Source: Vermamoeba vermiformis
Lineage: Eukaryota
DNA: 64,000 bases
Reading direction: 5' to 3'
NCBI GenBank assembly: GCA_045837725.1
Contig: JBEWZL010000191.1
Location: forward strand, 62,001 to 126,000
Shown: one piece after another, positions 1 to 64,000 of the stretch
Numbering within the stretch: position 1 is the stretch's first letter
How the letters are laid out: the number at the start of each line of letters is the position of its first letter
Made by a program: the position numbers and the translations under genes
The notes under the pieces: generated by a model
What the model was told of the DNA's origin: nothing
Database searches by the model: none
The model's input: the letters and a program-made list of their open reading frames with translations, nothing else

Positions 1-1796
1 CACGAGCGACTTCCATAGCGACCATGAGGTCATTGAGCACTTGCATAGGCTCTTGATGTACAGGCGCAGGGCCGTTGAGAATCTTCGCAGCCCAGCTCAT
101 GTCCAAGCACAAGAAGCACATGAAGATGCCTCCCGCGAGCAACAAGCCGAGGACGCCAATGCCCCACCAGAACTGCACCTCGATGAGATAATACTCGCCA
201 GCAGCGGCGCCGATAATTCCTATAGCTGCTTGCTGCGGTAGAGCAAAGCCTAAGAGGGCTTTAGTGATGTGAATTGACTGTTGCGTGAATTTGCTCGATC
301 CAAAGGTGATACATTTGTGATTGGTTCCAACCCAAGCAAGGATCCATATGCCACAGAAAGCTGATAGTATTGTCATGCCCGTGAATGGGAATAATAAGCC
401 AATCGCATGAGGGTTCAAGCAAAAGATGATCCAGCACCAGATCGCTCTGATCGGAGCAGATTCGAGATTTCTGTGACGAGCCGCAGGTGTGTATGCGTTT
501 GCAGAAAAACAACAACAGCAACCCGTATTAGCGTTACAACATCCTTCATAGGCCGAAAACTCCATTGTTTCAGCTGCGCGCTTCATTGCTTTTCGGCGCC
601 AAAAATAGGCTCCAATATAAACTCCAACCATGACTGCCGTCGGTCCTAATGTCAAGACAATAGGCAAACCAGTCTTCTGAACTGTAAGTAAATTAAACAC
701 GATTAGATCCGCAACGAAAATGAAAAGACAGTCTGAAAACTCGAAAATTGAATCAAACTTGATATTTACTGAATGGTACTTACATTCTACTTCGCCAAGG
801 CTCGATGAATTGGATAGACTCTTTAAATAGGTATCAATTGTGACGGCATCCGAGATCAAAGCAGTGGGTTGATCTGTGAGTGAGTCGTACGAGCACGCTG
901 AGAACCAAATTAATTAGCTTACTATTAAATAATATATCTCCTAATTAGAGTATCAATTTACCTCTCTGGAATTCGGTTGGGTAAGATGCACAAGACGGGA
1001 TCGAAGCGAATACAGAGCTATCTAACGTGCAATAATTGCTCATGCAAACCCCACCAAGTGAGATGGTATTAGTACTATATCGAACACCAGTAGTAATGCT
1101 AACTGCCAATAAATTTGAACCAGATGGCGCTGATATAATAATCTCCGTATTTAACGCTGGCAATTCTATTAATACTTGTGTAGTATTTTGAGTAATATGA
1201 ATGGTATGTGGGAACCATCCTTGCGTTGCAACTCTTTCTGCTCTCCATCCATCTGCTCTTCGCCACGTTCTTGAAAATATTGCGCAATAATGATATTCAA
1301 ATTTAATTCCAGTAATTCCAGGAGTAGCTGCATATATTGTGGAATTGGATTCGGCCGTAAGCGTGAAGTGAAGGTTGGAAAAAATAACAAATGAGGAGTT
1401 TGTTGCAATGCCACAGGTCTCTGGTTGTCTAGTAAATGGTACTACGTGGCCTGTTCCCCATACGGTGCATGTTTGTTTCAAATCTGTCACGACTTTGGGC
1501 TCATCGTAACAATCTGGACAGATGTTCGGTCTATTCAATGCAGGAACGACTAACTGAGCCGCTGATACTACTGTCTGCGACATACATGATGCGTCTATAC
1601 ATTGCGTGAACGCTAAACCATAGGCGCAAAAGCCAAAGTTGGTAATATCATCCGGCGACGCGTAACTAAATCCAGTAGCGCTCAAACAATAGTCGTTAAT
1701 GCTTTGCACGAGTGGATCGCATTGACCAGTTATAGCATCTTGCTGAAGTGAATAGCCGACTAAAATAAATAAAAGTACGGCTGTCGTTGTGCTCAT
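1..1796 (-). CDS. RGM/hemojuvelin-like ectodomain protein with ~5 C-terminal TM segments (3' end runs off the window)
   Basis: Exons 1796-962, 897-784 and 681-1 join in frame through GT-AG introns. Signal peptide MSTTTAVLLFILVGYSLQQ; Cys-rich N-region; vWD/RGM-like TCTVWGTGHVVPFTRQPETC; RGM-like FQR|ACSYDSLT; then hydrophobic helices. Confidence 0.7.
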
Positions 1797-2259
1797 CTTG
1801 AAAAACAAGACAAAAAAATGAAGGAAAATCTCTAACCGAAAGCTGTCAAATTCGTAAGCGCTGACAAAACCCCCAACATTCCGTAGCTGGTACAACTAGT
1901 ACTAACCTAACTCAGAATGGTCTGCTTCTTCAGATTCAGCTAGATCTGACACAACAAATAATTCAATTGAGATAGTGGCCTATCTTTGCATTTCTATGAG
2001 CATATAATTAATTGAATTGAACAAAGCCTCAGAGCAGCTTAGTTGGTGTCACGAAAAAGGTGTGATTCGCCCGAAATTTACCAGGATCTCTGGTTGGAGC
2101 GAAAACTCGGTCAATTGCTAAAAAGTATAAAAGAACAACTTGATGGCATTATTCTTCATCAACCAAACCAACAAACAACAAGCAAAGTAAGTACTAGAAT
2201 CATCATACAAGAATCAAAATCTAATCGTATCTTAACAGATCTCATCTTTACGCAACACA

Positions 2260-2751
2260 ATGTCCGACATGTCCGTTCCATCGCTTAAGAATACTTACTA
2301 TGCCAAGTCTGGCGAATCATTGGCCTTTTGGGGCAAAGTTCTAAAAATCGCTTCGGTCACCGTCAGTCTCTTCGGCCTTGACATGATCTTGTTCCAAGAC
2401 GTGCTCAACAAGTTCGTATGGAACAAACTCTTCTTTTTCAACTCCAACTTGCATTTGACGTTCTCATCTGAAACTCAACACTTTATCAACCTGAACTACG
2501 GAGTTATGGGTGCTTTTATGATCGGATGGGGCATCTCGCTTTACCATAACACCAAGACTGCCTTCAGAACATGCGACAAACGCGATTGGAAGGCTTTGGC
2601 AATGTCCGTTGGTGCTTGGTTCATCTCAGACTGCCTTTTCTCAATCAAAATGGGCTACTGGCAAAACGCCGTTTTTAACTTGCCTTTTGGCTTGCTTTTT
2701 GCCGTGCCTTTATTCATGACCAAGAAATACTTTAAGAATGTAGATAAATAG
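2260..2751 (+). CDS. Small ~4-TM membrane protein resembling an uncharacterised bacterial family
   Basis: Intronless 163-aa ORF with hydrophobic helices and motifs YGVMGAFMIGWG, WFISD, NAVFN. Probable 5'-UTR intron near 2187-2239. Confidence 0.7.
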   Translation: MSDMSVPSLKNTYYAKSGESLAFWGKVLKIASVTVSLFGLDMILFQDVLNKFVWNKLFFFNSNLHLTFSSETQHFINLNYGVMGAFMIGWGISLYHNTKTAFRTCDKRDWKALAMSVGAWFISDCLFSIKMGYWQNAVFNLPFGLLFAVPLFMTKKYFKNVDK

Positions 2752-2788
2752 ATCGTAGTGTATATAAATAAATAACTTACTTTTATTA

Positions 2789-5700
2789 TTAAACATTAGT
2801 ACTATTTGGAATAGCACTAGGCTTCAAGTAACTGTTCGGCAAAAACCTCTTTTCGGCGCGATCTTCAATAATTTTTTCGATCTGTTGCAACGAGCTTTGG
2901 AACTCTCGTACAAATGGTCTGACTTGATCCACTTTATCCAAATTGAAGCTCTTGTAGTCACCGAGATGATCGTAGTGAATGTTGCCGTACTCGAATGTCA
3001 TCGCTTGTTTCATTGCCAAATAAGGTGATGGCAAGGCTTGTTTCAACAGCGTTGTTGAGGAGCCACTTTTAGCCGTTGTATCTTTCGTTAATGAATCCAT
3101 AATAGACTCGGAACAGATCATACTGCAGCCAGACATCAAGTTAACTGCGTCAGAGAAGAAATCGAGTTGACTGAAGTGAATGACTGCGTGGTGCGGACCT
3201 GTAAAATGCGGCATTAGAAATTATGACGAAATTTGAATAAGTTTAGATCCGGCACTTACCAGCCAAGAAAATGATTCGAGTGAGCAATCTAATCAAATCT
3301 TTTCTATTATCCAAGATCTTCTTATCGTTCCAAATAAGACCCTTGATATTACCGCCATTTCGGGATTGCAATTCCGAGATCCAGTTCTGAAGTTCCCAAT
3401 CTTTCTTGACGTCCTTATTGTTCTTATAGAACGTGCAGACATAGTCCGTCACGAACTTTGCGAGAGCATTCCAAATAAGCTTGCCGTCGTCTCTGTAAGG
3501 ATAAACTTTGGGGTACTCTGCAACGCCACGCTCGGTCAACGAATAGTCAAAGTCCAAATCAGTCAAGGTCCACTTCTCGTACGCAACTTCAACGAGCTTC
3601 TTCATTTGGTCCTTTGTGGGCGTCATGAACGGAATTTGCGTATTAAACCTCATTTCTGCGCTACTGAAGGCCGTGTGAGCGACAGAAAAGTTCAAATGCG
3701 GCTCTAAAAGCACGTAGACAGGGTGCCTATTAACTCATTAGTATAAGCCCTACTAAACTATTATCAAAAAATTGAGGTACTTACTCTTTGTGCAAATGAC
3801 GCGGAGTAGCTACAGAGAATGCACCAATCATGGCATGTTGTCCGTACTCGTGTGCGCATAAGCCGTGGTGATTGACAGCAGCGACTTGCACGAAGAACTT
3901 TGCCAGTTCCCAACGCTCGCCTTGTCCGGGAGTAAACACGTGATTATTGATCTCGATGGCTACGGGCACTAATGTCTCGCCATCAAAGACCATGAGGCAG
4001 TAAGGAGCTGCAATGAACTGTTTCTCGTCTTTCTTGGTTTCACCGCGTTGAATGGCGTGGCCAATTTGAGTAAAGATCGAGTAATCGACAAAGAAGACGT
4101 TGCCGCTATTAACTTCCGCTTCGAGGTCTGTTCTCTTATTGACTTGTTGCATCAATACGTTGCTAGTAATAGCTTGATTGATGCTTTGTGGCACTTGATC
4201 CAGCTTCGTGATTCTTCTCAACGACATCGGATCCAATCCAGACAATCGCTGCCAGCCAAACACTTTGTCGTTACAATATGATGTAGGTCCAGGAAGCGGT
4301 GCCGTCTTACCAAAGTCGTTCAAAGGCGCTTTGAGCAAAAGCATTAGACTATGAAAAATGGACCTAAAGTGACACAACTTACCATAGCCGCTGCCAGTGT
4401 TGGCTTTTTTCCAAGTCAAATACTTCCAGTAGTACTTGGCGGTACCAGAAGCCAATGAGCGAAGAGCTTTGCTGACGTATTTAATTGACACTGCAAAGTG
4501 CTTGGTCAACGGGAACTTCTTCGGGATACCAACGCACTTGTTGTGGTAGTAGTGATGTTCGTATTGATAGTTATCACGTGTCTTGGCTAATGCTGTCTTG
4601 CGGGTCTGTTTATGCATAGAATATTGGGGCAGTGAAGGTTCAATGCCAGATCCGTCGCTCAAAAGTTCGATGTACTTTGACTTGTTCAGATCCAATGTCG
4701 ACTTTACTGAGGCCTCGGCGATGACTGGAATTTCGTCAATCTCATCGGCAGTTTTGTCTTGCAATGGCGGCAAGCGGAAGAAATCTTCTAAGAACTCGTT
4801 CAAGAAAGTTCTATTGGGGTCATATCGCTCTCGAACAGCCAAAAATTTGCGAATATTTTCGGGATCGTACTTCTCGTACATCTTCTTCGAGTCAATAAAG
4901 ATCTTGCCCCAATGAGGACGCGCGTCGAATTTGTCCATCATCTCTTGTTCAATCTCCACGAAGAATTCTCGGAACTCAGGATTGTATTTTGACGCCACAA
5001 TGTCAATGCAACAGCTTTGTCGGCCTGAAGAGTGGCCCAAGAAGGTCTTAGAGGCATCAATGAATCTATTACTTGTAAGTAAGTAACAACTAAGGTCTGA
5101 TAGATAGCACTTACCGAGCGTGAAGTGCTTGATCCGCAGGGAAGCTATCTTGGTCCTTCAGTTTGCGGATGCGTTCCATCAAATAACATATAGCCTCGCC
5201 TGACCGCTCAAGGTCAACGGAGAGCTCCATATTCCATACATCAGCACCCCATGGATGATAATGGAAGAGACATCTGTTAGCGGTAAGTAACAGGATCTCG
5301 GTTGGTCACGAGGCCTCTACGTACCTTGAGTTTTCAACTCGTTCAGTGACTGGGAATATAAATTCAGCAGGCTTCCATAAGAATTTCAACATTCTTTTGT
5401 TGAAAGTACGGCAAGCAAATGCCCAGATGTAATTGTACATCGCATTCAGTACGCGTCTTAGAAGGTCTCGTAGTTTGTAGTTAATATGAGTATTCTCGGG
5501 CTCATCTGTTCTGGAGCCAGCGAGCGCCATTGCGTACTCGGCCAAAGGGTACCAAAAGATTTCAGTGAACTGCAATGACAAAATATGTTAGCGGATGTGG
5601 TTAGCGAAGAAACTCCGGTTTACCTCTTGTTCTTTCAAAATAGCAGGAATGTTCTTGCAAAATGTTTGAGCGTCGAGTTTTTTATCCACTCTTTTTACTC

Positions 5701-6804
5701 GCGAGAATTCTACGCACTGAAGGGTAATGTCGACAATTGCGCCTAAAACCGAAAGGTTCAGATAAGGCCACATATCTATATGTTATTCAATTTCATATTT
5801 ATCTTACCTAAGCATCCAAGATTGCAACCAGCTGCTCTAATGTCGTCTTCAGTGGTTACATTCTCCCACAAGTTACCGAATCCGTCCACGATCGAAAACG
5901 AAAGGACGTAATCGCTGAATGTTTTAGTAGTATTACCGGTACCGTGAGCAGCAGTAGCCATAATACCACCAACAGTAGGAAAATTGAATACGGTCGGGCT
6001 CTGGATCTCGAGTCCGTGATCTTGAGCTATTTTGGTCAACGCGGCTACTGATATGCCAGGCTGGGTCTTAATAGTCTTCGAAACCTTATCGACCTCAAGG
6101 ACATTATTCAGTCTTTTAAGGCACATCATCCAGCCTCCTTTACTCGGCTCGACAACTGGAGACCACGAGTAACCTAAAAAGCCACATCCGCATCAGTATT
6201 GAGCTAGCTTTACGTAATTTCGAAGAAGCAATGATACGGGAGATTCGATTTGATAGATTCGATCCATAAAATACTTTTAAATTGGCATTCGAAGCCGAGT
6301 TTTCCAATGGATCTCGACGAAACGGTCTGGACAACATTGACAGCAGGGAGAAAGGCCCCGTAATAAAATTAATCTACTTACCGCCTCCAATTACTCTAAT
6401 CTTCTGACCGAGCTCATTGGCCTTCTTAACGATTAATATGACTTCCTCAACGCACTCAGGCTCGAAATAGCTGGATGGTAAATTCAACTCGGTTAGTAGC
6501 CGCACTACGTCGTAGATGATTATATTGGCTGGAAATGATGTCATATTAAGTAGCACTGATAGTACTGAGTACTGACTTACCCCTCGATGAACGTTTTTTT
6601 GTTACCGAACCAGTTTTGCCAAGCACGATCGACTTTCATTTCTTCAAAGGTTCGCGGGCCTTTAGCCTTGCGCTTCAAGTGCAGTATGTCGGTGTATATT
6701 CTCGTCCATACTCGGTAAAGTAGATTGACGAAGGAAACGAAGATCGCGAGTGATAGGTGTTGTCGGCTGAAAGTCCAGCAGCGCTTAATGGGCTTGTCTG
6801 TCAT
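2789..6804 (-). CDS. Fusion protein: FAD-linked sugar-1,4-lactone oxidase (GULO/ALO family) + lipoxygenase
   Basis: Exons splice in frame at every junction checked. Oxidase motifs WQNWFGN, IRVIGGGYSWSP, TVGGIMATAAHGTG, NLGCLGAIV, RPHWGK. ORF 3781-5040 runs without a stop into LOX motifs PSLPQ, DKVFGWQRLSGLDP, HEYGQH, HPVYVLLEPH, YPYRDDG, HHAVIHFSQ and the C-terminal IPNSTNV. Confidence 0.9.
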
Positions 6805-7600
6805 TGTAATACTTGTTGTGTTGTTTTACTTTGTTAGTTAGAGGATTTAAAAATGATGTCCAACAGCTGTCGCTGTTTTATCGACAAAGGGTTCAGATTG
6901 GCTGAAAACAATTTGAGATTTGCTAGCAATTCGAATGAAAATTGAGCTGAGCGTAATTTATTGCCGAAATAAAACACAAACCAATATATTTATATTATTC
7001 TTTGAACGGGCGCCTTAGAGTATTGAAAATAATAAATAATAACAAAAGTCGATCGAGCGAAAAACCACAAAATTCTGGACCGCTCATTGTCCGCTCCGAT
7101 CTAGAATAATTTTGCGAGTAATAATAGAACTAATGGAAGGGTCAAACGACCGTTCCACGCAACGAGTAGTTCAATCCAAAACGTAACGGCTACTTATCTG
7201 GTAACAAGGTCGCTCGCGGGAAGGTATGCAGAACGGCTAAAAAATCGTGCTAGTACTGCTCATACTTCTTGTTGTTACTTTGACAAATGATCGAGAAACC
7301 CTAAACCAAACAAGCCGTTGTGTGAACCACAATAAATTTAAAGGTGATTTGAAAGCGTGGTTGAATGGGCTGGTTGAGCCGATTTGTGAATTGTAGGCTT
7401 GCGTTGGGCAATAATAGCCCCCTCGTCTGCCACTTCGGTGATTCCAAACAACTTACTGTTAAACGATTCACAATTCGAGTGGATGTGCGTGTAACTCGCA
7501 CCCGAGCCTACTACTCCTTTTTTTTGCTTCAGAGACCTTTACAACACGAATCCGTTTTTGATTAAATTACTTTTATCTATCTAACATGAGTCTAGCACGG

Positions 7601-10600
7601 TTAGATGCTTAGCAACGAGGTCGGTTTAGGATCTCGCAGATCGTTGCAAATTGTTCGCACTAGTTGCGTAAAAAACGGATCCTCTTGTGGATGTTCTGAG
7701 TACGGTTCGTACTTGTCCAAATTATCCTCCAATCGTAACTTCAAATTTTCGTAGTTTGACTTGATCAACTGCATAACCTGTTCATCCAGCAACCATTAGC
7801 ATGCGCACTCAATTATAAGGAATAGGTCATATATGGGCACGTACTTGTTGTGGCGACATGATCTTATCGGGATTGTTGACGGTCCAATGCTCAATCTTAT
7901 TCGAGAAGTGGTCCACGATAGTCTTTATGTTGGCCATAGTTGATAGTACCACCTTATTGGGGTCGTGTTGTTCGACTAAATATATGTATTAATACTAACA
8001 TTAGTATTATAGTAATAACGTACCAGCTTCGTAGAACTTGAGCAGATCGCTGCGGCAGCGAATCATTTCGTAGTACAGGTCATCGTAGTCGACGGAGTTT
8101 GGTAGTAGGATATCTCCGAATGTAATAAACATGTTCAATATAATCACCATCTATAGTTTAAATGCCTTAGTGTTCTGTTCCGCCCGAGATCAGAATCCAG
8201 ATTTGTCTTACCTTGGCGCACAAGACTAGAGTCTCTGTGTGACCATTTGCAAGCTCTTTAGGCACAATACTCTTCATAAATATCAACAACAAGTTCCAGA
8301 GTGACTTCCACTTGACGTTCATTCGCACACGGAACTTCTTCTCGTAACACAACATGCGATGAATAATGTCGAGACCTCGGCCCAGCAGATCACTATTGAA
8401 CGTGCGACCACCGTTTAGTCGCACAAATTGGATCACTAAGTCAACTATAGCATTAGCTAGTGTTCGTTTTTCCATATTGATCGTCTTTTTCTTTGACTGT
8501 GCAAATGCGGATCAGTAACGAACATAAGTGACTAGTGTTATACGTACCTGAGTATTGATTTTGATAAAGGCGACAACGGCTACCAATTTTTCATCGTGGA
8601 TCAATCGGCAAACTTCATTATCTTCCACGAGCACGAGCAGAGTCAACAGCACGGCCTTCGTGTGTTGCAAGTTTCTAAGAATAAATTTAGCATCATATGC
8701 CATATTTGTAGAGACAAACGTACCTCGTATCTTTAGCCGATGAAAAGATGATAGCAGCGAGCTTGAGGTAAGACACGAGTAAATTAGGGACGATGGGGAG
8801 TCGTCGCGGTGTTGGAGGTTGCATAGGTCCCGAGCCCATGGATTGAGAGCCTAGCGATTTGGGTTCTAAACAAATAATGAATACTTCCGCACAACAGCAT
8901 ATACTCGACTTACCAGCACTATTTTGCTCGTTGTTCTGAGCATTGTTATTATCCGAAATTGTCACGTTGCCCATCGATTCCACTGTCGAGCTAACAATCA
9001 AATCGGTATCGTTAGCACTGTTAGGGTTATTGTTATTGTTTGCAGGCGGTGGTATCGTTGGTTGCGATGAAGCCTTTGGTGGCATGTGAAAAGGTGCCTC
9101 GGTCTCGTGGAATATTGACTGCATGAAGTTGTTGTTTAAATACAACAGCTCATACACGGTCAACAAGAATGCACCGATCTTATGCTTCTCGTCTACAGCA
9201 CTATATTACGAAATTCGTTAATACGAGGAACCTTCATTACTAGAAAACAACGCGTACTTTTCACTCTTCCGCGGTGACACGAAACTAGTCAAATATCCGG
9301 TGAATCGAGAGAACATGCCCGGCGTTTGTTTAGACACTTGCACTTGCTCCAAGTCCCTAGTAAGATGTTCAAATTAGTCTCATAATCATAAAGGTCCTAT
9401 TCTAAGTTTTATATGACATACTTGATCAATTCGTTGCTTTGCACGGTCAACACTTGGGCGAATGTTTTAAACAGCTCTTCGTTATGAAGCTCTTTAAGGC
9501 CTCTATAATACGCATTATTTACATCGTGTTTCTTGTAATTGGCCAATAACGTCATTGTCATAATTGCATCGAAGGCTAGTGATTGCGTGTACGATAGTTT
9601 GAATACCTAAAAATAGAAATATTGGTAATTGAGCGTAGATGTGATGAATTACTCGAGAGTAGAGATTTTTCCATATTTGGAAACTTACTTGCAAAAAGGC
9701 AGAGAAAATTTCGTATTGAACAAGATATTCGATGAGATTGTTTTCATGAAATTGATCTTGGCCAGTCAATATAGTAATGTACAGCTTCAATGCTCGTTCT
9801 TTTTGCGCGCCTGCATGTTCGCTGCTAGCTGAAAAAATTTGTGCAATGTTTGTCGTCAATGATTTGAAAATTGTCTCGACGTTGTTTGGCTCCGCAATTA
9901 AATTTAAAATTTCTTTTGAGTTGAGCTTCTTCTTGTATAAGAGTTCCAATAATATAGTCATTGTCTGTAACATTTCAAAATTAGCAATTTGTGCGCGCAA
10001 ATTGAGATTTCTCTCGGTTTCAGATCCGGCGACGAGCCAGGTATAAGGTTATATCTATGGACTATATGATAATATTATAGGAGCCACATACCTCTAAAGC
10101 ATGGCTAATACGTAGCTGATTTCCGTCATTAATTGTTTCTATGCATTTTTGAAAAATGATCTGTACATTTGCCTGTCGACAAAAAAAATAATAAGCATTA
10201 AATATCGATAGAATGAGCATTAATGTATTATTAAACCGTAATTCCAATTCATAAAAATATTATTTCCGATTTTTGAGGTCGGATCTTGTTTTTATATGAA
10301 AATTTTCTGTGCATGTATGATATTGTATTTTATGAATAGGAACTTACTTTCACTTTTAATAAATCGGCTTCAGGAATGTTTAAGCAGTTTTCTAAGCAGC
10401 TGTGATTGATTTTCAGCAAAAAGAGTTCGTCCCAAAACTCTGGTCTGCTAATGCCAGGATCTTCACCCTAAATATTCATATAAATACACATAATTCATGT
10501 AATGCTTATTTATAAGCTTAAATATTATTTTCTGCATTATTAATTGAATTATTTTGATGACGTCGATTTTGCTGAGCCAGTTGAAGTTAGCTCAATTACT

Positions 10601-10733
10601 ATTATTACGCATGTAATTCAAATATCTATTATTGTACCTTAAATAAGCTCTCGTAAATAGCCACGAATTTTGGTTTTAAATCTGCTTTCGATCCAGCACC
10701 TCGGGAAAGCGCCAAACGATTAGGTTCAGCCAT
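7601..10733 (-). CDS. ARMH3: Armadillo-like helical domain protein 3 (C10orf76/DUF1741)
   Basis: N-term LKPKFVAIYESLFK|GEDPGISRPEFWDELFLLKIN; C-term EQVMQLIKSNYENLKLRLEDNLDKYEPYSEHP; YDDLYYEMIR. Multi-exon, with one apparent +1 frameshift at 9518-9521. Confidence 0.85.
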
Positions 10734-10977
10734 TGTAATATACACTTAAAAAATACAAACGCGTAATTAATGTGACTTAATTCACGTCTTGTGGTGCTGA
10801 GGTTATTTTAAGATGGATGCTGGGATAAAAAATACTGGTGCAAATTATTCCGTGCTCGGGGATCCCACGTGATCAACGTGAAATTTTGAGGCTGCTATTA
10901 AATAGGTCATAATATGTTCAGATTAACAATTTACTACTATTCTACATCATTATAAAGCGGATCGAGCAAGAGAAATC

Positions 10978-12613
10978 TTATTTCTTTTTAGCAGGTTGAA
11001 GAGCCTTCTTTAGCTTAGTATATCGTTGCTCTTGACTCTCATCGACTATTTTACCGATAAAGAACTCCATATCTTTCAATATCTCGACGTCCACGAGATC
11101 TACAATCGTGCTCGCGGTCTGCGTGTTCTTGGCTTTTACATTCTCTTCGGCAGCGTTTAAACTGTTGGCAACGATATCTCTAATATACTAGACGGGGGTT
11201 AGTAAGAAAATAGAGGCATTATTGATATTAAAAGTACAAGGTAAGCGAGAAATGGTTGCCGGATCTCGATGGATCCGCTCGGTTCAAACTTACGTTTACA
11301 AGAATTTTGTTCTTTTCAGTAAGGGAGGCAATCGTCTCCTTATCTTTAGCACTGCTGCTCTTTGAACTTCTCGGTTTAGCCTCTTGCGGCGTTGGTTTAA
11401 CTTCGCTTGCATTTGTAATTCTCATTCCCTAATAGCGGATCCGTTAGTTTGCTACTAATACGACCTTCAACATTATTGACATTATATATTTACCTTCTGC
11501 AACCAACGCATGCCCATTAAGAACTCTTCAAAACCGATTTTACCGTCGTCATTAATATCCAAGTTCTTAAACAACGCATCGAACTGCTCCTTAGGCGTTT
11601 CAATGCTAAATAATAAAATTAATAAAATTATTTAGGCACTAATAGAACAATATGAGCTAAAGAAGAATAAGGCTCAGTGATATATACCCTAAATCGTTCA
11701 TAAGCTTCTTAAGCTCTTTCTTCGTTACAACACCATCGCCTATATATTATACGCCTATATTAATATAATCGTATCGTGGCTATTATAATCGATTGCCATT
11801 ACCATCAGTGTCGCATAATTTGAAAAGTTCTTTCATTTCTTGCACTTGCGAGTCATTGAGCGTCACCAAGAACTATACAATACTATTATATTAGTATAAA
11901 TCGTTAATGTAGTTTCTATAACATACGTTTGCAATTGAAGCGGTGCGTTTGTGAGCAGATCCAATGCTGTCAGATTGTTTTCTCTTTGCGGGAGGAGTAT
12001 TGCTGTTTGATGGTTGTGGCGATTGTGGTTTAGGGTCATTTGATAAGCTCATAAGCAATCGCGTGGACTAAACATTAATTAAGAATTAAAAACGGATCTC
12101 AAAAATAATAAATTGTATTTTTTGTGTCTTTTGCCATTTATACTTTACTTTAATATTATATAATCAATATATTGATATATTATCGATATTTACCTTTTGA
12201 ATCCATCTCATTCCGCCCAAAAATTCGTTAAAGTTGATTTTTTGATCTCCATCTGTTTACCGGCGGTTAATAAATCAAATAATATTCAAAAAAAATTACT
12301 ATTAAATATTGCGCAAATTGTAACTTACTTTGATCGAGTTCTTTGAATAACGTCTCGATCTCAGTTTTACTCGCTTTAGTTAACTCTGTCATGAGACTCG
12401 TAAGCTCTTCCAAATCAATATGACCATCCCCATCCTTATCACATTGATTAAAGAGCTCTTTCATCGCACTGATCTGCTCGTAAGTCAGATCTTGCGCGAA
12501 CTGTTCGAAATATCGGTTAGTCTTGGTTGCATATCATATAAAAGCCATCATACTTGAGCTACGGAGTCTTTTTTAACCAATTTACGTTGATCTCGTTTTG
12601 ATTGTTGTGCCAT
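10978..12613 (-). CDS. Calmodulin-like protein with two EF-hand pairs and a C-terminal helical tail
   Basis: EF loops DKDGDGHIDLEE, DTDGDGVVTKKE, DINDDGKIGFEE; duplicated MKELF..CD units; ends ...ALQPAKKK*. Confidence 0.8.
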
Positions 12614-12867
12614 GTTGAATTTTTGCGAGAGAATGCTTTATCTCGTAATTCACCACCTTGAAATACCGCAAGAGCTCATTTGGCATAATAAGCCTAATTT
12701 TTTGGCTATTATCGTAATATGAAAGAGATTTTAGGCAATTTATAGTTGTTACTAATGCGCGCTTTAGCAATGGCCAGACCAAACTAGATCGGGAGAATAG
12801 AAAAAACCGGTATTCAAAAGAATTACCATTCTTGTTAAAACTTCAAAGGTTTTAATTAGTCTGATCA

Positions 12868-15800
12868 TTATTTGAGGTTCTCAAGACCTGCAAACAAACC
12901 AGGCTCTAAGCTCGGCAAGCGCATAATGGCTGGAATATTATTTCGTTGAGAGGTCGCAGTTGTGTTCGATCTGTTGAAGAGTCCTCGACCGAAATATCGC
13001 GCAACGATGGCAAATCCGTCAGAGCTACCCTCCAACTATAACATTATAAGTATATCAGTACGAATAAATACGATGATTTTTTGCTTATGATCGGTGAAGT
13101 GCCGGATCCAAAATTTTTACCTGTCTGAAAAACTCCGAGTGATCGTGGCTGTTTTCTTCGAGACTGTGCTGCAATTGTTCAAAGTTCTTGTTCTCTTCAT
13201 TGCACTTCGGACACACGCTTTCATTCTCGTCCAAGCACCGTTGATGGAACGAATGCATGCACAAAAAGTGAACGGCAGGCAGATCCAATCCTTTGCCACA
13301 GTGCGTGCACTTCATTTGTTGGAAGATACGAGCACTAATAATATAACATTAGTATACTAGGCAATATTATTAAATAGAGTTATATCTTACGTTGTTCGCA
13401 GTTCCTCGATCTCTTTCTTATTGCGCTCAGTTTGTTCTTGATACTCGCGGATCTGTTTCAAATCTTTCTCAATACCAGCTTGTTCTCTATTCAAGTTGCG
13501 AATAATGTATTGCTAGAGATGCAGGGTTAGATCCGTAAGTTAAAAAGTACAAGTTCCGATCCGGATCTTACCTTGACTAAGCCCAGAGTAGCTGTCTTAG
13601 ATTGAGACAAAATTTGCAATACTTGCAATGGAGGCAACAAGTTGTCGCTCTCGATGCTTTGCAACACTTCGGAGATTTCTCTGCGGCAGTCAATCTTCGG
13701 ATCTTTGTTGGCAAAGTACGACAACGCCTTCACCCAAATGTTCGGGTCCTTGTCACTATATTACATGATTATTAAACATGATCGATAGTATTATAGTAGT
13801 TGCTTAGCTACGTACCCGTATTTCTTGCAAGCTTTAAGGATGAGATCGTACTCGTTGTTCTCCATGTGGTTCTCGACGATATCGCCGTACATCTTCAACT
13901 TCTCGTACAAATACAACAAACCGCTCTTAAAGTTGTACATTTGACACAAAACGAGGGCTTGGCCTTCATCATACTTAGCCTACAGAAAAGTATTTTTTGT
14001 CAGATGTGACACGTGTCAAACATGTCATTCGACGATCGGATGGTGACACTTACATTAGGATTGGTCAACAAGGTCATAATCTTTTCTGATTTTTCTGATT
14101 GCGTCTTTTCTTCCGACTTGGGACGAGCCTGAAATTGACACGTGTCAAAGTCTGGTTGACTCACATGTATCAAAATGACTTACAAATTCGTTGCCTAAGT
14201 CTTTCAAATAAAGTTCTAAGAGCGTATCGTAAATGACTTGAGTTCCCCTATTGATTTGTTAGACCCGGATCTGATCTGGTGGATCTGGGAGTTGCACGTA
14301 CCTTCCATTGACAATGATGAACTCTAAGAACTCCATCAACCACAATGGCTGACTGACGAACAAGGGAATAAACTTCTCAGCAACAGCTTTCTTCTTTTCT
14401 TGTTCTGACACGGATGCAGCAGCCGCGCGTTTTGACGGGGCCATCAACAGATCTCGTTCATCAATAATCTCAGAATCACGTGCTTTCGCTAATAAGAAAC
14501 TACCGTTAGATTGCTACAAGTTGCACTATGATAAACCATACGCTTTGCGGGCAATGACTCGTCGCTCTTCTTGGGGACGTAGTTCGTGCACAGTTCCATC
14601 AACAAGCGCAAAGTTTGTTGCGGCAGTGCTGAAACCAATTGTTTGCCGTACTTCAAAAGATTGTCCTCAGCCTAAAAATAGGGTCAATATAACATATCCA
14701 AAAGGTTTAAAGAAGAACGTACTTCTTCGAAAGGCAAAGTTTGGATGTACTTCAGGGCTTGTTCGTGTTGATGCAAATCTTCCAATAAGATCTTCAAATA
14801 CCACTTGTGTTCTTGTTGACGCAAGGCAAGGTCGAGTGCGTGCTCATGGTATCCTGCTTGACGACACACTTTGATTGCCGTCTCGACATCGAACTTCAGA
14901 TCCGGGGTCTAACGGCACAAGTTAGAACTTGCCACATAATTACAATAAGTACAATATTGAATATACCTTGATAAACTTGTTAAGCTTGTCGACGTCCTTC
15001 AACTTAGTGTAACAGTTCAACAAAAGTGTCGTGTGATTGGCATTGGCCAAGCCTGCTTCGTGCAACTTTTGCAAGTAAAGTGTCAAATTGTGAATGCGTT
15101 GTGCGTCCAAGAACTTCTTGATGACATAAGAAGGCTCAAGTCGGCCAATAGTCTTGATGTATTGATCGATAGCGACGTCGTAGTCTCCCTTACTATATTA
15201 GGAAATGGTACGATCAACGATCGTGTTGCAAATTAAAAATTTTCAGCACAACGTACCTGTACAAATGATCTCCGTATTTTCTGAAAATATCTACAATAGC
15301 ATTTGCATCGTATTGATTGCTGTGTGCCAAATCAATAGCGGTGGTATACAAATTCTTTTTGAACAAAGTCTCGAGCTTCGTTTGGGTGTCTTTCTCGGAC
15401 AATTGGAAGATCTAACAAATCGATTAATTTCGGAGTAAAATAGATTATATTAGCGTACCTTGCCGTCTGCTTGAATGACGTAAATGTTACCCCATTCAAA
15501 GGCCAAATTGGTGACTTTTTGGAAACTCGCAGTGAAGGCGATGAATTTGTTGCGTGGTTCGTACACAGTGACAGTGTGATAATTAGGATTATTAGGCGTT
15601 TGATCGACGCTAATCAAGTGATTACGGAACCAAAATAATTGATGTCTACGAACAGCTGCTTCGAAGGCCAAACAGGGACCAGGACCCAAAATGTTATAGA
15701 AGTAAATAGCCTATTATAGGTATATTAGTAATAACGCCGATAAGATGTGAATATATATTGTTATCCTACCTCTTTTCGTCCGCTAATAAATTCGCCCTCT

Positions 15801-16804
15801 TGTTCGTTCATTGCAGCACAACCAGCCTCGCAGCCTCTGTCGTCCAACAACTCGCCTTTGCCAACACCTTCTTTGTTGGTCATGTAGCAGTACACCGAGC
15901 TTGTGGTCGATGCAAACAAGTAAGTGCCTCGCTTTTGCTCGCTGAATCCGAGACCAGTGATTGGGCTGGGGCCTCCCGTAGCATTAGAATCTTCGGCCTT
16001 GATAACGCGTAATCGGGATGCACGTTCTCGCAATATATCACCAGCGACGACGACAATAGAACCGTCGCAAACACCAACGGCCATTTGAGACAGATCCGCT
16101 GTGGCAGCTAACACAGTGACCTACAAAGAAATTCATAAAAATTAAATTTCGGCCGTATTGTAATTTGCAAATATTTTTATAATTAGTCGTATACTTACTG
16201 GAACGGGGTTAGGCATTTTAATAACTCGAACTAAGTCAGGGAAGCCATCTCCATCGATCTTGTCCAAGTTCCAGATCTTTACTGTAGGAGAAATTGCTTC
16301 ATCGTCTTCTCCTACTGTAACTAAAATATTCTTCTGTTTTACTTGTTCGATCAACGTAACTGTGCGAATATAAGCTTGGAAGGAATACGAGATCTTGAAA
16401 TCTCGTTCGACGAAGTGAACAGCACCGTTCAAATGTAATTGTTTGTTAAAGAAAATATAGTATGAGGTTTGACAATATATTAGTGCTTATAAATGTTATA
16501 AAGGATATCTCCCAACACCAAGGTACCGCGGCCACTGCTAGCGCACACGACATTTAATTTCTATTAAATAGAATAATTAATACGAGACCACTGCACGACA
16601 AAAATATATTTGGTAGAATTATTTTGATTATTGACAAGCGTAAAAAATATTATTTGAAAAAAGTAGATCGAAAATTCGGTAAATGCTAATTAAATCAATT
16701 AATAGGCAAATGTACATTACCTTTAATTCTTGGTTAGGTTCTGTAGTGCCTTCTTCTTTAATAAGCTGTTTTTCAAAAAATTGAAACGTTCTCCACTGAT
16801 TCAT
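12868..16804 (-). CDS. VPS11: Vacuolar protein sorting 11 (HOPS/CORVET core)
   Basis: MNQWRTFQFFEK start; SSGRGTLVLGD; YGDHLY; IKKFLDAQRIHNLT; LPPLQVLQIL; C-terminal RING CTHC..LDLPAVHFLCMHSFHQRC..CPKC; YFGRG. Confidence 0.95.
16435..16508 (-). other. U12-type (minor spliceosome) AT-AC intron in VPS11
   Basis: 5' site ATATCCTTT, branch TTCTTTAAC about 10 nt before the terminal AC. Removal restores LVLG-D-LNGAVHFV in frame. Confidence 0.9.
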
Positions 16805-16992
16805 GTTTGTCTATCAGTAGCCTCTCGATTCAATTATATACTCGCTATATACAAATAAAATACCAATAAATAATATTACTGAACTTGAACTGCGGTTTCT
16901 GTTCAAAGGGCCAATAAAAGATTTGGTGGACAAGAACGTATTATTTTATTAATTAATTTTGTTCCTTAGACCAGCACAAGTGGACATAGACT

Positions 16993-18389
16993 ATGACATC
17001 ATTAATAGAAGTCGGTAGTTCACTTATTACGAACCCAATTTTTTGCTTAGCCACAAATGACACGAACCGCATCTGTGCTGCTGGTAGATCTGGTCAAAAA
17101 AATGGCTTCTTCACTATTTATTCCATAAGTGAAGATAAAAAGACTGCAAATGATAATAATCCGAAAGACGCAAAGCCTCGAGCCCCACAGTTGAGTTTCC
17201 GATCACAGATTCATAGAGAAATTGACGGCATCGCTTCAAAGACAATTTGTTGGCTAAAATATAATGAAAATAATTATTCAAATTTAATTGCATACGGTGG
17301 AAGTAATGGTGATGTCTCCTTGTGGTAAGTCAATAAATCCAAAAAAATATTCAAAGAGGAACATATTCTTGAAGTTTAATTATTCGTCATTTACTTCTCA
17401 TTATAGGTGGCAAAAATATAAGATAAAGGTTCCTCAATTTTTTTCCTTTTCTTTGAGGTCGATCGCGATCTAACATTTTTTAGGGACGCACCGAGTCAAG
17501 AAAAGCTATCTTGTCGTGCAAACGTGCATAGTTCTAAAACAGTAATTCACCAGCTCGTGCAGAGGCCACAACAGTACCACCAAATAATTGCAGGCGATAG
17601 TTTTGGCACGATCTCGATCTGGGACATTCGAGAAAAGAATAAATGCGTGCATAACTTCGAAGCATCGAATAATAATGACCAATCAGACTGCTGGGCACTT
17701 AGCGTAAGCTATTGAATTTACAGCTTATTGGGATCATTACTAATAGTAGTCGCGTGGTGCCAACTACAGGCAGTGGATGAATTTTTAGTCTTAAGTGGAC
17801 ATCGTGACGGGCATTTGCGGTGCTTCGATTTGCGAGCAAACAACATGTTATCATCCGCGCAATTAACTGAAGGAATTTCATCGCTAGCCGTGCACCAGAA
17901 TAACATTGCAATTGGAACTCTGACTGGCGATGTCTTGACTTTTAAGCACGAGAATGGCAAATTTATCTCATTTCCAGATCTACCAACGCAAAACAAATCA
18001 ATGATGACGGTGTGGGGCTTGAAGACCTTGAAATTTCCAAGTAACGCATTCGTGTCAGTAGGTAAGATAGAAGACTAACGCATTCAATCAATTTATGATA
18101 ATAGAGATTCCGCAAATAGCACTATTAAATACAAAATGTGCACGTTCACACAGAAAACTAACGAATTTCAATTGGGTCTAAATTAGGAAGTGACAGTGCT
18201 GTTACAGTGCACGAATGGCCCACGGAGAAGGCGAAAGAGGCCGTATTGGCTCGGGTAAATTTAGAATCTTCACCATTAATTGCCGTGGATACATTCATAT
18301 CATCGCCAACTAACCAATCACTATTGATAACTGCTGGATTGGATCTCAAACTCCGACTCTTTTCACTAGCAACGCAAAGTCATAAATAG
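16993..18389 (+). CDS. WD40-repeat protein
   Basis: Repeats GGSNGDVSLW, AGDSFGTISIWDIR, SGHRDGHLRCFDLR, TAGLDLKLRLFS in spliced exons. Divergent from VPS11 across ~190 bp. Confidence 0.75.
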
Positions 18390-18778
18390 CTCTTCCCTAT
18401 TTTTAAGTTTGTACATTTTATTTATGGATTTGGACGAAGGCTACGTGGGATCCAAAGTATATTCTTAGCCCCGCTTTAAAAACCAAAGTTTGGATGCGTT
18501 ATATCGGACTGCGGAAAGCGAGGATCAATTTCATGTTTGTGCTAACCGCAATCATAATAGTCGATATATGGATTTAGTTCCTTGAGCGGTAAAGTACCGC
18601 AACCGATGTCAATTCAATTTCACGTTTCATGAAAATGCACGGCGAAATACACGGCAATCTAATGAAATTCGCGTGCAATGACTCAGTAGAGAAGCGATCT
18701 AGAATCTTGGCATAATTTACAGGGTTTATATATACGAGAATATGCACAAAACTTGCTACGAACATTTTCGTAACAACA

Positions 18779-20650
18779 TTAATACTGGCGCATAACTGCG
18801 CCTTGGTTACTATTTACAATAGATTGAGGCTGCTGGTGAGTTTCATTCGCTTCAAAAGACGAATACTCGTAGCCATAACCATGATCGTAAGGAGCATAAA
18901 AAGGATTTCCTATCCGACCATTCTGCGTCGACTCGGCAATGCTTAATTGAGCCATCTGTTGCTCATTCTGGTAGTTGCCATCAAAATTGGCGCTATTTCG
19001 TAGGTGCGGCGCGAGATTGGCATGATGCTGGTGAGGAGCAGGTTGCTGCAGATGTGGCGCTTGCGGTTGCGACATTTTGTGTGGTTGTTGGTTTATATAC
19101 ATATTGTTTGCCGAGAAACCATTTGCGCTAGTCGAATTAGTAGGGTACTGCTTCTCCATAGAGACACCGTTCTGATCTCGAGGCGAACTAAAAATAGGCT
19201 GTGGATTTGGGATTGGTCTGGTTTGTGTTTGCCATGAAGGAGGCGATAGTGGCGTTCTATCTTCTTCGCGAGGGGGTCCGTTCATAAACTGTTGTTTCTG
19301 CATTTGGATCTGCTGAGCGGAATTCTTCTCCGGTGAGCGTGGGAAATTGATCTGGCTGTTGTGCTGTTGGATTGGCTCCCGGTAACCGTTTTGATTCACA
19401 TGAGGGTTGTGCCGATAGTTATCCATGTACTGTTGTGCTTGCTTGGGTTGTTGAGATTGCGCTGCCCAATTACCTTGTTGGGATGTGGAATAATACGGAT
19501 TCTGTGAAGAGCTCATCTGGTTGCCTAGAAAGTACTTTGCCGCAGCCGGCTCTTCCGAATCGACGGTCCAGTGGTCCGACTTGCCAGGACTAGCAGAAAC
19601 TACCGGATTTTGCTTCGGGTTGGTAATAATGGCCGCTTCGTGGTTGATCGCAGAAGATGTGTTCCCTTGACTTGCGCTTTGAGCACTGCCGTAAGTGTTT
19701 TGTAGTATCATCCAATCGATGAGTAGCTTCTCTACTTGATCCCACCCATCTGGACGTTCAGCGCCGCTCAAAAATGCGTTGATCTCAGGCAATAGTGATC
19801 TGCTCGGAAAAAGTAACCGACGATTAATACGCATTATTCATAGGGTCAATAAAAACAATATCTATAGTTAGCGTGGATCTACATTTGAAATTGGTAAACT
19901 GTCAGTATCACAATCTCGTGTCAGCTCAAAAAAATTGTGAACGAAGTAAAATTAAGGAGAAAGCCGCGCATTTAAAACGTGAAATTCGGTGCACACAATT
20001 AGCGATAATTTACCTGTACCCGAGTTCAATAGCTAGAGTCTCCGTAGTTTTGTTTGCCGCAGATAAAGTTGCACAGATGGCTTTACAAAGGTTTGCGTCT
20101 GGGCGTGTAATTACATTGACTATAGCTCGTCTGGAGGGGCTTGTAGAACCTGCGTACTTGATTAGGTTTTTGTGTTTTGCAGCGGAGAAATTTTCACAAT
20201 TTTGGACTTACGAGCTGGGGAAGATCCTCTGCTGCTTAAGTTTCTTGCTCGATAATCAGGACTTGATGCACCTTGCTGTCTTTGTGGAGGTGAAATGTTG
20301 TTACTACTGTTGGACCGACTCGCGCGATTTTGAACCCGAGGTAGATTTGGTGAACTAATTTGTGTTTGAGATCTTCTTTTAATGAGCTTAAAATCGGTCT
20401 CGTCTACTTCAAAACTCTGAGTTCGTCGTATGGGACTGGGCTTTCGAAGTGGACTATTATTCGGATTATTGTAGAAGTTTGGAGCAGATGCAACGTTGGG
20501 GATGTGTGCGTGCTGCTGCTGTTGAGTATATTGACTCGGGTTTGGCAAAAAATATTGACCATTGTTCTGGTATCCACCGCCATAACTTTCATTGGGGTAG
20601 TATTGCTGAGCCATGGCGCCTTGATCTCCTTCGGGAGAGCCGTGAGACAT
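18779..20650 (-). CDS. Q/N/P/S-rich putative transcription factor with a central HTH-like domain
   Basis: Exons 20650-20212, 20149-20014, 19799-18779. Low-complexity flanks around RPDANLCKAICATLSAANKTTETLAIELGYRSLLPEINAFLSGAERPDGWDQVEKLLIDW. Confidence 0.65.
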
Positions 20651-22779
20651 TGAGAACTAGTAAATATACTCTTGTGGTGCCTCTATGGCAAAAATGAAAA
20701 AAAATGGTAAAAAGTTGGCAACCTGATGTTTTATTTCCTCCGATAAATAACGTCAAAAGCATCAATTGTTACGAAAGTTGCAAGCAAAGTGAGGAAAAAT
20801 TCAAATATAATATCTTTGGCAATAACGTTACCTATATAATGACCTAGTAAGCAAGAACGTCAAGTTGGTATAACAACTGGCTTGGACGTCACTCCAGCAC
20901 TAATAAAATAAACCGTAAATTTAGCTCCTGATCTATTTTTGGTGGCTAACACTCTTCGCGATATAGCCTTGATATTCCTCTAAATATAGTGTCAGTACTG
21001 CGTATAATCATATATTGTAGGTTGGTAAGTACTTTGCATTGATTGACTCCTTTTACCCATTTTTATACGAGATCTCCATTCATCTTGTTGCTGTTGAGTG
21101 ATCGGTTGTACCTAACTAATGTAATATTCGTTCACTGTACTCTAGTTGCACTATAACTGTTGCTTTGTTGCTGCGCCATTGTTCTATCGATTCGGTGAGA
21201 TAAACAATCTCCCGATTTAGATTAACTTTGCAACTATTTGAGGGTGTCTGTTTGTTACTGAATCAATCTAATCAACATTTCTAAACACGACAATAGCAGT
21301 GCCGAACCGCAATGGATGGTTTGGCCAGCAAAGAGCGGAGTACATCTAGAAGGCCGCTGAAATTGAAACCTGCAGGAGAAGTGGTTATAATTTCTGCACT
21401 ATAATTAATATTTTTTCTACTGAAGATAAACTTGGCAATTAATTCGAACGACCAGGAGATCCATACTTTTTGATTCGATCGATCGAAAAAACTGGTACGG
21501 AGTTTTTAAAAATAGTGCCTGCCAAACTCGTTAATTGCAATAGCAACACGCTATTTGTCGTACTGGTGCATCGATCTGTCTGCTGGACGCAGATATAGAT
21601 CCAGGTAACGCTGGCTTACCGAACGATCCAACACCTCAATAGAACGGATAAGATTTATTTTGAACTACCAGATCCGAGTTTAGTGTTTGTTGATAAACAA
21701 AAAAAAAAATTGTAGACGCATCAAAAAATAGCGCTTTTATCAATTAGCATTCCTTTAACCGAACACATAATGTATTTATTTAATGGCTTAATTATTCACT
21801 TCTTGGTCAAGAATCGAAGGACACCTATGAGCGATCTGATTTGATTGCTGGATTAAGCGGGTTCCAATTCTGATTTAAAGCACACCAAAATAACGAGTAA
21901 GTATGATAGTAAACATTACTAATTGTTACATGATTTTCCGCGCCTTTAGTTCAGCACGACTGATTCTCGAATTTTAAGATCATTTAAAGTCTAATTTTCT
22001 TTCTTTTTGATAATAATGCAAAAATGCGCTTCTGCTGTCAATAATCAAAATACAAGTAACTCAAGAATTTTCTATTATTTTAAACGGATATCCATTACCT
22101 CCTCAGAGCTCTCGTGGGGATGCCTGGCAGCTTTCTGATGGAAAACTTCGCCATATTGATCCTTTTCTCTAATTAGGCTATAACTAGTTTACACACCAAC
22201 CGCAACATAGAAGGCAAAAGTTAATATTGGCGAAACTTCCTCAATTTTTGGATCGATTGTTCCGCGGTACCAGCATTGCACGCTTAGCACAAATACGAAC
22301 TTGATTCAGTTTCGCTCATTTTGTGTCACGCAATAATATGAATGCTATGAGGCAGTACACTTGGACTTTGCGTAAGTGTTAAGTTGAGAATTTACCCGCG
22401 GAGGAGAAATTTGATGATAATCATTTAAGTGGTCTTTTCCTTTCGTTTGACGTACGTACATTACCAATAATTAGACCTGGCACAAGCCTCCATAAAATTT
22501 TACCGTAGTTGGCGCGTTCCATTCTCTTTGCTCAAAAAATCTATTCAGGTTCAGATATTTCGTTTTGTTTTGAACCATTTGCTGAAAAAAGCAACAAGGA
22601 TGATAGCTGGTGATCGAAAATAATTTACATATAAGTCAACATCGAGCGATAAAACGCTAAAAAATAAGAAACTTCATCGAAATTTTTTGATATTCGCATT
22701 GCGTCACCGCAACACCAGTTTAAAAAGCAGCAAAAATAGTCATTAGTAATCCAACTTTAGTATTATTCATAATCAAAAC

Positions 22780-23926
22780 ATGTCAACACGAACAATTGTT
22801 ATCACGCCTACTACTGAAAGGCGCATCCGAGAGAAATTTAAGCAGCCGGTCACTCCAAAAAGCGCGTTTGATGCTACAGCTTGGCGTCAATATTTCGTGG
22901 AGTTCTTGGGCACTCTGTTCTTCATTTACGTATCTACGGGTGCCGTAGTGTCAGTCACTTATGTGGGCCCGCTCAACTCTGGTGCCATCGCTGTCATTGG
23001 TCTCGCTTTTGGATTTGGCCTGGCAGCAATGATCTACGCGGCAGCGAATATATCTGGTGGTCATATCAATCCTGCCGTCACTATTGGATTCATCGTCGCA
23101 AACAAGATCTATGTTTTGAAAGGGTTTTTCTACATCTTCTCTCAGCTGGCCGGCGCAATGGTTGGATCCGCTTTGCTTCGCGCCACCACTCCTGAAATAG
23201 GTACGTACCAAAGTACTCTTCCCACGATCAATTTCATTAATGTATACTTTCTGACTATAGCGTGGCGTCCTGTGAATCTGGGTGCAACAGCAGTCAATGG
23301 CAACGTATCACTTGCGCAGGCAGTGTTTTTAGAGTTTATCATCACATTTATGCTCGTGTACACTGTGTTTGCGACGGTGGGTATTCCCAAGAGTAAGTTC
23401 ACTGTGATTGCGTATGTTGCAAAAATTACTGTCTGATCTACGTCGTAGGTCGAAACGGTATGGGCAAGTTAGCGCCATTAGCGATCGGCCTATCGGTTCT
23501 CGCTGGACACTTGCTCGGAGCACCATTTACAGGTCCATCAATGAATCCAGCACGAAGTTTCGTAAGTTTTTATTTTCATGAAAAAACAATAACACCGATT
23601 TATCCTTATCCTCATAGGGTCCGGCTGTAGTGTCTGGATACTGGGAAAATCAGTGGGTCTACTGGGTCGGTCCTTTTCCAGCAGGCATCATCGCTGGCTT
23701 GCTCTACAAATATCTTTTGCTCGACAAAATGCCGTTCTGGAACAGACCAGAAGTCCTCAAAGAGTTGCCGTTGGAAGTATATTCATCGGGTCCACAACAC
23801 GGCCTGCCGAAGACTGCGTGGGTTACTCAACCAGATATGGCAAATGCTGGTCCAGATCAAATCCCGCCTCCTGGTTTCCCCAATGCAGGTCCGAGTGCGC
23901 AAGGAGTCGTTCAAGAAGCTGCCTAA
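22780..23926 (+). CDS. Aquaporin (MIP family)
   Basis: [36 protein letters not shown]; three introns. Confidence 0.95.
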
Positions 23927-24094
23927 TAATAGTATCTATTTTATACATTTTCTGTTGTCTATGTGAAATAAATTTTGATTGGTTTATGAAAGAGGAATGA
24001 CAGCAGCGACAGGTGTCACACTCCACCATTTCGCTATTTGCACAAATCTTTATTTCTAAATCAACCCAGTGGCGAGCACATAATTAATTAAACG

Positions 24095-27000
24095 ATGGGT
24101 ATGTGGAGCTATCGGTACCGTGCGTTGCTCGTCGGCATGATTACGTTATGCTGGACGTTAGCCAACGTTGAGGCAGCAGGTCCGAGAGTTGTTTCATCAT
24201 CTTACACCCAAAAGAGTCTTGTATTTTTTGATGTCGGTTCTGACGTGGCTATTATGAATTTTGACTTCGATCAGGACATCTATTATCAAAAACAATGCTC
24301 GCCACGACCATTCGACCCGCCATTAGAACCAACTATAATTTTACCGTGCTGCAATGCTACATTGACGACGGGCTGCGTCACTCCTTCTGCGTCGTTTAGT
24401 AGATGCATTGATACTACCGTTCAGTATGATGAAGAATTTCATTTTCCTGGCAACTCAGTGGGCAAATTTGCTTACGAATTCCAAGTAGCTAATCCAGATA
24501 CCTGCCACTCGATCTTGATCGGATCAGCGATGAAATACGGTACGGCAATTTTAAAAAAATATGATATTAATCAATTATCACTATGGCGTAAGAGATCGTT
24601 TAACTTTAACTTAGGTGTTACGATCAATCGAATATATATTTAAATTTAATATTAATAATTGGTTGAAAAACTACTAACATCCTTTACATGAAATAGGAAT
24701 TATTACGGTCAAGCTTTTCGGCACACTAGAGACGTTTATTGCAGGCCAGAATGAAATGTTTTATTCGGGGCTTAGCGGATCGAACGGGTTATTCTATTGC
24801 TGCAGCATGATCCGTGGCAGAGGAGACTGGAATGGAAGATTATATGTGCGGATGGAATTAACGGTGGATTCCAAGTGGACAACTCAACTGCTTGGTATGC
24901 AGTTTAACAAATTGGATCGGATCATCCTTTTAATTCATGAACGGGCGTTTAAATTGCTGTCGAATTAACCATAAAGGCGATTATACCTTTATGCTATTGC
25001 TCAGTTTTTCTCGGTCACATAGCCGTGCACATCGCTCTAATTCACACTGACTAATTGACGTCTGTTTAGGTTCACCAATCATTCCATCGGTCGATTACTT
25101 CCATACAAGTAAGCGTGATCATTTACTAAGGCATGTTCACGAAGCTAATTATTATTCAGATCGAATTGAGATTCGTTGTGCGGATGGTTACAATTTCACT
25201 CGTTGTTTTTCGCAGCTTACGGGCGGTTGTTGGCCGATGGCACCAGCATTAGACGATCCTGCTTTTTATTACGTCACAATGTCAGCGTGAGTATATCTAG
25301 ACAAGAATTAAAGATTTTCTGGAGACTGACTGTGATCCACAGCGGAGTAATGCCCGAAGGTCAGATCTCATCAAAGAGGTTTTCTATTGGCTTGGTCTTC
25401 AATACAATCAGTTTCTCTAGTGGGAATGTAAGTGAAAGCTACTACAAGCTATTATTAACAATGAAAATAGTCCTCCGCGACGTATTTACTAGCAGATCGC
25501 AAAGTGCTCGATCCAGCGAACCAGTGCCAAGTCTATTTTCCATTTTTAGTCAACAAAGACGGTGAGGTATGTATCGTGCGTATGACATATTTTGAATCAC
25601 ACAATCGGCATTAACTTTTCGTTTACTTTGCATGAAGCCAGCAGACCCTGTACCCTTCCCCGTAGAGAAACCAGAAACAGATTGCTCAAGCCCCAAATTC
25701 TCCGGCATAGTCGATGGTAATATTATTCATTCCCTATTTAAGCTAGCTTAACAAAGTTCATCCGATAGGGATGTTGAAGTTGATCGATGACTACTCCAAT
25801 TTCAATTCTTCATCGCTAGAGGTTGCCGTACAAAAGTTTCTGTTAGGTTTGGGCGCGACGTGGCAAGAAGGCTGGACGTCCTGTTTCGCTCACATTACCA
25901 ATGAATTGCTTCAGAAGAAGACTAACCTGACTACTTTTGAAGACTCCACTTACTGCCCTTTCACGAATGCCTCTGACCCTCTTTATCTTAACGATCCGTG
26001 CTGTAATGTGCGACAGCAAGAGCTCGCGTGCTGTCGTCCCCGAAACATTACTGTCGACTACGAGCAATCAGTTGTCAATGCTGATGCTGTGGCCAATCAA
26101 TGTCAAAGACCGAAGTGCATTACAGAGACTATTGCCGATTTCATGACGCTGCAACAGTCAAGTGCTGATCGCATGACTGGATGTACTGCCACGACTTCAA
26201 AGGTAATTTCGTAGCAACTTCTTTTTGCTAGCCCACGCAGAATGTAATAACATCACACTTTTTTACAGAACTTAGATAGTACTGCGTTTAGCATCGTGGT
26301 CGAAGGTTGTTACGCAAGTTTGTTCGAAAGCTTTTGCGTCACGAAGTAGGTGTAGTCATGTCTACCATACTAATTTTGCTAATTATTATCTTTTAGTGCT
26401 GATTGCCGAACTTCGACTAAGAATGACGACTCGCAGTGCGTACAAGGAAAGTGTACTGTACCGTGCACTGCCAATGACGAGTGTTTGTCCAACGAGTGTA
26501 CTACGGTCAAGTTATTCAATGGGACTGTAGTTCCTACTTGTGTCATGCACAGCCTTTTGGACGCGAATAACATGCCGTTTGATCAAATTGCCACGCATTT
26601 CATTCAAGTAAGTATCGGTTGCGTGCAACAAAGTGCAGAGCTAACAAACTATATGATAGTGCGTGAACAGAACTATTGACCCTGTTCTGTTCGTGTACAT
26701 TGCACGAGCTGTTGGTGCGACGGAAATTTCAACGGCTGAAGAAGTCGCGGCTGCTCTTATAAAGTCACTTGGCTCCGATCAATGCATTGGTTTCAGCAGC
26801 TTGCTGTTTCCTACCATTGGAGTGCCAGCCAACGTCTCGACGCAAGAAACGTGCGAGTCTTCACAAAGTTGCAATTGGGCGCCATGCGATAGCAACACAA
26901 ATCCCTATTGCAACGCGGCACATTGCAATTCTACTGACGTTCCCGACGAGTTTTGCGGCTTTTGTTTGTACGACCAGTGCTTTGAAGTCTCGAGCTATCC

Positions 27001-30000
27001 CGTGTGCAAGTACTTAGCCTTGCCCTCAGAACAAAACTGCACGCTGTTTAACGGCCATTATAACCCGCTCAACTCGTTTTACCCTCCAAAGTGCATCCGA
27101 CCATCGTCAGTTGGCGAGTGTTATCCGCCTCAGTACTGCGAACAAACTAGCGGGAACTGTGCAGCCACGTGCTACATACCGGTCTACACCGATGCAACAA
27201 GTTGTAATGGACAAACAGTGGGTACTCAAACCGCTACTTGGCAGTCTTGGACGAGAAATAGCACGACGTACGGTCTTTGCACAGTTCCAGTCACAACTTT
27301 GGATGCGTGTCTTAACCTTTCACCTGATGCGAGATTTTGGTACGTAGCTACCTAGTGAAGCTTACTTGCGCGTTTATGTATTGATACGACATATTCTAAC
27401 GTTGAAATTATGTAGGCCGGGAACAGTGTATTCACCGGACAATGCGGCTCAATCAAATCTCAACGACGAAGGATTTTGTACTGCACTCGGTACATGCAAT
27501 CTCGATCTTACAGCACTTGATGTCAATCAACTGCAACAGCTGAAAGTGAAATTCAGTTTTGAGTGCAATCAGTACTGGTGCAGCGGTGCAAATAGAACTA
27601 ACGCGGTTGACTGCGATAATTATGGTAAGGAGTTCTCGATGTTTCCGATGTGTTACTAATATCACTATAGGCTATTGTAACGACTGGACGGGCTGTTACT
27701 TGCCGTATTTGGAAGACAGATCAATTCCTGCTCCGTGTCCTGAAAACTCGCTTTGGACTCCGAAAGGCTGCTTTGTTGAAGCAGGCATCATTGGTCGCCC
27801 AGAGGATTGTATTAGCCCCAAGTAAGTCTTTGTAGTAACATAGTAACAACTCCTAATCATATAACTGTATCAGTCAATGGAGAAATGCTTCGACTACTCG
27901 CGCTGAATGTGAAAGTGTGAAGCTTTGTACAGAGCCAGAAATCGTCAATGCGGTTGGTAAGTTTGTTTAAAAAAGGAGAGCGTTATAGCGTACAAAGCAA
28001 CTAACGCCTTGCGCACAGCATTTGCACCTCGTGACCGTGCAGCTCGTCCCAACAACGTGTCTTTCAAAGACGCGGGAGAATGTGCCAAGTGCGGTGGCAA
28101 ATTCGAGCCCTATTATGAATGGAAGGCACTAGTACGTCTAGTATCAACCCTAATCTAAGAAGAAGTTCTAATAAGACTCTCTTTAACTAGGCTGAATGGG
28201 TGCCACCTCAATGGAGAGGCTTTGAGTGGCGCAAGCGAGAAATGAAGAGTTTGAACAAGTGGGTGCCGCTCATGGATTATGACAAGGCAGTCTCAATGAC
28301 CTACACCGTCGTTGCACGTCGTTACGCAGATATTTTGTCATCAGAGTTGCTTTGCCGGTACGTAGTCAGCAAGATAGTGATCGCATAGTACTATGCCAAT
28401 GTATCGCAGATTCGGTGAAATTCAATCGGCAGTGAGCTCTATTGTCTGTGACTGCACGGACAAGTCAAATGATTGCTCTGACGCTATATCATCTGTTCGT
28501 GATCCCGCTGTAGGTCTCGTGCAAATCTGCACTATGGCCGCGTTCTCACAAACATTTTCTCGTGGCTATTTATACTCTGAGGTACGTCGATAGTCAACTT
28601 AATGCTATACTTACTTACTGTTCTTCTAGCAACCTATTCTTGTCGGTGCAATGGGCTGTGCGCCAGTGCGAGTTGGAGTTGTGCCAATCAGTCAGTTCAA
28701 CTCACGACAAACCATCACTCTGTCAAGTGTTTCTTTGTCATCATCGAGAGATGCACAAGATGGACAAGAACGATTCTACAAGAACTCGAACAATATTGTC
28801 GTTGGAGAGGTACTTGGTGATGGTTTGAGTGTTGACTTCCTTGGCCGTGAGATTCAAGGCGTTAAAGCATGCATTTTCTTCCCTGACGTAAGTAATAGTA
28901 ATATATCAAAAGCATCAGTCTTCTAATGTTTGCGTAGCCAACAACATCTTCATTACCAAATGTCACGCAGTTTGCTGTGTTTTCGATTCCTCGAGGCAGC
29001 AGAGATTTGATCATTACCATTAATAACCCAATCGGTGCTTCTGAAGGGTAAGTCCTTCGTTATTATTTACTGCAACGATGACTAATTCAAAGTATTAGCC
29101 AATACTGCTTTGACGTCGACACCGCAGGCGAAGTGTACTTCGTCATAGCTCTGGTGGATGGTTGGCAAGATACGGACTTTAGCTCGACACTGTCTGCGGG
29201 AGAGTTAGCTCTGGTGGCTATTGGCATTATTCTGTACCTGGTCGTGCTCTTCGCCGCTGTTTATCACTTCGCCGTCTCAATCGTGACACGTGACCCAACG
29301 AAACCTCTTCTCGCTCAATCACGCATTGCGTTGGGTCTTTTGATCATATTCTTGCTCAGTAAGGACAAACCTCTATCCTAATAGTCACGTACCAAACTGA
29401 CCTGCGTCAACAGTTCGAGTGCTCTACTTGTTGCTCTTTGTTAGTGGCACGTTCAACAAATCTCAGTCAGCAGACGTCATTTTCTCAGAGCTCCCGGCAC
29501 TGGTGTTCTTGAACATCTATTGCATCATCGTGCTGAGATGGTGAGTCATTGTTTGACACGTGTCAACCAGGACCCTCGCTAACAGTTTTCAGGGCTGCAC
29601 TTTACCACTTTGGCTTGAAAGACGGTGCAAAGCAGTCATTCAGAAGACTCAAACCAGCTCTCTACGTGTTCGACGGTGTACTAGGCGCAGCATTCATCAC
29701 GTTGCTGATCGTGTACTTCTCACTGAGCGATCAGATCACCATCACATGCGAGTCAAATGACATCGATGTCAACTCTGCCACTCCAAAGCAAATCGTTGCA
29801 ATCGTGTACAAAGCATTCTTTGCAGTTGTTTGCATCATCTTGTCGATTGCCTTCTTGGTTTATGGCTCTCGCATCATTCGATCATCAACTTCGTTCACCG
29901 TCAGATCGTTGGATCGTGCCGAACAACGTGCAATCAAGAAGCGTAAACAGGATGTGCTAAACGTAAGTGAAAAACTCGCTGTAGAAGTACGCGTACTAAT

Positions 30001-31508
30001 CCACCGAACAGAAAATCGTGATTACAGTGGTGTGCACGTTGTGTTTGTTGGGTCAAGCAGCCAATCTTCTTCGAGCATCAGCAACGAATGAACCAGGCAT
30101 TTACATCTTGATCTTCTTGTACCCAATCGAACTTCTTCCCAGCATCATGTTCATCATTATTCTCAAGAAAGTACCCTTCTTTTATCATGCCTCGCTGTTT
30201 GCCAGAAAACCACAACTTGAAGTCAATCGCAACTGGAGAAGATCTGTCAAGCCGCAAAGCCACATTACTTCGAAGAAACGTAACACCGCTTATGGCGAGA
30301 TCAACGCTCGGTTGATTGCTGAAGAGGAGGCTGAAGAGGTACGTAGCATTTTAGATTGGCAGGGACTTAATGACTCACACGTCCCCAAGGCTGCAAATGC
30401 CGTGCCAATGTCCGATACATTTAACGGTGAGACAAACATCGCTTTTGCCGAGCTCAAGGTTGCGCAGGAGATCGGAGCAGGCAACTACGGAAAGGTCAAT
30501 CTCGGAAGTAAGTCATAAAACGACGCTGCCAGTGCATTTTTAGTACTAAGACTAACACCTTCTGCAGCTTGGAAAGGGTCACAAGTTGCATTGAAACGAA
30601 GCAAAGCGTTCGAAAGGAGTGAGTTTGTGAGAGAAGCGAAACTTGTCATGACTTTGCCTCCTCATCAGAACGTCGTTCAAACATTTGGATTGACCAACGA
30701 TGGTTTCAACCTAATGGTTGTTATGGAGTACTGTAGTGGCGGCTCACTCGACGTCAAGTTGTTTGATTTGCCAGATCCAGTGAGTGACAAAGAGAAACTT
30801 GCGATCTTGATTGGCATTGCTCAAGGCATGCAACACTTGCATCAAAACAAGATTATCCATAGAGATCTTGCTGCACGTAACATTCTCCTCAATAACAACG
30901 TGCCAAAGGTTTCGGTAAGTGCATCCGCGATCCTGGTGTATTAACTGGTCACTGACAAACATTGAAAGGACTTTGGTTTGTCTCGTAAAGTCGACGATGT
31001 GTTGAGAAATAGTACAACAAGGAATAACGTGGGACCGATTCGTTGGATGGTAAGAAATGAGACCTAAGATTCACATATGCGCACATCACACGACGAACAT
31101 TTGCTTGTATCACATATCTACGCATATCTTAATGAAATTTATAATGTATAGGCACCTGAAGCACTCAGAGACGGCACATACAGTGCAAAGACAGACGTGT
31201 GGTCATTCGGAGTGGTCATGTTCGAAGTGATCGTGCAGTCAGAACCACACGTGGAAGAAGATCCGTTGTTCATTGGCATCAAAATTCGTGATGGTGCATT
31301 CTTTCCACGACTTCCAGCAACATCGACGAATGATCAAGTGCTCAGAAACTTGATGGAACAGTGTTGTCGCAAAGACCCCAATGAACGACCTGTATGTTCG
31401 ACTCTGGTCATTTAATAACTTAACTAACTGTGTTTTATTTCATAGGACTTCAACAATATCTGTCAAGTGCTTGTGAATCGATGGAACGAACTCTACGGCA
31501 AAATGTAA
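24095..31508 (+). CDS. Giant receptor, copy 1: signal peptide, Cys-rich ectodomain, 7TM (THH1/TOM1/GPR137-like), tyrosine-kinase-type domain
   Basis: Many exons. Seven hydrophobic helices with ELP, FLVYG and ELLPS motifs. Kinase motifs GAGNYGKV, VALK, HRDLAARN, DFG, GPIRWMAPE, DVWSFGV. Confidence 0.85.
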
Positions 31509-31750
31509 TTGGCCTTTCAGAAGCGCGTTTGCTTGGAAGCCGTCATTGTAATTAAGCTTACTATATTATTGTCTTTGTGTTGATAAATTTATCAACTACT
31601 GATTTGTTGTGTCTCGTGATTCGTTTTTTGACGTTTTTTGACACGACGGTTGACATTTCGGGTTCCTGTCCGGTCTCCAATTTTGCGTCGGTCATAAAAA
31701 TACGGCTAGTCCCTTATGACAACAAGCGGTTGTATATTTTTAATGCCGCC

Positions 31751-34700
31751 ATGTCCACTTTGATTCGTTTTGTATTTACTTTGTGTATTATTTGTTTTGT
31801 TTCGTTAGTTAGAGCAGATGGGCCTGCTGTAGTATCTTCGTCCTATACAGAAAAGAATTTAGATTTTTTGGACGTTGGTTCTGAAGTCGTTATTTTGAAT
31901 TTCGATTTCGACCAAGACATCTATTTTCAACAAGAATGCCCACAACAACCAGGGGACTCTCCAATAGAGCCCACAATAATACTACCATGTTGCAATTCAA
32001 CTCTTGCAGTAAATTGTGCGACTGCGGACGCACAAGACGGATATTGCTTGGACACCACGGAAGATCGCGAAGAAGAATTTCGTTTCCCGCACAGTTTTAA
32101 TTCTAGATATGAATTTCAAGTGGGTAACCCTGCGACATGCCACTCAGTAATGTTTGGCACGAAAATGGATTACGGTAAGATAGATCTGATAAAAGGCGCC
32201 AAAAGCGCAACACGAAAAAATCCGATAATTGAGCTAATAATACCATTTTCACAAATTTACTCGTATGCAAAATATTTAGCGCTGATTATATAGGGATTTT
32301 AAACATCAAAATGTTTACTCGCGTTAATGCTTACGTCAATGGCAAGCCAGACTTTTACACAGCTTTTGTTGGTGCCAATAGCATATTCGTATGTTGCTCT
32401 ACAATTAGATCTCGTAACCCTTCATGGAACGGCAAACTTTATGTTCGCGTCGAGCCATCTACGGATGCCAAGTGGACTTCGCAACTGCTCAGTACGTAGA
32501 CTTATTATTAGGCTTACATTTTTTCATAATTTGCTTCCGTTCGTTTCATGAAAGCTGATCTTGTGCTCTTAGATTCCCCGATCGTCAGCGCGACTGATTA
32601 TTTTCATACGAGTAAGCTTAGAATATCAATACCAAAGGACAAAGCGACTTATTATCTTTAGATCGACTTGAGATTCGTTGCGCAAACGGCTACAATTACA
32701 CGCGTTGCATTCCGCAGTTGACGGGCGGATGTTGGCCACTCGCGCCAGCCAAGGACGATCCTCCTTACTATTTCATAAATATGGCATCGTAAGTACCAAG
32801 CTCATTGCATTTAAATGATTAACGATTTGATAGTGGCAAACAACCTGAAGGAGAAATTATCGGCCGAAGATTTTCTTTGTCGTTGGCTTTTAAGACCAGC
32901 AGTTTTGTTTCTGGAACGGTGCGCACGTGCATTTTATATTCATATTCATTAGCTTATTCTGATGTACCATCTTAGTCTTCTACGACGCTTTATATTCTTG
33001 ATCGAGCAGTGTTGGATCCGTCAAATCAATGCTTCGTGCACTTTCCTTATTTGGTCAATAGTAACGGAGAGGTATGTATTCTTATAGTAGCCACCGGCAC
33101 TATTATTTACGTCCTATTTGTAGCCTGCAAAACCTACGGCATTCCCTGCAGAAAAGATCGAAACATGCTCGCAAGCAGCATTTTCGACTCGACTTGACGG
33201 TAAGATTTAAGCTTTCAATCACTTTTATTGACGTTTCTAAAGGTTTTTTGACCCAAATTAACGATTTGTCTGGAAAATTCAACGGTTCAACAACCGAAAT
33301 GGTCGTGCAAGATTTTGTCGCTGTAAGTTGACGAGACGTATTCTCATTTATTATCACCTTAATAATGACAACGCAACTATTTCCAGCTTTTGGCCAACAC
33401 CTGGAGTAAAGAATGGACGTCGTGCATTTCATTTATTAGCAAGGGTTTGTTGGAGACTAATGTGGAGTCAGCAGAGTTCATCGATTCGACGTTTTGTCCT
33501 TTCTTCGACCCAACTGACCCACGTTACTTATACGACCCTTGCTGCAATGTTCGGCAACAAGAGTCAGAGTGCTGCCGTGTACGAGATTTGAATGTTGACG
33601 ATTATCAAAATACCGTTGTAAGTGCGAATGCTGTTGCCCAACAATGCAAGCGACCCAAGTGCGTGACGGAAACTATCAACGATTACTTGGCTCTGCAGCA
33701 ATCCACGGCCGATAGAATCACTGGTTGTACTGGACAAAGCTCAAAGGTAAAAAATTACGTGACGGAAGTTCGGCTAAACAAAATTGACACTTTTTGTTTT
33801 AGACCATTAGCAGCGCTGTGTTGACGCAGACTTTGGGATGTTCCAACAACTTGTTCGAGACAAAATGCTTGGCCTCGTACGTTTCAAACGAAGAAACTTG
33901 CCGATTCTAACGAGAATGCAGGTCTGATTGCACTACAGTTTGTACGACAGGTGGATTTTGTGCGGTGCCTTGTACCACGGATGAAGATTGTTTGTCTCGC
34001 TCTTGTTCTCTGACAGCAGCAATAGACGGCAAGAACGTGTCTATTTGCAAGATGATCAATGCGTTGGATATCAACAACGTGCCGTTTGACCGAATCAACG
34101 CTCAATTCCTTCAAGTACGCAACTTACAATTTTCATATGTACTAATACTAATACCTCTTTAGTGCATTGAAAAAACTGTCGATCCTGTGCTATACTTCTA
34201 TATTAAGCGTCTAGTGGGAGCATCAGGTAAGACCTTTTGTTTATCAGGCCAAGAAAAAGTTATAACAATTGTTTAGCCTCCGATGATGTCAACAAAGTTG
34301 CGGACTTGGTACTTCAACTAGCAGGCAATGAAGAGTGTTTTGGATTCGGAAATTTCCTGTTCCAACCGTTGTCTATTCCGACCAACATCTCAACGCAAGA
34401 AACGTGTGACTCGTCTCAGAGTTGCAATTGGGCACCTTGTGACAGCAATGCAAGTTCGAATTGCAACAACAGGACCTGCACGGAGGCAGTTGGCTCCGAG
34501 TACTTCTGCGGCTATTGCTTGTACGACCAATGCATTGAAATCTCGAGCTTCCCCGTATGCAAGTACACGGCCCTGCCCTCAGAACAAAACTGCACTTACT
34601 TCGGTGGTTTGTACAATGGGCTTAATCCTACGTACCCGAAATGTGTCAGACCGTCCAGTCTCGAGTGTTACCCGCCCCAATTCTGCGAACAAAGCAACGC

Positions 34701-37700
34701 GCCTTGCTCGGCCGTGTGTTACGTGCCAGCTTACACTAACGCAGCGACATGTGATGGCACGGCAGTTGGCACTCAGGTGGCCAGCTTCAAGGCCTGGACG
34801 AGGGATGGTAATTCATACGGTCTTTGCACAGTGCCAGTCACGACATTAGACGCGTGTTTGAACCTTTCACCTGACACGAGATTTTGGTACGTTTTCTAAA
34901 ATTTCACGCTAGGTTCGCTGTCACTAACTCTATAACAGGCCTGGCACGGACTTTTCCGAGGACAGTTCTTCTCAAACAATCTTCAACAGTGAAAACACGT
35001 GCACGCTTGCTGGAATGTGTAACTTGGACATTTCGAACCTCAATAACTTGGAGTTTAGTACTCTCAACACGTACGTCAAGGCTTGCAGGCACGTGTTCTG
35101 CGAGCTGTAACAGGCCTCCGCTGCCATGTACGGATTGCACTACTGCCGAGGCCTGTGACGCGAATGGTACGTAATCAACGGCAACTTTTTGCAGGTCTAA
35201 TTCTTCAATAGGTTATTGCAATCAAAACGTTGGCTGTTACGCACCTTTTTCGGATCAATGGGCTGATTCTCCGTGTCCTGAAGGCACCGTATGGACGGCG
35301 ATTGGTTGTATCATTGACCCGTCAATTATTTCTGACCCCGCTAATTGCACTAGCCCTAAGTAAGCTATATTAGTGTTATACCGAAACTAATAGCATTAGT
35401 GTCTGGCACGGGGCGGCAACAACACGTGAGGAGTGTGAAAGAGTCAAAATATGCGCTGAACCTGCCATTATCAATGCTGTTTGTAAGTCTTAAAAAACGT
35501 TGACCAAGCGTGTTCTGAAAGCTAATTTTCTTATTTAGCCTTCACAACTAAGGACCTGACAGCACGTCCAAATTCGATCTCTTTCAAGAACGAGAGCGAG
35601 TGTACCAAGTGCGGAGGTACGATTGAGCCGTACTGGACTTGGACAGCTGGTGAATGGCGACCAGGCCAGTTCGTGCCATTCGAATGGCGCAAGCGAGAAA
35701 TGAAGGCGGTGAACAAATGGACAAAGCTGATTGATCAGTCAGAGGCACAACTATTCGTTAACAAAGTCGTCTCGCAACGCTATGCTGACGTCTTGTCATC
35801 TGAAATGCTGTGCAGGTAAAAAAGACTATGGTCCTATCATTATACTTAATGCTAACCCTTGCCGAGTAGATACGGTCAGTTGCAATCTGCGGCCTCGGAG
35901 ATTGTGTGCGATTGTGCTAGCGATGGCACAAACTGCAACACATCAGTCGCAACCATTCGAGACCCCCCTGTTGCCCTAGTCCAGTTCTGCACGTATGCGA
36001 AGTTCAACCAAACATTCTCTCGTGGTTATTTGTACGCCGAGGTCAGTAGTCTGTTTGACACCTCGTGACACTTTCTTTGACACGTGTCATTTAGAATCCG
36101 TCAACGGATCTGGGCTGTGCGCCAGTACGAGTGGGAGTTGTGCCAATCAGTCAGTTCAACTCACGACAAACCATCACTCTGTCAAGTGTCTCTTTGTCAT
36201 CATCGAGAGATGCACAAGATGGACAAGAACGATTCTACAAGAACTCAAACAATATTGTTGTTGGAGAGGTACTTGGTGATGGTTTGAGTATTGACTTCCT
36301 TGGCCGTGAGATTCAAGGCATTCAAGCATGTATATTCTTCCCTGACGTAAGTATTCGATACCATTATTCGACACGCGTTCTCACTTCATTAGCCAACGAC
36401 ATCACGTCTGCCGGGCATCACTAAGTTCAGCATTTTCTCGATCGACAGAACGGCTACAGGTCTCGCCATTTCAGTTAACGAGACATATGATGCTTCTGAA
36501 GGGTAAGTATATCATAGACTAATAGCAGTCCTAAGACTAGTCCTTCAGGTATCATTGCATTGACTTGGTCAACATGAACGTGGGCAAGACATTTTTCACG
36601 ATTGCACTGGTCGACAGCTGGCAAGACACGCTATTCAGTTCAACACTGACTGAAGGCGAGTTAGCACTTGTAGCTATTGGCATTGTGCTGTACTTGACTG
36701 CTCTCTTTGCTTCGGTCTACCACTTCGCCGTGTCAATCGTGACACGTGACCCAACGAAGCCTCTTCTCACTCAGTCACGCATTGCGTTGGGTCTTTTGAT
36801 CATATTCTTGCTCAGTAAGTACAAACCTCTATCCTAATCGTCACGTGCCAAACTGACCTGTATCATCAGTTCGAGTGCTCTACTTGTTACTCTTCGTGAC
36901 GGGTACCTTCAAGAACTCTCAGTCAGCAGACGTCATTTTCTCAGAGCTCCCGGCACTGGTGTTCTTGAACATCTATTGCATTATCGTACTGAGATGGTGA
37001 GTCGTCATTTGACACGTGTCAACTAGTACCCTCACATGACATTTTCTGACTTTTTTGCAGGGCTGCACTTTACCACTTTGGCTTGAAAGACGGTGCAAAG
37101 AAGTCTTTTAGAAGGCTTAAACCTATTCTATATGCCTTTGACGCCCTGTTAGGTGCAGCATTCATCACGTTGCTGATTGTGTACTTCTCACTGAGCGATC
37201 AGATCACCATCACATGCGAGTCAAATGACATCGATGTCAACTCTGCCACTCCAAAACAAATCGTTGCAATCGTGTACAAAGCATTCTTTGCAGTTGTTTG
37301 CATCATCTTGTCGATTGCCTTCTTGGTTTATGGCTCTCGTATCATTCGATCATCAACATCGTTCACAGCAAGGTCACTCGATCGCGCTGAACAACGTGCA
37401 ATCAAGAAACGAAAGAGGGACGTGTTGAACGTGAGTACTTATAATGGCCGATAAGAACAGCAAAACTAATTGTTTAACGCGTAGAAAATCGTGATTACAG
37501 TGGTGTGCACGTTGTGTTTGTTGGGTCAAGCAGCCAATCTTCTTCGAGCATCAGCAACGAATGAACCAGGCATTTACATCTTGATCTTCTTGTACCCGAT
37601 CGAACTGCTCCCCAGCATCATGTTCATCATCATTCTCAAGAAAGTTCCGTTCTTTTATCGTGCCCCAGCTCTTTGACAGCAAGAAGCTCCTCAATATCAA

Positions 37701-38960
37701 TCGCAGTTCTTGGCGCAAGTCGACCAATCAGAAGAAGCGCAACACCGTCTATAGCAACATGAACGCTAAACTCATGGCTGAGGAGGTACGATTAGCTCTT
37801 GGACGGACCTTGTAATTAATGTTGATTGTTGTATAGGACGATGACAACGCCGTGCCAATGTCTGACACGTTCCAAGATGAGTCAAACATTGCGTTCTCTG
37901 AGATCCAAGTGGCGCAAGAGATCGGAACAGGCAACTACGGAAAGGTCAATCTCGGAAGTAAGTCACAAGACGCACTGACTGCTGCCAATACATTTTTAGT
38001 ACTGATACTAACACCTTCTGCAGCTTGGAAAGGGTCACAAGTCGCACTGAAACGAAGCAAAGCGTTCGAAAGGACTGAGTTTGTGAGAGAAGCGAAACTT
38101 GTCATGACATTGCCTCCTCATCAGAACGTCGTTCAAACATTTGGATTGACCAATGACGGCTTTAACTTGATGCTTGTGATGGAGTACTGTAATGGCGGGT
38201 CATTGGATGTGAAGTTGTTTGACTTGCCAGATCCAGTGAGTGACAAAGAGAAACTTGCGATCTTGATTGGCATCGCTCAAGGCATGCAACACTTGCATCA
38301 AAACAAGATTATTCATCGAGATCTCGCTGCACGTAACATTCTCATAAATAACAACGTGCCTAAAGTAGCAGTAAGTTTCCATGAAAATTTTTCCGTTTTT
38401 CCGCATGTTTGACACGTGTCATTTAGGATTTCGGCTTGTCTCGTAAGGTCGAAGATATTTTACGCAGCAATACCACACGAAACAATGTCGGCCCGTTACG
38501 ATGGATGGTAAGACCCCTACTTTACGCAGCTTTTGTAGTGTTCGCTAATATTTTATTTCCTTTTTAGGCACCCGAAGCACTCAGAGACGGCACCTACAGT
38601 GCAAAGACAGACGTGTGGTCATTCGGAGTGGTCATGTTCGAAGTGATCGTGCAGTCAGAACCACACGTGGAAGAAGATCCGTTGTTCATTGGCATCAAAA
38701 TTCGTGATGGTGCATTCTTTCCACGACTTCCAGCAACATCGACGAATGATCAAGTGCTCAGAAACTTGATGGAACAGTGTTGTCGCAAAGACCCCAATGA
38801 ACGACCTGTATGTTCGAGTCTGATCAGTCATTTTATCACCTAACTAATTATTAGAGTCGTCCATTTAATTACTGAGACTAACTGTTTTCTCTCGTAGGAC
38901 TTCAACAACATCTGTCACGTGCTCGTGAATCGGTGGAACGAACTCTACGGCAAAATGTAA
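31751..38960 (+). CDS. Giant receptor, copy 2 (tandem paralog of 24095-31508); apparent +1 frameshift at 37663-37666
   Basis: Colinear with copy 1 from AVVSSSYTEK to RWNELYGKM*, with the same 7TM and kinase motifs. Confidence 0.8.
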
Positions 38961-39040
38961 TTGTACATACAAAAAACAGTCGTTGATCGGTAAGATCGAT
39001 TAAAAAAGACATTTACAAAGGAGGTTAATATAATATCATA

Positions 39041-39857
39041 TTATTGCTGTTTGTGCTTCGCGTAATTTTCTTTCAATTTGTTAATGTACAATTCGTCATC
39101 GCCTTTAGTCCACAAGCAGAACACGATCCGCTCTATTTTTTGCGCGTAAGAAGAGCTATTTAACCATTCCATAACAGTTTCAACTGCTACTTGTGCCGCA
39201 AGAGGTTTAGGATGGCCATAGAACCCCGTACTTATGCTGCAGATCGCGACGGATCGGATGTCGTATTCTTCGCATCGCTTAAGTATAGTAGTATAGCAAG
39301 ACTTTAATAGGTGTAGTTGAGGCTCTTGTTTTTCATTTAAATAAGGCCCAACTGTATGCAGAACGAATTTGGCGGGAAGTTTGTAACCTTTCGTGATCTT
39401 AGTGTCGCCGGTCATACATAGGCCTAATAAGGCACATTCTCGTTGTAATAATGGTCCTGCTGCCTTGTGAATAGCTTCATCTATGCCTCCTCCACCGAGT
39501 AAGCCTTCGTTAGCTGCGTTGACGATCGCATCTACCTCCAATCGAGTAATATCGCCTTTCCAAACGGAAATCTAATATGCATAATATTGATAAATGCCAT
39601 TTTGGTATATTAATGTTATCGTTAATAGGTAACCACATCCAAATTTCGATAATTTTTTTAAAAATCTTATTTTTGCTTACTTTATCAGTACCGATATCAG
39701 GTACTGTTGCCATTGATTCAAGGGTCTTATAATTATTTTTGCACGCATAATTTTTACGTCTAAGCTCGAGATCTGTCACTAAACTCGTCGTCCAATCCGC
39801 TGGATCGATTGGTAGACTCAATATGCGCTTTCTTTCTTGTTCATACCACTCACCCAT
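39041..39857 (-). CDS. MacroD-type macrodomain ADP-ribosylhydrolase / O-acetyl-ADP-ribose deacetylase
   Basis: ISVWKGDITRLEVDAIVNAANEGLLGGGGIDEAIHKAAGP, HTVGP, ISTGFYG; one intron. Confidence 0.9.
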
Positions 39858-40845
39858 TATTAAGCTGTTATTTAAATACTTGAACTTGAGTGCAAGTCTT
39901 TTTGTGGTTGTTACCGCGCTTGTTTTTTTCAGACCCAAAATTTTTTTTCAACGCAAAAGAAGCCAACAGTCACTATCTTGCGCTAAATAATAGTACTATT
40001 GTTTTAGTACATTCAGTGTACCCACAGGGATGTGCTTGAGCAACTATTGGATAAAACACAAACGAATTCAGATCCGAATCTCAGCTCCAATATAATTTGC
40101 AACTGAGAAAAAATTCGCATTAACCACTAGCAAAAAAAATTACCAGAATTTGAGACGTAAGGAATTTGAAACTCGCTTCGGTATTTTTTTGCCTCCGTGG
40201 AGTAAATCCACAATGTGTATTATTAGCTGCACCTTTTGCATTAATATGGCGCCGCGCCATATTTTATTATCAAAATTATACATTGGCGCACAGAAATTTT
40301 CAGAAAATTTACAAAGGAATACAATTTTGTTAATAAAAATAGACTGGCTACGCATCCTTGAATAACTCCTTATTACTTTACCACAGATTATGATAATAAA
40401 TTGTACTAACGTATTTATATTGCTGAAGGTCAAGCCAATTATTGTAATGTACAACGAGCTAATCCACCGAATGGCCGAGCCTGAGTACGCTCTGCCGCAT
40501 TTATATTGGTGGCATTGTCTCATCTTCATAATCCTAAATAAGGGTAAGCAGCTCCTTCCTTCCGCGTTCATGAACAAGTGGATGGAAGCTACATCCAGCA
40601 CCTAAAAACTTACTCGCTTTGTAACAGTTATAGAGTAACACCAAATTTGCCTAATTCAATTCATCGGCTTAACGGAGTCGTGATCCTGGAGATTCAATCG
40701 AGATTCATCAGTCTTTCCTTATTTAGTTTGGATGCAGATCCTCAGCACTTATTGTTTGGCCGGGAGAAATTGGATTAAATTGCAAAATCATTACACTCCA
40801 CAAACGAACAAGTAGTAGAGTAGTACTACTACTACTAGACCACAC

Positions 40846-42986
40846 ATGCAATCTCTTAAAATATTAATCGTTATCTTTGCGACGCTAGTTGCGATCGCAT
40901 CCAGCTCCAGAATTATATTTCCTCCAGGGTAAGTCGATCGATTCACATATGAGAAATATAGATTAAGACCGCGATGTCTTTACGTAACCGAATTTCAAAT
41001 GGCAACGTTATTGATGTGTCTTTTAGCCTTCCTGAGATCAACACACCAGTAATGACAAACGGCTTTGTTGGCGGCATACCATCGAACTTTACAATTGCTG
41101 CCAATTTAACGATCATTGTAAGTATATAATGATATTCTATTTCGATAATAGCATAAATAACCTCGCTTGAAGGGTTTTGGTGGATGCGATCCCTTTCAAG
41201 TTCCTGAAGGAAACTTAGTATTAGTCAATATCGGACCTTGCAATGTCGACACTAAAATCAAAAACGCTATCAAGGGTAAGTAGTGACACACCATACTATT
41301 GGCAAAACCTTTTCTGGATCCAGGAAGGATATTTAGGGATCTCGGTTCTTAATCTCCGCGGATCCAGCACTTTAGCATCATTAAAAACTAATCCATTGTA
41401 TTATAAGCCGGTGCTGTTGGTGTACTAGTTAATACTTACGAACCTCCCGGCGTTGGACGAAAGAGCAGAGCCCCGCTTCAAAACACGCCACTTAATTTCC
41501 CTGCCGTCGTGGTACGAAAACTAAGCATTGCCTTTTTTGGAAGTATATCGAATCTTCTATAAGGCTCTGAGATCTATAATTAGCTTATAGTGTCAAAAGA
41601 TTTTGACTAATGATTTGTTACAGATCGGCATGTTCGACTACTTCATGCTGCTTGGCCTCAATACTACTATTGTTATGGAAATTACTCCAGGTACGTCGCG
41701 AGCGTGGCAAATTGCCTAAAATTAGTTATTTCCTTATTTGGCTTATGAATTTAATACTAAACTTTATTTTTTTATCCTTAGGCCATAGCGATTGGCATGT
41801 GCTTATCTTCGATACCGCATGGTTCTTAGCAATGAACATCTTATTCGCTGCTATCTATTTGGGCCTATTAGCGCTCGTCATACGCAAATTCATCATTAAA
41901 GTACGACGAAGCGGATTTGCTTGTAACGTTGGCTTCGTTTATTTGATGTTCCAAGGCGCGTTTTGCGCACGTAAGTGTCATATAAAGATATTAATATAGT
42001 TTGAGGACCTTAATTAACCAATTTATAGTTATGTTTATTCGATGGATTGATCCGTTAGTTGGCCGCGGCATTTTTATTATTGAAATGGACTCCTTCTTCG
42101 ATCTGTTTCCTTCAACGCTAGCATGTAAGTCAATATGAAGGCTTTACTCATGCTTAAAATGGATCTAACCGATTTTAATTGAAGTTACTGCCTTGTTGCT
42201 AATGGCGTTCTTTTGGTTCGAAGTTATTAACCAATTTGCGGATATGAAAGTAACTCCCTTCTTAAGTAAAAAGTAAGCACGAACCGCTACTACTAATTTT
42301 GTCGGTGGATCTAACAGAATTTTTTAGGCTCCGGATCCCGTTCTGGATTGCCGCGAGTGTAATCATGCTTTTGCCGTTAGTTAATGTCTTAGTGCTCACT
42401 CAATCGCCCGTCATCGACCCTTTCATCGTTATTAGCGTCGTTATTATGGCTGCCGGTGCTGTGGTTGGTGCCTTTTATATCGTTGTTGGTAAGTTCATGA
42501 ATGAGTCAATTTCCAAAAAAGGAAAATTTCTCAATCATTTCAATATTAGCGGTCAAGGCGCTCAAAGTGCTCGCGCGATCTCGCCGCCTCAATATCGACA
42601 AGAAGAGTAGAGTCAAAGCTTTGGCTAAGGTAAGATCAGATCTCCACTTGTTTCTTCAAAAAGACATATCTAATATATCTTTTGTATAGCTTCAAGTCTC
42701 TATTATCTTGTCGTGCATAATTGCTTGCATTTATCCGTTCGCGAGCTTTTTCTTGCGCTATTTCGGCCTATTCTACTACTCGTGGCTCTACTTCGCCATT
42801 CTCCTCGAAGAATCTTTATTGTTGGGCGTAGTAGTGTTTGTTCAAGTATGGTTCATGCCGGCTAAGAACTCTCACTCATCTGCGACGAAGCGAACAAGCG
42901 GATCGTCTCAAGCAAAAACGAAGGAATCCACTAAACCGGTCAATGAAAAAGAAGAAAGCTCTAATGCGAGCACAAATAATGTTTAA
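40846..42986 (+). CDS. Signal peptide + PA (protease-associated) domain + 7TM protein
   Basis: Spliced exons give GCDPFQVPEGNLVLVNIGPCNVDTKIKNAIK|AGAVGVLV (PA consensus), followed by seven hydrophobic helices and an S/T-rich tail. Confidence 0.7.
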
Positions 42987-43138
42987 TATAGCTGAATTAT
43001 AACTTGTAATTATACTAACCCATAAATGTATCATAGTATTTAAACCATTTATTCTGCTCTTCATAGTGTACAAAATAATGCAAAAGTTACTCGCGATCCT
43101 TCGGTTTATCTTTAGGAGACGGACTAGACTATTTTAAA

Positions 43139-44082
43139 TTAAATTAAGTCTTTCTCATCAGGCTTTAAGATCTTAGTGAGTTCCGGATCTTCGTTCGGAT
43201 CAAAGTCGTTGTAGGCTTCAGCCGGAATCTTTTCGTGTTCGTGCATGTATCTCACCCACTCGTATTTTTTTGCGTCAATCGCCTCGCCCATGGCAGCGAA
43301 CCCATCTGAGCCACAGTTGATCTTGAACAAGGTGAAGTCGTCTCTCTTGGCAAGTTTACCGGCTATGCAATTCTCCAAGTTTTCGGGATCTTGGAAAAAA
43401 GCCATTCGACGCATTTCGTCGGTGGCTTCTTCTTGCAATCCAACTTCAATTACCATTGAATTTCCAGAGCGAGGAGCGAATGAAGGATTGTTGAGCATGG
43501 CAGCGAAGAACTTGTTTTTGTACTCGGCTGGGAAGTCTCGTTCAAGAATAAACCGCAGTTCATTTGTTTCAATCTTGAATCTATGGTCTTCAAATAGCAC
43601 GGCAATTACATCAAGGGCTTCTGACTTAAATGCCTTTTTGAAGCACTCGTAGAGATACTCGTGCGTGTAGTTCAAGGTCGGGCATTGAAGGGCCAATTTG
43701 GCGGCATTAACGTTGTTAGCTTTAATGGCAGCCATGAGAACGCCGGTATGAGTTCCAAAGCTAAACGACGGATGTGCCGTGATCAAATCCACGGCTTCTT
43801 TGTTTTTCTTCGCCAAGGCCCATTTCAGCGCAGCATTGTTGAACATCGATATGTTGAAGTTCTTTTTGTGAATTATGGCCGAGACAACGTCTTTGTGGTC
43901 TTGGCAAATTGCACCGATTAAAGCGTGCACTATGGCTGTAGAATCCGTAGTTTCGGCAAGCAATTTGTTAACTTCTTGGAGCCATCCGTCGACCGCGGCA
44001 TCAACTGCAATTAAAATAATGATTATAAAATTGAATTTAACGGAAATTGAATATAAATTTACTTACGTAAGGGATTAGCCAT
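43139..44082 (-). CDS. Ankyrin-repeat protein
   Basis: Short first exon MANPL, then repeats such as NNAALKWALAKKNKEAVDLI and VLMAAIKANNVNAAKLAL. Confidence 0.7.
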
Positions 44083-44296
44083 TTTGATTTCAATTCGGCG
44101 ATGTTTAGAATGAGATGTGGTAGGTAAAACCTTAAAAATCGTAACATAACGTAAAAACTAAAAAATTTTGAATTTCGCTTGCGAACCGACCAATCGTGTG
44201 CCAGCGCTATTTTTGGCGAGATTAAATCTCGAGTTTAGGCAACGTGAGTACTTCAGCTTTTTTTATTACCTGTACACGCCATCAGAGGTAAATAGT

Positions 44297-45838
44297 TTAC
44301 TCTGATCCGATTGGAGTATTAGATACTGCTGATCCGCCTCCCGAACCGTTGCTGCCTTCGGATGTGGTCGGTTGCTTTAGTGTTCTCGCAGGAGTTAGGA
44401 TTATAAACGCCAGCTGCAAGCCCGAGAATATATACAATATCATCATAATCTGCCACGTGTAGCTAAACTCGAAATTAATTATCGCATTTAAAAATAATTT
44501 TCGGTACGTAAGATCTGGACTTACACGTGAACGATTGGCATCGCAATAATTAACACCATTGGTATCATAGGGAATAACATGACGCCTACTCCAAGGACCA
44601 TAACTAAAAATCGCATCTTCCTCAATCCAAGCTTCACCAGCCGTTTGTCTTCTACTGCAGCGTTTTTCAGATGCCTTTCCAATCTTCGCCGAATTTTAAG
44701 TGATTGAATGAGAGGCGACATAGCCATTATTATAAACGCGCCTATTGTGGCTGCCGCTCGACCTCGTACGAGCTCTAAAAAGAATTTGTTAGATCTGGCC
44801 ACTGAAATTTCTATCGTCCTTTCATTAAAACTGGGCGAGTATTATATGAATTAATTAGCTACGGAATACTATGCCCTTACGTATTCTAGTTTCAGTAGAA
44901 TCGACAACGTGTATGGCAATGTCGAACGCAATCTGAACTGCGGCAAAGAATCCGGGAGTAAGAAAAGGCAAAAACTTGACTTTCTTGTAGACACGCTTTA
45001 GTCTAACAGTACTTTGCTTAAATAGGCCATAGATATTCGCTTGACGGAGGTAAATGTCGACCGCGAACGCAATCCACATTACAAGCGCAATAACCAACGA
45101 AGCCACGCTGTTGTAAATGAATAGGCCTCCAAAAATATATAAAGATACATATACGCAGAACACTAAACGAAGTAATGATTAATACCGCAATCAGATTCGT
45201 AATACGGAATTCGAATACACATGCATTTCGCCGCTCTATATTTAGAACGCGAATTTAATTATAATATTACGGAAACTTACGTGAGCATCCAATAGAGAGT
45301 GCAATTAACTGTCTTACAGCCCTAATTTGTCGCTTTCTTTCGGGCTTGATCCAGAACCTAAACTGCACGAGCCTGACAAACGCGCCAATGACGGTTAAAA
45401 TACCTGGCGATAAATTGAATCAATTAACCATCGAGCATGTTATTAATATAGTCCTAGCGATGTTTTCTAATCATGATACTCACTCAAACCGAATTGGATG
45501 TAAGCAAGCGCGCCAAATCCAGGGATGCTGACAGGGCAATCAGAATCTCCTAGGTCGAAAAATAGCGCCCGTCCAGTGAATCCTTCGTCGCATATACAGC
45601 GGGTGTCATTTTCGCAAGTGCCATGTCCTGGATCCCAAATTATCAAATTAATACAATACGTAATTTCAAAAAATCGTTTAATGAATTTCAGCTGTCGATT
45701 ATATTTAAATAAATTACCAGAGCATATTCCAGAAAATGGAGCTAAATTTTGAGTGCACTGAGCGTTACTGCATCCGAAGAGACACGAGATCCCGATTATG
45801 AAAGCCAATAAATACGACCACCGCACTATTTCTAACAT
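44297..45838 (-). CDS. EGF-like domain + 7TM protein, paralog A
   Basis: Signal peptide; AQCTQNLAPFSGICSG|HGTCENDTRCICDEGFTG; seven hydrophobic helices. Confidence 0.75.
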
Positions 45839-46106
45839 ATTAAATATATACACTGTTGTTTAACACTATTATCATTTGATTGAATGTGTGTTTTGGCTGT
45901 TGTAAAGTGTAAGTGTCATATTCGCTCCCAAACCTGGATTTTTGCACGTGATCGCGTATACTTTTGTATACTTTTGTCCCAATATGGTCCGTTATTTGAT
46001 TATCAAAGTGTGCTTCAATAACGTCATTCTTGAAGATTTGTGAGTGGATCGGAAAAATATGCTTGTTTTATTTACAATTAGCTCCTCCTTCCGCCGTATT
46101 ATTCTT

Positions 46107-47828
46107 TTACTTGGCGGACAAAGTTGTTGGATTAGACGTGTCAGTAGAGCCGCTAGACTTGGGTCCCTTAGAAACCTTGTGCGGCGTGAGCAGAACTGCC
46201 GCTCCTTGAATGGAGGTCAACAAGTAAAGTATATAAAACGCGTGGTATATGTAACTATTAATAAACGGAGGTTAATAAACGTTAAATCAAGTAAAGTATT
46301 CAATGCAGTTCCAGATCTAGAACTTACACGTGAGTTATGGGCATGGCAATGACGAGGACGTTAGGAATAAGAGGCAGTGCAATCGTGCCCATTAACGCCA
46401 TATTAATCATTCTAAGTTTGCGAAGTCCTTGTTTGATCGTCTTCTTGTTCGCGTCAAGTTCCGATTTCAAATGCTCGCGCAAATTCTTTTGTAACTTTAG
46501 TGAGTAAGTCAGCGGGACCAATCCGATGACAGTGAAGCTGAATATCAGTGATGCACTTCCTGCTTGTACTAGCGCTGCACAAAAATTTAAGTTAGTTCCA
46601 AAAGATCCGGATCTAAACCATCGTCAGAGGGCAAATTCAAGCCATTATGGGACCGTATCAAGTCATTCTATAATTATAGCGAATATGTCTTTGTGTAATA
46701 GGTCTCGGCCTTATATGGTATTATTAATGGGAGTACTATATTCACTTACCTATTCTAGTTTGAATGTCGTCAATGCAGTACGTCACGATGCTCAGTGGAA
46801 TCAAAGTGCCAGGAATTAACACCGCTGAAAAGACTTCGAGGCCATAAACAGTCTTAGATCGCTTAGCAAATTTTGCTCGATCATTGCCCCAACTCGCTGC
46901 TTTGAATAATTCATAGACGTTGAGTTTGCGGAAATAGATGTCGTTGCCAACGGTGATCCAAAACGCGCAATGGAAAATTAATCCGACGATGCTGTTGTAT
47001 TGGTACATGCCCCCAAATATGTATAATCCAACGACGATCATATTTACTACCAAAAATAAAGTTAGGATCCGGATGTCGATCCACAAGATAAAAATAGACC
47101 ATAAATTTTCATAAAAACATGGCCTGTTATAATCGCCTACCTGCAGCAGCTACCAATATCGAGGCTAATATATTCATAGCTCGCTTTTGCCCTTTAGTCT
47201 TGAGGGGACTTAACCAAGGTTTGAAAGTAAAGATCCGATAAATGCATAAAATAACTGCTATGCCAGCTGCATCATATTATAACGTCAATATATAATAAAA
47301 ATGTTAAAATAATAATGACAATTTACCGCAACCGAACTGGATGTAGGCTAACGCTCTGAAGGCAAGTAGATGCGTTGGGCAATCAGTGTCCCCGACATCG
47401 AAATGTAATCCAATACCTCCATAGTTCTCGTCGCATATACATCGTGTATTATTATCGCAAGTGCCTTGGCCTGGGAATATTATTTTGTGAGTGGACGAAA
47501 TAAGTGACGGTTATGAACGAACACCTTAACGAGCGCAATATCAAGAATACTACTCGAATAAAATTATAACTATTATTTAGTATCATGCATGATTTATCCG
47601 ATGATTATTCGTTGCTGTTAAAGATTGTAAATTTTTAACGGATGTAGGGCCACCGTTGTAGATCGGTATAAAATATTCGGATAATAATTATATTAATATC
47701 TTATAATTACCTGAGCATAGACCAGTGAACGGCAGCAAATTTTGAGTGCATTGAGCCTCCGCGAGACTAATCCAGCAGATGGCGCCAATTACGAACACAA
47801 GAAACGACCTACTTTTAATTAACAACAT
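46107..47828 (-). CDS. EGF-like domain + 7TM protein, paralog B
   Basis: AQCTQNLLPFTGLCSG|QGTCDNNTRCICDENYGG; same exon layout as paralog A. Confidence 0.75.
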
Positions 47829-48287
47829 TACAACCACATTTAATATAATAAACGTTGTGTTGACATCATCATCTGTCAAATTTAATGATAATAAATTGCA
47901 AGAAACAAAACGGTGAAAGTGTCACGTGATGGATGTACTTTAAATTTTTAAACTACCGAATATTTATACAAAATTTGGTATGTCCTTGTATAATACATAC
48001 AACATTATATCGCGGAAGACCGTTTAGACTCACTTTTGCTAACGCATAACGAACTTCGTGCGCCGAGTTTTTTTGGTCAGATCTTCGCTGTTTTGTTTTG
48101 CAGCTGGGATTACTATTATTACAAACGCAAGCATAGTTAAACCTAAAATAATACTATAAGATCATTATATATCGCAGATAATCAGATCTAATCGAAAAAT
48201 AAATAATTTTTAAATCGAATAATAATACAGTAAGAAATTGTAACCTTATTATAGTAATAATAATAAGCAATATCTTATTTTCCTTTC

Positions 48288-49779
48288 TCAAAGCTGCTGC
48301 TTGGGTGTGTCTGGAGTGCTGGTACTTGTCGATCGGACGTTTCTGATCTTGCTTGGTTGCAAAATCAAGATTGAGGCTTGCATAATTGTAACTTGGTACA
48401 ATATTAAAAATATCTGGAATATATACCTAAAAATAAACAATTTAGCTAGAAATTTACAAAATTTGTAGCGGATCTCTTACGCATGAACTACGGGCATTGC
48501 AATGACCAGCACATTAGGAATGAGAGGCACAATTATAACAGAAAGTAATACTACTATAATCATCTTAATCTTCTTCAACCCAACGCGAATCGTTTTTGCA
48601 TTATCCGCTGCTGCATCTGTTTTTAAGTGCTCGCTGAGTCGATTGCGTACTTGAATAGCGTATGATAATGGTACTGCCCCATTGATTATAAAAGAGCCTA
48701 ATAATGACGCAGCACTGCCTTGAGTCAATCCTGAAAAATGGATTTAGCATCCGTTAATTCAAAAATCGGTTAACAGCATTTAAATTAACCCTCATTCTAG
48801 AATATAATAGAATATGATATATATATCGGTAAATATGTACCTATTCTAATTTGAAGGTCGTTGACGACATAAACGGCAATTCCAAACGCGATCTGCGTGG
48901 CCGGTAAGAAAACGCAAGTGAATACTTCAAGCCCAAATATTTTCTTCGAATTTCTCAGCTTCTTTTTGTCCTCTCCAATACTAGTAGCAACGAATAACTT
49001 GTAAATGTTCACTTTTCTAAAGTACAGATCCGCTCCTAAACCAAGCCAAAACGCAGAATAGAATACCAGTGATGCTATACTATTGTAGATAAATAGTCCA
49101 CCGAAGGAGTAAAGGGCTGCATACACTGCGCACACTAAATATAGAGATCCGTAAATAAATTTATTGATCCCTAATTAGGTTACAATCGAATCGATTTGCA
49201 ACCATTAAATTAATATATTATATACTTACGGGATGCTGATACTATCATACTGACCAATATATGCCAGGTTCTGCGCATTTTTTTGCTTTTAAAATCTTCA
49301 TTTCTGAACGTTATCAATCGAAAAGCGGTAGCGATCAGTGCTAGGATGCCTAAATATAGTTAATTAGCATGGCATTAATATAATGACGAAATGCGGGTGC
49401 TACTTACTAACGCCGAACTGGATGTAACCGAGCGCAGAAAACGCTAATCGATGGATGGGGCAGTCAGTGTCGCCAACGTCAAATATTAATGTCACGCCGT
49501 TGTAATTAGCATCACATATGCATCGAGTATTATTTTCGCACGTCCCTTGGCCTGCAGTAAAGAAATGAGATCGATTTATTTAAGTTTCGGCCAGTCAGGT
49601 CGGTTTAAAATGAATCATATAGGACTATTATAAATATTATTATTACAATAAAATAATATACCTGAGCATAATGAAGTAAATGGCGCGAAGTTTTGGGTGC
49701 ACTGTGCATCCGTTGATCGGAAGATGAAGCAAGCGCACAGAACGATGTACAACTGGAGAGCTACGCGATGCAGTATCAT
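48288..49779 (-). CDS. EGF-like domain + 7TM protein, paralog C
   Basis: AQCTQNFAPFTSLCSG|QGTCENNTRCICDANYNG; same exon layout as A and B. Confidence 0.75.
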
Positions 49780-50098
49780 GATACATATATTCCGTTCGTT
49801 AAATAAACATGAGTGGCACGTGCTGCGTTCGTCAATCGGATCTCAAAAATAAGAAATTTTTAAACTTTCAAATTTTTCTTTTACGCCGCCCTAAAATTTT
49901 AAAACAATAGGATAATAAATATTAGCACACGCTCAGGGATAATTCTGGGCTATTGGCAAATTAGGGAATGCAGGTTGAAGATCGGATTTGGATTTGGATC
50001 TTTCATGATCTTTCCGGAAACGTCTCTGAGAAACACAAATGCCTGCTGGTTGCCTAAAAATGTTATTGGGCAAGATTTTTCAGGCAAGGAAGACCGCG

Positions 50099-50139
50099 TG
50101 ACGTCATCACGTGCCTGCACATTGCTCTGACGTCATTGG
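50099..50139. promoter_or_regulatory. Cluster of two perfect CRE palindromes (TGACGTCA), an E-box (CACGTG) and a reverse CCAAT upstream of the bZIP gene
   Basis: TGACGTCA at 50099-50106 and 50128-50135, CACGTG at 50108-50113, ATTGG at 50135-50139. Confidence 0.55.
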
Positions 50140-50328
50140 CTCGTTCATTTTTTTCACGCTTTTATTTTTTGAAGCCAACAACGGTCTAGTCCGTTAGTCT
50201 TTATATTTTTAATTAATAGTAGTCCACACTGGCGGCGAGGCTGTAGTGGCGCATTCGCTTCTCGGAGCGCTCAGCTATAATTTTTTTTTTGGAATCCACG
50301 TCACATCGGCAAAAAAAGATAATGAACG

Positions 50329-51969
50329 ATGGAGGTCGACCCTGAAGACAAGAACGTATCTAATGTACACATACCTGTTCCTACATATCCGCCAAATAGT
50401 AATGGACAAGTAAGTGTAACAAAAAAAAGGCTCGGGTTTTGGCGGCAGTTGGTCAAATCTGCTTTTATTCTGGCACCAACCAAGCCGCCCTCGAGGCCAT
50501 ATATTACAAAGCGACCAAAAAATTATTTTATGAGACTCCCAGCGTGTTACTCAAATTTCTTTACCACCCATTTTTCAAATTCGAATCTGCAGGGTGCTTT
50601 TACACGAGGATCACGGCGTAATACAAAGGTTTGCTTTTGGTGGCTTATATATACATATCCGCAACGCTTTTACTAACTTTTCGGGCTTAATAGACCGAGT
50701 TGCCTTCGTCAGTATCATTTTTATTGAACGCAGCAAACCAACTGAATCCAAGCGCCGAAATAGACCAAATGCATGGAGACGCTACCTATATTAAGTCCGC
50801 TGTTATGACCAAGAGTGACAGCGACAGTTTATCGGATGAGGTCAATGGTGACCCAACCTCGATCGACAAACGAAAGCGAGGCCCGTTGGACGAGAACGAG
50901 AAGGAGCGCAAGAAGAAAGTCAGGTAAATAATTAATACATGCTTCTTATTATAGTTAAAGTGTTATTTATTGCGGTGCAAAGTCACGTCAGCACATCCTT
51001 CTCAGATTTGCTAATAACGTTTAAATAAATCTAGATTATTAAAGAACAGACAGAGCGCTGCTCTCTCGAGGCAGAGGAAGAAAGAATACATATCGACGAT
51101 AGAACAGAAATGCAACACGCTCATGGTCGAAAATTCAGATTTGCAAAACCAGATCAAATCCATGTCGTCGAATACTTGGCAGAACAAGGTCGAAAATGAG
51201 CAACTAGAGAACCAATTGAAGGAGCTTACTAAGCAGAACGAAGAACTACGACGAGCGAACGATTTGTTGTTGAAAGCCAACGAAGTGATGCTCAAATCTG
51301 CTCAGCTGAATTACCAGAACAACAGCGCCACGCTACAATTTGTGGCTGCCAATACGCCACACCAATTATTATTTGGCAGCTCGTCTACTCAAACTGGATC
51401 CGGATCTGCCACGTCATCAAATCCAAATCCGAATCAAGTTGGAAATGGAAACAATAATAACCCCTCAGCAGCGGCTCCAGTACAAGGTCATTTTTTGCTC
51501 AATGCAGCTGCGTTAAACGTGGTTCAGAGCTCCGGATCGGCTGCCTATAATAATGGTATTAATGTTAGTCTCGTAGGAGGGGCCCAATTAACTCCACAAC
51601 AATTGCAAGGTCTTGGAGGACTATTGATCTTGCATCAAAGCACCAATAATAATATTAATATTAATAATAATAGCGATACGACCAATTTCGTAACGAATAA
51701 TAATAACAGCACATCTGTGCAAGCGAATCTGCAAAAGAATGCTTCGGAGAACATATCTGAAGAGAAAAGGGCCTCCTCAATGGTACGTATAATATCCTTA
51801 TCATATACAATCTACTCTCTATTGTTCTGGATCAGAGTTTTTGGTTTGCGAATCTGACCTTTAACAATTTATTTTGTAGACGATAGATTCAATGAAAGTC
51901 GACCAAGTCACTTCAGAATCGAACGGTGCGTCCCAATCAACACCGATGATCATCAGCGAAGGCCAGTAA
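50329..51969 (+). CDS. bZIP transcription factor (CREB/ATF-like basic region)
   Basis: KERKKKVR|LLKNRQSAALSRQRKKEYISTIEQK followed by a leucine heptad coiled coil and an N/Q-rich tail. Confidence 0.9.
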
Positions 51970-52388
51970 ATAATGTAATTAGTTCTGTTGTCGACATCCG
52001 AAAGGATCTTTTGTTACGTGGCTTCAAACAGTTTTGTCAATATTAATTTGGTTCCTATCGTAATAATCGAACCCCAGTATGAAGAGGATAGAGAGTTGTT
52101 TTAATATATAATATTTTTGTGAATAAACTTCTGCGTGTACATTTAGAAACCTGGATCTGCCTTTTAACGACGTCCAAACCTACTTCCATTCCAATTCTCT
52201 ATGTCATACGATAATAACGATGCGATATTGAAAGCTTAAGCGACCCTCTTATTAAATTTTGTTAGACTTGGTAAATTGAAGGTTCGCGATCCAAATTTTC
52301 TTTAAAGCCCAGTTCAAAACCACGGTACGCTCAAATAAAATGATATCAAAGGACATTGAACGCATTATTTAAGCTGAAATTAATCACG

Positions 52389-54069
52389 ATGGAGGTGAGT
52401 AAAGCGGGCTCGTTTGGATCAGCTTTTAATTGAAATGAAGACTTCCTATTTAATAATAATATTTAAACTCTAATATTAAAATTAATATTTTAATAAGGAC
52501 CGTTCGCCTATCTTTCCCGAAGATATCTTCCAGCAGATCATCAAGTTTGCTGACGACAAAACAAAGCGGGCATGGCGTCTTGCAAGCACTAAATTGTTTA
52601 AATTAGTTAATTATACTAAGTTTACAATTTATTTTGCTCGCGCTAAAACACTGCGGTCGATTATAACCCGACTGTCAAAATATTCGTCCCTGATCGGACT
52701 CGAATTGATATGTCCCAAGAATATACCGCTGGAAGAATTATTTAGAGTGAGCATATTGACAAATTTATCGTCATTAGCGATGTTAGAAGTGCAGATCCCA
52801 ACTTCAGTGGACATCTGGTTCAAATTAACAACCTTAAGCAATTTACACCGTTTTGATAGCCGCGAATATCCATTCAACCTTAATGCAAGCTTTACACAAT
52901 TGACAGCATTAGATATCCCCCGAAGTGCGGGTAGCAACGTTTCGATCCTCACGAATTTAAGAAATATTCAAAAATTATCGATTCAAGTGCAGAAAGACTC
53001 ACCAATATATACTATATTAGATTATATTCAAAAACCATCAAGATTAACATCATTGTCTATTACTGGCGACCCATTCACTTATTCAGCGGATCAAGTGTCA
53101 AAATTTTCCAATTTGAAAGTGCTTAGATCACAAGAACAAAAAATTCCATATCAAGTACTAACTAGCCTCGAGCACCTTCAGTTCGATGATCACTTGGATT
53201 CAATCGAAATTTTGACGAATCTGACCACCCTGCACCTCAATCAAAACTTTATTCGAATGCCACCAGATCACGTCCAAATGGCCATTAAAAAATTAACTGC
53301 GTTAGTACGACTAAAGGAATTTTCAATATACCAGGCAATTCACGAGTTTGACTTGGAGATCTTGCGGCCTTTAACGGCCTTAGAGTTGTTGGATTTGGGA
53401 AGGTCCTCCTTCAGTCCTGAAAACTTACAAAAGATTAGTTCAACACGATTGACAGCTCTCAGTGCACGCCTTCAATTATTACAAAGGAGTCATATATCTC
53501 ATTTAACCTCACTACGACAGTTGCAAGGAAAACCGACAGATCTCTTTCTGCCTTTGGAATCGATTCAAGATTTGACTAACTTAACTAGTCTGATAGTTAC
53601 TCGCGGCCAAGTGACTGATAACCTTGCCTATTTGACAACATTCAAGAGTTTAGAGGCGTTGCACGGATTGATTATGCCACCAGATTCGCTCATCTTTCTT
53701 GGATCAAACATCAAAAGACTCACTTTTGACGTACCACCAGAGTATTTAGACAGCAGCTACGAATTATTAACGAAATTTCCGCTCGAAATGCTTGACATGA
53801 AGAACACAGGGCACGCAATTTGGTCAACTCTCAGCAAGCTGACTGATCTGGCGTCCTTAGGCGTGAACAAGGCATTCTCTGACAGCAACATTGAAAGTTT
53901 GACGTGTTTGACACGTTTAACCTTCCTTAGCGTTCACGACCCCGTCTCAACCGCACCGTTCACAAAACTATCAACACTGCAGTTTCTTTTTGTGAGTTTC
54001 AGCAGCGGATCACATTCCTTTAACAGACAAGACTTAAGTAATATGCCACGCTTGCGCCACTATTTTTAA
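52389..54069 (+). CDS. F-box/leucine-rich-repeat protein
   Basis: 2-codon first exon (ME), then FPEDIFQQIIKFADDKTKRAWRLAS (F-box-like) and many LTNLxxL repeats. Confidence 0.75.
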
Positions 54070-54214
54070 AGCAATAAATGGTCGACATCCAACAAAGTTA
54101 CGCTTAATAAATAGCTTTGATTTGCTTTAAATAGGTTACTATGTACAATGAAATTCGTTCTTTAGCTAGAGAATTGTTTTTTTCGTTTGTTTTGAGTGTT
54201 TTTTGTCTTCGTAT

Positions 54215-57200
54215 TTACAACCGGGTCACTTGTCTGTTGATCATGTACAAGCGGATGCGCACGTACACATCGCAAATGAGCACTATAGTAAATATGTCGT
54301 TAGTAAGTAGCCGACGGGTACAGCACGCTATGTACATACCAGAGATAATAGGGGCAACGGAAGCGCAAGCCAAAATTCCGAAACCTTGAGGTGCATCCAC
54401 GACTTTACCGAAGCTGAGTCCCAATGAAAGCACAAAAGGCACTGTAACTGGACCAGTAGTGACACCAGCACTATAAATAATCATATTAATAGATGTGCTA
54501 ATCGATTGAAGAATTTTGTTAAGATCAAAATCCGGGATCAAGTTTCCAGCCAAAATATTTCCAGCGCAAATTATAGGTTAAAGTTAATATACACGTACCT
54601 GTCCCAAGCAATAGAAACAAAATCTTGGTTGGCGAAGATGGTCAAGCCGCAAGCAATCGTATAACCACCCACCAAGAAGTAGATCAAGGGCAGTTGGAAG
54701 ATGATGAGAATCAAGCCCAACAATGTGCCTGCACCAACACCCAAGGCCACAGCTGAAATCAACAAACGGCGAGTGAACTGGCCCTTAGTCAACTGTTCCA
54801 CCTTCAAGCCCATGACGTTCAATGCAGGTTCAGCCAATGTCGCCAAAACACCGAGCACGAATGTGAAGACGTAGACGATGAACAAACCAGCGTGGTACTC
54901 GAATCTAGGTGAGTTCTCGACGCCCTCGACTTCTTCAAAAGCAGCAGGCAAGATCGAGCCGACTTTGGATCCGAGGCCAGCGAGACCGTAAGTCAAGCCG
55001 ATATTGAATACAATGATACCGACTTGCGTGAATGCCAAGCCCATGAGCAAAACACTCAACGCCGAGTCGATGCATCGTTTCTTGACTTCTTGTTTGGATC
55101 CGGTCTCCACGTCAAACATCGGGTTCGAAGCACGACGACTAGGCATTCTGTTCATATGATAGCCGTAGTCTGAGTCAGTGCTCAAGCGTGCTGGATTTTC
55201 CAAATCAGATTCAATCTCCATCTTGATCTCGTTAGCGCTGCTTTCACCGTCATCAGAGCTCTCCAACTCGACCATCTCTGACGCATTGTGGCCGTTCTCT
55301 TGGTGCTCAATGTCGCTGTCGCCAGTAGGGACCTTGACAGTGATCATAGGGCTCGGGACAGTTCCGTTAGAGGTGGCTTCAGTGATCTCCGAGTGCGCGT
55401 CAGACGGGTCCATGTCGCTGTTAGACTTTGGTGGCTCGGGCTCGTCGCTGGTATTATTCGCACGAATGATTTCGAGCAGTTTTGTTGAAGGGATAGGACT
55501 GCGCAACACGATCTTGAGAATGAAGAACAAAAACAAGGTCAAAGGCATGATGGCACGCAAGCCAAACACGACCTCACGCACGGGTGATTTCTCCCAAGCT
55601 GATTCTTCGACGACAGTGCCGTCTGAGTTGGCAATAATGTGGTCTCGGTCAACACTCAAGTACGTGAACAAAGCCAAAAATTGCACGGCAGTGACGGGCA
55701 GAACGGAGGCCAAAGTGACGACACCAAAACCGGACAAAGCTGATGACGCTTCTTTGTTTTGACTTGTCACACCGACTCCAATAGCCAAAATAATAGGTAC
55801 TAGAAAAAAATTGTTAGGATGGTGTTTGTGACAGGTGTCAAAAAAAGTGTCAAATTCAGACATTGGATCACGTGTCAAAAATAACTTACCAGTGACAGGA
55901 CCAGTAGTCACAGCACCACAATCCCACGCCAAACCAATCAGTGATTGCAAATCTTCTGAGGCAAGGTGCATGATCAACGCCATGAGCAGTGTCGGGGTCA
56001 AAGTTGCAAAGATGAGAGGCTTGAGTGACCAATTCTTAACGAACCGTAAAGTACCCAAAACTATTAACGCCGTCAGTCACTATACATTGCACGAATTTTT
56101 GCAATCTTTGAAGAATTCTTCTTATCAAAAAATTATTCGAAACCTTACCGGTCGCAAAGCCGACACCGAGACCAATGCACAAAACCAAAACTTCACGCAG
56201 CTCCATAAGCACGTAATGCAAATAAGGTGCACGATGGACTTTTACGAGTGATACGAGCGGAGTTAATGATGAAATTGCGGGCTCGGCGTAAGTGACTGCA
56301 ACACCGAGCACAAAAGCGATCACAAGCACCCATATTAATTTAAGCCTATAATGGAAAACAACATGTTAGCTACTGCTCCCCAAGTAAGTACCATATATAA
56401 TATAAATAATGCATTAAGCCCGTATGTCATAGCGGATCTGGTCGTCAAAAGTGACTGCAGACAAAAATCCAATTTTTTCGAAAATGCAGGAAAAACAGAT
56501 ATTCGCAATATTAATAGTAAATATAATTATTATAATTATATTTTAACGTACTTTAATGGCATTTCTTTGCCGACTTGCTCTCCTAACGGCATCAAAGCAA
56601 ATTTGAGACCTTCAATAAATAATACCAAGCCGATTAAGACGGCCACGATACCAAGAAATACAGTGCCAGCACCTATATTATTTAAATATTAATATTAAAC
56701 GGTAAATAATGTACGAGCAAATAATTTATTGACAGAAATTTCGAGATCTGTTTTTTACGTTATTCATCAGCTTAGTATTATCAATATTGTTATTAATATT
56801 TATATTTAATGATAATTATTTAATAGGAAATGTGAATTTGGGGTTGCGTAATAGACCAAGTATGGTTCACAAAAAGTTGCGGATTTGTTTTTTCGCTTAC
56901 CTTCGACAGCTCGTTGGAAAACAATAGCCAAAAATAATACAAAATATAGCGAGATTGGAATAACAATCTTAATTTGTTCGTAGATCTGCAGCAAGAAAGT
57001 AGTTGAAAGTGATCTGATCATCTGCCCGCGGAATTCCAAGACGAGCTAGAAAGATTTGATATTTCTCTACTTGTCGCTGCGATGCTTTGTTGAAAGGCCA
57101 TGGCACTTTTAATGTCGGCAAACCTCGATCGTCCTCTGCAAAAAAAAGTAACGGTAAGTTAAGGGATCTAGATGAGCTTCTAAACGCTAAAATTAATATG

Positions 57201-57545
57201 ATTTTGCGTAATATGCATTGTATTAATTATATTGTGGCGTAATTAAGCTTAAGAAAGAGGTTGAAGATTGCAGATCCGATAGGAAACTGAAATATTTTTC
57301 GATTTTCTTTGGAAATTGAAAACAATTCAACCGATATGGTTAATATTATATTATTCGTATTAAACTTTCGTTTTACACCAAGCAGGTGATTTTCAAACTT
57401 AACCGGGTATTTTTACGGTTAATTAATACTTGATCTACGACCAAAAAAACAATTATTTTCACTATAAACGAGGGCATATCACTAATACAATGGTATATAG
57501 CTATTTTAAGACCCTCTGCTGCAAATTCTTACCAGTTCTGATCAT
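54215..57545 (-). CDS. Membrane protein with two DUF1538 domains separated by an acidic linker (start uncertain)
   Basis: Duplicated motifs AEPAI/AEPAL, WDCGAVTTGPVTVP and WDSAGVTTGPVTVP, GFGVVTLASVLP and GFGILACASVAP. Apparent frameshift at 56996-56998. Confidence 0.8.
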
Positions 57546-58358
57546 TTCTAGATGCTGTCGGATCAACCTAGGCTATGAAATAAATATACAATACAAACAA
57601 ATATACAAGCGAATAAATAGCCAACGTGCACTTAGGACGAGTAGTGCAGTTGTGGCTAGTCGAATTTGAATAGCAGCTAATAACCTACCCTCGCCAAAAT
57701 TATTTGTTACGGTTTTTTTGTTTCACATAATTTCCGTTGAACGTGAAGAGATCAACACAAAAAATGTTTTATTGACAATTTTATGTCTAATTTCATCCTT
57801 ATATAGCGTCATCTCGCCTGAATAGTGAGAATTAGTGACCGATCGGTCACGAAGCAAAACTGTTCTTGGTCTAGCACAAGTTTATTGATAATATCGGTAC
57901 TTATTATTGCACGCGCATAATATTATTCCATTATATCGTTATTAATAATATGACTAATTCTTTGCATTTTGAATAATTGGTCCGCGGTAACAATTAATCG
58001 TTGTAAGAAAGAAAAATCAACTCATTTTCAGGCTCTTAACTAGTATTACTCTATTAGCGACTCATTGACGTGCTATATAGCAAAATAATTTATTACTAAA
58101 CTTTAAAATTTTAGCAGCAAAAGTTGATCTGTTCTTTTGTAACCGCGAAACAGTTGTACTTGTACAAACCATCCTATTTATAATTTCAATACTTTACGCG
58201 TATCTTGCGATTTAATCTTACTTAATCTCGGGAATTATTACATGGTTAAAGACATAAAGTTGGCGATATAAATTTTCGGCAGCGTTGGACCCATTCAATT
58301 TCAATTTCAATTCGCACGAGTAACTAGGTTATATATTAAACCATTAGAATTAACCGCA

Positions 58359-60918
58359 ATGAAAAGTTATTTAGCGGTTGTTTTATTTGTTTCTTTAATT
58401 TTTGTAGCGGATGCGCAACTTCCGTTTGGACGAAAAGGACTTGGTGGTAACTTGGGTATTACTACATGTCCTTCAAGAACAAACCCTTCTGCTACTATTC
58501 CTGCGAGCTTCGACGCTCGCGAGACGTGGCCTGACTGCATTCAGCCCATCCGCGATCAGGTAAAAAACTATTTCGGCTAATTTTTATATTTTAACCAATT
58601 ATCCGTTGTAATTATATAATATTATTGGTAATATTCATATTTATAATCCATAATATAATATTTCAGTTTCATAAATTGGATGTGACATAAATTAAACGTT
58701 GGCACGGAAAATTTCTAAGCTTTAACTAATTTGTAGTTCGTCTAGCAGTACAAAGAACTTACTAACTATTGTTATATTAAATTATAGGGCAGTTGTGGCA
58801 GGTAAGGAAGCTTTGACTTTAAAAAAATGCGATGGATCCGATCGACATCCACAAAATATCTTGACCCTTTGTCGCATGCAAAATTCTATTCATTACCACA
58901 ATACATAGTTAATTAACCGTAGGAACAATTCTAACATTGTTTTTTTTCCATAAAAGTTGCTGGGCTTTTGCAACCGCATCCGCTACGACGGATCGCTTTT
59001 GCATTGCGACGCTTAACAGCAACAATAGAACCAAAAGAATGCTGGCACCTCAAGACTTAGTTTCGTGGTACGTAACACCCGCGAGTAAACAATTTTGAAT
59101 TTGAAACTGGCCAAACACGAGCCCAGATCACAAAAAAAAACTGAAACTGAAAGTCATGGTATTAATGCTCTAATTATAGTGACACTTCTTGCAAAGGAAT
59201 TATAAACAAAAGCTGCCAAGCTGGCTGTTCGGTATGAAACTCGTGCTTTCAATTTTAACCTTTTTTGAATTGAAATTTCGGTGCAGGAATTTTCTCAATT
59301 TAACGCACGCAGTTTATAATTAGAAATCGTTATTTAGGTTACTATCGATCGTTAATATTATTGTACCGTATAATTTCTCGATTTAAATTCCGTTTTTGCC
59401 TGTTTTAATTCGTTACTTAAACTCGCGTACGGTTGTATCCGAGGTCCTATAAGATCGATAGACCAACTCGCTTACCTGCGTAATATTATAGGGCGGCTAC
59501 ATCGACTTGGCCATGAACTATATCACCGATACTGGTATTGTCGGCGAGACTTGTTATCCGTACGAAGGAGTTGAAACATCATGTGGCGCAGCTCAATGCT
59601 TGAACGGTAAGCGTTATTAATATTAATATATGGTTACTTGTTTGTACTTACCGCGGATGTGATTGTATCTGAAAAGCGAAATTCAAGCTTTTATCGTCCC
59701 ATCCAAATTGAGTAATGATGTTCGAAACTTTTGCTGAACGGCAATTACCGGTATAAAGTTTCGTATTAATTTTAGTTCTGTGAACAACCTTAATCTTTCA
59801 CATAACGAGGTCTATATAAGTAATATTTCGGACATTAGTCCTGTCGACGTGGCAAACGGATTAATTTCCAAATCGACTGAAATTAACCGATGATTTTCTC
59901 GATTAGGTACGAGCTCGAATAATCAGAAATTTAAGAATAAGAACTGCTATAAGCTCGATGGCATCGCTAATATCCAATATGACATTATGACTTATGGTCC
60001 GATCGTTGGTAAGCAGCCGTGGCAAACACATCCGAGACTAATTTTAGATCCGCTTCAACTTTCGTTACACGATATAACTCATTCTCTATATATAGCGGGC
60101 TATACTGTATATGAAGACTTCTTTGGCTACACATCTGGTGTCTACATTCAGAACTCTACCCAAAGCGCGGGTGGTAAGTTAGAACTCGGCATCGGATCTT
60201 GAGAATGTTTTAACCGCTAGTATACTAACAATACTTATAATAATAGGCCATGCAGTGAAGATTATCGGGTAAGCTCCGGTCTATCGGAGATCATTCCTTT
60301 GCAGAAATTCTTCTCGAGGACATTCATCGCGAGACTGTGGCCAGCGGCACTTAATTAATATCTTTTCCGATAGATGGGGAACTGAGAATGGCGTTGATTA
60401 TTGGCTCGTAGCTAATAGCTGGACTGCTAATTGGGGCGACAAAGGTTACTTCAAGATCCGCCGTGGCACGAACGAGTGCTCGATCGAGGACAACATGGTC
60501 GGTGGCGAAGCCGATTTAACTTCTGTGTCGGCACAATACGAAGAGGTAATATATCTTAATAAGTATATATACCGATAATATTGAAAGCGGATGCTGTTCA
60601 GTGAACGTTGTAGATCGATTTTTTTTTTGTCCGCCGAGATTTTATCATGACCATGTTTTTAAATCGATTTTTCTTTTAAAATGCAAATTACAAAGTTTAT
60701 CGCACGACTGGAAAGGGACCGTTGACAATAGCGGAAAAACTAACAATTTAAAATAGTACCCCGGTTCTGCCACACCTCAAATTTCACCTGCTACGAGTCC
60801 TGCATCATCTATGACGCCCGGCTTTACTCCATCAAGCAAAACCTTGGCTAGCTCTGCGATTTCGTTTTTCAAGATCTGGTCGGTGATCGTACTAAGTGGA
60901 GTTTTTCTTATCTTTTAA
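58359..60918 (+). CDS. Cathepsin B-like papain-family (C1A) cysteine protease with an S/T/P-rich stalk and hydrophobic tail
   Basis: [56 protein letters not shown]. Includes a 14-nt microexon at 58788-58801. Confidence 0.9.
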
Positions 60919-61175
60919 GAACTTAGTTGCGTAAATTGTAATAAGTATAACGCTATTGATTGTATTACTAAATTCTGACTTTCAAATTGGTAGCTCAGAA
61001 TAGCCATAAAATATTCGCAATGAATAAATTTTCCGTTTCGGAGTAAGACAGGTGGAATAATTCTTCAACTAAAAATAACCGCCGGTTATAAAAGGCCTGA
61101 AGAAGTGACGTATTTTTGAAATAATTAAGTTAGTGGTAACAACACAACCAACATCCGCGCCAAAAAAAAACTACG

Positions 61176-61888
61176 ATGTCGTCACACGAAAGCGAAGCCA
61201 ACTCGTTTGAAGAATCAAGTCAAGAAGAATACGTCGCATCCGTGAAGACTTGCCGTCGTGACAAAAAGAGCCGAAAAGCCAAGAGGGCTAAGAAATGCTT
61301 GAGAGATTCTCCGCTTGGCGCATCCGGTCATTTTGAAGTCTTTTCAAGCATTACTACATCGCCAGATAGTGCACTGCTAACTGAAACCAAAGAACTACTT
61401 CTATCGCTGTCAATGTCGCAAAAAGATCTTGCTGATCAATTGGGCGTCAGGTAAGGAGTAACAAAATTTGTTTTAAGCTTGTATTGACAATAGATCAATA
61501 TAGTCAAACAAAAATTAGCCAATATTTGAATGGTGGAAGCCGGATGCGAGGCTGGAAAGGAATGGAAGATGCGTTGCTAGTCTGGGTGAATTCTAACCAG
61601 CCGGGTGAAGACGATGTTGCCTCTCCTTGCAGTTCTTCAGATAGTGCGCATGAAAGCGGGGAAGACTGCTCGGAAACACAATCTTGCAACTCGGATTCGG
61701 ATTCCGCGCAGCAAGATCTAGAATTTTCCTCGTTATTCGAGCCAGAACAAGCCGATTTCAACTATAACGACATGCTGCTAACATCGGATTTCTTGAACGA
61801 TTATTCGCAAGAAGACTCCTGGTCCTCCTTTTCAATCATGGCAATTTACGGGCAGTCCGTTGGGGAATTAGCCAGATCAAGCGTTTAA
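61176..61888 (+). CDS. Small putative transcription factor with a Cro/lambda-repressor-like HTH, basic NLS and acidic tail
   Basis: Exons 61176-61450 and 61504-61888 give MSQKDLADQLGVSQTKISQYLNG. Confidence 0.7.
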
Positions 61889-62006
61889 ACTTTTGTAAAT
61901 TCGCAATTTTGTCTTGTTGTATTAGTACTTGCAACATGTAGCGATGTAATATATAGTTAAATAGAGGTTAAAACCGAAAAGAGGACTTTAATTCCGCATC
62001 TGGTGC

Positions 62007-64000
62007 CTACAACTCAAACTCAAATTCACTTCTCATTTTAGCCTCGACGTCATTATTATTATTGGCATTAGAGAATCGTGACGGGGCGAAAAAAGTCCTG
62101 TTCGTAGTTTCGGAAGGCAGTGCGATCTCCTTCCCCAAGAATCTGAATGTTCGTGCGGGTACCGTCTGTACTTGCGATTTAACCGTTGGAGCAATGTCCA
62201 TCTGTGGCAAGTTTAAAGGGATCGGCGGCGTTGCTTTCGCGGGCATAGTAGTTACGGTTGTGATTGAATTCTTAGGTGTGGCCGCCTGCTTTTGCCACGC
62301 AAAAGACTGGATGTAGTTTGGAACTTTGACAGGCACCACTTCTTTCGCATTATTATCGCCCTTCAATAGCTTCATATTGCCGTTGGTCGATAAATTCGTA
62401 GCCTTGGCGCGGAGTGTACTCAAATAATCAACGGATCCGCTCGGAGATTTCACCCCTAAAGGGAAAAAGTTGGCATTAAGTAATGCGTGCCCAAGTTGTT
62501 CCGCATCAAAATAAGAAAAATCCTTACTTGTTTCGTCGGTACCTTGCTCTACCTTCTGTCGTTTGTTCTGCCTTTCGTCATCATCGACGCCACTCTCGTC
62601 AACTTTTCTTCTGTTGTTCTTGATGCCGTACTTGCAGCACGGATGTTTACACTCGCCCTTGTCGCGACAGGGATGCAAGCATTGGCCGTATCGCAAAATC
62701 AAGTTTTGATTTTCATCACGATCAAGGTAAGTACCATTTTCAGCTAAATATAGATATAATGTAACAATTAGAAAGAGATGCTCACGATGTTAAATTTAAA
62801 CAATAAGCGTAAAGTTAAATATAGTGAGGCAATGTCCAAAATCAATCAAGCGGACTAAATAACTAAAAATAGCAAATTTAAGGAAAGAACATTTACCGTT
62901 GTTTGCACTGTTATCGCCCGCAGTATGTTGATCTTGTACGCTGAGAATAGGCTGTCGTGTCATATTCACGTTGGGCAATCTTTCGGCAGATTTAATCTCG
63001 CTTAAACCCGCCAATGCTGCTTTCGGCTCTGTTCTATTTTTAGGCAGATTTGCTCGCGCGACTTGCTGGTACTTTGAACCAACATTTACAGTCTTTACTG
63101 CGTCTGCACCCACTAGAATAATACGTGATTAGGCCCTGAAGTAGCACCATCAAGATCAATTTACGCCTTACAATACTCGGTGTTGAGCACTAATACTGAA
63201 CAATGTCGTGCGGTGTTGCTAGATTGAGGCAAGGCCACTCGGAATTCCCAAGCAGTCTGTGCCCAACTCCTAGGAGTAACAAATTATTAGTTATATTTGG
63301 AAACCTGAATTTCAGACCGTCACGATTATCTAATTTAAGCATTGCCTAGGCAAAATTAAATTAATACGCACATTATCTTCTTATAGAAGATCAAATCTTC
63401 GCCAATGCCGACAACAACATCGATAAAGTTCTGCGGCAGTTTTGATTTCCGCGGCGTTTCGCTCACACGGTTCAATCGGATGACAGCTTCATGATCTCCG
63501 TCCTTTGTGAAAAGACGGTACTTAGTTCATGAATTCAATGATTAACTCATGAATAATTGACTTACAATTGAAACTGCCACGTCAAATCGAGGTATGATGA
63601 GTAGTCCCTCCTTAACTTCATTGCCGAACGGCGGATTTCTCCCCACAAGCTACGTAAATCAATTCAATTAAAAATTCCAATCAAGCTTGGTTAGATTAAT
63701 CAATCCTACCCGCTCAATTGTTCTTGGATCGATCTGCACGAGCTTTTCAAGAGTGGTAATGCCACCAGAAACAAGGGAATTTGCGTAAGCAGGTCCGATC
63801 TTGTCTAATTGTTTTGCGATGTACGGGCTATCTTCCCACATCCGCTGTTTCAAGCACTTTCCGCTGGATTCACAAAACGTTAGTTGATCAAGCCCGATTG
63901 CAAGATTTGAATTGATCTTACAGAACGATCGCGTTATGTGTCGCGACAAAGAACTTCTTTTCAATCAGATATTGGGTCATGCAAGCCACAACTCGGATCG
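62007..64000 (-). CDS. HFM1: 3' part of meiotic helicase HFM1/MER3 (Sec63/Brl domain and C-terminal Zn-finger)
   Basis: QRMWEDSPYIAKQLDKIG; DPRTIER|LVGRNPPFGN; CLHPCRDKGECKHPCCKYG. Confidence 0.85.

Follow-up and report, generated by a model that had tools for sequence, protein, structure and literature searches.

A repulsive guidance molecule-like ectodomain on a predicted five-pass membrane protein of the Vermamoeba lineage

Repulsive guidance molecules (RGMs), which act in nerve guidance and iron control, are described only as animal proteins, and their two domains are called unreported in other families in section 2.1.4 of PMC10084454. The N-terminal domain, RGM_N, is reported to fold as a three-helix domain, and an RGD or RGN loop with a leucine and a histidine is reported to grip BMP/GDF ligands (PMC7354924). 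RGMs carry 14 cysteines according to PMC6370684 and PMC11488336; their self-cleavage is placed between the Asp and Pro of the GDPH motif, and mutations at this site in RGMC cause juvenile haemochromatosis (PMC10880436). RGMb is also reported to mediate homophilic adhesion (PMC11488336), and a sponge preprint describes a wreath domain structurally like vWFD and RGM.

In this study, a stretch of 64,000 nucleotides (the window; G000:C191:62001-126000) was analyzed, which carries an RGM-like gene on its minus strand; the product of this gene is called the window protein here. The family to which it belongs was compared with the animal RGMs (RGMA, RGMB/DRAGON, RGMC/hemojuvelin, C. elegans DRAG-1, and Nematostella RGM; PF06535 plus PF06534). 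Like them, it combines a probable signal peptide and a Cys-rich three-helix N domain with a partial vWD domain and, C-terminal to this, an ACxFD helix; it has 14 cysteines, and its profile alignment with them is collinear. Unlike them, it has no GDPH, no RGD/RGN-L-x-x-H loop, and a very short linker between the N and C domains; in place of a GPI anchor it has five TM helices and a 270-residue cytoplasmic tail, and its host is an amoebozoan. The window protein has the build of an RGM head but does not belong to the RGM family. The initial annotation had proposed a candidate non-metazoan RGM-type receptor; the RGM-type vWD domain, the five TM helices, and the amoebozoan host agree with that proposal, which is supported in part. 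The features of the locus are collected in Table 1.

Table 1. Features of the RGM-like gene and its product within the window (positions are those of the window; residues are those of the window protein).
Feature	Position	Strand	Basis or remark
Probable signal peptide, residues ~1-19	1740..1796	-	Hydrophobic N-terminus in every full-length homologue
N domain with three helices and 7 Cys, C26-C96, probably RGM_N-like	1509..1721	-	AF2 helices, HHalign, VIA
GTGH replacing the GDPH self-cleavage motif	1446..1457	-	Asp-Pro in 0/8 family ectodomains; Gly and His kept
RGM-type vWD beta-sandwich, C110-C256	1029..1469	-	Fold (on orthologue P0052), Pfam RGM_C in tandem paralogue, profile tests
Exon 1, residues 1-278	962..1796	-	ORF; carries signal peptide, N domain rich in Cys, and vWD core; 3' junction found in X1 and X2
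Intron 1, 64 nt, GTAAAT..TCTCAG, phase 1	898..961	-	Skipped in X1 and X2 contigs; same phase in C56 paralogue
Exon 2, residues 279-317	784..897	-	Stalk, and an ACSYD helix that corresponds to the C-terminal ACxFD helix of RGMs
Intron 2, 102 nt, GTAAGT..TTACAG, phase 1	682..783	-	In frame, without stop; skipped in X2 contig; absent from P0052
Exon 3, in-window part, residues 317-543	1..681	-	Runs on to the stop at C191:61288, residue 780
TM1, ~321-343, then basic RRKAMKR stretch	602..670	-	Hydropathy, positive-inside counts
GCCNANTGCCCC Cys cluster, cytoplasmic loop 1	509..544	-	Kept only in the orthologue group
TM2-TM3 hairpin, ~395-436, invariant LNxHxxG and FTG	323..448	-	
TM4 (458-477), acidic outer loop with invariant YLxExQFWWG, TM5 (491-510)	101..259	-	
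Cytoplasmic tail start	1..100	-	Beyond the window: Pro/Gln/Val linker to ~690, helical C-terminal domain 691-780

The RGM-like gene is genuine: its 780 codons are spread over three exons, and its stop lies 713 bases before the window start. Extending the sequence past the window start, as had been recommended, reached the C-terminus and added 237 residues of cytoplasmic tail. Both introns (961-898 and 783-682) are of the GT..AG type and of phase 1. Although 261 stop-free GT..AG combinations exist at the locus, the exon set 1796-962/897-784/681-> is the form seen in data. Contigs of close relatives lack both introns: the 64-nt skip appeared in two of the four runs aligned to the locus (X1 and X2 contigs) and the 102-nt skip in one (X2 contig, with 82 letters on the short side); loose ends in X3 and X1 read into the neighbouring exons at the same junctions. 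These runs, for which an RNA origin is a guess, are about 3% divergent from the window, and no single contig spans the gene; the 118 raw reads from run X11 are partial, with less than 95% identity, and carry no information on the junctions. The orthologue P0052 is encoded as one ORF of 772 aa on a 2652-nt contig, is 69% identical to the window protein, and has the same junction peptides; clusters found with the membrane part include unbroken ORFs of 772, 753, and 747 aa, each carried by a contig of 2.3-2.7 kb. The splice-skipping contigs, these uninterrupted ORFs, and the junction peptides of P0052 indicate that exon 3 is joined, and the proposed joining of exon 681-1 to the upstream exons therefore stands. 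Retention of intron 2, which has an open frame, is disfavoured by the skip in X2, its absence from P0052, and the stop in the matching C56 intron. Of the 12 strain differences listed for the gene, 10 are synonymous, versus 22% expected at random. The motifs first pointed out (CTVWGTGHVVPFTRQPETC, LIELPALNTEIII, FQRACSYDSLT, and GCCNANTGCCCC) were all found in the minus-strand sequence; FQRACSYDSLT forms only across intron 1.

The 18S rRNA gene of the genome matches both V. vermiformis primers (PMC5057267) exactly, at the published spacing of 502 bp. Judged by this gene, the host is Vermamoeba vermiformis or a very close relative, which bears out the non-metazoan source suggested from the window. 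Vermamoeba belongs to Amoebozoa, in the same order as Echinamoeba. Three family loci were recovered from the genome irrespective of whether the query was the ectodomain, TM part, or C domain: the window gene, a tandem neighbour just downstream, and a paralogue on contig C56 that has the same intron phases as the window gene and a stop in its second intron. The tandem paralogue (L004 4507-6954, on C191 just before the window start) lacks the Cys-rich loop, and in its first exon two single bases are inserted compared with the spliced X1 contig; since a near-identical intact protein, P0001, exists, this lesion is likely an assembly error or specific to the strain. In the family tree, the homologues fall into three orthologue groups, some of them in other samples. 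A search with the membrane part returned only six clusters, all of the five-pass RGM-like family, so the family is narrow as far as the tools see. A word-index search with exon 1 found no longer homologues, which is weak evidence.

The vWD domain of the family is very probably of the RGM type. Its fold gives the superfamily; only the sequence indicates the RGM type. With a cut-off of 27 bits, Pfam RGM_C was assigned to the tandem paralogue (29.8) and to P0001 (28.5), while the remaining members scored 12-21 bits or had no match. Pfam gave no match for window exon 1, none for RGM_N (PF06535) in family members, and none for VWD (PF00094) in any member scanned; the Pfam check suggested for RGM_N, RGM_C, and VWD was thus positive for RGM_C alone, and in the paralogue and P0001 rather than in the window gene. 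Across the genome, Pfam VWD matched at contigs C213 and C126 only. A four-sequence profile including the GDPH-bearing C126 sequence placed human RGMB first among PDB sequences (E 6e-4); the family-only profiles A6, A9, and A10 did not retrieve RGMB from them. The C126-including profile matched 28 library proteins, namely four family members, 20 proteins over the RGM_C cut-off (two of them named animal RGMs), and four repeat proteins; none of the 27 that were scanned was mucin-like. The repeat proteins were dropped (YDG repeats in the three scanned; the fourth is P0006). When a family-only ectodomain HMM was run without filters, four animal-type RGMs scored 24.5-31 bits and six GPI-type proteins (described below) 31-51, compared with -1.1 for the Pfam-VWD exon of the same genome and no more than 1.1 for shuffled sequences (48 listed of 60). 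When the whole ectodomain was aligned with three animal RGMs in HHalign, P was 96.3 and the score 71.7, which none of 100 Cys-fixed shuffles reached (maximum 26), with some selection bias because the animal sequences were found with a related profile. The top match in the ESM Atlas was an RGMA cluster (0.90, 167 shared features). All five full ectodomains have 14 cysteines, 12 of them in the same columns as in three animal RGMs, the first two being of ambiguous register, and the 7-Cys C-terminal pattern continues to the ACxFD helix. As in RGMs, these 14 cysteines would pair into seven disulfides.

For P0052, the AlphaFold2 model (mean pLDDT 52) gave Z 11.6 for MUC5B, 11.5 for VWF, and 10.1 for RGMB in VIA, with the same order in Foldseek; the best structural matches of its vWD domain (MUC5AC, MUC5B, and VWF) are level with or above RGMB. 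In this model, the fold alone does not separate mucins from RGMB. The comparison with RGMB by AlphaFold and Foldseek suggested in the initial annotation supports the vWD fold, but mucins and VWF score as well as RGMB does. The family shares the beta-sandwich of the mucin/VWF/FCGBP VWD domain (PF00094), at Z 10-11.6 and rmsd 3-5.7 A over 117-167 residues; unlike those proteins, it has no Pfam VWD match, it has a single such domain and is membrane-integral, and no TIL or E modules are seen in its sequence.

By profile, the closest vWD domains to that of the window family (HHalign P 98.8, E 6e-17) are found in a set of 21 proteins of GPI type (P0008-P0018, P0020, P0022, P0024, P0026, P0027, P0039, and P0046-P0049). 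Their RGM_C scores of 30-96 bits are far above those of the window family. GDPH is present in all 19 examined, a GPI-like hydrophobic tail in 19 of 21, and 7-8 cysteines from the vWD start in 20 of 21. These proteins are probably GPI-anchored; unlike the window family, they keep GDPH and the hydrophobic tail, and their N-terminal region is beta-rich, not helical. P0039, from Echinamoeba exundans, is the only one with a taxon, and a protistan source for the other 20 is a guess.

The first domain is likely homologous to RGM_N, though this is unproven. All four full-length proteins have a hydrophobic N-terminus, judged by hydropathy only. In the AF2 model of the domain that follows (85 aa, pLDDT 70), built from an alignment without animal sequences, helices span 9-22, 37-47, and 55-68. 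HHalign against three animal RGM_N sequences scored 25.5, compared with 17.8 for the best of 200 shuffles, and against the animal profile five of eight family N domains scored above every one of 56 natural Cys-rich decoys. When the test was reversed, Nematostella RGM alone stood out (27.0), a sequence that had itself been picked with the profile; two nematode-type sequences scored 11, within the decoys. In VIA, the N domains of RGMB and RGMC ranked 9 and 13 of 48,161 chains (Z 4.5 and 4.4), tied with MIT domains and other unrelated bundles, and their identities of 16% and 14% were among the highest shown. Foldseek of the same model returned no match at E 0.001 and no RGM_N. Cys spacings of 8 and 21 match those of the animal domains, whereas spacings of 10 and 4 depart from the animal values of 4-5 and 7. 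RGM_N is a three-helix bundle with three disulfides; HHalign, the helical model, the VIA ranks, and the decoys speak for such a domain here, while Pfam RGM_N and Foldseek were blank.

Two further RGM-type sequences occur in the genome, at C126:42000-42820 (L011 1112-1938) and C247:1047-3090 (L026). They are frameshifted copies, 92% identical, with GDPH intact and no start codon found; these copies are pseudogenes or assembly errors. C247 also has an ACxFD-like helix and about five hydrophobic segments, for which homology with the membrane part of the window family was not detected. When C247 is read through one frameshift, the cysteines of its N-terminal part are spaced 5-20-8-7-21, compared with 4/5-15/21-8-7-21/23 in animals; 21 of 60 shuffles scored as high as its N domain against the profile. 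A metagenome scan with the C126 protein gave one match, L017, which was rejected as a chance bacterial-type match. Nothing was found in a viral structure library or in two scans of viral contigs.

Several hallmarks of the animal proteins are absent. GDPH is replaced by GTGH in the window protein, and it is replaced in all eight family members, so self-cleavage of the family is unlikely. The loop of RGD or RGN with Leu and His is also absent, the aligned position reading CMSQTVVS or similar in 8/8 members. Animal RGMs had been cited at the outset as BMP co-receptors and neogenin ligands; with neither this loop nor GDPH, such a role has no footing in the amoebal family. Searches of the genome for TGF_beta, Neogenin_C, and MH2, run without a positive control, gave no matches. 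There is no GPI anchor; five TM helices and a cytoplasmic tail are on the same chain.

The roughly five TM helices first read from exon 3 were recovered by hydropathy as five hydrophobic segments after the ectodomain, which also occur in three full-length homologues; TM2 and TM3 of the window protein form one merged peak in one profile and are separate in another. Basic loops follow TM1 and TM3 and an acidic one follows TM4, in keeping with a predicted topology with the N-terminus outside and the C-terminus inside. Invariant residues form two clusters, LNxHxxG..FTG and QQ..IG..A..YLxExQFWWG, and N406, H408, T417, S423, Q466, Q467, E484, and Q486 are the invariant polar residues of TM2-5 (9/9 rows); going by hydropathy, most invariant TM residues would lie at the outer helix ends. 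Cysteines in the cluster of the first cytoplasmic loop number 6-7 among orthologues of the window protein, 2-3 in proteins of the C56 group, and 0-1 in those of the tandem group. The putative palmitoylation of this cluster therefore cannot be family-wide. The tail consists of a Pro/Gln/Val-rich linker with HVI repeats and a 90-residue helical domain (pLDDT ~80). Between the window protein and its orthologue, identity is 86% in TM2-5, 84% in the C domain, and 57-62% in the ectodomain; the C domain also has 56-64% identity in paralogues, exceeding the ectodomain. The AF2 model of the TM region is of low confidence (pLDDT mostly <55). Pfam gave nothing useful for exon 3 and the C domain, profiles of the TM part plus tail and of the C domain had no significant match among PDB sequences, the best match of the TM part in the ESM Atlas (0.78) was unnamed, and VIA rows for the TM region were generic helical bundles (Z <=7.6). 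CD47 has one Ig ectodomain on a five-pass membrane core. It resembles the window protein in overall architecture only, as an analogy and not a relative, and it is absent from the listed sequence and fold matches.

Taken as a whole, the evidence favours, with moderate confidence, a five-pass family of the Vermamoeba lineage with an RGM-module ectodomain, acting as an orphan surface receptor or adhesin. The functional part of this reading is somewhat less secure: the window protein is plausibly a receptor or adhesin. Its ectodomain, probably from the same ancestral module as that of animal RGMs, would remain uncleaved on the outside of the cell, and the variable ectodomain may bind an extracellular protein other than BMP or neogenin. 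The ligand could sit on another cell, as a like molecule or a paralogue, or on the surface of prey or substrate; by analogy with the homophilic adhesion of RGMb, binding to itself or to a paralogue is a possible lead. The ectodomain or its ligand may be seated by the residues that are invariant at the outer helix ends of TM2-5, the five-pass core would anchor and relay, and the strongly conserved helical C domain, on its long flexible tether, may recruit a cytoplasmic partner. A single chain would thus bind outside and signal inside, for which an animal RGM needs neogenin.

The main alternative to a receptor or adhesin is that the five-helix core is a channel, a transporter, or an enzyme subunit, with the RGM-like ectodomain as a gate or sensor. 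The strong conservation of TM2-5, the best-conserved region between orthologues, and the eight invariant polar residues in it would suit such a core; the mostly outer position of the invariant residues, the lack of a sequence match to any family or solved structure, and VIA rows that show only generic bundles make it an unlikely one. A slightly better case, though still a doubtful one, can be made that only the vWD domain is of the RGM type and that the N domain is an unrelated Cys-rich helical bundle, the two-domain likeness being due to convergence or shuffling. The GPI-type relatives carry a different beta domain before the same vWD, which is consistent with this, as are the missing Pfam RGM_N match, the low VIA scores tied with MIT domains, and the two deviating Cys spacings. 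On the side of homology are the two matching spacings, the five N domains that beat every decoy, the presence of both listed RGM_N chains within the top 13 in VIA, and the animal-like spacing of C247, with the reservations that this is read through a frameshift and that its profile score is not above shuffles.

A generic mucin/VWF-type likeness with no special tie to RGMs was considered the point on which the ectodomain assignment would turn. It draws on the structural ranking of MUC5AC, MUC5B, and VWF and on the failure of family-only profiles to find RGMB among PDB sequences. It is disfavoured and improbable: Pfam assigns RGM_C and never VWD to family members, 20 of the 28 library matches exceed the RGM_C cut-off, with no mucin-like protein among the 27 scanned, the genome's own VWD exon scores below zero, and the C-terminal cysteine pattern extends to the ACxFD helix. 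The HMM and HHalign tests likewise place the ectodomain beyond generic vWD similarity. Acquisition of the gene from an animal by horizontal transfer, or contamination, is the least credible explanation. The animal range of described RGMs would favour it, and a clade of the family plus animals is not rejected (p-AU 0.088). However, three paralogues lie on two contigs with shared intron phases, the orthologue groups extend to other samples, a diverse GPI-type RGM_C family includes an Echinamoeba protein, and the trees give no resolution in any direction.

In a rooted tree with one VWD outgroup, none of three groupings was rejected, and the sister group to animal RGMs was not discriminated. The occurrence of an RGM-type vWD domain, with a probable RGM_N, in amoebozoan proteins of other architectures implies that the module originated far back or was transferred long ago. 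A tentative reading is that a two-domain module (RGM_N plus RGM_C) served in the common ancestor of Amoebozoa and animals as the ligand-binding head of a membrane receptor complete in itself, and that in animals it was later transferred to a GPI anchor and adapted to BMP and neogenin. If so, the five-pass core with its helical C domain would be a class of receptor not described before, and C247, a broken gene that bears GDPH, would stand as a relic nearer to the ancestral form. No report of RGM outside animals was found among the listings of literature searches, phylogenomic supplements could list protist RGM_C, and some metagenome proteins already bear Pfam RGM_C labels. Finding a vWD domain in a non-animal is thus nothing new; what appears to be new is a five-pass core with an RGM-like head of two domains. 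The amoebal family provides natural variants with which to study the role of RGM before BMP and neogenin existed and, because it folds the domain without GDPH, the purpose of GDPH cleavage.

Some other features were observed in this genome. On contig C213 (L024 1399-2830, minus strand), a Frizzled-like Cys-rich domain, below the cut-off, precedes a classic VWD domain with YGDPH. In the window, a small membrane-protein ORF of 163 aa (2260-2751, plus strand), with no Pfam match over the cut-off, is divergent from the RGM-like gene. From 2789 to ~6190 on the minus strand, ALO (FAD lactone oxidase C-terminal) and lipoxygenase domains share the open frame 3781-5157, which suggests, from its sequence, an oxidase-lipoxygenase fusion gene. 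The nuclear 18S rRNA gene contains a group I intron (L012 2227-2567, contig C11). Inverted copies of a bacterial-type SSU rRNA gene occur at C309:33071-34564 and 55063-56556, and the one examined lies amid many tRNAs; C309 is probably mitochondrial, and the two copies would reflect either an inverted repeat or a duplication made in assembly.

Follow-up and report, generated by a model that had tools for sequence, protein, structure and literature searches.

Structure of the fusion gene

The minus strand of the window, meaning the whole stretch of 64,000 nucleotides that was analysed, carries at 2789..6804 the coding region of a single gene in which an ALO-domain flavoenzyme of the VAO/PCMH fold is joined to a lipoxygenase (LOX). 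The model comprises 10 exons (3306 nt, 1101 aa) that run from an ATG at 6804-6802 to a stop at 2791-2789, and these limits match those proposed in a first-pass annotation of the same DNA. The exon joins, which were read from the sequence, define nine introns of 49-208 nt, all of them GT-AG; the flanking exons join in frame through these introns, as had been claimed, and translation of the spliced model gave no internal stops. The predicted protein is composed of FAD_binding_4 and ALO domains (aa 1-497), a 46-aa linker, and a LOX without a PLAT domain (aa 544-1101). A tblastn comparison of the model with the window found no second copy of the gene there.

All exons lie on the minus strand. Exon 1 (6581..6804) contains the initiating ATG, the motif WQNWFGN at which the FAD domain starts, and a GTAAGT donor. 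An N-terminal membrane anchor had been proposed for this region, and a hydrophobic stretch is indeed present at aa 16-34 (6759-6703), but it is weak on the Kyte-Doolittle scale, with a best 19-residue mean of 1.26 in the first 60 residues, and it is absent from the homologue of Clastostelium recurvatum. Exon 2 (6382..6470) encodes the first part of FAD_binding_4 and ends in RVIGGG (PF01565, E 0.00092 on frame 6374-6601); its acceptor follows a TACTAAC-like branch site and leads into ...FIEGYFEPECVEEV, with which the homologue from Clastostelium is collinear. The main part of FAD_binding_4 is found in exon 3 (5808..6173; PF01565, 1.2e-15), where a Tyr codon at 6171-6169 occupies the position of the covalent-FAD His of GULO and ALO. 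The FAD domain ends in exon 4 (5624..5742) with LGCLGAIVDITLQCV, and the ALO cap domain starts in exon 5 (5325..5569; PF04030, E 0.002 on frame 5306-5587). The 3' end of exon 6 (5115..5273) holds the His of an H-x-R motif (5122-5120), at the position of Glu386 in the aldonolactone oxidoreductases.

The junction between the two enzymes lies in exon 7a (4383..5065), in which the ALO C-terminus, the linker and the start of the LOX share one open frame. RPHWGK (4920-4903) marks the ALO C-terminus, and the ALO part terminates in NEFLEDFF, the last nucleotide of which is 4777. It is followed by an acidic linker of 46 aa (4639..4776; 10 D/E and 5 K/R) and by the helical N-terminal start of the LOX, with PSLPQ from 4638. 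The motifs RPHWGK and RERYDPNRTFLNEFL, the acidic linker and the PSLPQ...YQY start could all be read as the first-pass annotation had described them. The uninterrupted frame that it placed at 3781-5040 needs amendment, since the frame does cross the junction but extends from stop to stop over 3781-5157 (458 codons) and holds a probable in-frame intron of 54 nt (4329..4382, GTAAGT...AAAG). Removal of this intron gave a gapless alignment with the Physarum polycephalum transcript protein, and in a relative with 96% identity the frame breaks exactly at this point, with one protein record stopping (P0001) and another resuming (P0151). Because this probable intron splits the open frame, the junction-bearing exon is 5065-4383. 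The junction itself (4779-4636) lies inside this single exon and is untouched by the intron. Both domains were detected in the 458-codon frame, with PF04030 at 1.7e-17 for the ALO C-terminus and PF00305 at 2.8e-09 for the LOX start.

As modelled from the genomic sequence, the locus is one genuine eukaryotic fusion gene and not an artefact; the 458-codon frame with its two significant domain matches, the nine canonical introns and the conserved relatives go far beyond what chance would give. It is hardly credible that the single gene is a misreading of two adjoining genes or of a chimeric assembly. It could be said for this explanation that the window locus is known from genomic sequence alone and that an ATG directly follows the linker (...PQYSMHK), but no in-frame stop separates the domains, and reading across calls for neither splice nor terminator features. 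The two close relatives from other assemblies (P0152 and P0001, each 96% identical) both run through the junction, and both domains occur on single transcripts in two other species. The composition is even along the locus, with similar GC3 values (0.50 and 0.535) in the two halves of the gene. An internal start may nevertheless yield a LOX-only product from the fusion gene.

The two enzyme halves

The LOX half scored 36.5 and 72.6 bits against PF00305 on two exonic frames, above the cut-off of 23.6, and the homologous Clastostelium protein P0153 scored 101.5 bits. Exon 7b (3785..4328) and exon 8 (3260..3726; PF00305, 3.3e-20 on frame 3243-3734) encode the LOX core, the former with a PF00305 match, the HxxxxH metal ligands at 3867-3850 and the invariant His columns kept. 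Exon 9 (2789..3198) encodes the C-terminal part, with the third and fourth ligand His at 3190-3176 and a terminal Val (2794-2792) before the stop. The metal of a LOX is held by HxxxxH, a third His, a fourth His or Asn, and a free C-terminal aliphatic residue. In the window protein the corresponding residues are H, H, H and H (columns 257, 262, 439 and 443 of P0016), and the chain ends in a free Val at an aligned end position common to all 19 aligned LOX sequences. No exon frame matched PLAT (PF01477), which was detected in the control P0052, and the LOX half aligns to PLAT-less chains from their N-terminus. It is thus predicted to be a PLAT-less iron or manganese lipoxygenase with an intact ligand set.

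The description of this half as bacterial-style was borne out by its best solved match, the PLAT-less chain 5med_A (569 aa; query 186-455 against chain 18-276, E 1.7e-13), which was deposited as an arachidonate 15-lipoxygenase and which we take to be a Cyanothece enzyme. The Clastostelium homologue matched the same chain at E 6.8e-52. The start motif P.LPQ...R..YQY is common to the LOX half and nine unfused mini-LOXs. Whereas bacterial PLAT-less mini-LOXs are stand-alone proteins, the window LOX makes up the C-terminal half of a protein of 1101 aa. It also differs from these mini-LOXs in belonging to a clade whose bacterial members pair with an ALO-like gene. A scan of genome contigs with the single mini-LOX P0016 returned no locus.

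The window frames gave 57.9 bits for PF01565 and 64.4 bits for PF04030, so that the FAD_binding_4 and ALO pair is present and, with the lipoxygenase match, all three expected Pfam families were recovered. Active-site columns were compared in 8 fused or linked proteins, 22 rows of clade A and 43 conventional relatives. The covalent-FAD His, the 8-alpha-N1-histidyl attachment site of GULO and ALO, is found in 42 of the 43 conventional relatives and in none of the fused or linked proteins, being replaced by Tyr in the window and Phe in Clastostelium; in an alignment to xylitol oxidase 2vfr, the window Tyr stands opposite the His of GHS. The flavin site is accordingly predicted to be of the non-covalent type. 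The Glu386 column is Glu in 41/43 conventional relatives but His in 19/22 clade-A rows and in all 8 fused or linked rows, and when aligned to GLDH 8qnr the Clastostelium H-A-R lies opposite E-Q-R. The columns of Arg388 and Lys456 are kept in 22/22 clade-A rows and 8/8 fused or linked rows, and the HWGK motif is likewise retained in every clade-A row. According to one report on aldonolactone oxidoreductases, Glu386 hydrogen-bonds the ligand and the Arg388-Lys456 pair stabilises the substrate alkoxide (PMC11099136). Position 113 of the window protein is Thr, neither Gly nor Ala. The column adjoining flavin N5 is T, P, S or A across the 8 fused or linked proteins, and because of this variability reactivity with O2 cannot be read from it.

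Scores against curated families agree with these differences. With the NCBIfam models for sugar 1,4-lactone oxidases and GLDH, P0153 reached 149.9 bits for TIGR01678 (cut-off 396.8) and 75.1 bits for TIGR01676 (cut-off 458.25), and the linked bacterial proteins P0013 and L040 also fell below both cut-offs; the spliced window protein, scored in pieces and not whole, gave 34.6-57.6 bits. For TIGR01679, a subfamily of bacterial FAD-linked oxidoreductases (cut-off 292.25), P0153 (162.7), P0013 (195.4), L040 (186.2) and P0011 (237.1) were all below, while the conventional controls P0226 (372.7) and P0193 (401.9) passed. A true GULO/ALO lactone oxidase was rejected as an identity for this half, given the missing covalent-FAD His, the change of the sugar-binding Glu to His, and the failed cut-offs. 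The earlier label of GULO/ALO-type therefore holds at the level of Pfam domains only.

The window protein shares with the aldonolactone oxidoreductases (GULO, ALO, GalDH/GLDH) the FAD_binding_4 and ALO domains, HWGK and the Arg-Lys pair, and GLDH is the best solved-structure match for its FAD domain. It differs from them in lacking the covalent-FAD His, in having His for Glu386 and Thr at position 113, and in its separate clade. Type II cholesterol oxidase and DprE1 convert a lipid CH-OH to C=O. They have the same fold as the FAD domain but are far more distant from it by sequence than GLDH, matching weakly (3js8, 5.2e-09; 4aut, 3.4e-06); weak matches to the Chol_subst-bind Pfam family were also seen in clade-A relatives.

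Relatives in amoebae and myxobacteria

When 1.84 billion representatives were searched with phmmer, the three top matches were P0001 (96% identity), P0002 (36%) and P0003 (33%). The source records identify P0002 and P0153 as Clastostelium recurvatum transcripts and P0003 as a Physarum polycephalum transcript. By Pfam, P0002 (1262 aa) contains ALO and LOX, P0003 (911 aa) the end of ALO and LOX, and P0153 (1416 aa) the full FAD_binding_4, ALO and Lipoxygenase domains. The domain order of the window fusion thus recurs in transcript-derived proteins of both species at 33-36% identity, with a linker that is 46 aa long in the window, about 100 aa in the Clastostelium protein and about 310 aa in that of Physarum; such transcript records could in principle contain contaminant sequences. 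A word-index search, a weak test in which long proteins are crowded out, found no longer relatives of the 458-aa frame and, for the full Clastostelium protein, only its own cluster. The architecture is rare, and no description of a FAD/ALO-LOX fusion or gene pair was found in the literature covered, outside which lie most subscription journals and supplements. Its presence in two amoebozoan transcriptomes means that it is not unique to the window.

In six Myxococcota genomes (L001, L002, L038, L039, L040, L041), an ALO-like gene is immediately preceded by a LOX gene on the same strand; at one extreme the two overlap by 1 nt, at the other they are about 190 nt apart. Of the ALO-like matches in 401 sampled Myxococcota genomes, the 5 closest all (5 of 5) showed this adjacency, and genome G002 showed it in addition. 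As controls, a LOX was found in the flanks of 0/25 more distant ALO-like loci, and an ALO-like gene in the flanks of 0/29 other LOX loci. For L013 and L026, two myxobacterial genes of clade A, no LOX was found within 1.5 kb. No conserved third gene accompanies the bacterial pair, and the flanks differ between lineages, with a P450 and a Ser/Thr kinase in L001 and L002 and an aldo-keto reductase, macro domain or TPR proteins elsewhere. The 996-aa open frame of L038 was considered as a true fusion and rejected, as it consists of two genes in different frames with a 1-nt overlap.

In the tree of the LOX halves, a single clade of 12 rows (support 99/99) takes in the three eukaryotic fused proteins and each of the five linked bacterial rows tested. 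In the ALO tree, a 100/100 branch parts conventional ALO/GULO-like proteins from the side that holds the fused and linked rows, within which a 14-row group has moderate support (89/86). Quick trees agree for both halves. All of these trees are unrooted, and neither the direction of transfer nor the order of events can be read from them.

The two halves thus exist elsewhere as adjacent separate genes that are the closest unfused relatives of each half, which is the pattern looked for in a Rosetta-stone test. Judging by these comparisons, the window gene corresponds, in fused form, to a self-contained two-gene unit of some Myxococcota, LOX followed by ALO-like, and the findings suggest that myxobacteria and amoebae, which live in the same soils, have exchanged genes. 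In the fusion the order is the opposite one, with the ALO-like part preceding the LOX, probably because one of the metal ligands that a LOX requires is the free carboxylate at its own C-terminus. The fusion would illustrate a structural rule, namely that a LOX must stay C-terminal, which shapes how a fusion could arise.

Relatives in the same clades are fused to other domains, ERG2/Sigma1R in P0011, P0043 and P0279, and EXPERA/EBP in P0035, which speaks for a lipid context. A metagenome scan with the ERG2-ALO protein P0279 yielded six ALO genes only, all of them distant and none with a LOX in its vicinity. The small membrane ORF that adjoins the fusion gene in the window (2236-2751) resembled neither EXPERA nor ERG2 domains.

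Proposed chemistry and its alternatives

Both the eukaryotic fusion and the side-by-side myxobacterial genes point to an undescribed two-step lipid-oxidising pathway, and the proposal of a shared oxylipin pathway gains independent support from the adjacent genes of the six Myxococcota genomes, with which both halves group. We consider it probable, at roughly two chances in three, that the protein is a bifunctional enzyme whose LOX produces a hydroperoxide and whose flavoenzyme oxidises the oxygenated carbon; the substrate, the product and the hand-over between domains, like the chemistry itself, are what we infer. The LOX domain would add O2 to a polyunsaturated fatty acid or lipid to give a hydroperoxide. 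The flavoenzyme could then take a hydride from the oxygen-bearing carbon, directly or after reduction to the alcohol, a step proposed on the basis of the retained Arg-Lys alkoxide-stabilising pair and the loss of the sugar-binding Glu of its relatives. A keto-oxylipin would be formed, and the FAD would be reoxidised by O2 or by further hydroperoxide. Because a LOX yields a hydroperoxide and the relatives of the FAD domain oxidise alcohols, an extra reduction step or unusual chemistry would be needed. Taken together, the fusion, the operon and the matching trees yield a strong prediction, open to direct test, that oxylipin formation includes a second step of a new kind.

This need for an extra step is what a conversion of the hydroperoxide without net redox change would avoid, as no separate hydroperoxide reductase would be required. 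The FAD domain would bring about elimination or isomerisation to a ketone or other product, with the clade-specific His as base and the flavin structural or transient. The His that replaces Glu in 19/22 clade-A rows and 8/8 fused or linked rows, the lost covalent flavin link beside the kept Arg and Lys, and a bacterial unit of just two genes without a conserved third partner all fit such a scheme. We nonetheless regard it as unlikely, since the fully conserved FAD-binding domain fits a redox role and the scheme is entirely inferential; we know of no ALO/VAO-family member with non-redox hydroperoxide chemistry.

The absence of PLAT from the LOX, the loss from the flavoenzyme of two hallmark residues of its characterised relatives, and the membrane sterol-isomerase-like domains on related proteins would suit a non-catalytic or regulatory FAD domain, either a membrane- or lipid-binding substitute for PLAT or a redox sensor that gates the LOX. 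This is quite improbable, given that the Arg-Lys pair and HWGK are kept in 22/22 clade-A rows and that the FAD-binding domain persists in full across 33-39% identity among the eukaryotes and as a separate gene in bacteria; a mere anchor would not call for a 450-aa flavoprotein with a gene to itself. A true aldonolactone oxidase, whose H2O2 or ascorbate analogue would determine the redox state of the metal in the LOX, was suggested at first and would account for the FAD_binding_4 and ALO matches and for GLDH as the best solved structure. It is very improbable in view of the residue changes and family scores described above, with P0153 below the cut-offs of TIGR01678, TIGR01676 and TIGR01679 and two conventional controls passing TIGR01679, and because the domain lies across a 100/100 branch from proteins named ALO or GULO. 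The ascorbate-analogue idea is not supported by the same residues and scores, and nothing was found in favour of control of the LOX iron by H2O2.

On the preferred reading of a two-step oxylipin enzyme, a broader account can be offered tentatively, at somewhat less than even odds. The gene would represent a new, self-contained lipid-oxidation module of two enzymes that combines a mini-LOX with a flavoenzyme of a distinct ALO-like clade (non-covalent-type flavin site, H-x-R). Fruiting myxobacteria would encode it as an operon, and slime-mould-type amoebae as a single fusion protein that arose by lateral transfer with rearrangement. Its products would be keto-oxylipins or oxylipins oxidised further in some other way, which might serve these soil microbes as signals or in defence. 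The wider clade, which includes the ERG2/Sigma1R and EXPERA fusions, would be a new branch of the aldonolactone-oxidase fold directed at lipids. The ALO-like clade, about one third of the relatives sampled here, bears the name 'arabinonolactone/gulonolactone oxidase' and probably acts on lipids.

Natural LOX fusions are the best guides to the fate of lipid hydroperoxides once formed, and to our knowledge just one kind of partner, a catalase-like haem enzyme, has been well known until now. The partner in the window is a flavoenzyme from the vitamin C-making fold with a re-tooled substrate site. In the coral-type fusion the C-terminal LOX domain makes 8R-HpETE first, as one report states (PMC5617202). 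The coral fusion 3dy5 was among the solved LOX matches. Coral LOX carries a PLAT domain, in contrast to the window LOX. In AOS-LOX-type fusions the partner is a catalase-fold haem enzyme that acts on the hydroperoxide, whereas the window partner is a VAO/ALO-fold FAD enzyme in which Pfam found FAD_binding_4 and ALO and no catalase family match. The AOS-LOX type and the window protein, together with P0153 and P0003, are alike in placing the partner enzyme N-terminal and the LOX C-terminal on one polypeptide.

Gene structure and occurrence of the fusion

The window region is eukaryotic and carries the fusion gene on its minus strand. The exons were read from the DNA, and the joined exons were translated by script. 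The gene consists of ten exons, all on the minus strand: exon 1 (6804-6581), exon 2 (6470-6382), exon 3 (6173-5808), exon 4 (5742-5624), exon 5 (5569-5325), exon 6 (5273-5115), exon 7a (5065-4383), exon 7b (4328-3785), exon 8 (3726-3260) and exon 9 (3198-2789). The nine introns (110, 208, 65, 54, 51, 49, 54, 58 and 61 nt) all have GT..AG ends, and six of them start with GTAAGT. The predicted product has 1101 residues with no internal stops, and in the joined-exon translation it is made up of an ALO-like half (residues 1-497), an acidic linker of 46 residues (4776-4639, minus strand) and a lipoxygenase (LOX) half (residues 544-1101). Because of this exon reading and translation, the coordinates, the motifs and the in-frame splicing of all exons in the first-pass annotation were found to be correct.

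A stop-to-stop listing gave a 458-codon open frame at 3781-5157, in which Pfam detected the C-terminal 95 residues of the ALO domain (PF04030, E 1.7e-17) together with the beginning of the LOX (PF00305, E 2.8e-09). The rest of the domains was found in neighbouring frames, with FAD_binding_4 on 5776-6192 and 6374-6601, ALO on 5306-5587 and lipoxygenase on 3243-3734, so that the three domains expected for the protein were all matched on the window frames. The long frame had been described as uninterrupted and ending at 5040; it is uninterrupted, but it reaches 5157 and probably contains, judging from the sequence, a 54-nt in-frame intron at 4382-4329. This intron has canonical ends, and its removal results in a gapless alignment at that point with a protein from a Physarum polycephalum transcript (P0003). 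In a relative that is 96% identical, the frame breaks exactly within the intron; P0001 stops there, and P0151 continues beyond. The hydrophobic N-terminal anchor that had been proposed is weak: no Kyte-Doolittle mean over 19 residues exceeds 1.26, and the feature is absent from the Clastostelium recurvatum homologue.

The two enzymes are not separated by any stop codon, and a single exon holds the junction. The base composition is even over the locus, with GC3 values of 0.50 and 0.535 for the halves. When 1.84 billion representative proteins were searched with phmmer, 694 matched at E<=0.001. Among the best 150 of these, the three proteins that span both sides of the junction rank at the top: P0001 (a 204-aa fragment, 96% identity), P0002 (1262 aa, 36% identity, E 1.5e-45) and P0003 (911 aa, 33% identity, E 1.2e-24). 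Pfam was run on eight of the 150 (P0001, P0002, P0003, P0011, P0035, P0042, P0043 and P0052), and it detected ALO and lipoxygenase in P0002 and the end of ALO with lipoxygenase in P0003. P0152, which clusters with P0001 and comes from another assembly, reads across the junction with both domains. According to their source naming, P0002 and its 1416-aa isoform P0153, which has the complete FAD_binding_4, ALO and lipoxygenase set, are Trinity transcripts of Clastostelium recurvatum, and P0003 is a transcript of Physarum polycephalum. Single RNAs therefore span both enzymes in two other species. The closest full-length relatives of the fusion protein are these amoebozoan transcripts, at 33-39% identity.

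The only proteins longer than 800 aa among the best 150 of the 694 matches are P0002, P0003 and P0052, the last of which consists of PLAT and LOX with no ALO domain in Pfam, and the remaining ones each match one half of the query only. The architecture is not unique to the window, and it is rare among these 150. By these sequence comparisons, the ALO-LOX architecture is real, conserved and rare.

The Physarum version carries approximately 310 extra residues between the end of ALO and the LOX (P0003 residues ~52-365). This stretch has no Pfam match even at E 0.5, and part of it looks by eye like a nucleotide-binding Rossmann-type fold. The P0003 model begins within the ALO domain, and the transcript or the ORF call may therefore be 5′-truncated. 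Next to the fusion gene, a small ORF of 171 codons from stop to stop (2236-2751, plus strand) encodes a hydrophobic, probably membrane, protein. It is convergent with the fusion gene, and about 38 nt separate the two stops. It is without a Pfam match and resembles neither EXPERA nor ERG2 domains.

The lipoxygenase and flavoenzyme halves

An alignment with 18 other sequences placed His at all four ligand columns of the window LOX (P0016 residues 257, 262, 439 and 443). The protein ends in Val directly before the stop, at the same end column as in all 19 aligned sequences; the terminal carboxylate of LOX enzymes is a metal ligand. No PLAT domain was detected by Pfam in the window's exon frames, and the best solved match of the LOX half is the 569-aa PLAT-less chain 5med_A, aligned from the N-terminus of the chain, in agreement with the PLAT-less start that had been proposed.

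In an unrooted 37-row LOX tree (LG+G4), the LOX halves of the three eukaryotic fusions group together (100/100). They belong to a 12-row clade (99/99) that also holds all five of the bacterial ALO-linked LOXs tested as well as P0035, P0049, P0058 and P0103, while the other 25 LOXs fall outside. A quick 44-row tree agrees, and in it L003, a LOX from the same genome that is not linked, is placed elsewhere. The joining of P0077 to the 12-row clade was not rejected by an AU test (p 0.33). One member of the clade, the bacterial-type LOX P0035 (719 aa), is another unusual LOX fusion, with an N-terminal EXPERA/EBP membrane domain that is sterol isomerase-like (PF05241, E 5.3e-09).

The best solved matches of the FAD half are plant GLDH chains and xylitol oxidase. 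According to the available text of PMC11099136, GULO and ALO bind FAD covalently via a His where GalDH has Leu; at position 113, beside flavin N5, the oxidases have Gly and GalDH has Ala; the substrate alkoxide is held by Arg388 together with Lys456; and Glu386 is hydrogen-bonded to the sugar. These features were placed by HMMER alignments to 8qnr, 8qmy, 8qnc and 2vfr, and the columns were carried to the window via further alignments. The covalent-FAD His column holds Tyr in the window protein and Phe in that of Clastostelium, position 113 holds Thr and Pro, respectively, and the Glu386 column holds His in both; Arg388 and the Lys of the HWGK motif are kept in both.

The same columns were counted on a 65-row alignment with 43 conventional rows and another clade of 22 rows, and separately for the eight fused or LOX-linked rows. 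His at the covalent-FAD site is present in 42/43 conventional rows, 4/22 rows of the other clade (all in the ERG2-fused subgroup) and 0/8 fused or linked rows, and Gly at position 113 in 42/43, 0/22 and 0/8. The Glu386 column is Glu in 41 of the 43 conventional rows, His in 19 of the 22 (Glu in none) and His in all eight fused or linked rows. Arg388 and Lys456 are each invariant (43/43, 22/22 and 8/8). The homologues P0153, P0013 (an unfused bacterial ALO-like protein), the L040 protein and P0011 scored 163-237 bits against TIGR01679 (cut-off 292.25) and approximately 150-213 bits against TIGR01678 (cut-off 396.8), and the conventional controls P0226 and P0193 pass TIGR01679.

For a second, unrooted ALO tree of 36 rows, 29 of the 65 quick-tree rows were dropped, including the long-branch L013 and L026. 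A 100/100 branch parts 16 conventional proteins, among them some named ALO or GULO by their source, from the remainder. The two eukaryotic ALO halves group together (100/100), and together with both LOX-linked bacterial groups they belong to a moderately supported group of 14 rows (89/86). As both the LOX and ALO trees are unrooted, the donor and the direction of transfer cannot be read from them. Because of the tree, the column counts and the NCBIfam cut-offs, the FAD half is classified by sequence as a member of the ALO Pfam family that is outside the sugar-lactone oxidase/dehydrogenase subfamilies; the GULO/ALO-type label given to it stands for the family and fails for these subfamilies. 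Three proteins of the same ALO-like clade (P0011, P0043 and P0279) carry at their N-terminus a domain of the ERG2/Sigma-1-receptor-like kind (PF04622, E 1e-28 to 1e-31) and, unlike the LOX-linked ones, keep the covalent-FAD His. A metagenome scan with P0279 recovered six distant ALO genes, none of them close to a LOX.

A bacterial gene pair in Myxococcota

P0013, which is among the unfused ALO-like matches of the phmmer search, was found in two Myxococcota genome bins, and in both a PLAT-less LOX gene lies directly upstream on the same strand. In L001 the two genes of the pair occupy 8120-9988 and 10001-11365. When P0013 was searched in 401 sampled Myxococcota genomes, 40 of them matched at E<=1e-30, and 30 loci were retrieved. 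A LOX gene is directly upstream in all five closest matches in the 401 genomes (G001, G122, G306, G181 and G381), and counting G002 there are six LOX/ALO-like pairs in total. The LOX of G306 reaches beyond the contig end and was detected with a close LOX query only. In the pairs for which both ends are visible, the spacing lies between a 1-nt overlap and 137 nt; in G306 it is approximately 190 nt. LOX was absent within the 1.5-kb flanks of the other 25 fetched ALO-like loci. Conversely, a LOX family model matched 51 times across 36 of the 401 genomes; 30 loci were fetched, with G122, G181, G381 and G306 examined separately, and apart from that of G001 an ALO-like gene was found in the flanks of none of the 29 LOX loci.

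Since the flanking genes differ between lineages, the bacterial unit is just the LOX and ALO-like genes. In the two bins with P0013 (loci L001 and L002), the pair is preceded on its own strand by a large protein of the Ser/Thr kinase-AAA(-TPR) type, and an MbnB/TglH-type RiPP-modifying enzyme lies near the pair on the opposite strand; these kinase-AAA(-TPR) and MbnB/TglH-type loci are at 2709-7985 and 12904-14628 of L001 and at 2964-6881 and 12223-14001 of L002. A cytochrome P450 lies ahead of the kinase in L001, with ORF 1648-3045 as its putative counterpart in L002. The kinase, P450 and MbnB/TglH-type neighbours are not conserved in the other four linked lineages. Two more myxobacterial ALO-like genes, L013 (G149) and L026 (G215), sit on long branches of the quick tree, on the side of the fused and linked proteins. 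Each is extended at the N-terminus by about 190-200 aa that lack a Pfam match, and neither has a LOX within 1.5 kb.

Proposed function, known systems and other features of the window

The closest known system is that of the coral AOS-LOX and HPL-LOX fusions, known from solved chains and from PMC5617202. As far as the available text of that paper goes, the coral fusions likewise carry the partner enzyme ahead of a C-terminal LOX, and they differ from the fusion here in the class of the partner. No FAD/ALO-LOX fusion or gene pair is described in the literature searched, the reach of which excluded most subscription journals and supplements. In the available text of a bacterial-LOX preprint, "FAD" is absent, and "fusion" and "operon" occur only in the reference list. 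The gene is a naturally occurring LOX fusion whose partner belongs to a new class, and for this architecture prior knowledge at the database level is possible; the bacterial operon, unreported in the literature searched, and the distinct ALO-like clade add to the novelty.

Our preferred reading is that of a two-step oxylipin enzyme. The sequence analysis shows two intact-looking enzymes within a single chain. Their pairing is conserved, by fusion in eukaryotes and as an operon in bacteria, each of the fused halves shares its phylogeny with the linked bacterial genes, and the flavoenzyme keeps the alkoxide-holding Arg-Lys pair with changed substrate-recognition and flavin-attachment residues. 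The LOX domain would form a fatty-acid or lipid hydroperoxide, and the flavoenzyme would take a hydride off the oxygen-bearing carbon, directly or after reduction to the alcohol, resulting in a keto-oxylipin; the flavin would be reoxidised by O2 or another hydroperoxide. A lipid substrate for the flavoenzyme is hinted at by the ERG2/Sigma-1-receptor and EXPERA/EBP-LOX fusions, both of which carry membrane sterol-isomerase-type domains. The gene order is reversed, with the ALO-like enzyme first in the fusion and the LOX first in the operon. An ALO-like-first order would fit the need of the LOX for a free C-terminus; plain operon read-through would bury this end.

Among the alternatives, a non-redox conversion of the hydroperoxide by the FAD domain would draw on the new His as a base. 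The lost covalent flavin link and the kept Arg-Lys pair speak for it and the fully conserved FAD-binding domain speaks against it; we regard it as unlikely, although it ranks highest of the rivals. Somewhat less probable is an FAD domain that serves as a non-catalytic, regulatory or anchoring module, a role that the altered flavin-attachment and substrate-recognition residues favour and that the kept Arg-Lys pair and the complete FAD-binding domain speak against. That the domain is a true lactone oxidase and controls the metal of the LOX is very improbable: ALO family membership is on the side of this reading, and the placement outside the sugar-lactone subfamilies is against it. Least credible, by a little, is that two genes or an assembly artefact were misread as one, which is countered by the missing stop between the enzymes, the one-exon junction, the even composition, the P0152 read-through and the single RNAs in two species.

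Across the 64 kb of the window, searches for tRNAs and Rfam RNAs gave no match. Cys-rich, secreted-looking ORFs occur on the plus strand as the paralogous pairs 24092-24643/31556-32293 and 26660-27355/34231-34899, approximately 7.5 kb apart, an arrangement suggestive of an old duplication in tandem of a block of two genes. The paralogues are similar as proteins and not by blastn, and ORF 26660-27355 has no Pfam match. Other Pfam-supported genes are an aquaporin/MIP (22750-23436, plus strand, 2.1e-36), a tyrosine-kinase-like protein kinase fragment (37837-38412, plus strand, 6.6e-29) and a DUF1538 membrane protein with a long acidic insert (54571-56076, minus strand, 2.3e-48).

What the first reader, a model, noticed from the sequence alone, without database searches (positions are those of the whole stretch)
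24095..38960. Giant Cys-rich / 7TM / tyrosine-kinase receptors in tandem
Each gene encodes a signal peptide, a very long Cys-rich ectodomain with no domain I recognise, a THH1/TOM1/GPR137-like 7TM bundle and a kinase with TK signatures (HRDLAARN, GP(I/L)RWMAPE). This joins GPCR-like and RTK-like architecture in one chain. 7TM-kinase fusions are known in a few protists (e.g. Dictyostelium 7TM kinases, GPCR-PIP kinases), but I do not know this combination. The activation loop (VDDVLRNSTTRNNVGP) has Ser/Thr and no Tyr.
Basis: partly seen in the sequence, partly recalled or inferred. Interest (0 to 1): 0.75.

Follow-up and report, generated by a model that had tools for sequence, protein, structure and literature searches.

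The report
Giant amoebal seven-helix receptor kinases
Two neighbouring amoeba genes each encode one huge membrane protein that joins a cysteine-rich outer domain, a GPCR-like seven-helix bundle and a tyrosine-kinase-like enzyme; such receptor-kinase fusions are known in protists, but I found no description of this combination.

Summary
Gene 1 (24095-31508, + strand) has 28 exons and encodes 1895 aa. It has a signal peptide, a ~1255-aa ectodomain with 73 Cys, seven TM helices and a linker. It ends in a complete kinase with HRDLAARN and GPIRWMAPE.

Three things show one chain. First, 30012-30507 is open in frame from TM6 to the kinase glycine loop. Second, spliced contigs of a related organism confirm 15 of the 27 introns. 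Third, a 1895-aa Vermamoeba vermiformis transcript ORF (P0194, 83% identical) has the same architecture; Pfam scores it above cut-off for THH1/TOM1/TOM3 and for PK_Tyr_Ser-Thr.

Gene 2 (31751-38960) is a diverged tandem copy. One extra C (37663-37666) stops its frame 11 codons past my TM7 boundary, yet its kinase exons show dN/dS 0.07.

The ectodomain plus 7TM is an old amoebozoan family found in Dictyostelium, Pyxidicula and Trichosphaerium, with 44 invariant Cys. Those members carry no kinase domain, so the kinase looks like a lineage-specific addition. It groups with amoebozoan receptor kinases beside animal tyrosine kinases.

7TM-kinase fusions (GPCR-TKL/K) are already described in oomycetes, amoebozoans, ciliates, choanoflagellates and sponges. 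This is therefore a new variant of a known kind. Function is inferred only.

The parts
24095..31508 (+). Gene 1 CDS: 28 exons, 1895 aa. Exons: 24095-24539, 24697-24894, 25070-25108, 25160-25286, 25343-25427, 25471-25566, 25638-25716, 25769-26202, 26269-26345, 26397-26607, 26660-27339, 27416-27624, 27671-27821, 27874-27956, 27998-28131, 28191-28357, 28410-28581, 28630-28887, 28938-29047, 29099-29358, 29414-29540, 29593-29962, 30012-30338, 30390-30507, 30568-30914, 30969-31049, 31152-31391, 31446-31508.
   Evidence: Own splice model. All 15 joints listed by read laying for the spliced contigs of run X5 coincide with introns of the model. It has the same length as transcript ORF P0194 and is 83% identical to it.
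24095..24175 (+). Signal-peptide-like N-terminus (aa 1-27, MGMWSYRYRALLVGMITLCWTLANVEA).
   Evidence: Hydropathy peak in my own script and coordinates. No SignalP run.
24176..29192 (+). Ectodomain, aa 28-1283 (exons only). It has 73 Cys, of which 45 lie in aa 428-927 (25981-27771), and no internal repeat.
   Evidence: No Pfam family. It is homologous end to end with kinase-less proteins from three other amoebozoans, with 44 invariant Cys in a 5-row alignment.
29193..30170 (+). Seven-TM block, aa 1284-1557 (TM1 29193-29261 through TM7 30096-30170), of THH1/TOM1/TOM3 type.
30012..30507 (+). Stretch open in frame from TM6 and TM7 through the linker to the kinase glycine loop. It holds a 51-nt in-frame intron at 30339-30389.
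   Evidence: No stop in frame. P0194 and P0003 lack exactly these 17 aa. P0171 shows the same TM7-to-G-loop continuity in another copy.
30279..30293 (+). Conserved RN[TAP][AV]Y (NxxY) motif in an otherwise divergent cytoplasmic linker.
   Evidence: Present in 5 of 5 linkers seen: gene 1, gene 2, P0194, P0003 and P0171.
30447..31475 (+). Kinase domain, aa ~1633-1885. Motifs: G-loop 30474-30497, VALK 30585-30596, HRDLAARN 30858-30881, DFG 30969-30977, and an activation loop running to WMAPE at 31160.
   Evidence: Pfam PF07714 on exons and on P0194 at 209.5 bits. Motif positions.
31751..38960 (+). Gene 2, a tandem paralogue with 30 exons. Its ectodomain is 57% identical to gene 1 and its 7TM 94%.
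   Evidence: All 29 introns have GT..AG ends.
37663..37676 (+). Gene 2 frame break: a CCCC run with one base more than gene 1, then TGA at 37674-37676. As assembled the product is 1535 aa without a kinase.
   Evidence: DNA alignment of the two genes and frame analysis.
37667..38960 (+). Gene 2 linker and kinase exons, open in the +1 frame and under purifying selection.
   Evidence: one frame open to the stop at 38960. dN/dS against gene 1 is 0.068 with dS 0.37.

Best explanation
These are two tandem members of a small family of single-chain receptor kinases, from an amoebozoan that is most likely Vermamoeba or a close relative.

Shown:
- One polypeptide runs, from outside to inside, through a signal peptide, a ~1255-aa disulfide-rich ectodomain and a seven-helix bundle of the THH1/TOM1/TOM3 (GPR137-like) type with a GPCR fold.
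- It continues through a ~75-aa basic linker with a conserved NxxY, then a catalytically complete kinase with tyrosine-kinase hallmarks.
- The ectodomain plus 7TM module is ancient in Amoebozoa and elsewhere ends shortly after TM7, or in Dictyostelium with a ~100-aa tail, with no kinase domain.
- The kinase groups with single-pass receptor kinases of the same lineage.

Inferred:
- An existing 7TM surface receptor acquired the kinase of a local receptor-kinase family by gene fusion.
- The ectodomain binds an external or luminal ligand or surface.
- The signal passes through the helix bundle, or through receptor clustering, to the tethered kinase.
- The kinase then phosphorylates itself (perhaps at the linker Tyr) and cytosolic substrates, on Tyr or with dual specificity, without needing a G protein.
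For: One chain:
- 30012-30507 is open in frame from TM6 to the G-loop.
- All 15 joints listed for the spliced contigs of run X5 fit introns of the model. They include the six that link the last ectodomain exons, the 7TM exons and the first kinase exon: 28887/28938, 29046/29098, 29358/29414, 29539/29592, 29962/30012 and 30507/30568.
- P0194, a Trinity transcript ORF of Vermamoeba vermiformis in EukProt, is 1895 aa and 83% identical. Pfam finds THH1_TOM1-3_dom at 42.1 bits (aa 1273-1560) and PK_Tyr_Ser-Thr at 209.5 bits (aa 1636-1883).
- P0171 repeats the TM7-linker-G-loop frame in another copy.

Topology: positive-inside loop charges.

7TM:
- 13 of 22 relatives scanned reach the PF06454 cut-off.

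Old kinase-less module:
- In-box phmmer aligns gene 1 aa 124-1555 to Pyxidicula P0150 (E 1e-81) and aa 148-1481 to Trichosphaerium P0166 (E 1e-90). It also matches both halves of Dictyostelium firmibasis P0145.
- There are 44 invariant Cys.
- P0150 and P0167 end 26 and 40 aa after TM7. In P0145 the next unit follows a ~100-aa low-complexity tail.

Kinase:
- All catalytic motifs are present.
- Pro stands at the PKA-T201 position, which Goldberg et al. use as a mark of Tyr-accepting kinases (passage read in PMC1420674).
- The best solved relatives of P0003 are JAK, EGFR, Src/Abl, BTK, ITK and Eph at 132-150 bits, with MAP3K12 at 136.
- In the tree, the clade with the Vermamoeba TIG-receptor kinase and Kelch-receptor kinases has support 98/94. 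That clade joins Planoprotostelium LRR kinases at 90/94, next to the animal TK clade.

Selection: dN/dS is 0.068 (kinase) and 0.076 (7TM) between the two genes, while most introns are only 42-53% alike.
Against: - No experiment bears on ligand, localisation, activity or specificity.
- The activation loop has no Tyr, so RTK-style loop autophosphorylation on Tyr is not available.
- THH1/TOM1 and GPR137 proteins are described on tonoplast or lysosomal membranes, not the cell surface (abstract of PMC3234234 in the listing; table row read in PMC12716839). Plasma-membrane placement is therefore assumed.
- Gene 2 is broken in the linker as assembled.
- P0194 is a Trinity assembly from another strain or species and could in principle be chimeric.
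- X5 is only guessed to be RNA by the tool, its contigs are short (350-1503 nt), and it barely covers 30168-30424 (depth 0.8).
- The tree has 33 rows picked from hits to this kinase, with no curated TK/TKL reference set.
Confidence: 0.8

Rival explanations
1. Phagosome or lysosome lumen sensor. The protein sits in endolysosomal or phagosomal membranes, as GPR137 and plant TOM1 sit in lysosome and tonoplast. The Cys-rich domain faces the lumen and reports engulfed prey or cargo to the cytosol through the kinase. This differs from the main reading only in location and ligand.
For: The 7TM belongs to PF06454. GPR137 is listed as lysosomal in PMC12716839 (table row read). TOM1 is described as a seven-pass protein of intracellular membranes working with ARL8 (abstract of PMC3234234, listing). 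The conserved NxxY in the linker resembles sorting and endocytosis signals; that resemblance is recalled, not tested.
Against: Nothing here tests localisation. A signal peptide with a large glycosylatable, disulfide-rich domain fits the cell surface equally well. The nearest relatives of this subfamily are uncharacterised.
Confidence: 0.2
2. G-protein-coupled receptor with a built-in regulatory kinase. The bundle signals through heterotrimeric G proteins, and the tethered kinase phosphorylates the receptor's own loops and tail for desensitisation or arrestin-type scaffolding, as proposed for oomycete GPCR-TKLs.
Against: No G-protein coupling was reported for THH1/TOM1 or GPR137 proteins in the passages I read. 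The solved GPCRs share only 6-16% identity with the model. The kinase has TK-type rather than GRK/AGC-type motifs.
Confidence: 0.12
3. Artefact. A kinase-less receptor gene and a separate downstream kinase gene were wrongly joined by my model and by a chimeric Trinity contig. Gene 2, which stops after TM7, would then show the true state.
For: Gene 2 as assembled ends at 37674-37676. All relatives outside this lineage lack the kinase. RNA reads of the same species label barely cover gene 1.
Against: No stop lies between TM7 and the G-loop in gene 1, nor in P0171. The 51-nt intron inside the linker is removed in frame in P0194 and P0003. An X5 contig joins 30507 to 30568. No start codon with upstream gene features is needed. 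The gene 2 break is a single base in a C run, and its kinase shows dN/dS 0.07.
Confidence: 0.03
4. Adhesion or scaffold protein with an inactive kinase (pseudokinase).
For: The activation loop lacks Tyr. The ectodomain is very large, like those of adhesion receptors.
Against: The G-loop, VALK Lys, HRD, DFG and APE are all intact in gene 1, gene 2 and P0194. The kinase is under strong purifying selection.
Confidence: 0.05

Closest known systems
GPCR-TKL/K and GPCR-TK 'GPCR-bigrams': oomycete GPCR-TKLs, Dictyostelium 7TMK1/7TMK2, ciliate and amoebal GPCR-type TM kinases, acanthoecid choanoflagellate GPCR-TKL/K, sponge and choanoflagellate GPCR-TK
   Same: An N-terminal seven-helix receptor-like domain and a C-terminal TK/TKL-type protein kinase on one chain. 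No member has been functionally characterised, according to PMC12716839 (passage read). The language-model look-alikes of P0194 aa 1260-1895 are 584-675-aa kinase clusters from Ciliophora and Oomycota, scoring 0.97-0.98. This is a lead only.
   Different: This protein carries a ~1255-aa Cys-rich ectodomain and a PF06454-type bundle. None of the 46 hits to its TM4-5 exon among 1.84 billion representatives has a kinase after the bundle: 39 match the receptor part, and the one with a kinase match, P0162, is a chance hit that does not match the bundle. Three more of those hits (P0121-P0123) are single-exon pieces from near-identical copies, which cannot show either way. I could not fetch 7TMK1/2 or oomycete sequences, so homology of the bundles was not tested. 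The papers argue that such fusions arose repeatedly, and this looks like one more independent case.
Kinase-less amoebozoan homologues: Dictyostelium firmibasis KAK5582521.1 (P0145, named 'THH1/TOM1/TOM3 domain-containing protein'), Pyxidicula operculata EukProt P020868 (P0150), Trichosphaerium sp. MMETSP0405 transcripts (P0166, P0167)
   Same: The same ectodomain and the same bundle, alignable over about 1400 residues (E 1e-81 to 1e-90), with 44 invariant Cys. The copies are also in tandem in D. firmibasis, where two units are merged into one 3464-aa model.
   Different: P0150 and P0167 end 26 and 40 aa after TM7 and have no kinase. In P0145 a ~100-aa low-complexity tail without a kinase precedes the next unit. 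Identity to gene 1 is only about 25-28%.
THH1/TOM1/TOM3 (Pfam PF06454) and GPR137
   Same: The bundle meets the Pfam cut-off in orthologue P0194 (42.1 bits against 25), covering profile positions 4-261 of 273.
   Different: By the passages I read, plant TOM1/TOM3 and animal GPR137 are about 300-400-aa proteins with no large ectodomain and no kinase (PMC12716839 says GPR137 has no other domain). The window exon on its own scores below the cut-off, at 19.7 bits.
Adhesion GPCRs
   Same: A very large extracellular region in front of a GPCR-fold bundle. The top Foldseek row was CD97 (E 1e-4, TM 0.36, rmsd 11.2 A).
   Different: Pfam finds no 7tm_2, GPS or GAIN at E <= 0.01. I saw no H-L-T/S type GPS motif before TM1 in the 5-row alignment (by eye). 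Adhesion GPCRs have no kinase.
Receptor tyrosine kinases of animals, and single-pass receptor kinases of Amoebozoa (Vermamoeba TIG-type P0172, Kelch-type, Planoprotostelium LRR-type)
   Same: Kinase motifs HRDLAARN and P-I-R-W-M-A-P-E. The best solved relatives are TKs. The kinase is 50-55% identical to the amoebal receptor kinases and forms a clade with them.
   Different: Seven helices instead of one, no activation-loop Tyr, and a position outside the animal TK clade in my tree.

Membership tests
GPCR-kinase fusions (GPCR-TKL/K, 'GPCR-bigram' architecture) | Seven TM helices with a GPCR-type fold, N-terminal to the catalytic domain | tested here: met
GPCR-kinase fusions (GPCR-TKL/K, 'GPCR-bigram' architecture) | C-terminal TK/TKL-type protein kinase on the same polypeptide | tested here: met
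   Open frame from TM6 to the G-loop. Transcript ORF P0194 carries both Pfam domains. X5 contains the joint 30507/30568.
GPCR-kinase fusions (GPCR-TKL/K, 'GPCR-bigram' architecture) | Common descent with the described oomycete or Dictyostelium (7TMK1/2) or choanoflagellate fusions | not tested
   Those sequences could not be fetched with the tools. None appeared among the 46 hits to the TM4-5 exon, which is weak evidence.
THH1/TOM1/TOM3 domain family (Pfam PF06454) | Score at or above the Pfam gathering cut-off (25 bits) | tested here: met
   Orthologue P0194 scores 42.1 bits. 13 of 22 relatives scanned reach the cut-off. A single window exon reaches only 19.7 bits. The spliced window protein could not be sent to the tool.
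Tyrosine kinase (TK) group / receptor tyrosine kinases | Catalytic-loop HRDLAARN (or HRDLRAAN) and the P+1 motif P-[IV]-[KR]-W-[MT]-A-P-E, with no Ser/Thr at the PKA T201 position | tested here: met
   HRDLAARN at aa 1750 and GPIRWMAPE ending at aa 1798. The T201 criterion comes from PMC1420674 (passage read). The motif definitions themselves are partly recalled.
Tyrosine kinase (TK) group / receptor tyrosine kinases | Placement inside the TK clade | tested here: inconclusive
   In the 33-row tree, the amoebozoan clade holding gene 1 joins the animal TK clade and one nematode kinase at an open fork (96/91), with MAP3K-type and plant RLK rows outside. In the PDB search, TKs score 132-150 bits and MAP3K12 136.
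Tyrosine kinase (TK) group / receptor tyrosine kinases | Single-pass membrane topology and activation-loop tyrosine(s) | tested here: not met
   Seven TM segments. There is no Tyr between DFG and APE in gene 1, gene 2 or P0194.
Tyrosine kinase (TK) group / receptor tyrosine kinases | Phosphorylates tyrosine | not testable with these tools
   Needs phospho-amino-acid analysis of the expressed domain.
Adhesion GPCRs | GAIN domain with a GPS motif next to TM1, and a secretin-like (7tm_2) bundle | tested here: inconclusive
   Pfam on P0194 at E <= 0.01 lists only PF06454 and kinase families. No GPS-like motif was seen by eye. The juxtamembrane part of the model has pLDDT 30-63, so its fold is untested.

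The most novel reading that the evidence does not exclude
This may be an independently evolved receptor tyrosine kinase built on a seven-helix chassis. A TOM1/GPR137-class bundle, whose known relatives work on lysosome-type membranes, would be wired directly to a TK-like kinase. It would be fronted by a 1250-aa disulfide-rich sensor that amoebae have kept since before Tubulinea, Discosea and Dictyostelia split.

If so, it would let a phagocytic amoeba report prey or surface contact from the cell surface or the phagosome lumen straight into phosphotyrosine signalling, without G proteins. The kinase-less relatives would also give a natural before-and-after pair for studying how a 7TM conformational change can drive a tethered kinase.
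Probability: 0.2. Interest if true: 0.7.

Novelty: new variant of a known kind. Interest (0 to 1): 0.5.

Why it matters
According to the 2025 eLife survey (passage read), no 7TM-kinase fusion has been functionally characterised in any organism, and such fusions appear to have arisen several times.

This case has three useful properties.
- The unfused ancestor-like form survives in related amoebae, so the fusion event can be dated and compared.
- The bundle belongs to the little-understood TOM1/GPR137 class rather than to a classical GPCR class.
- The kinase carries tyrosine-kinase hallmarks in a lineage where phosphotyrosine signalling is still being mapped.

It also adds an uncharacterised, deeply conserved amoebozoan ectodomain with 44 invariant cysteines. 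No Pfam family or solved relative by sequence was found for it. If the window comes from Vermamoeba or a close relative, as inferred, the host is a common water-system amoeba, so its surface receptors may matter for prey and symbiont recognition.

Tried and rejected
- **Ectodomain exon 26660-27337 against the large protein database.** With lengths 'longer' there were 522 candidates and none at E <= 0.001. The ESM Atlas gave no usable hit for the same exon.
- **Whole genome.** None is held for this window. One search was a frame slip of mine.
- **Metagenome contig scan with the TM4-5 exon.** 254 pattern matches, none confirmed by tblastn. I did not use the second scan, because contigs known to hold 93%-identical exons (P0122) were evidently not in that collection.
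- **RNA raw reads of the same species label.** X19, X20 and X21 laid 7, 0 and 13 reads out of about 13 million records read per run. Most were only partly on the stretch and look like paralogue transcripts. No RNA holder was listed. I draw no conclusion on expression.
- **AlphaFold2 of the ectodomain (P0194 aa 28-1130, 14-row alignment).** Mean pLDDT was 38.9, so no fold search was run on it. Two earlier alignments (A2, A3) misplaced short exon pieces and were dropped.
- **Profile of the ectodomain plus bundle (A4) against PDB sequences.** 0 hits at E <= 1.
- **Self-BLAST of the ectodomain.** No internal repeat at E <= 10.
- **First splice models.** My first dynamic-programming models contained errors: a false micro-exon at 24095-24098, skipped exons, and a false intron at 37515/37616 that removed TM6-7 in gene 2. 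They were corrected by paralogue comparison and by X5 joints.
- **WD40 proteins among the hits to the TM4-5 exon.** P0140 and P0141 are WD40 proteins by Pfam. P0148, P0159, P0161 and P0163 also match only a short Ser/Arg-rich stretch. None of the six matches the full gene 1 protein. I treat them as chance.
- **Gene conversion as the sole cause of the near-identical C-terminal halves.** Rejected, because exons are about 90% identical while most introns are only 42-53% alike.
- **Earlier notes of this scan.** None exist on this genome.
- **Literature.** Searches found no paper describing a PF06454-type 7TM fused to a kinase, or this ectodomain family. Supplementary tables of PMC5784254 and PMC12716839, which list GPCR-TKL accessions, were not opened and could bear on this.


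Full report
**What is there**

The window is intron-rich eukaryotic DNA. G+C is 0.35-0.47 in 2-kb windows. Introns are short, with GTAAGT-like donors and CTAAC-like branch sites. No whole genome is held for it.

I built splice models with my own dynamic-programming script. I then corrected them by comparing the two tandem copies and by read evidence.

Gene 1 runs from 24095 to 31508 in 28 exons and encodes 1895 aa. Gene 2 runs from 31751 to 38960 in 30 exons. All 27 and 29 introns have GT..AG ends. The neighbours are an aquaporin-type gene upstream and a Macro-domain gene on the other strand downstream.

**Anatomy of gene 1**

- Residues 1-27 form a signal-peptide-like hydrophobic start.
- Residues 28-1283 form an ectodomain with 73 Cys and 18 N-glycosylation sequons. 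Of the Cys, 45 lie in aa 428-927, and there is no internal repeat.
- Seven hydrophobic segments lie between aa 1284 and 1557. The alternate loops and the tail are rich in Lys/Arg (2, 5, 9, 9), while the other three loops have 1, 0 and 1. This fits an outside N-terminus and a cytoplasmic C-terminus.
- A basic linker of about 75 aa follows.
- The kinase domain has GAGNYGKV, VALK, HRDLAARN, DFG and GPIRWMAPE.

Pfam finds PK_Tyr_Ser-Thr on 3 of 12 exon pieces. It finds only a sub-threshold THH1_TOM1-3_dom match on one 7TM exon (19.7 bits, cut-off 25). It finds nothing at E <= 0.01 on 6 ectodomain pieces.

**Is it one chain?**

Four lines of evidence say yes.

1. The stretch 30012-30507 is open in frame from TM6 through TM7 and the linker to the glycine loop of the kinase.
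2. Contigs of run X5 lack the introns. This run comes from a related organism, and the tool only guesses that it is RNA. All 15 joints the tool listed coincide with introns of my model: 12 within the tool's stated cut ambiguity and 3 with a few substituted letters at the edge. Nine more joints were not shown. The listed joints link the last ectodomain exons to the TM exons (28887/28938, 29046/29098, 29358/29414, 29539/29592, 29962/30012). They also link the TM7-linker exon to the kinase (30507/30568, 30913/30969, 31048/31151).
3. The cluster of the kinase hit P0003 contains P0194, a 1895-aa Trinity transcript ORF of Vermamoeba vermiformis from EukProt. It is 83% identical to gene 1 overall: ectodomain 79%, bundle 94%, kinase 95%. 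Pfam finds THH1_TOM1-3_dom at 42.1 bits (aa 1273-1560, profile 4-261 of 273) and PK_Tyr_Ser-Thr at 209.5 bits (aa 1636-1883), with nothing in the ectodomain. P0194 and P0003 lack exactly 17 aa of my first model. These correspond to an in-frame 51-nt GT..AG intron at 30339-30389, which brings gene 1 to the same 1895 aa.
4. P0171, a 98-aa ORF from another contig, runs from the end of TM7 through a different linker into the glycine loop. A 7.7-kb public contig carries a TM4-5 exon (P0121) and a kinase exon (P0001), each 99% identical to gene 1.

There is therefore a small family of such genes in this lineage. The match to P0194, together with the published 41.7% G+C of V. vermiformis (table read in PMC7125106), suggests the window comes from Vermamoeba or a close relative. 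That is an inference.

**Gene 2**

Gene 2 has an ectodomain only 57% identical to gene 1, but a bundle that is 94% identical and a kinase that is nearly identical.

Relative to gene 1 it has one extra C in the run 37663-37666. The frame then ends at TGA 37674-37676, giving a 1535-aa receptor without a kinase. The linker and kinase exons remain open in the +1 frame up to 38960.

Between the two genes the kinase has dS 0.37 and dN/dS 0.068, and the bundle has dN/dS 0.076. Exons are about 90% identical, while most introns are 42-53% alike. Both kinases have therefore been kept by selection since the duplication. The break is either an assembly error in a homopolymer or a very recent change.

**What the parts are**

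*The bundle.* A full HMMER scan of 1.84 billion representatives with the TM4-5 exon gave 46 hits at E <= 0.001. In-box phmmer with the spliced gene 1 protein matched 39 of them in the receptor part. One (P0162) matched only the kinase, and six did not match; two of the six scanned by Pfam are WD40 proteins, and all six are chance hits to a short Ser/Arg-rich stretch. I scanned 22 with Pfam: 15 hit THH1_TOM1-3_dom at E <= 0.001, and 13 reached the cut-off.

*Kinase-less relatives.* Three hits are long and named. P0145 is Dictyostelium firmibasis KAK5582521.1, 3464 aa, with two units in one model. P0150 is from Pyxidicula operculata, 1564 aa. P0166 and P0167 are from Trichosphaerium sp., 1414 and 1496 aa. 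They align with gene 1 from about aa 124 to the end of the bundle (E 1e-81 to 1e-90). A five-row alignment has 86 invariant columns, 44 of them Cys. P0150 and P0167 stop 26 and 40 aa after TM7. In P0145 the next unit follows a ~100-aa low-complexity tail, and no kinase is present.

The giant ectodomain plus bundle is thus an old amoebozoan receptor-like family. It is present in Tubulinea, Discosea and Dictyostelia. The kinase is found only in the Vermamoeba-type copies.

Two earlier notes of this scan describe TOM1-like 7TM proteins with shorter Cys-rich ectodomains in Naegleria-type amoebae, also without a kinase. I did not check them.

*Fold.* A model of family member P0135 covers the juxtamembrane region plus the bundle and used a 33-row alignment. 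It has pLDDT 80-95 in the helices but only 30-63 in the beta-rich part before TM1.
- Foldseek finds only GPCRs at modest scores (best E 1e-4).

So the bundle has a GPCR fold. This says nothing about G-protein coupling.

The ectodomain model (P0194 aa 28-1130) failed, with pLDDT 38.9. A profile of the ectodomain plus bundle finds no solved relative by sequence.

*Kinase.* The nearest proteins are unnamed 700-800-aa receptor kinases with Kelch repeats and a Vermamoeba TIG-type receptor kinase, at 50-55% identity. Next come Planoprotostelium LRR receptor kinases at 43-45%, then animal RTKs and plant RLKs below 40%.

Against solved structures, the 94%-identical P0003 scores best with JAK, EGFR, Src/Abl, BTK, ITK and Eph (132-150 bits). 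MAP3K12 falls in the same range at 136 bits.

In a 33-row maximum-likelihood tree:
- Gene 1 and P0194 group with the Vermamoeba-type receptor kinases (98/94).
- That group joins the Planoprotostelium kinases (90/94).
- That amoebozoan clade meets the animal TK clade at an open fork (96/91).
- MAP3K-type, plant RLK, ciliate and bacterial rows lie outside.

The rows were chosen from hits to this kinase, so the tree is only indicative. Pro at the position of PKA Thr201 fits the criterion that Goldberg et al. use for Tyr-accepting kinases.

I conclude that the kinase is TK-like and probably Tyr- or dual-specific, and that it was drawn from the local receptor-kinase expansion.

**How it probably works**

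Shown: the topology, the intact catalytic motifs, purifying selection, the fusion itself, and the existence of unfused relatives.

Inferred: the ectodomain binds something outside the cell or inside a vesicle lumen. The signal reaches the kinase through the bundle or through clustering. The kinase then phosphorylates itself and cytosolic targets.

The linker is poorly conserved except for RN[TAP][AV]Y. This motif is present in 5 of 5 linkers seen and is a candidate phosphorylation or sorting site.

Two variants remain open. One is a lysosome or phagosome location, by analogy with GPR137 and TOM1. The other is a G-protein-coupled mode with the kinase as a built-in regulator, as proposed for oomycete GPCR-TKLs.

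**Comparison with what is known**

Fusions of a 7TM domain to a protein kinase have been described in several lineages.
- Dictyostelium 7TMK1/2 (PMC1420674, passage read).
- Oomycete and amoebozoan GPCR-TKLs (PMC5784254 and PMC6033456, passages read).
- Ciliate and amoebal GPCR-type TM kinases (PMC10463195, passages read).
- Acanthoecid choanoflagellate GPCR-TKL/K, and choanoflagellate and sponge GPCR-TK (PMC12716839, passages read). This paper also states that none has been functionally characterised and that the fusion arose repeatedly.

The general architecture is therefore known. What I did not find in print is a fusion that uses a PF06454-type bundle, or any account of this ectodomain family. 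P0194 sits in EukProt without a name.

I file this as a new variant of a known kind, with moderate interest.

Noticed in passing
window 37663-37676: Gene 2 carries one extra C in a C run relative to gene 1 and stops 11 codons past my TM7 boundary. Its downstream kinase exons are intact and under purifying selection (dN/dS 0.07). This is either a homopolymer assembly error or a very recent truncation back to the kinase-less form seen in other amoebae.
   Followed up: partly
window 30279-30293 (gene 1); the same motif in gene 2, P0194, P0003 and P0171: An RN[TAP][AV]Y (NxxY, once NPAY) motif is the only well-conserved element of the otherwise divergent cytoplasmic linker. It is present in 5 of 5 sequences seen.
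   Followed up: partly
window 54218-56365, minus strand: Long open frames, one of 501 aa, match DUF1538 (PF07556, E 2e-48). I recall this family as mainly bacterial and archaeal. The local G+C is higher (0.46) than in the flanks (0.35-0.38). It may be a laterally acquired gene.
   Followed up: no
window 22750-23997 (+) and 39044-39571 (-): The flanking genes are an MIP/aquaporin-type gene upstream (PF00230, E 2e-36) and a Macro-domain gene downstream on the other strand (PF01661, E 8e-38).
   Followed up: no
window 3246-6192, minus strand: Lipoxygenase, D-arabinono-1,4-lactone oxidase (ALO) and FAD_binding_4 matches lie close together. One 458-aa open frame carries both ALO and lipoxygenase matches. 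These may be two adjacent genes or an unusual fusion.
   Followed up: no
P0145 (Dictyostelium firmibasis KAK5582521.1): This 3464-aa annotated protein contains two complete ectodomain-plus-7TM units in series. It is most likely two tandem genes merged by the annotation. Tandem duplication of this family therefore also occurs in Dictyostelium.
   Followed up: partly
window 15764-16486 (-), 51018-51854 (+), 60273-60575 (+): Ordinary eukaryotic genes: VPS11 N-terminal propeller, a bZIP factor and a papain-family protease.
   Followed up: no
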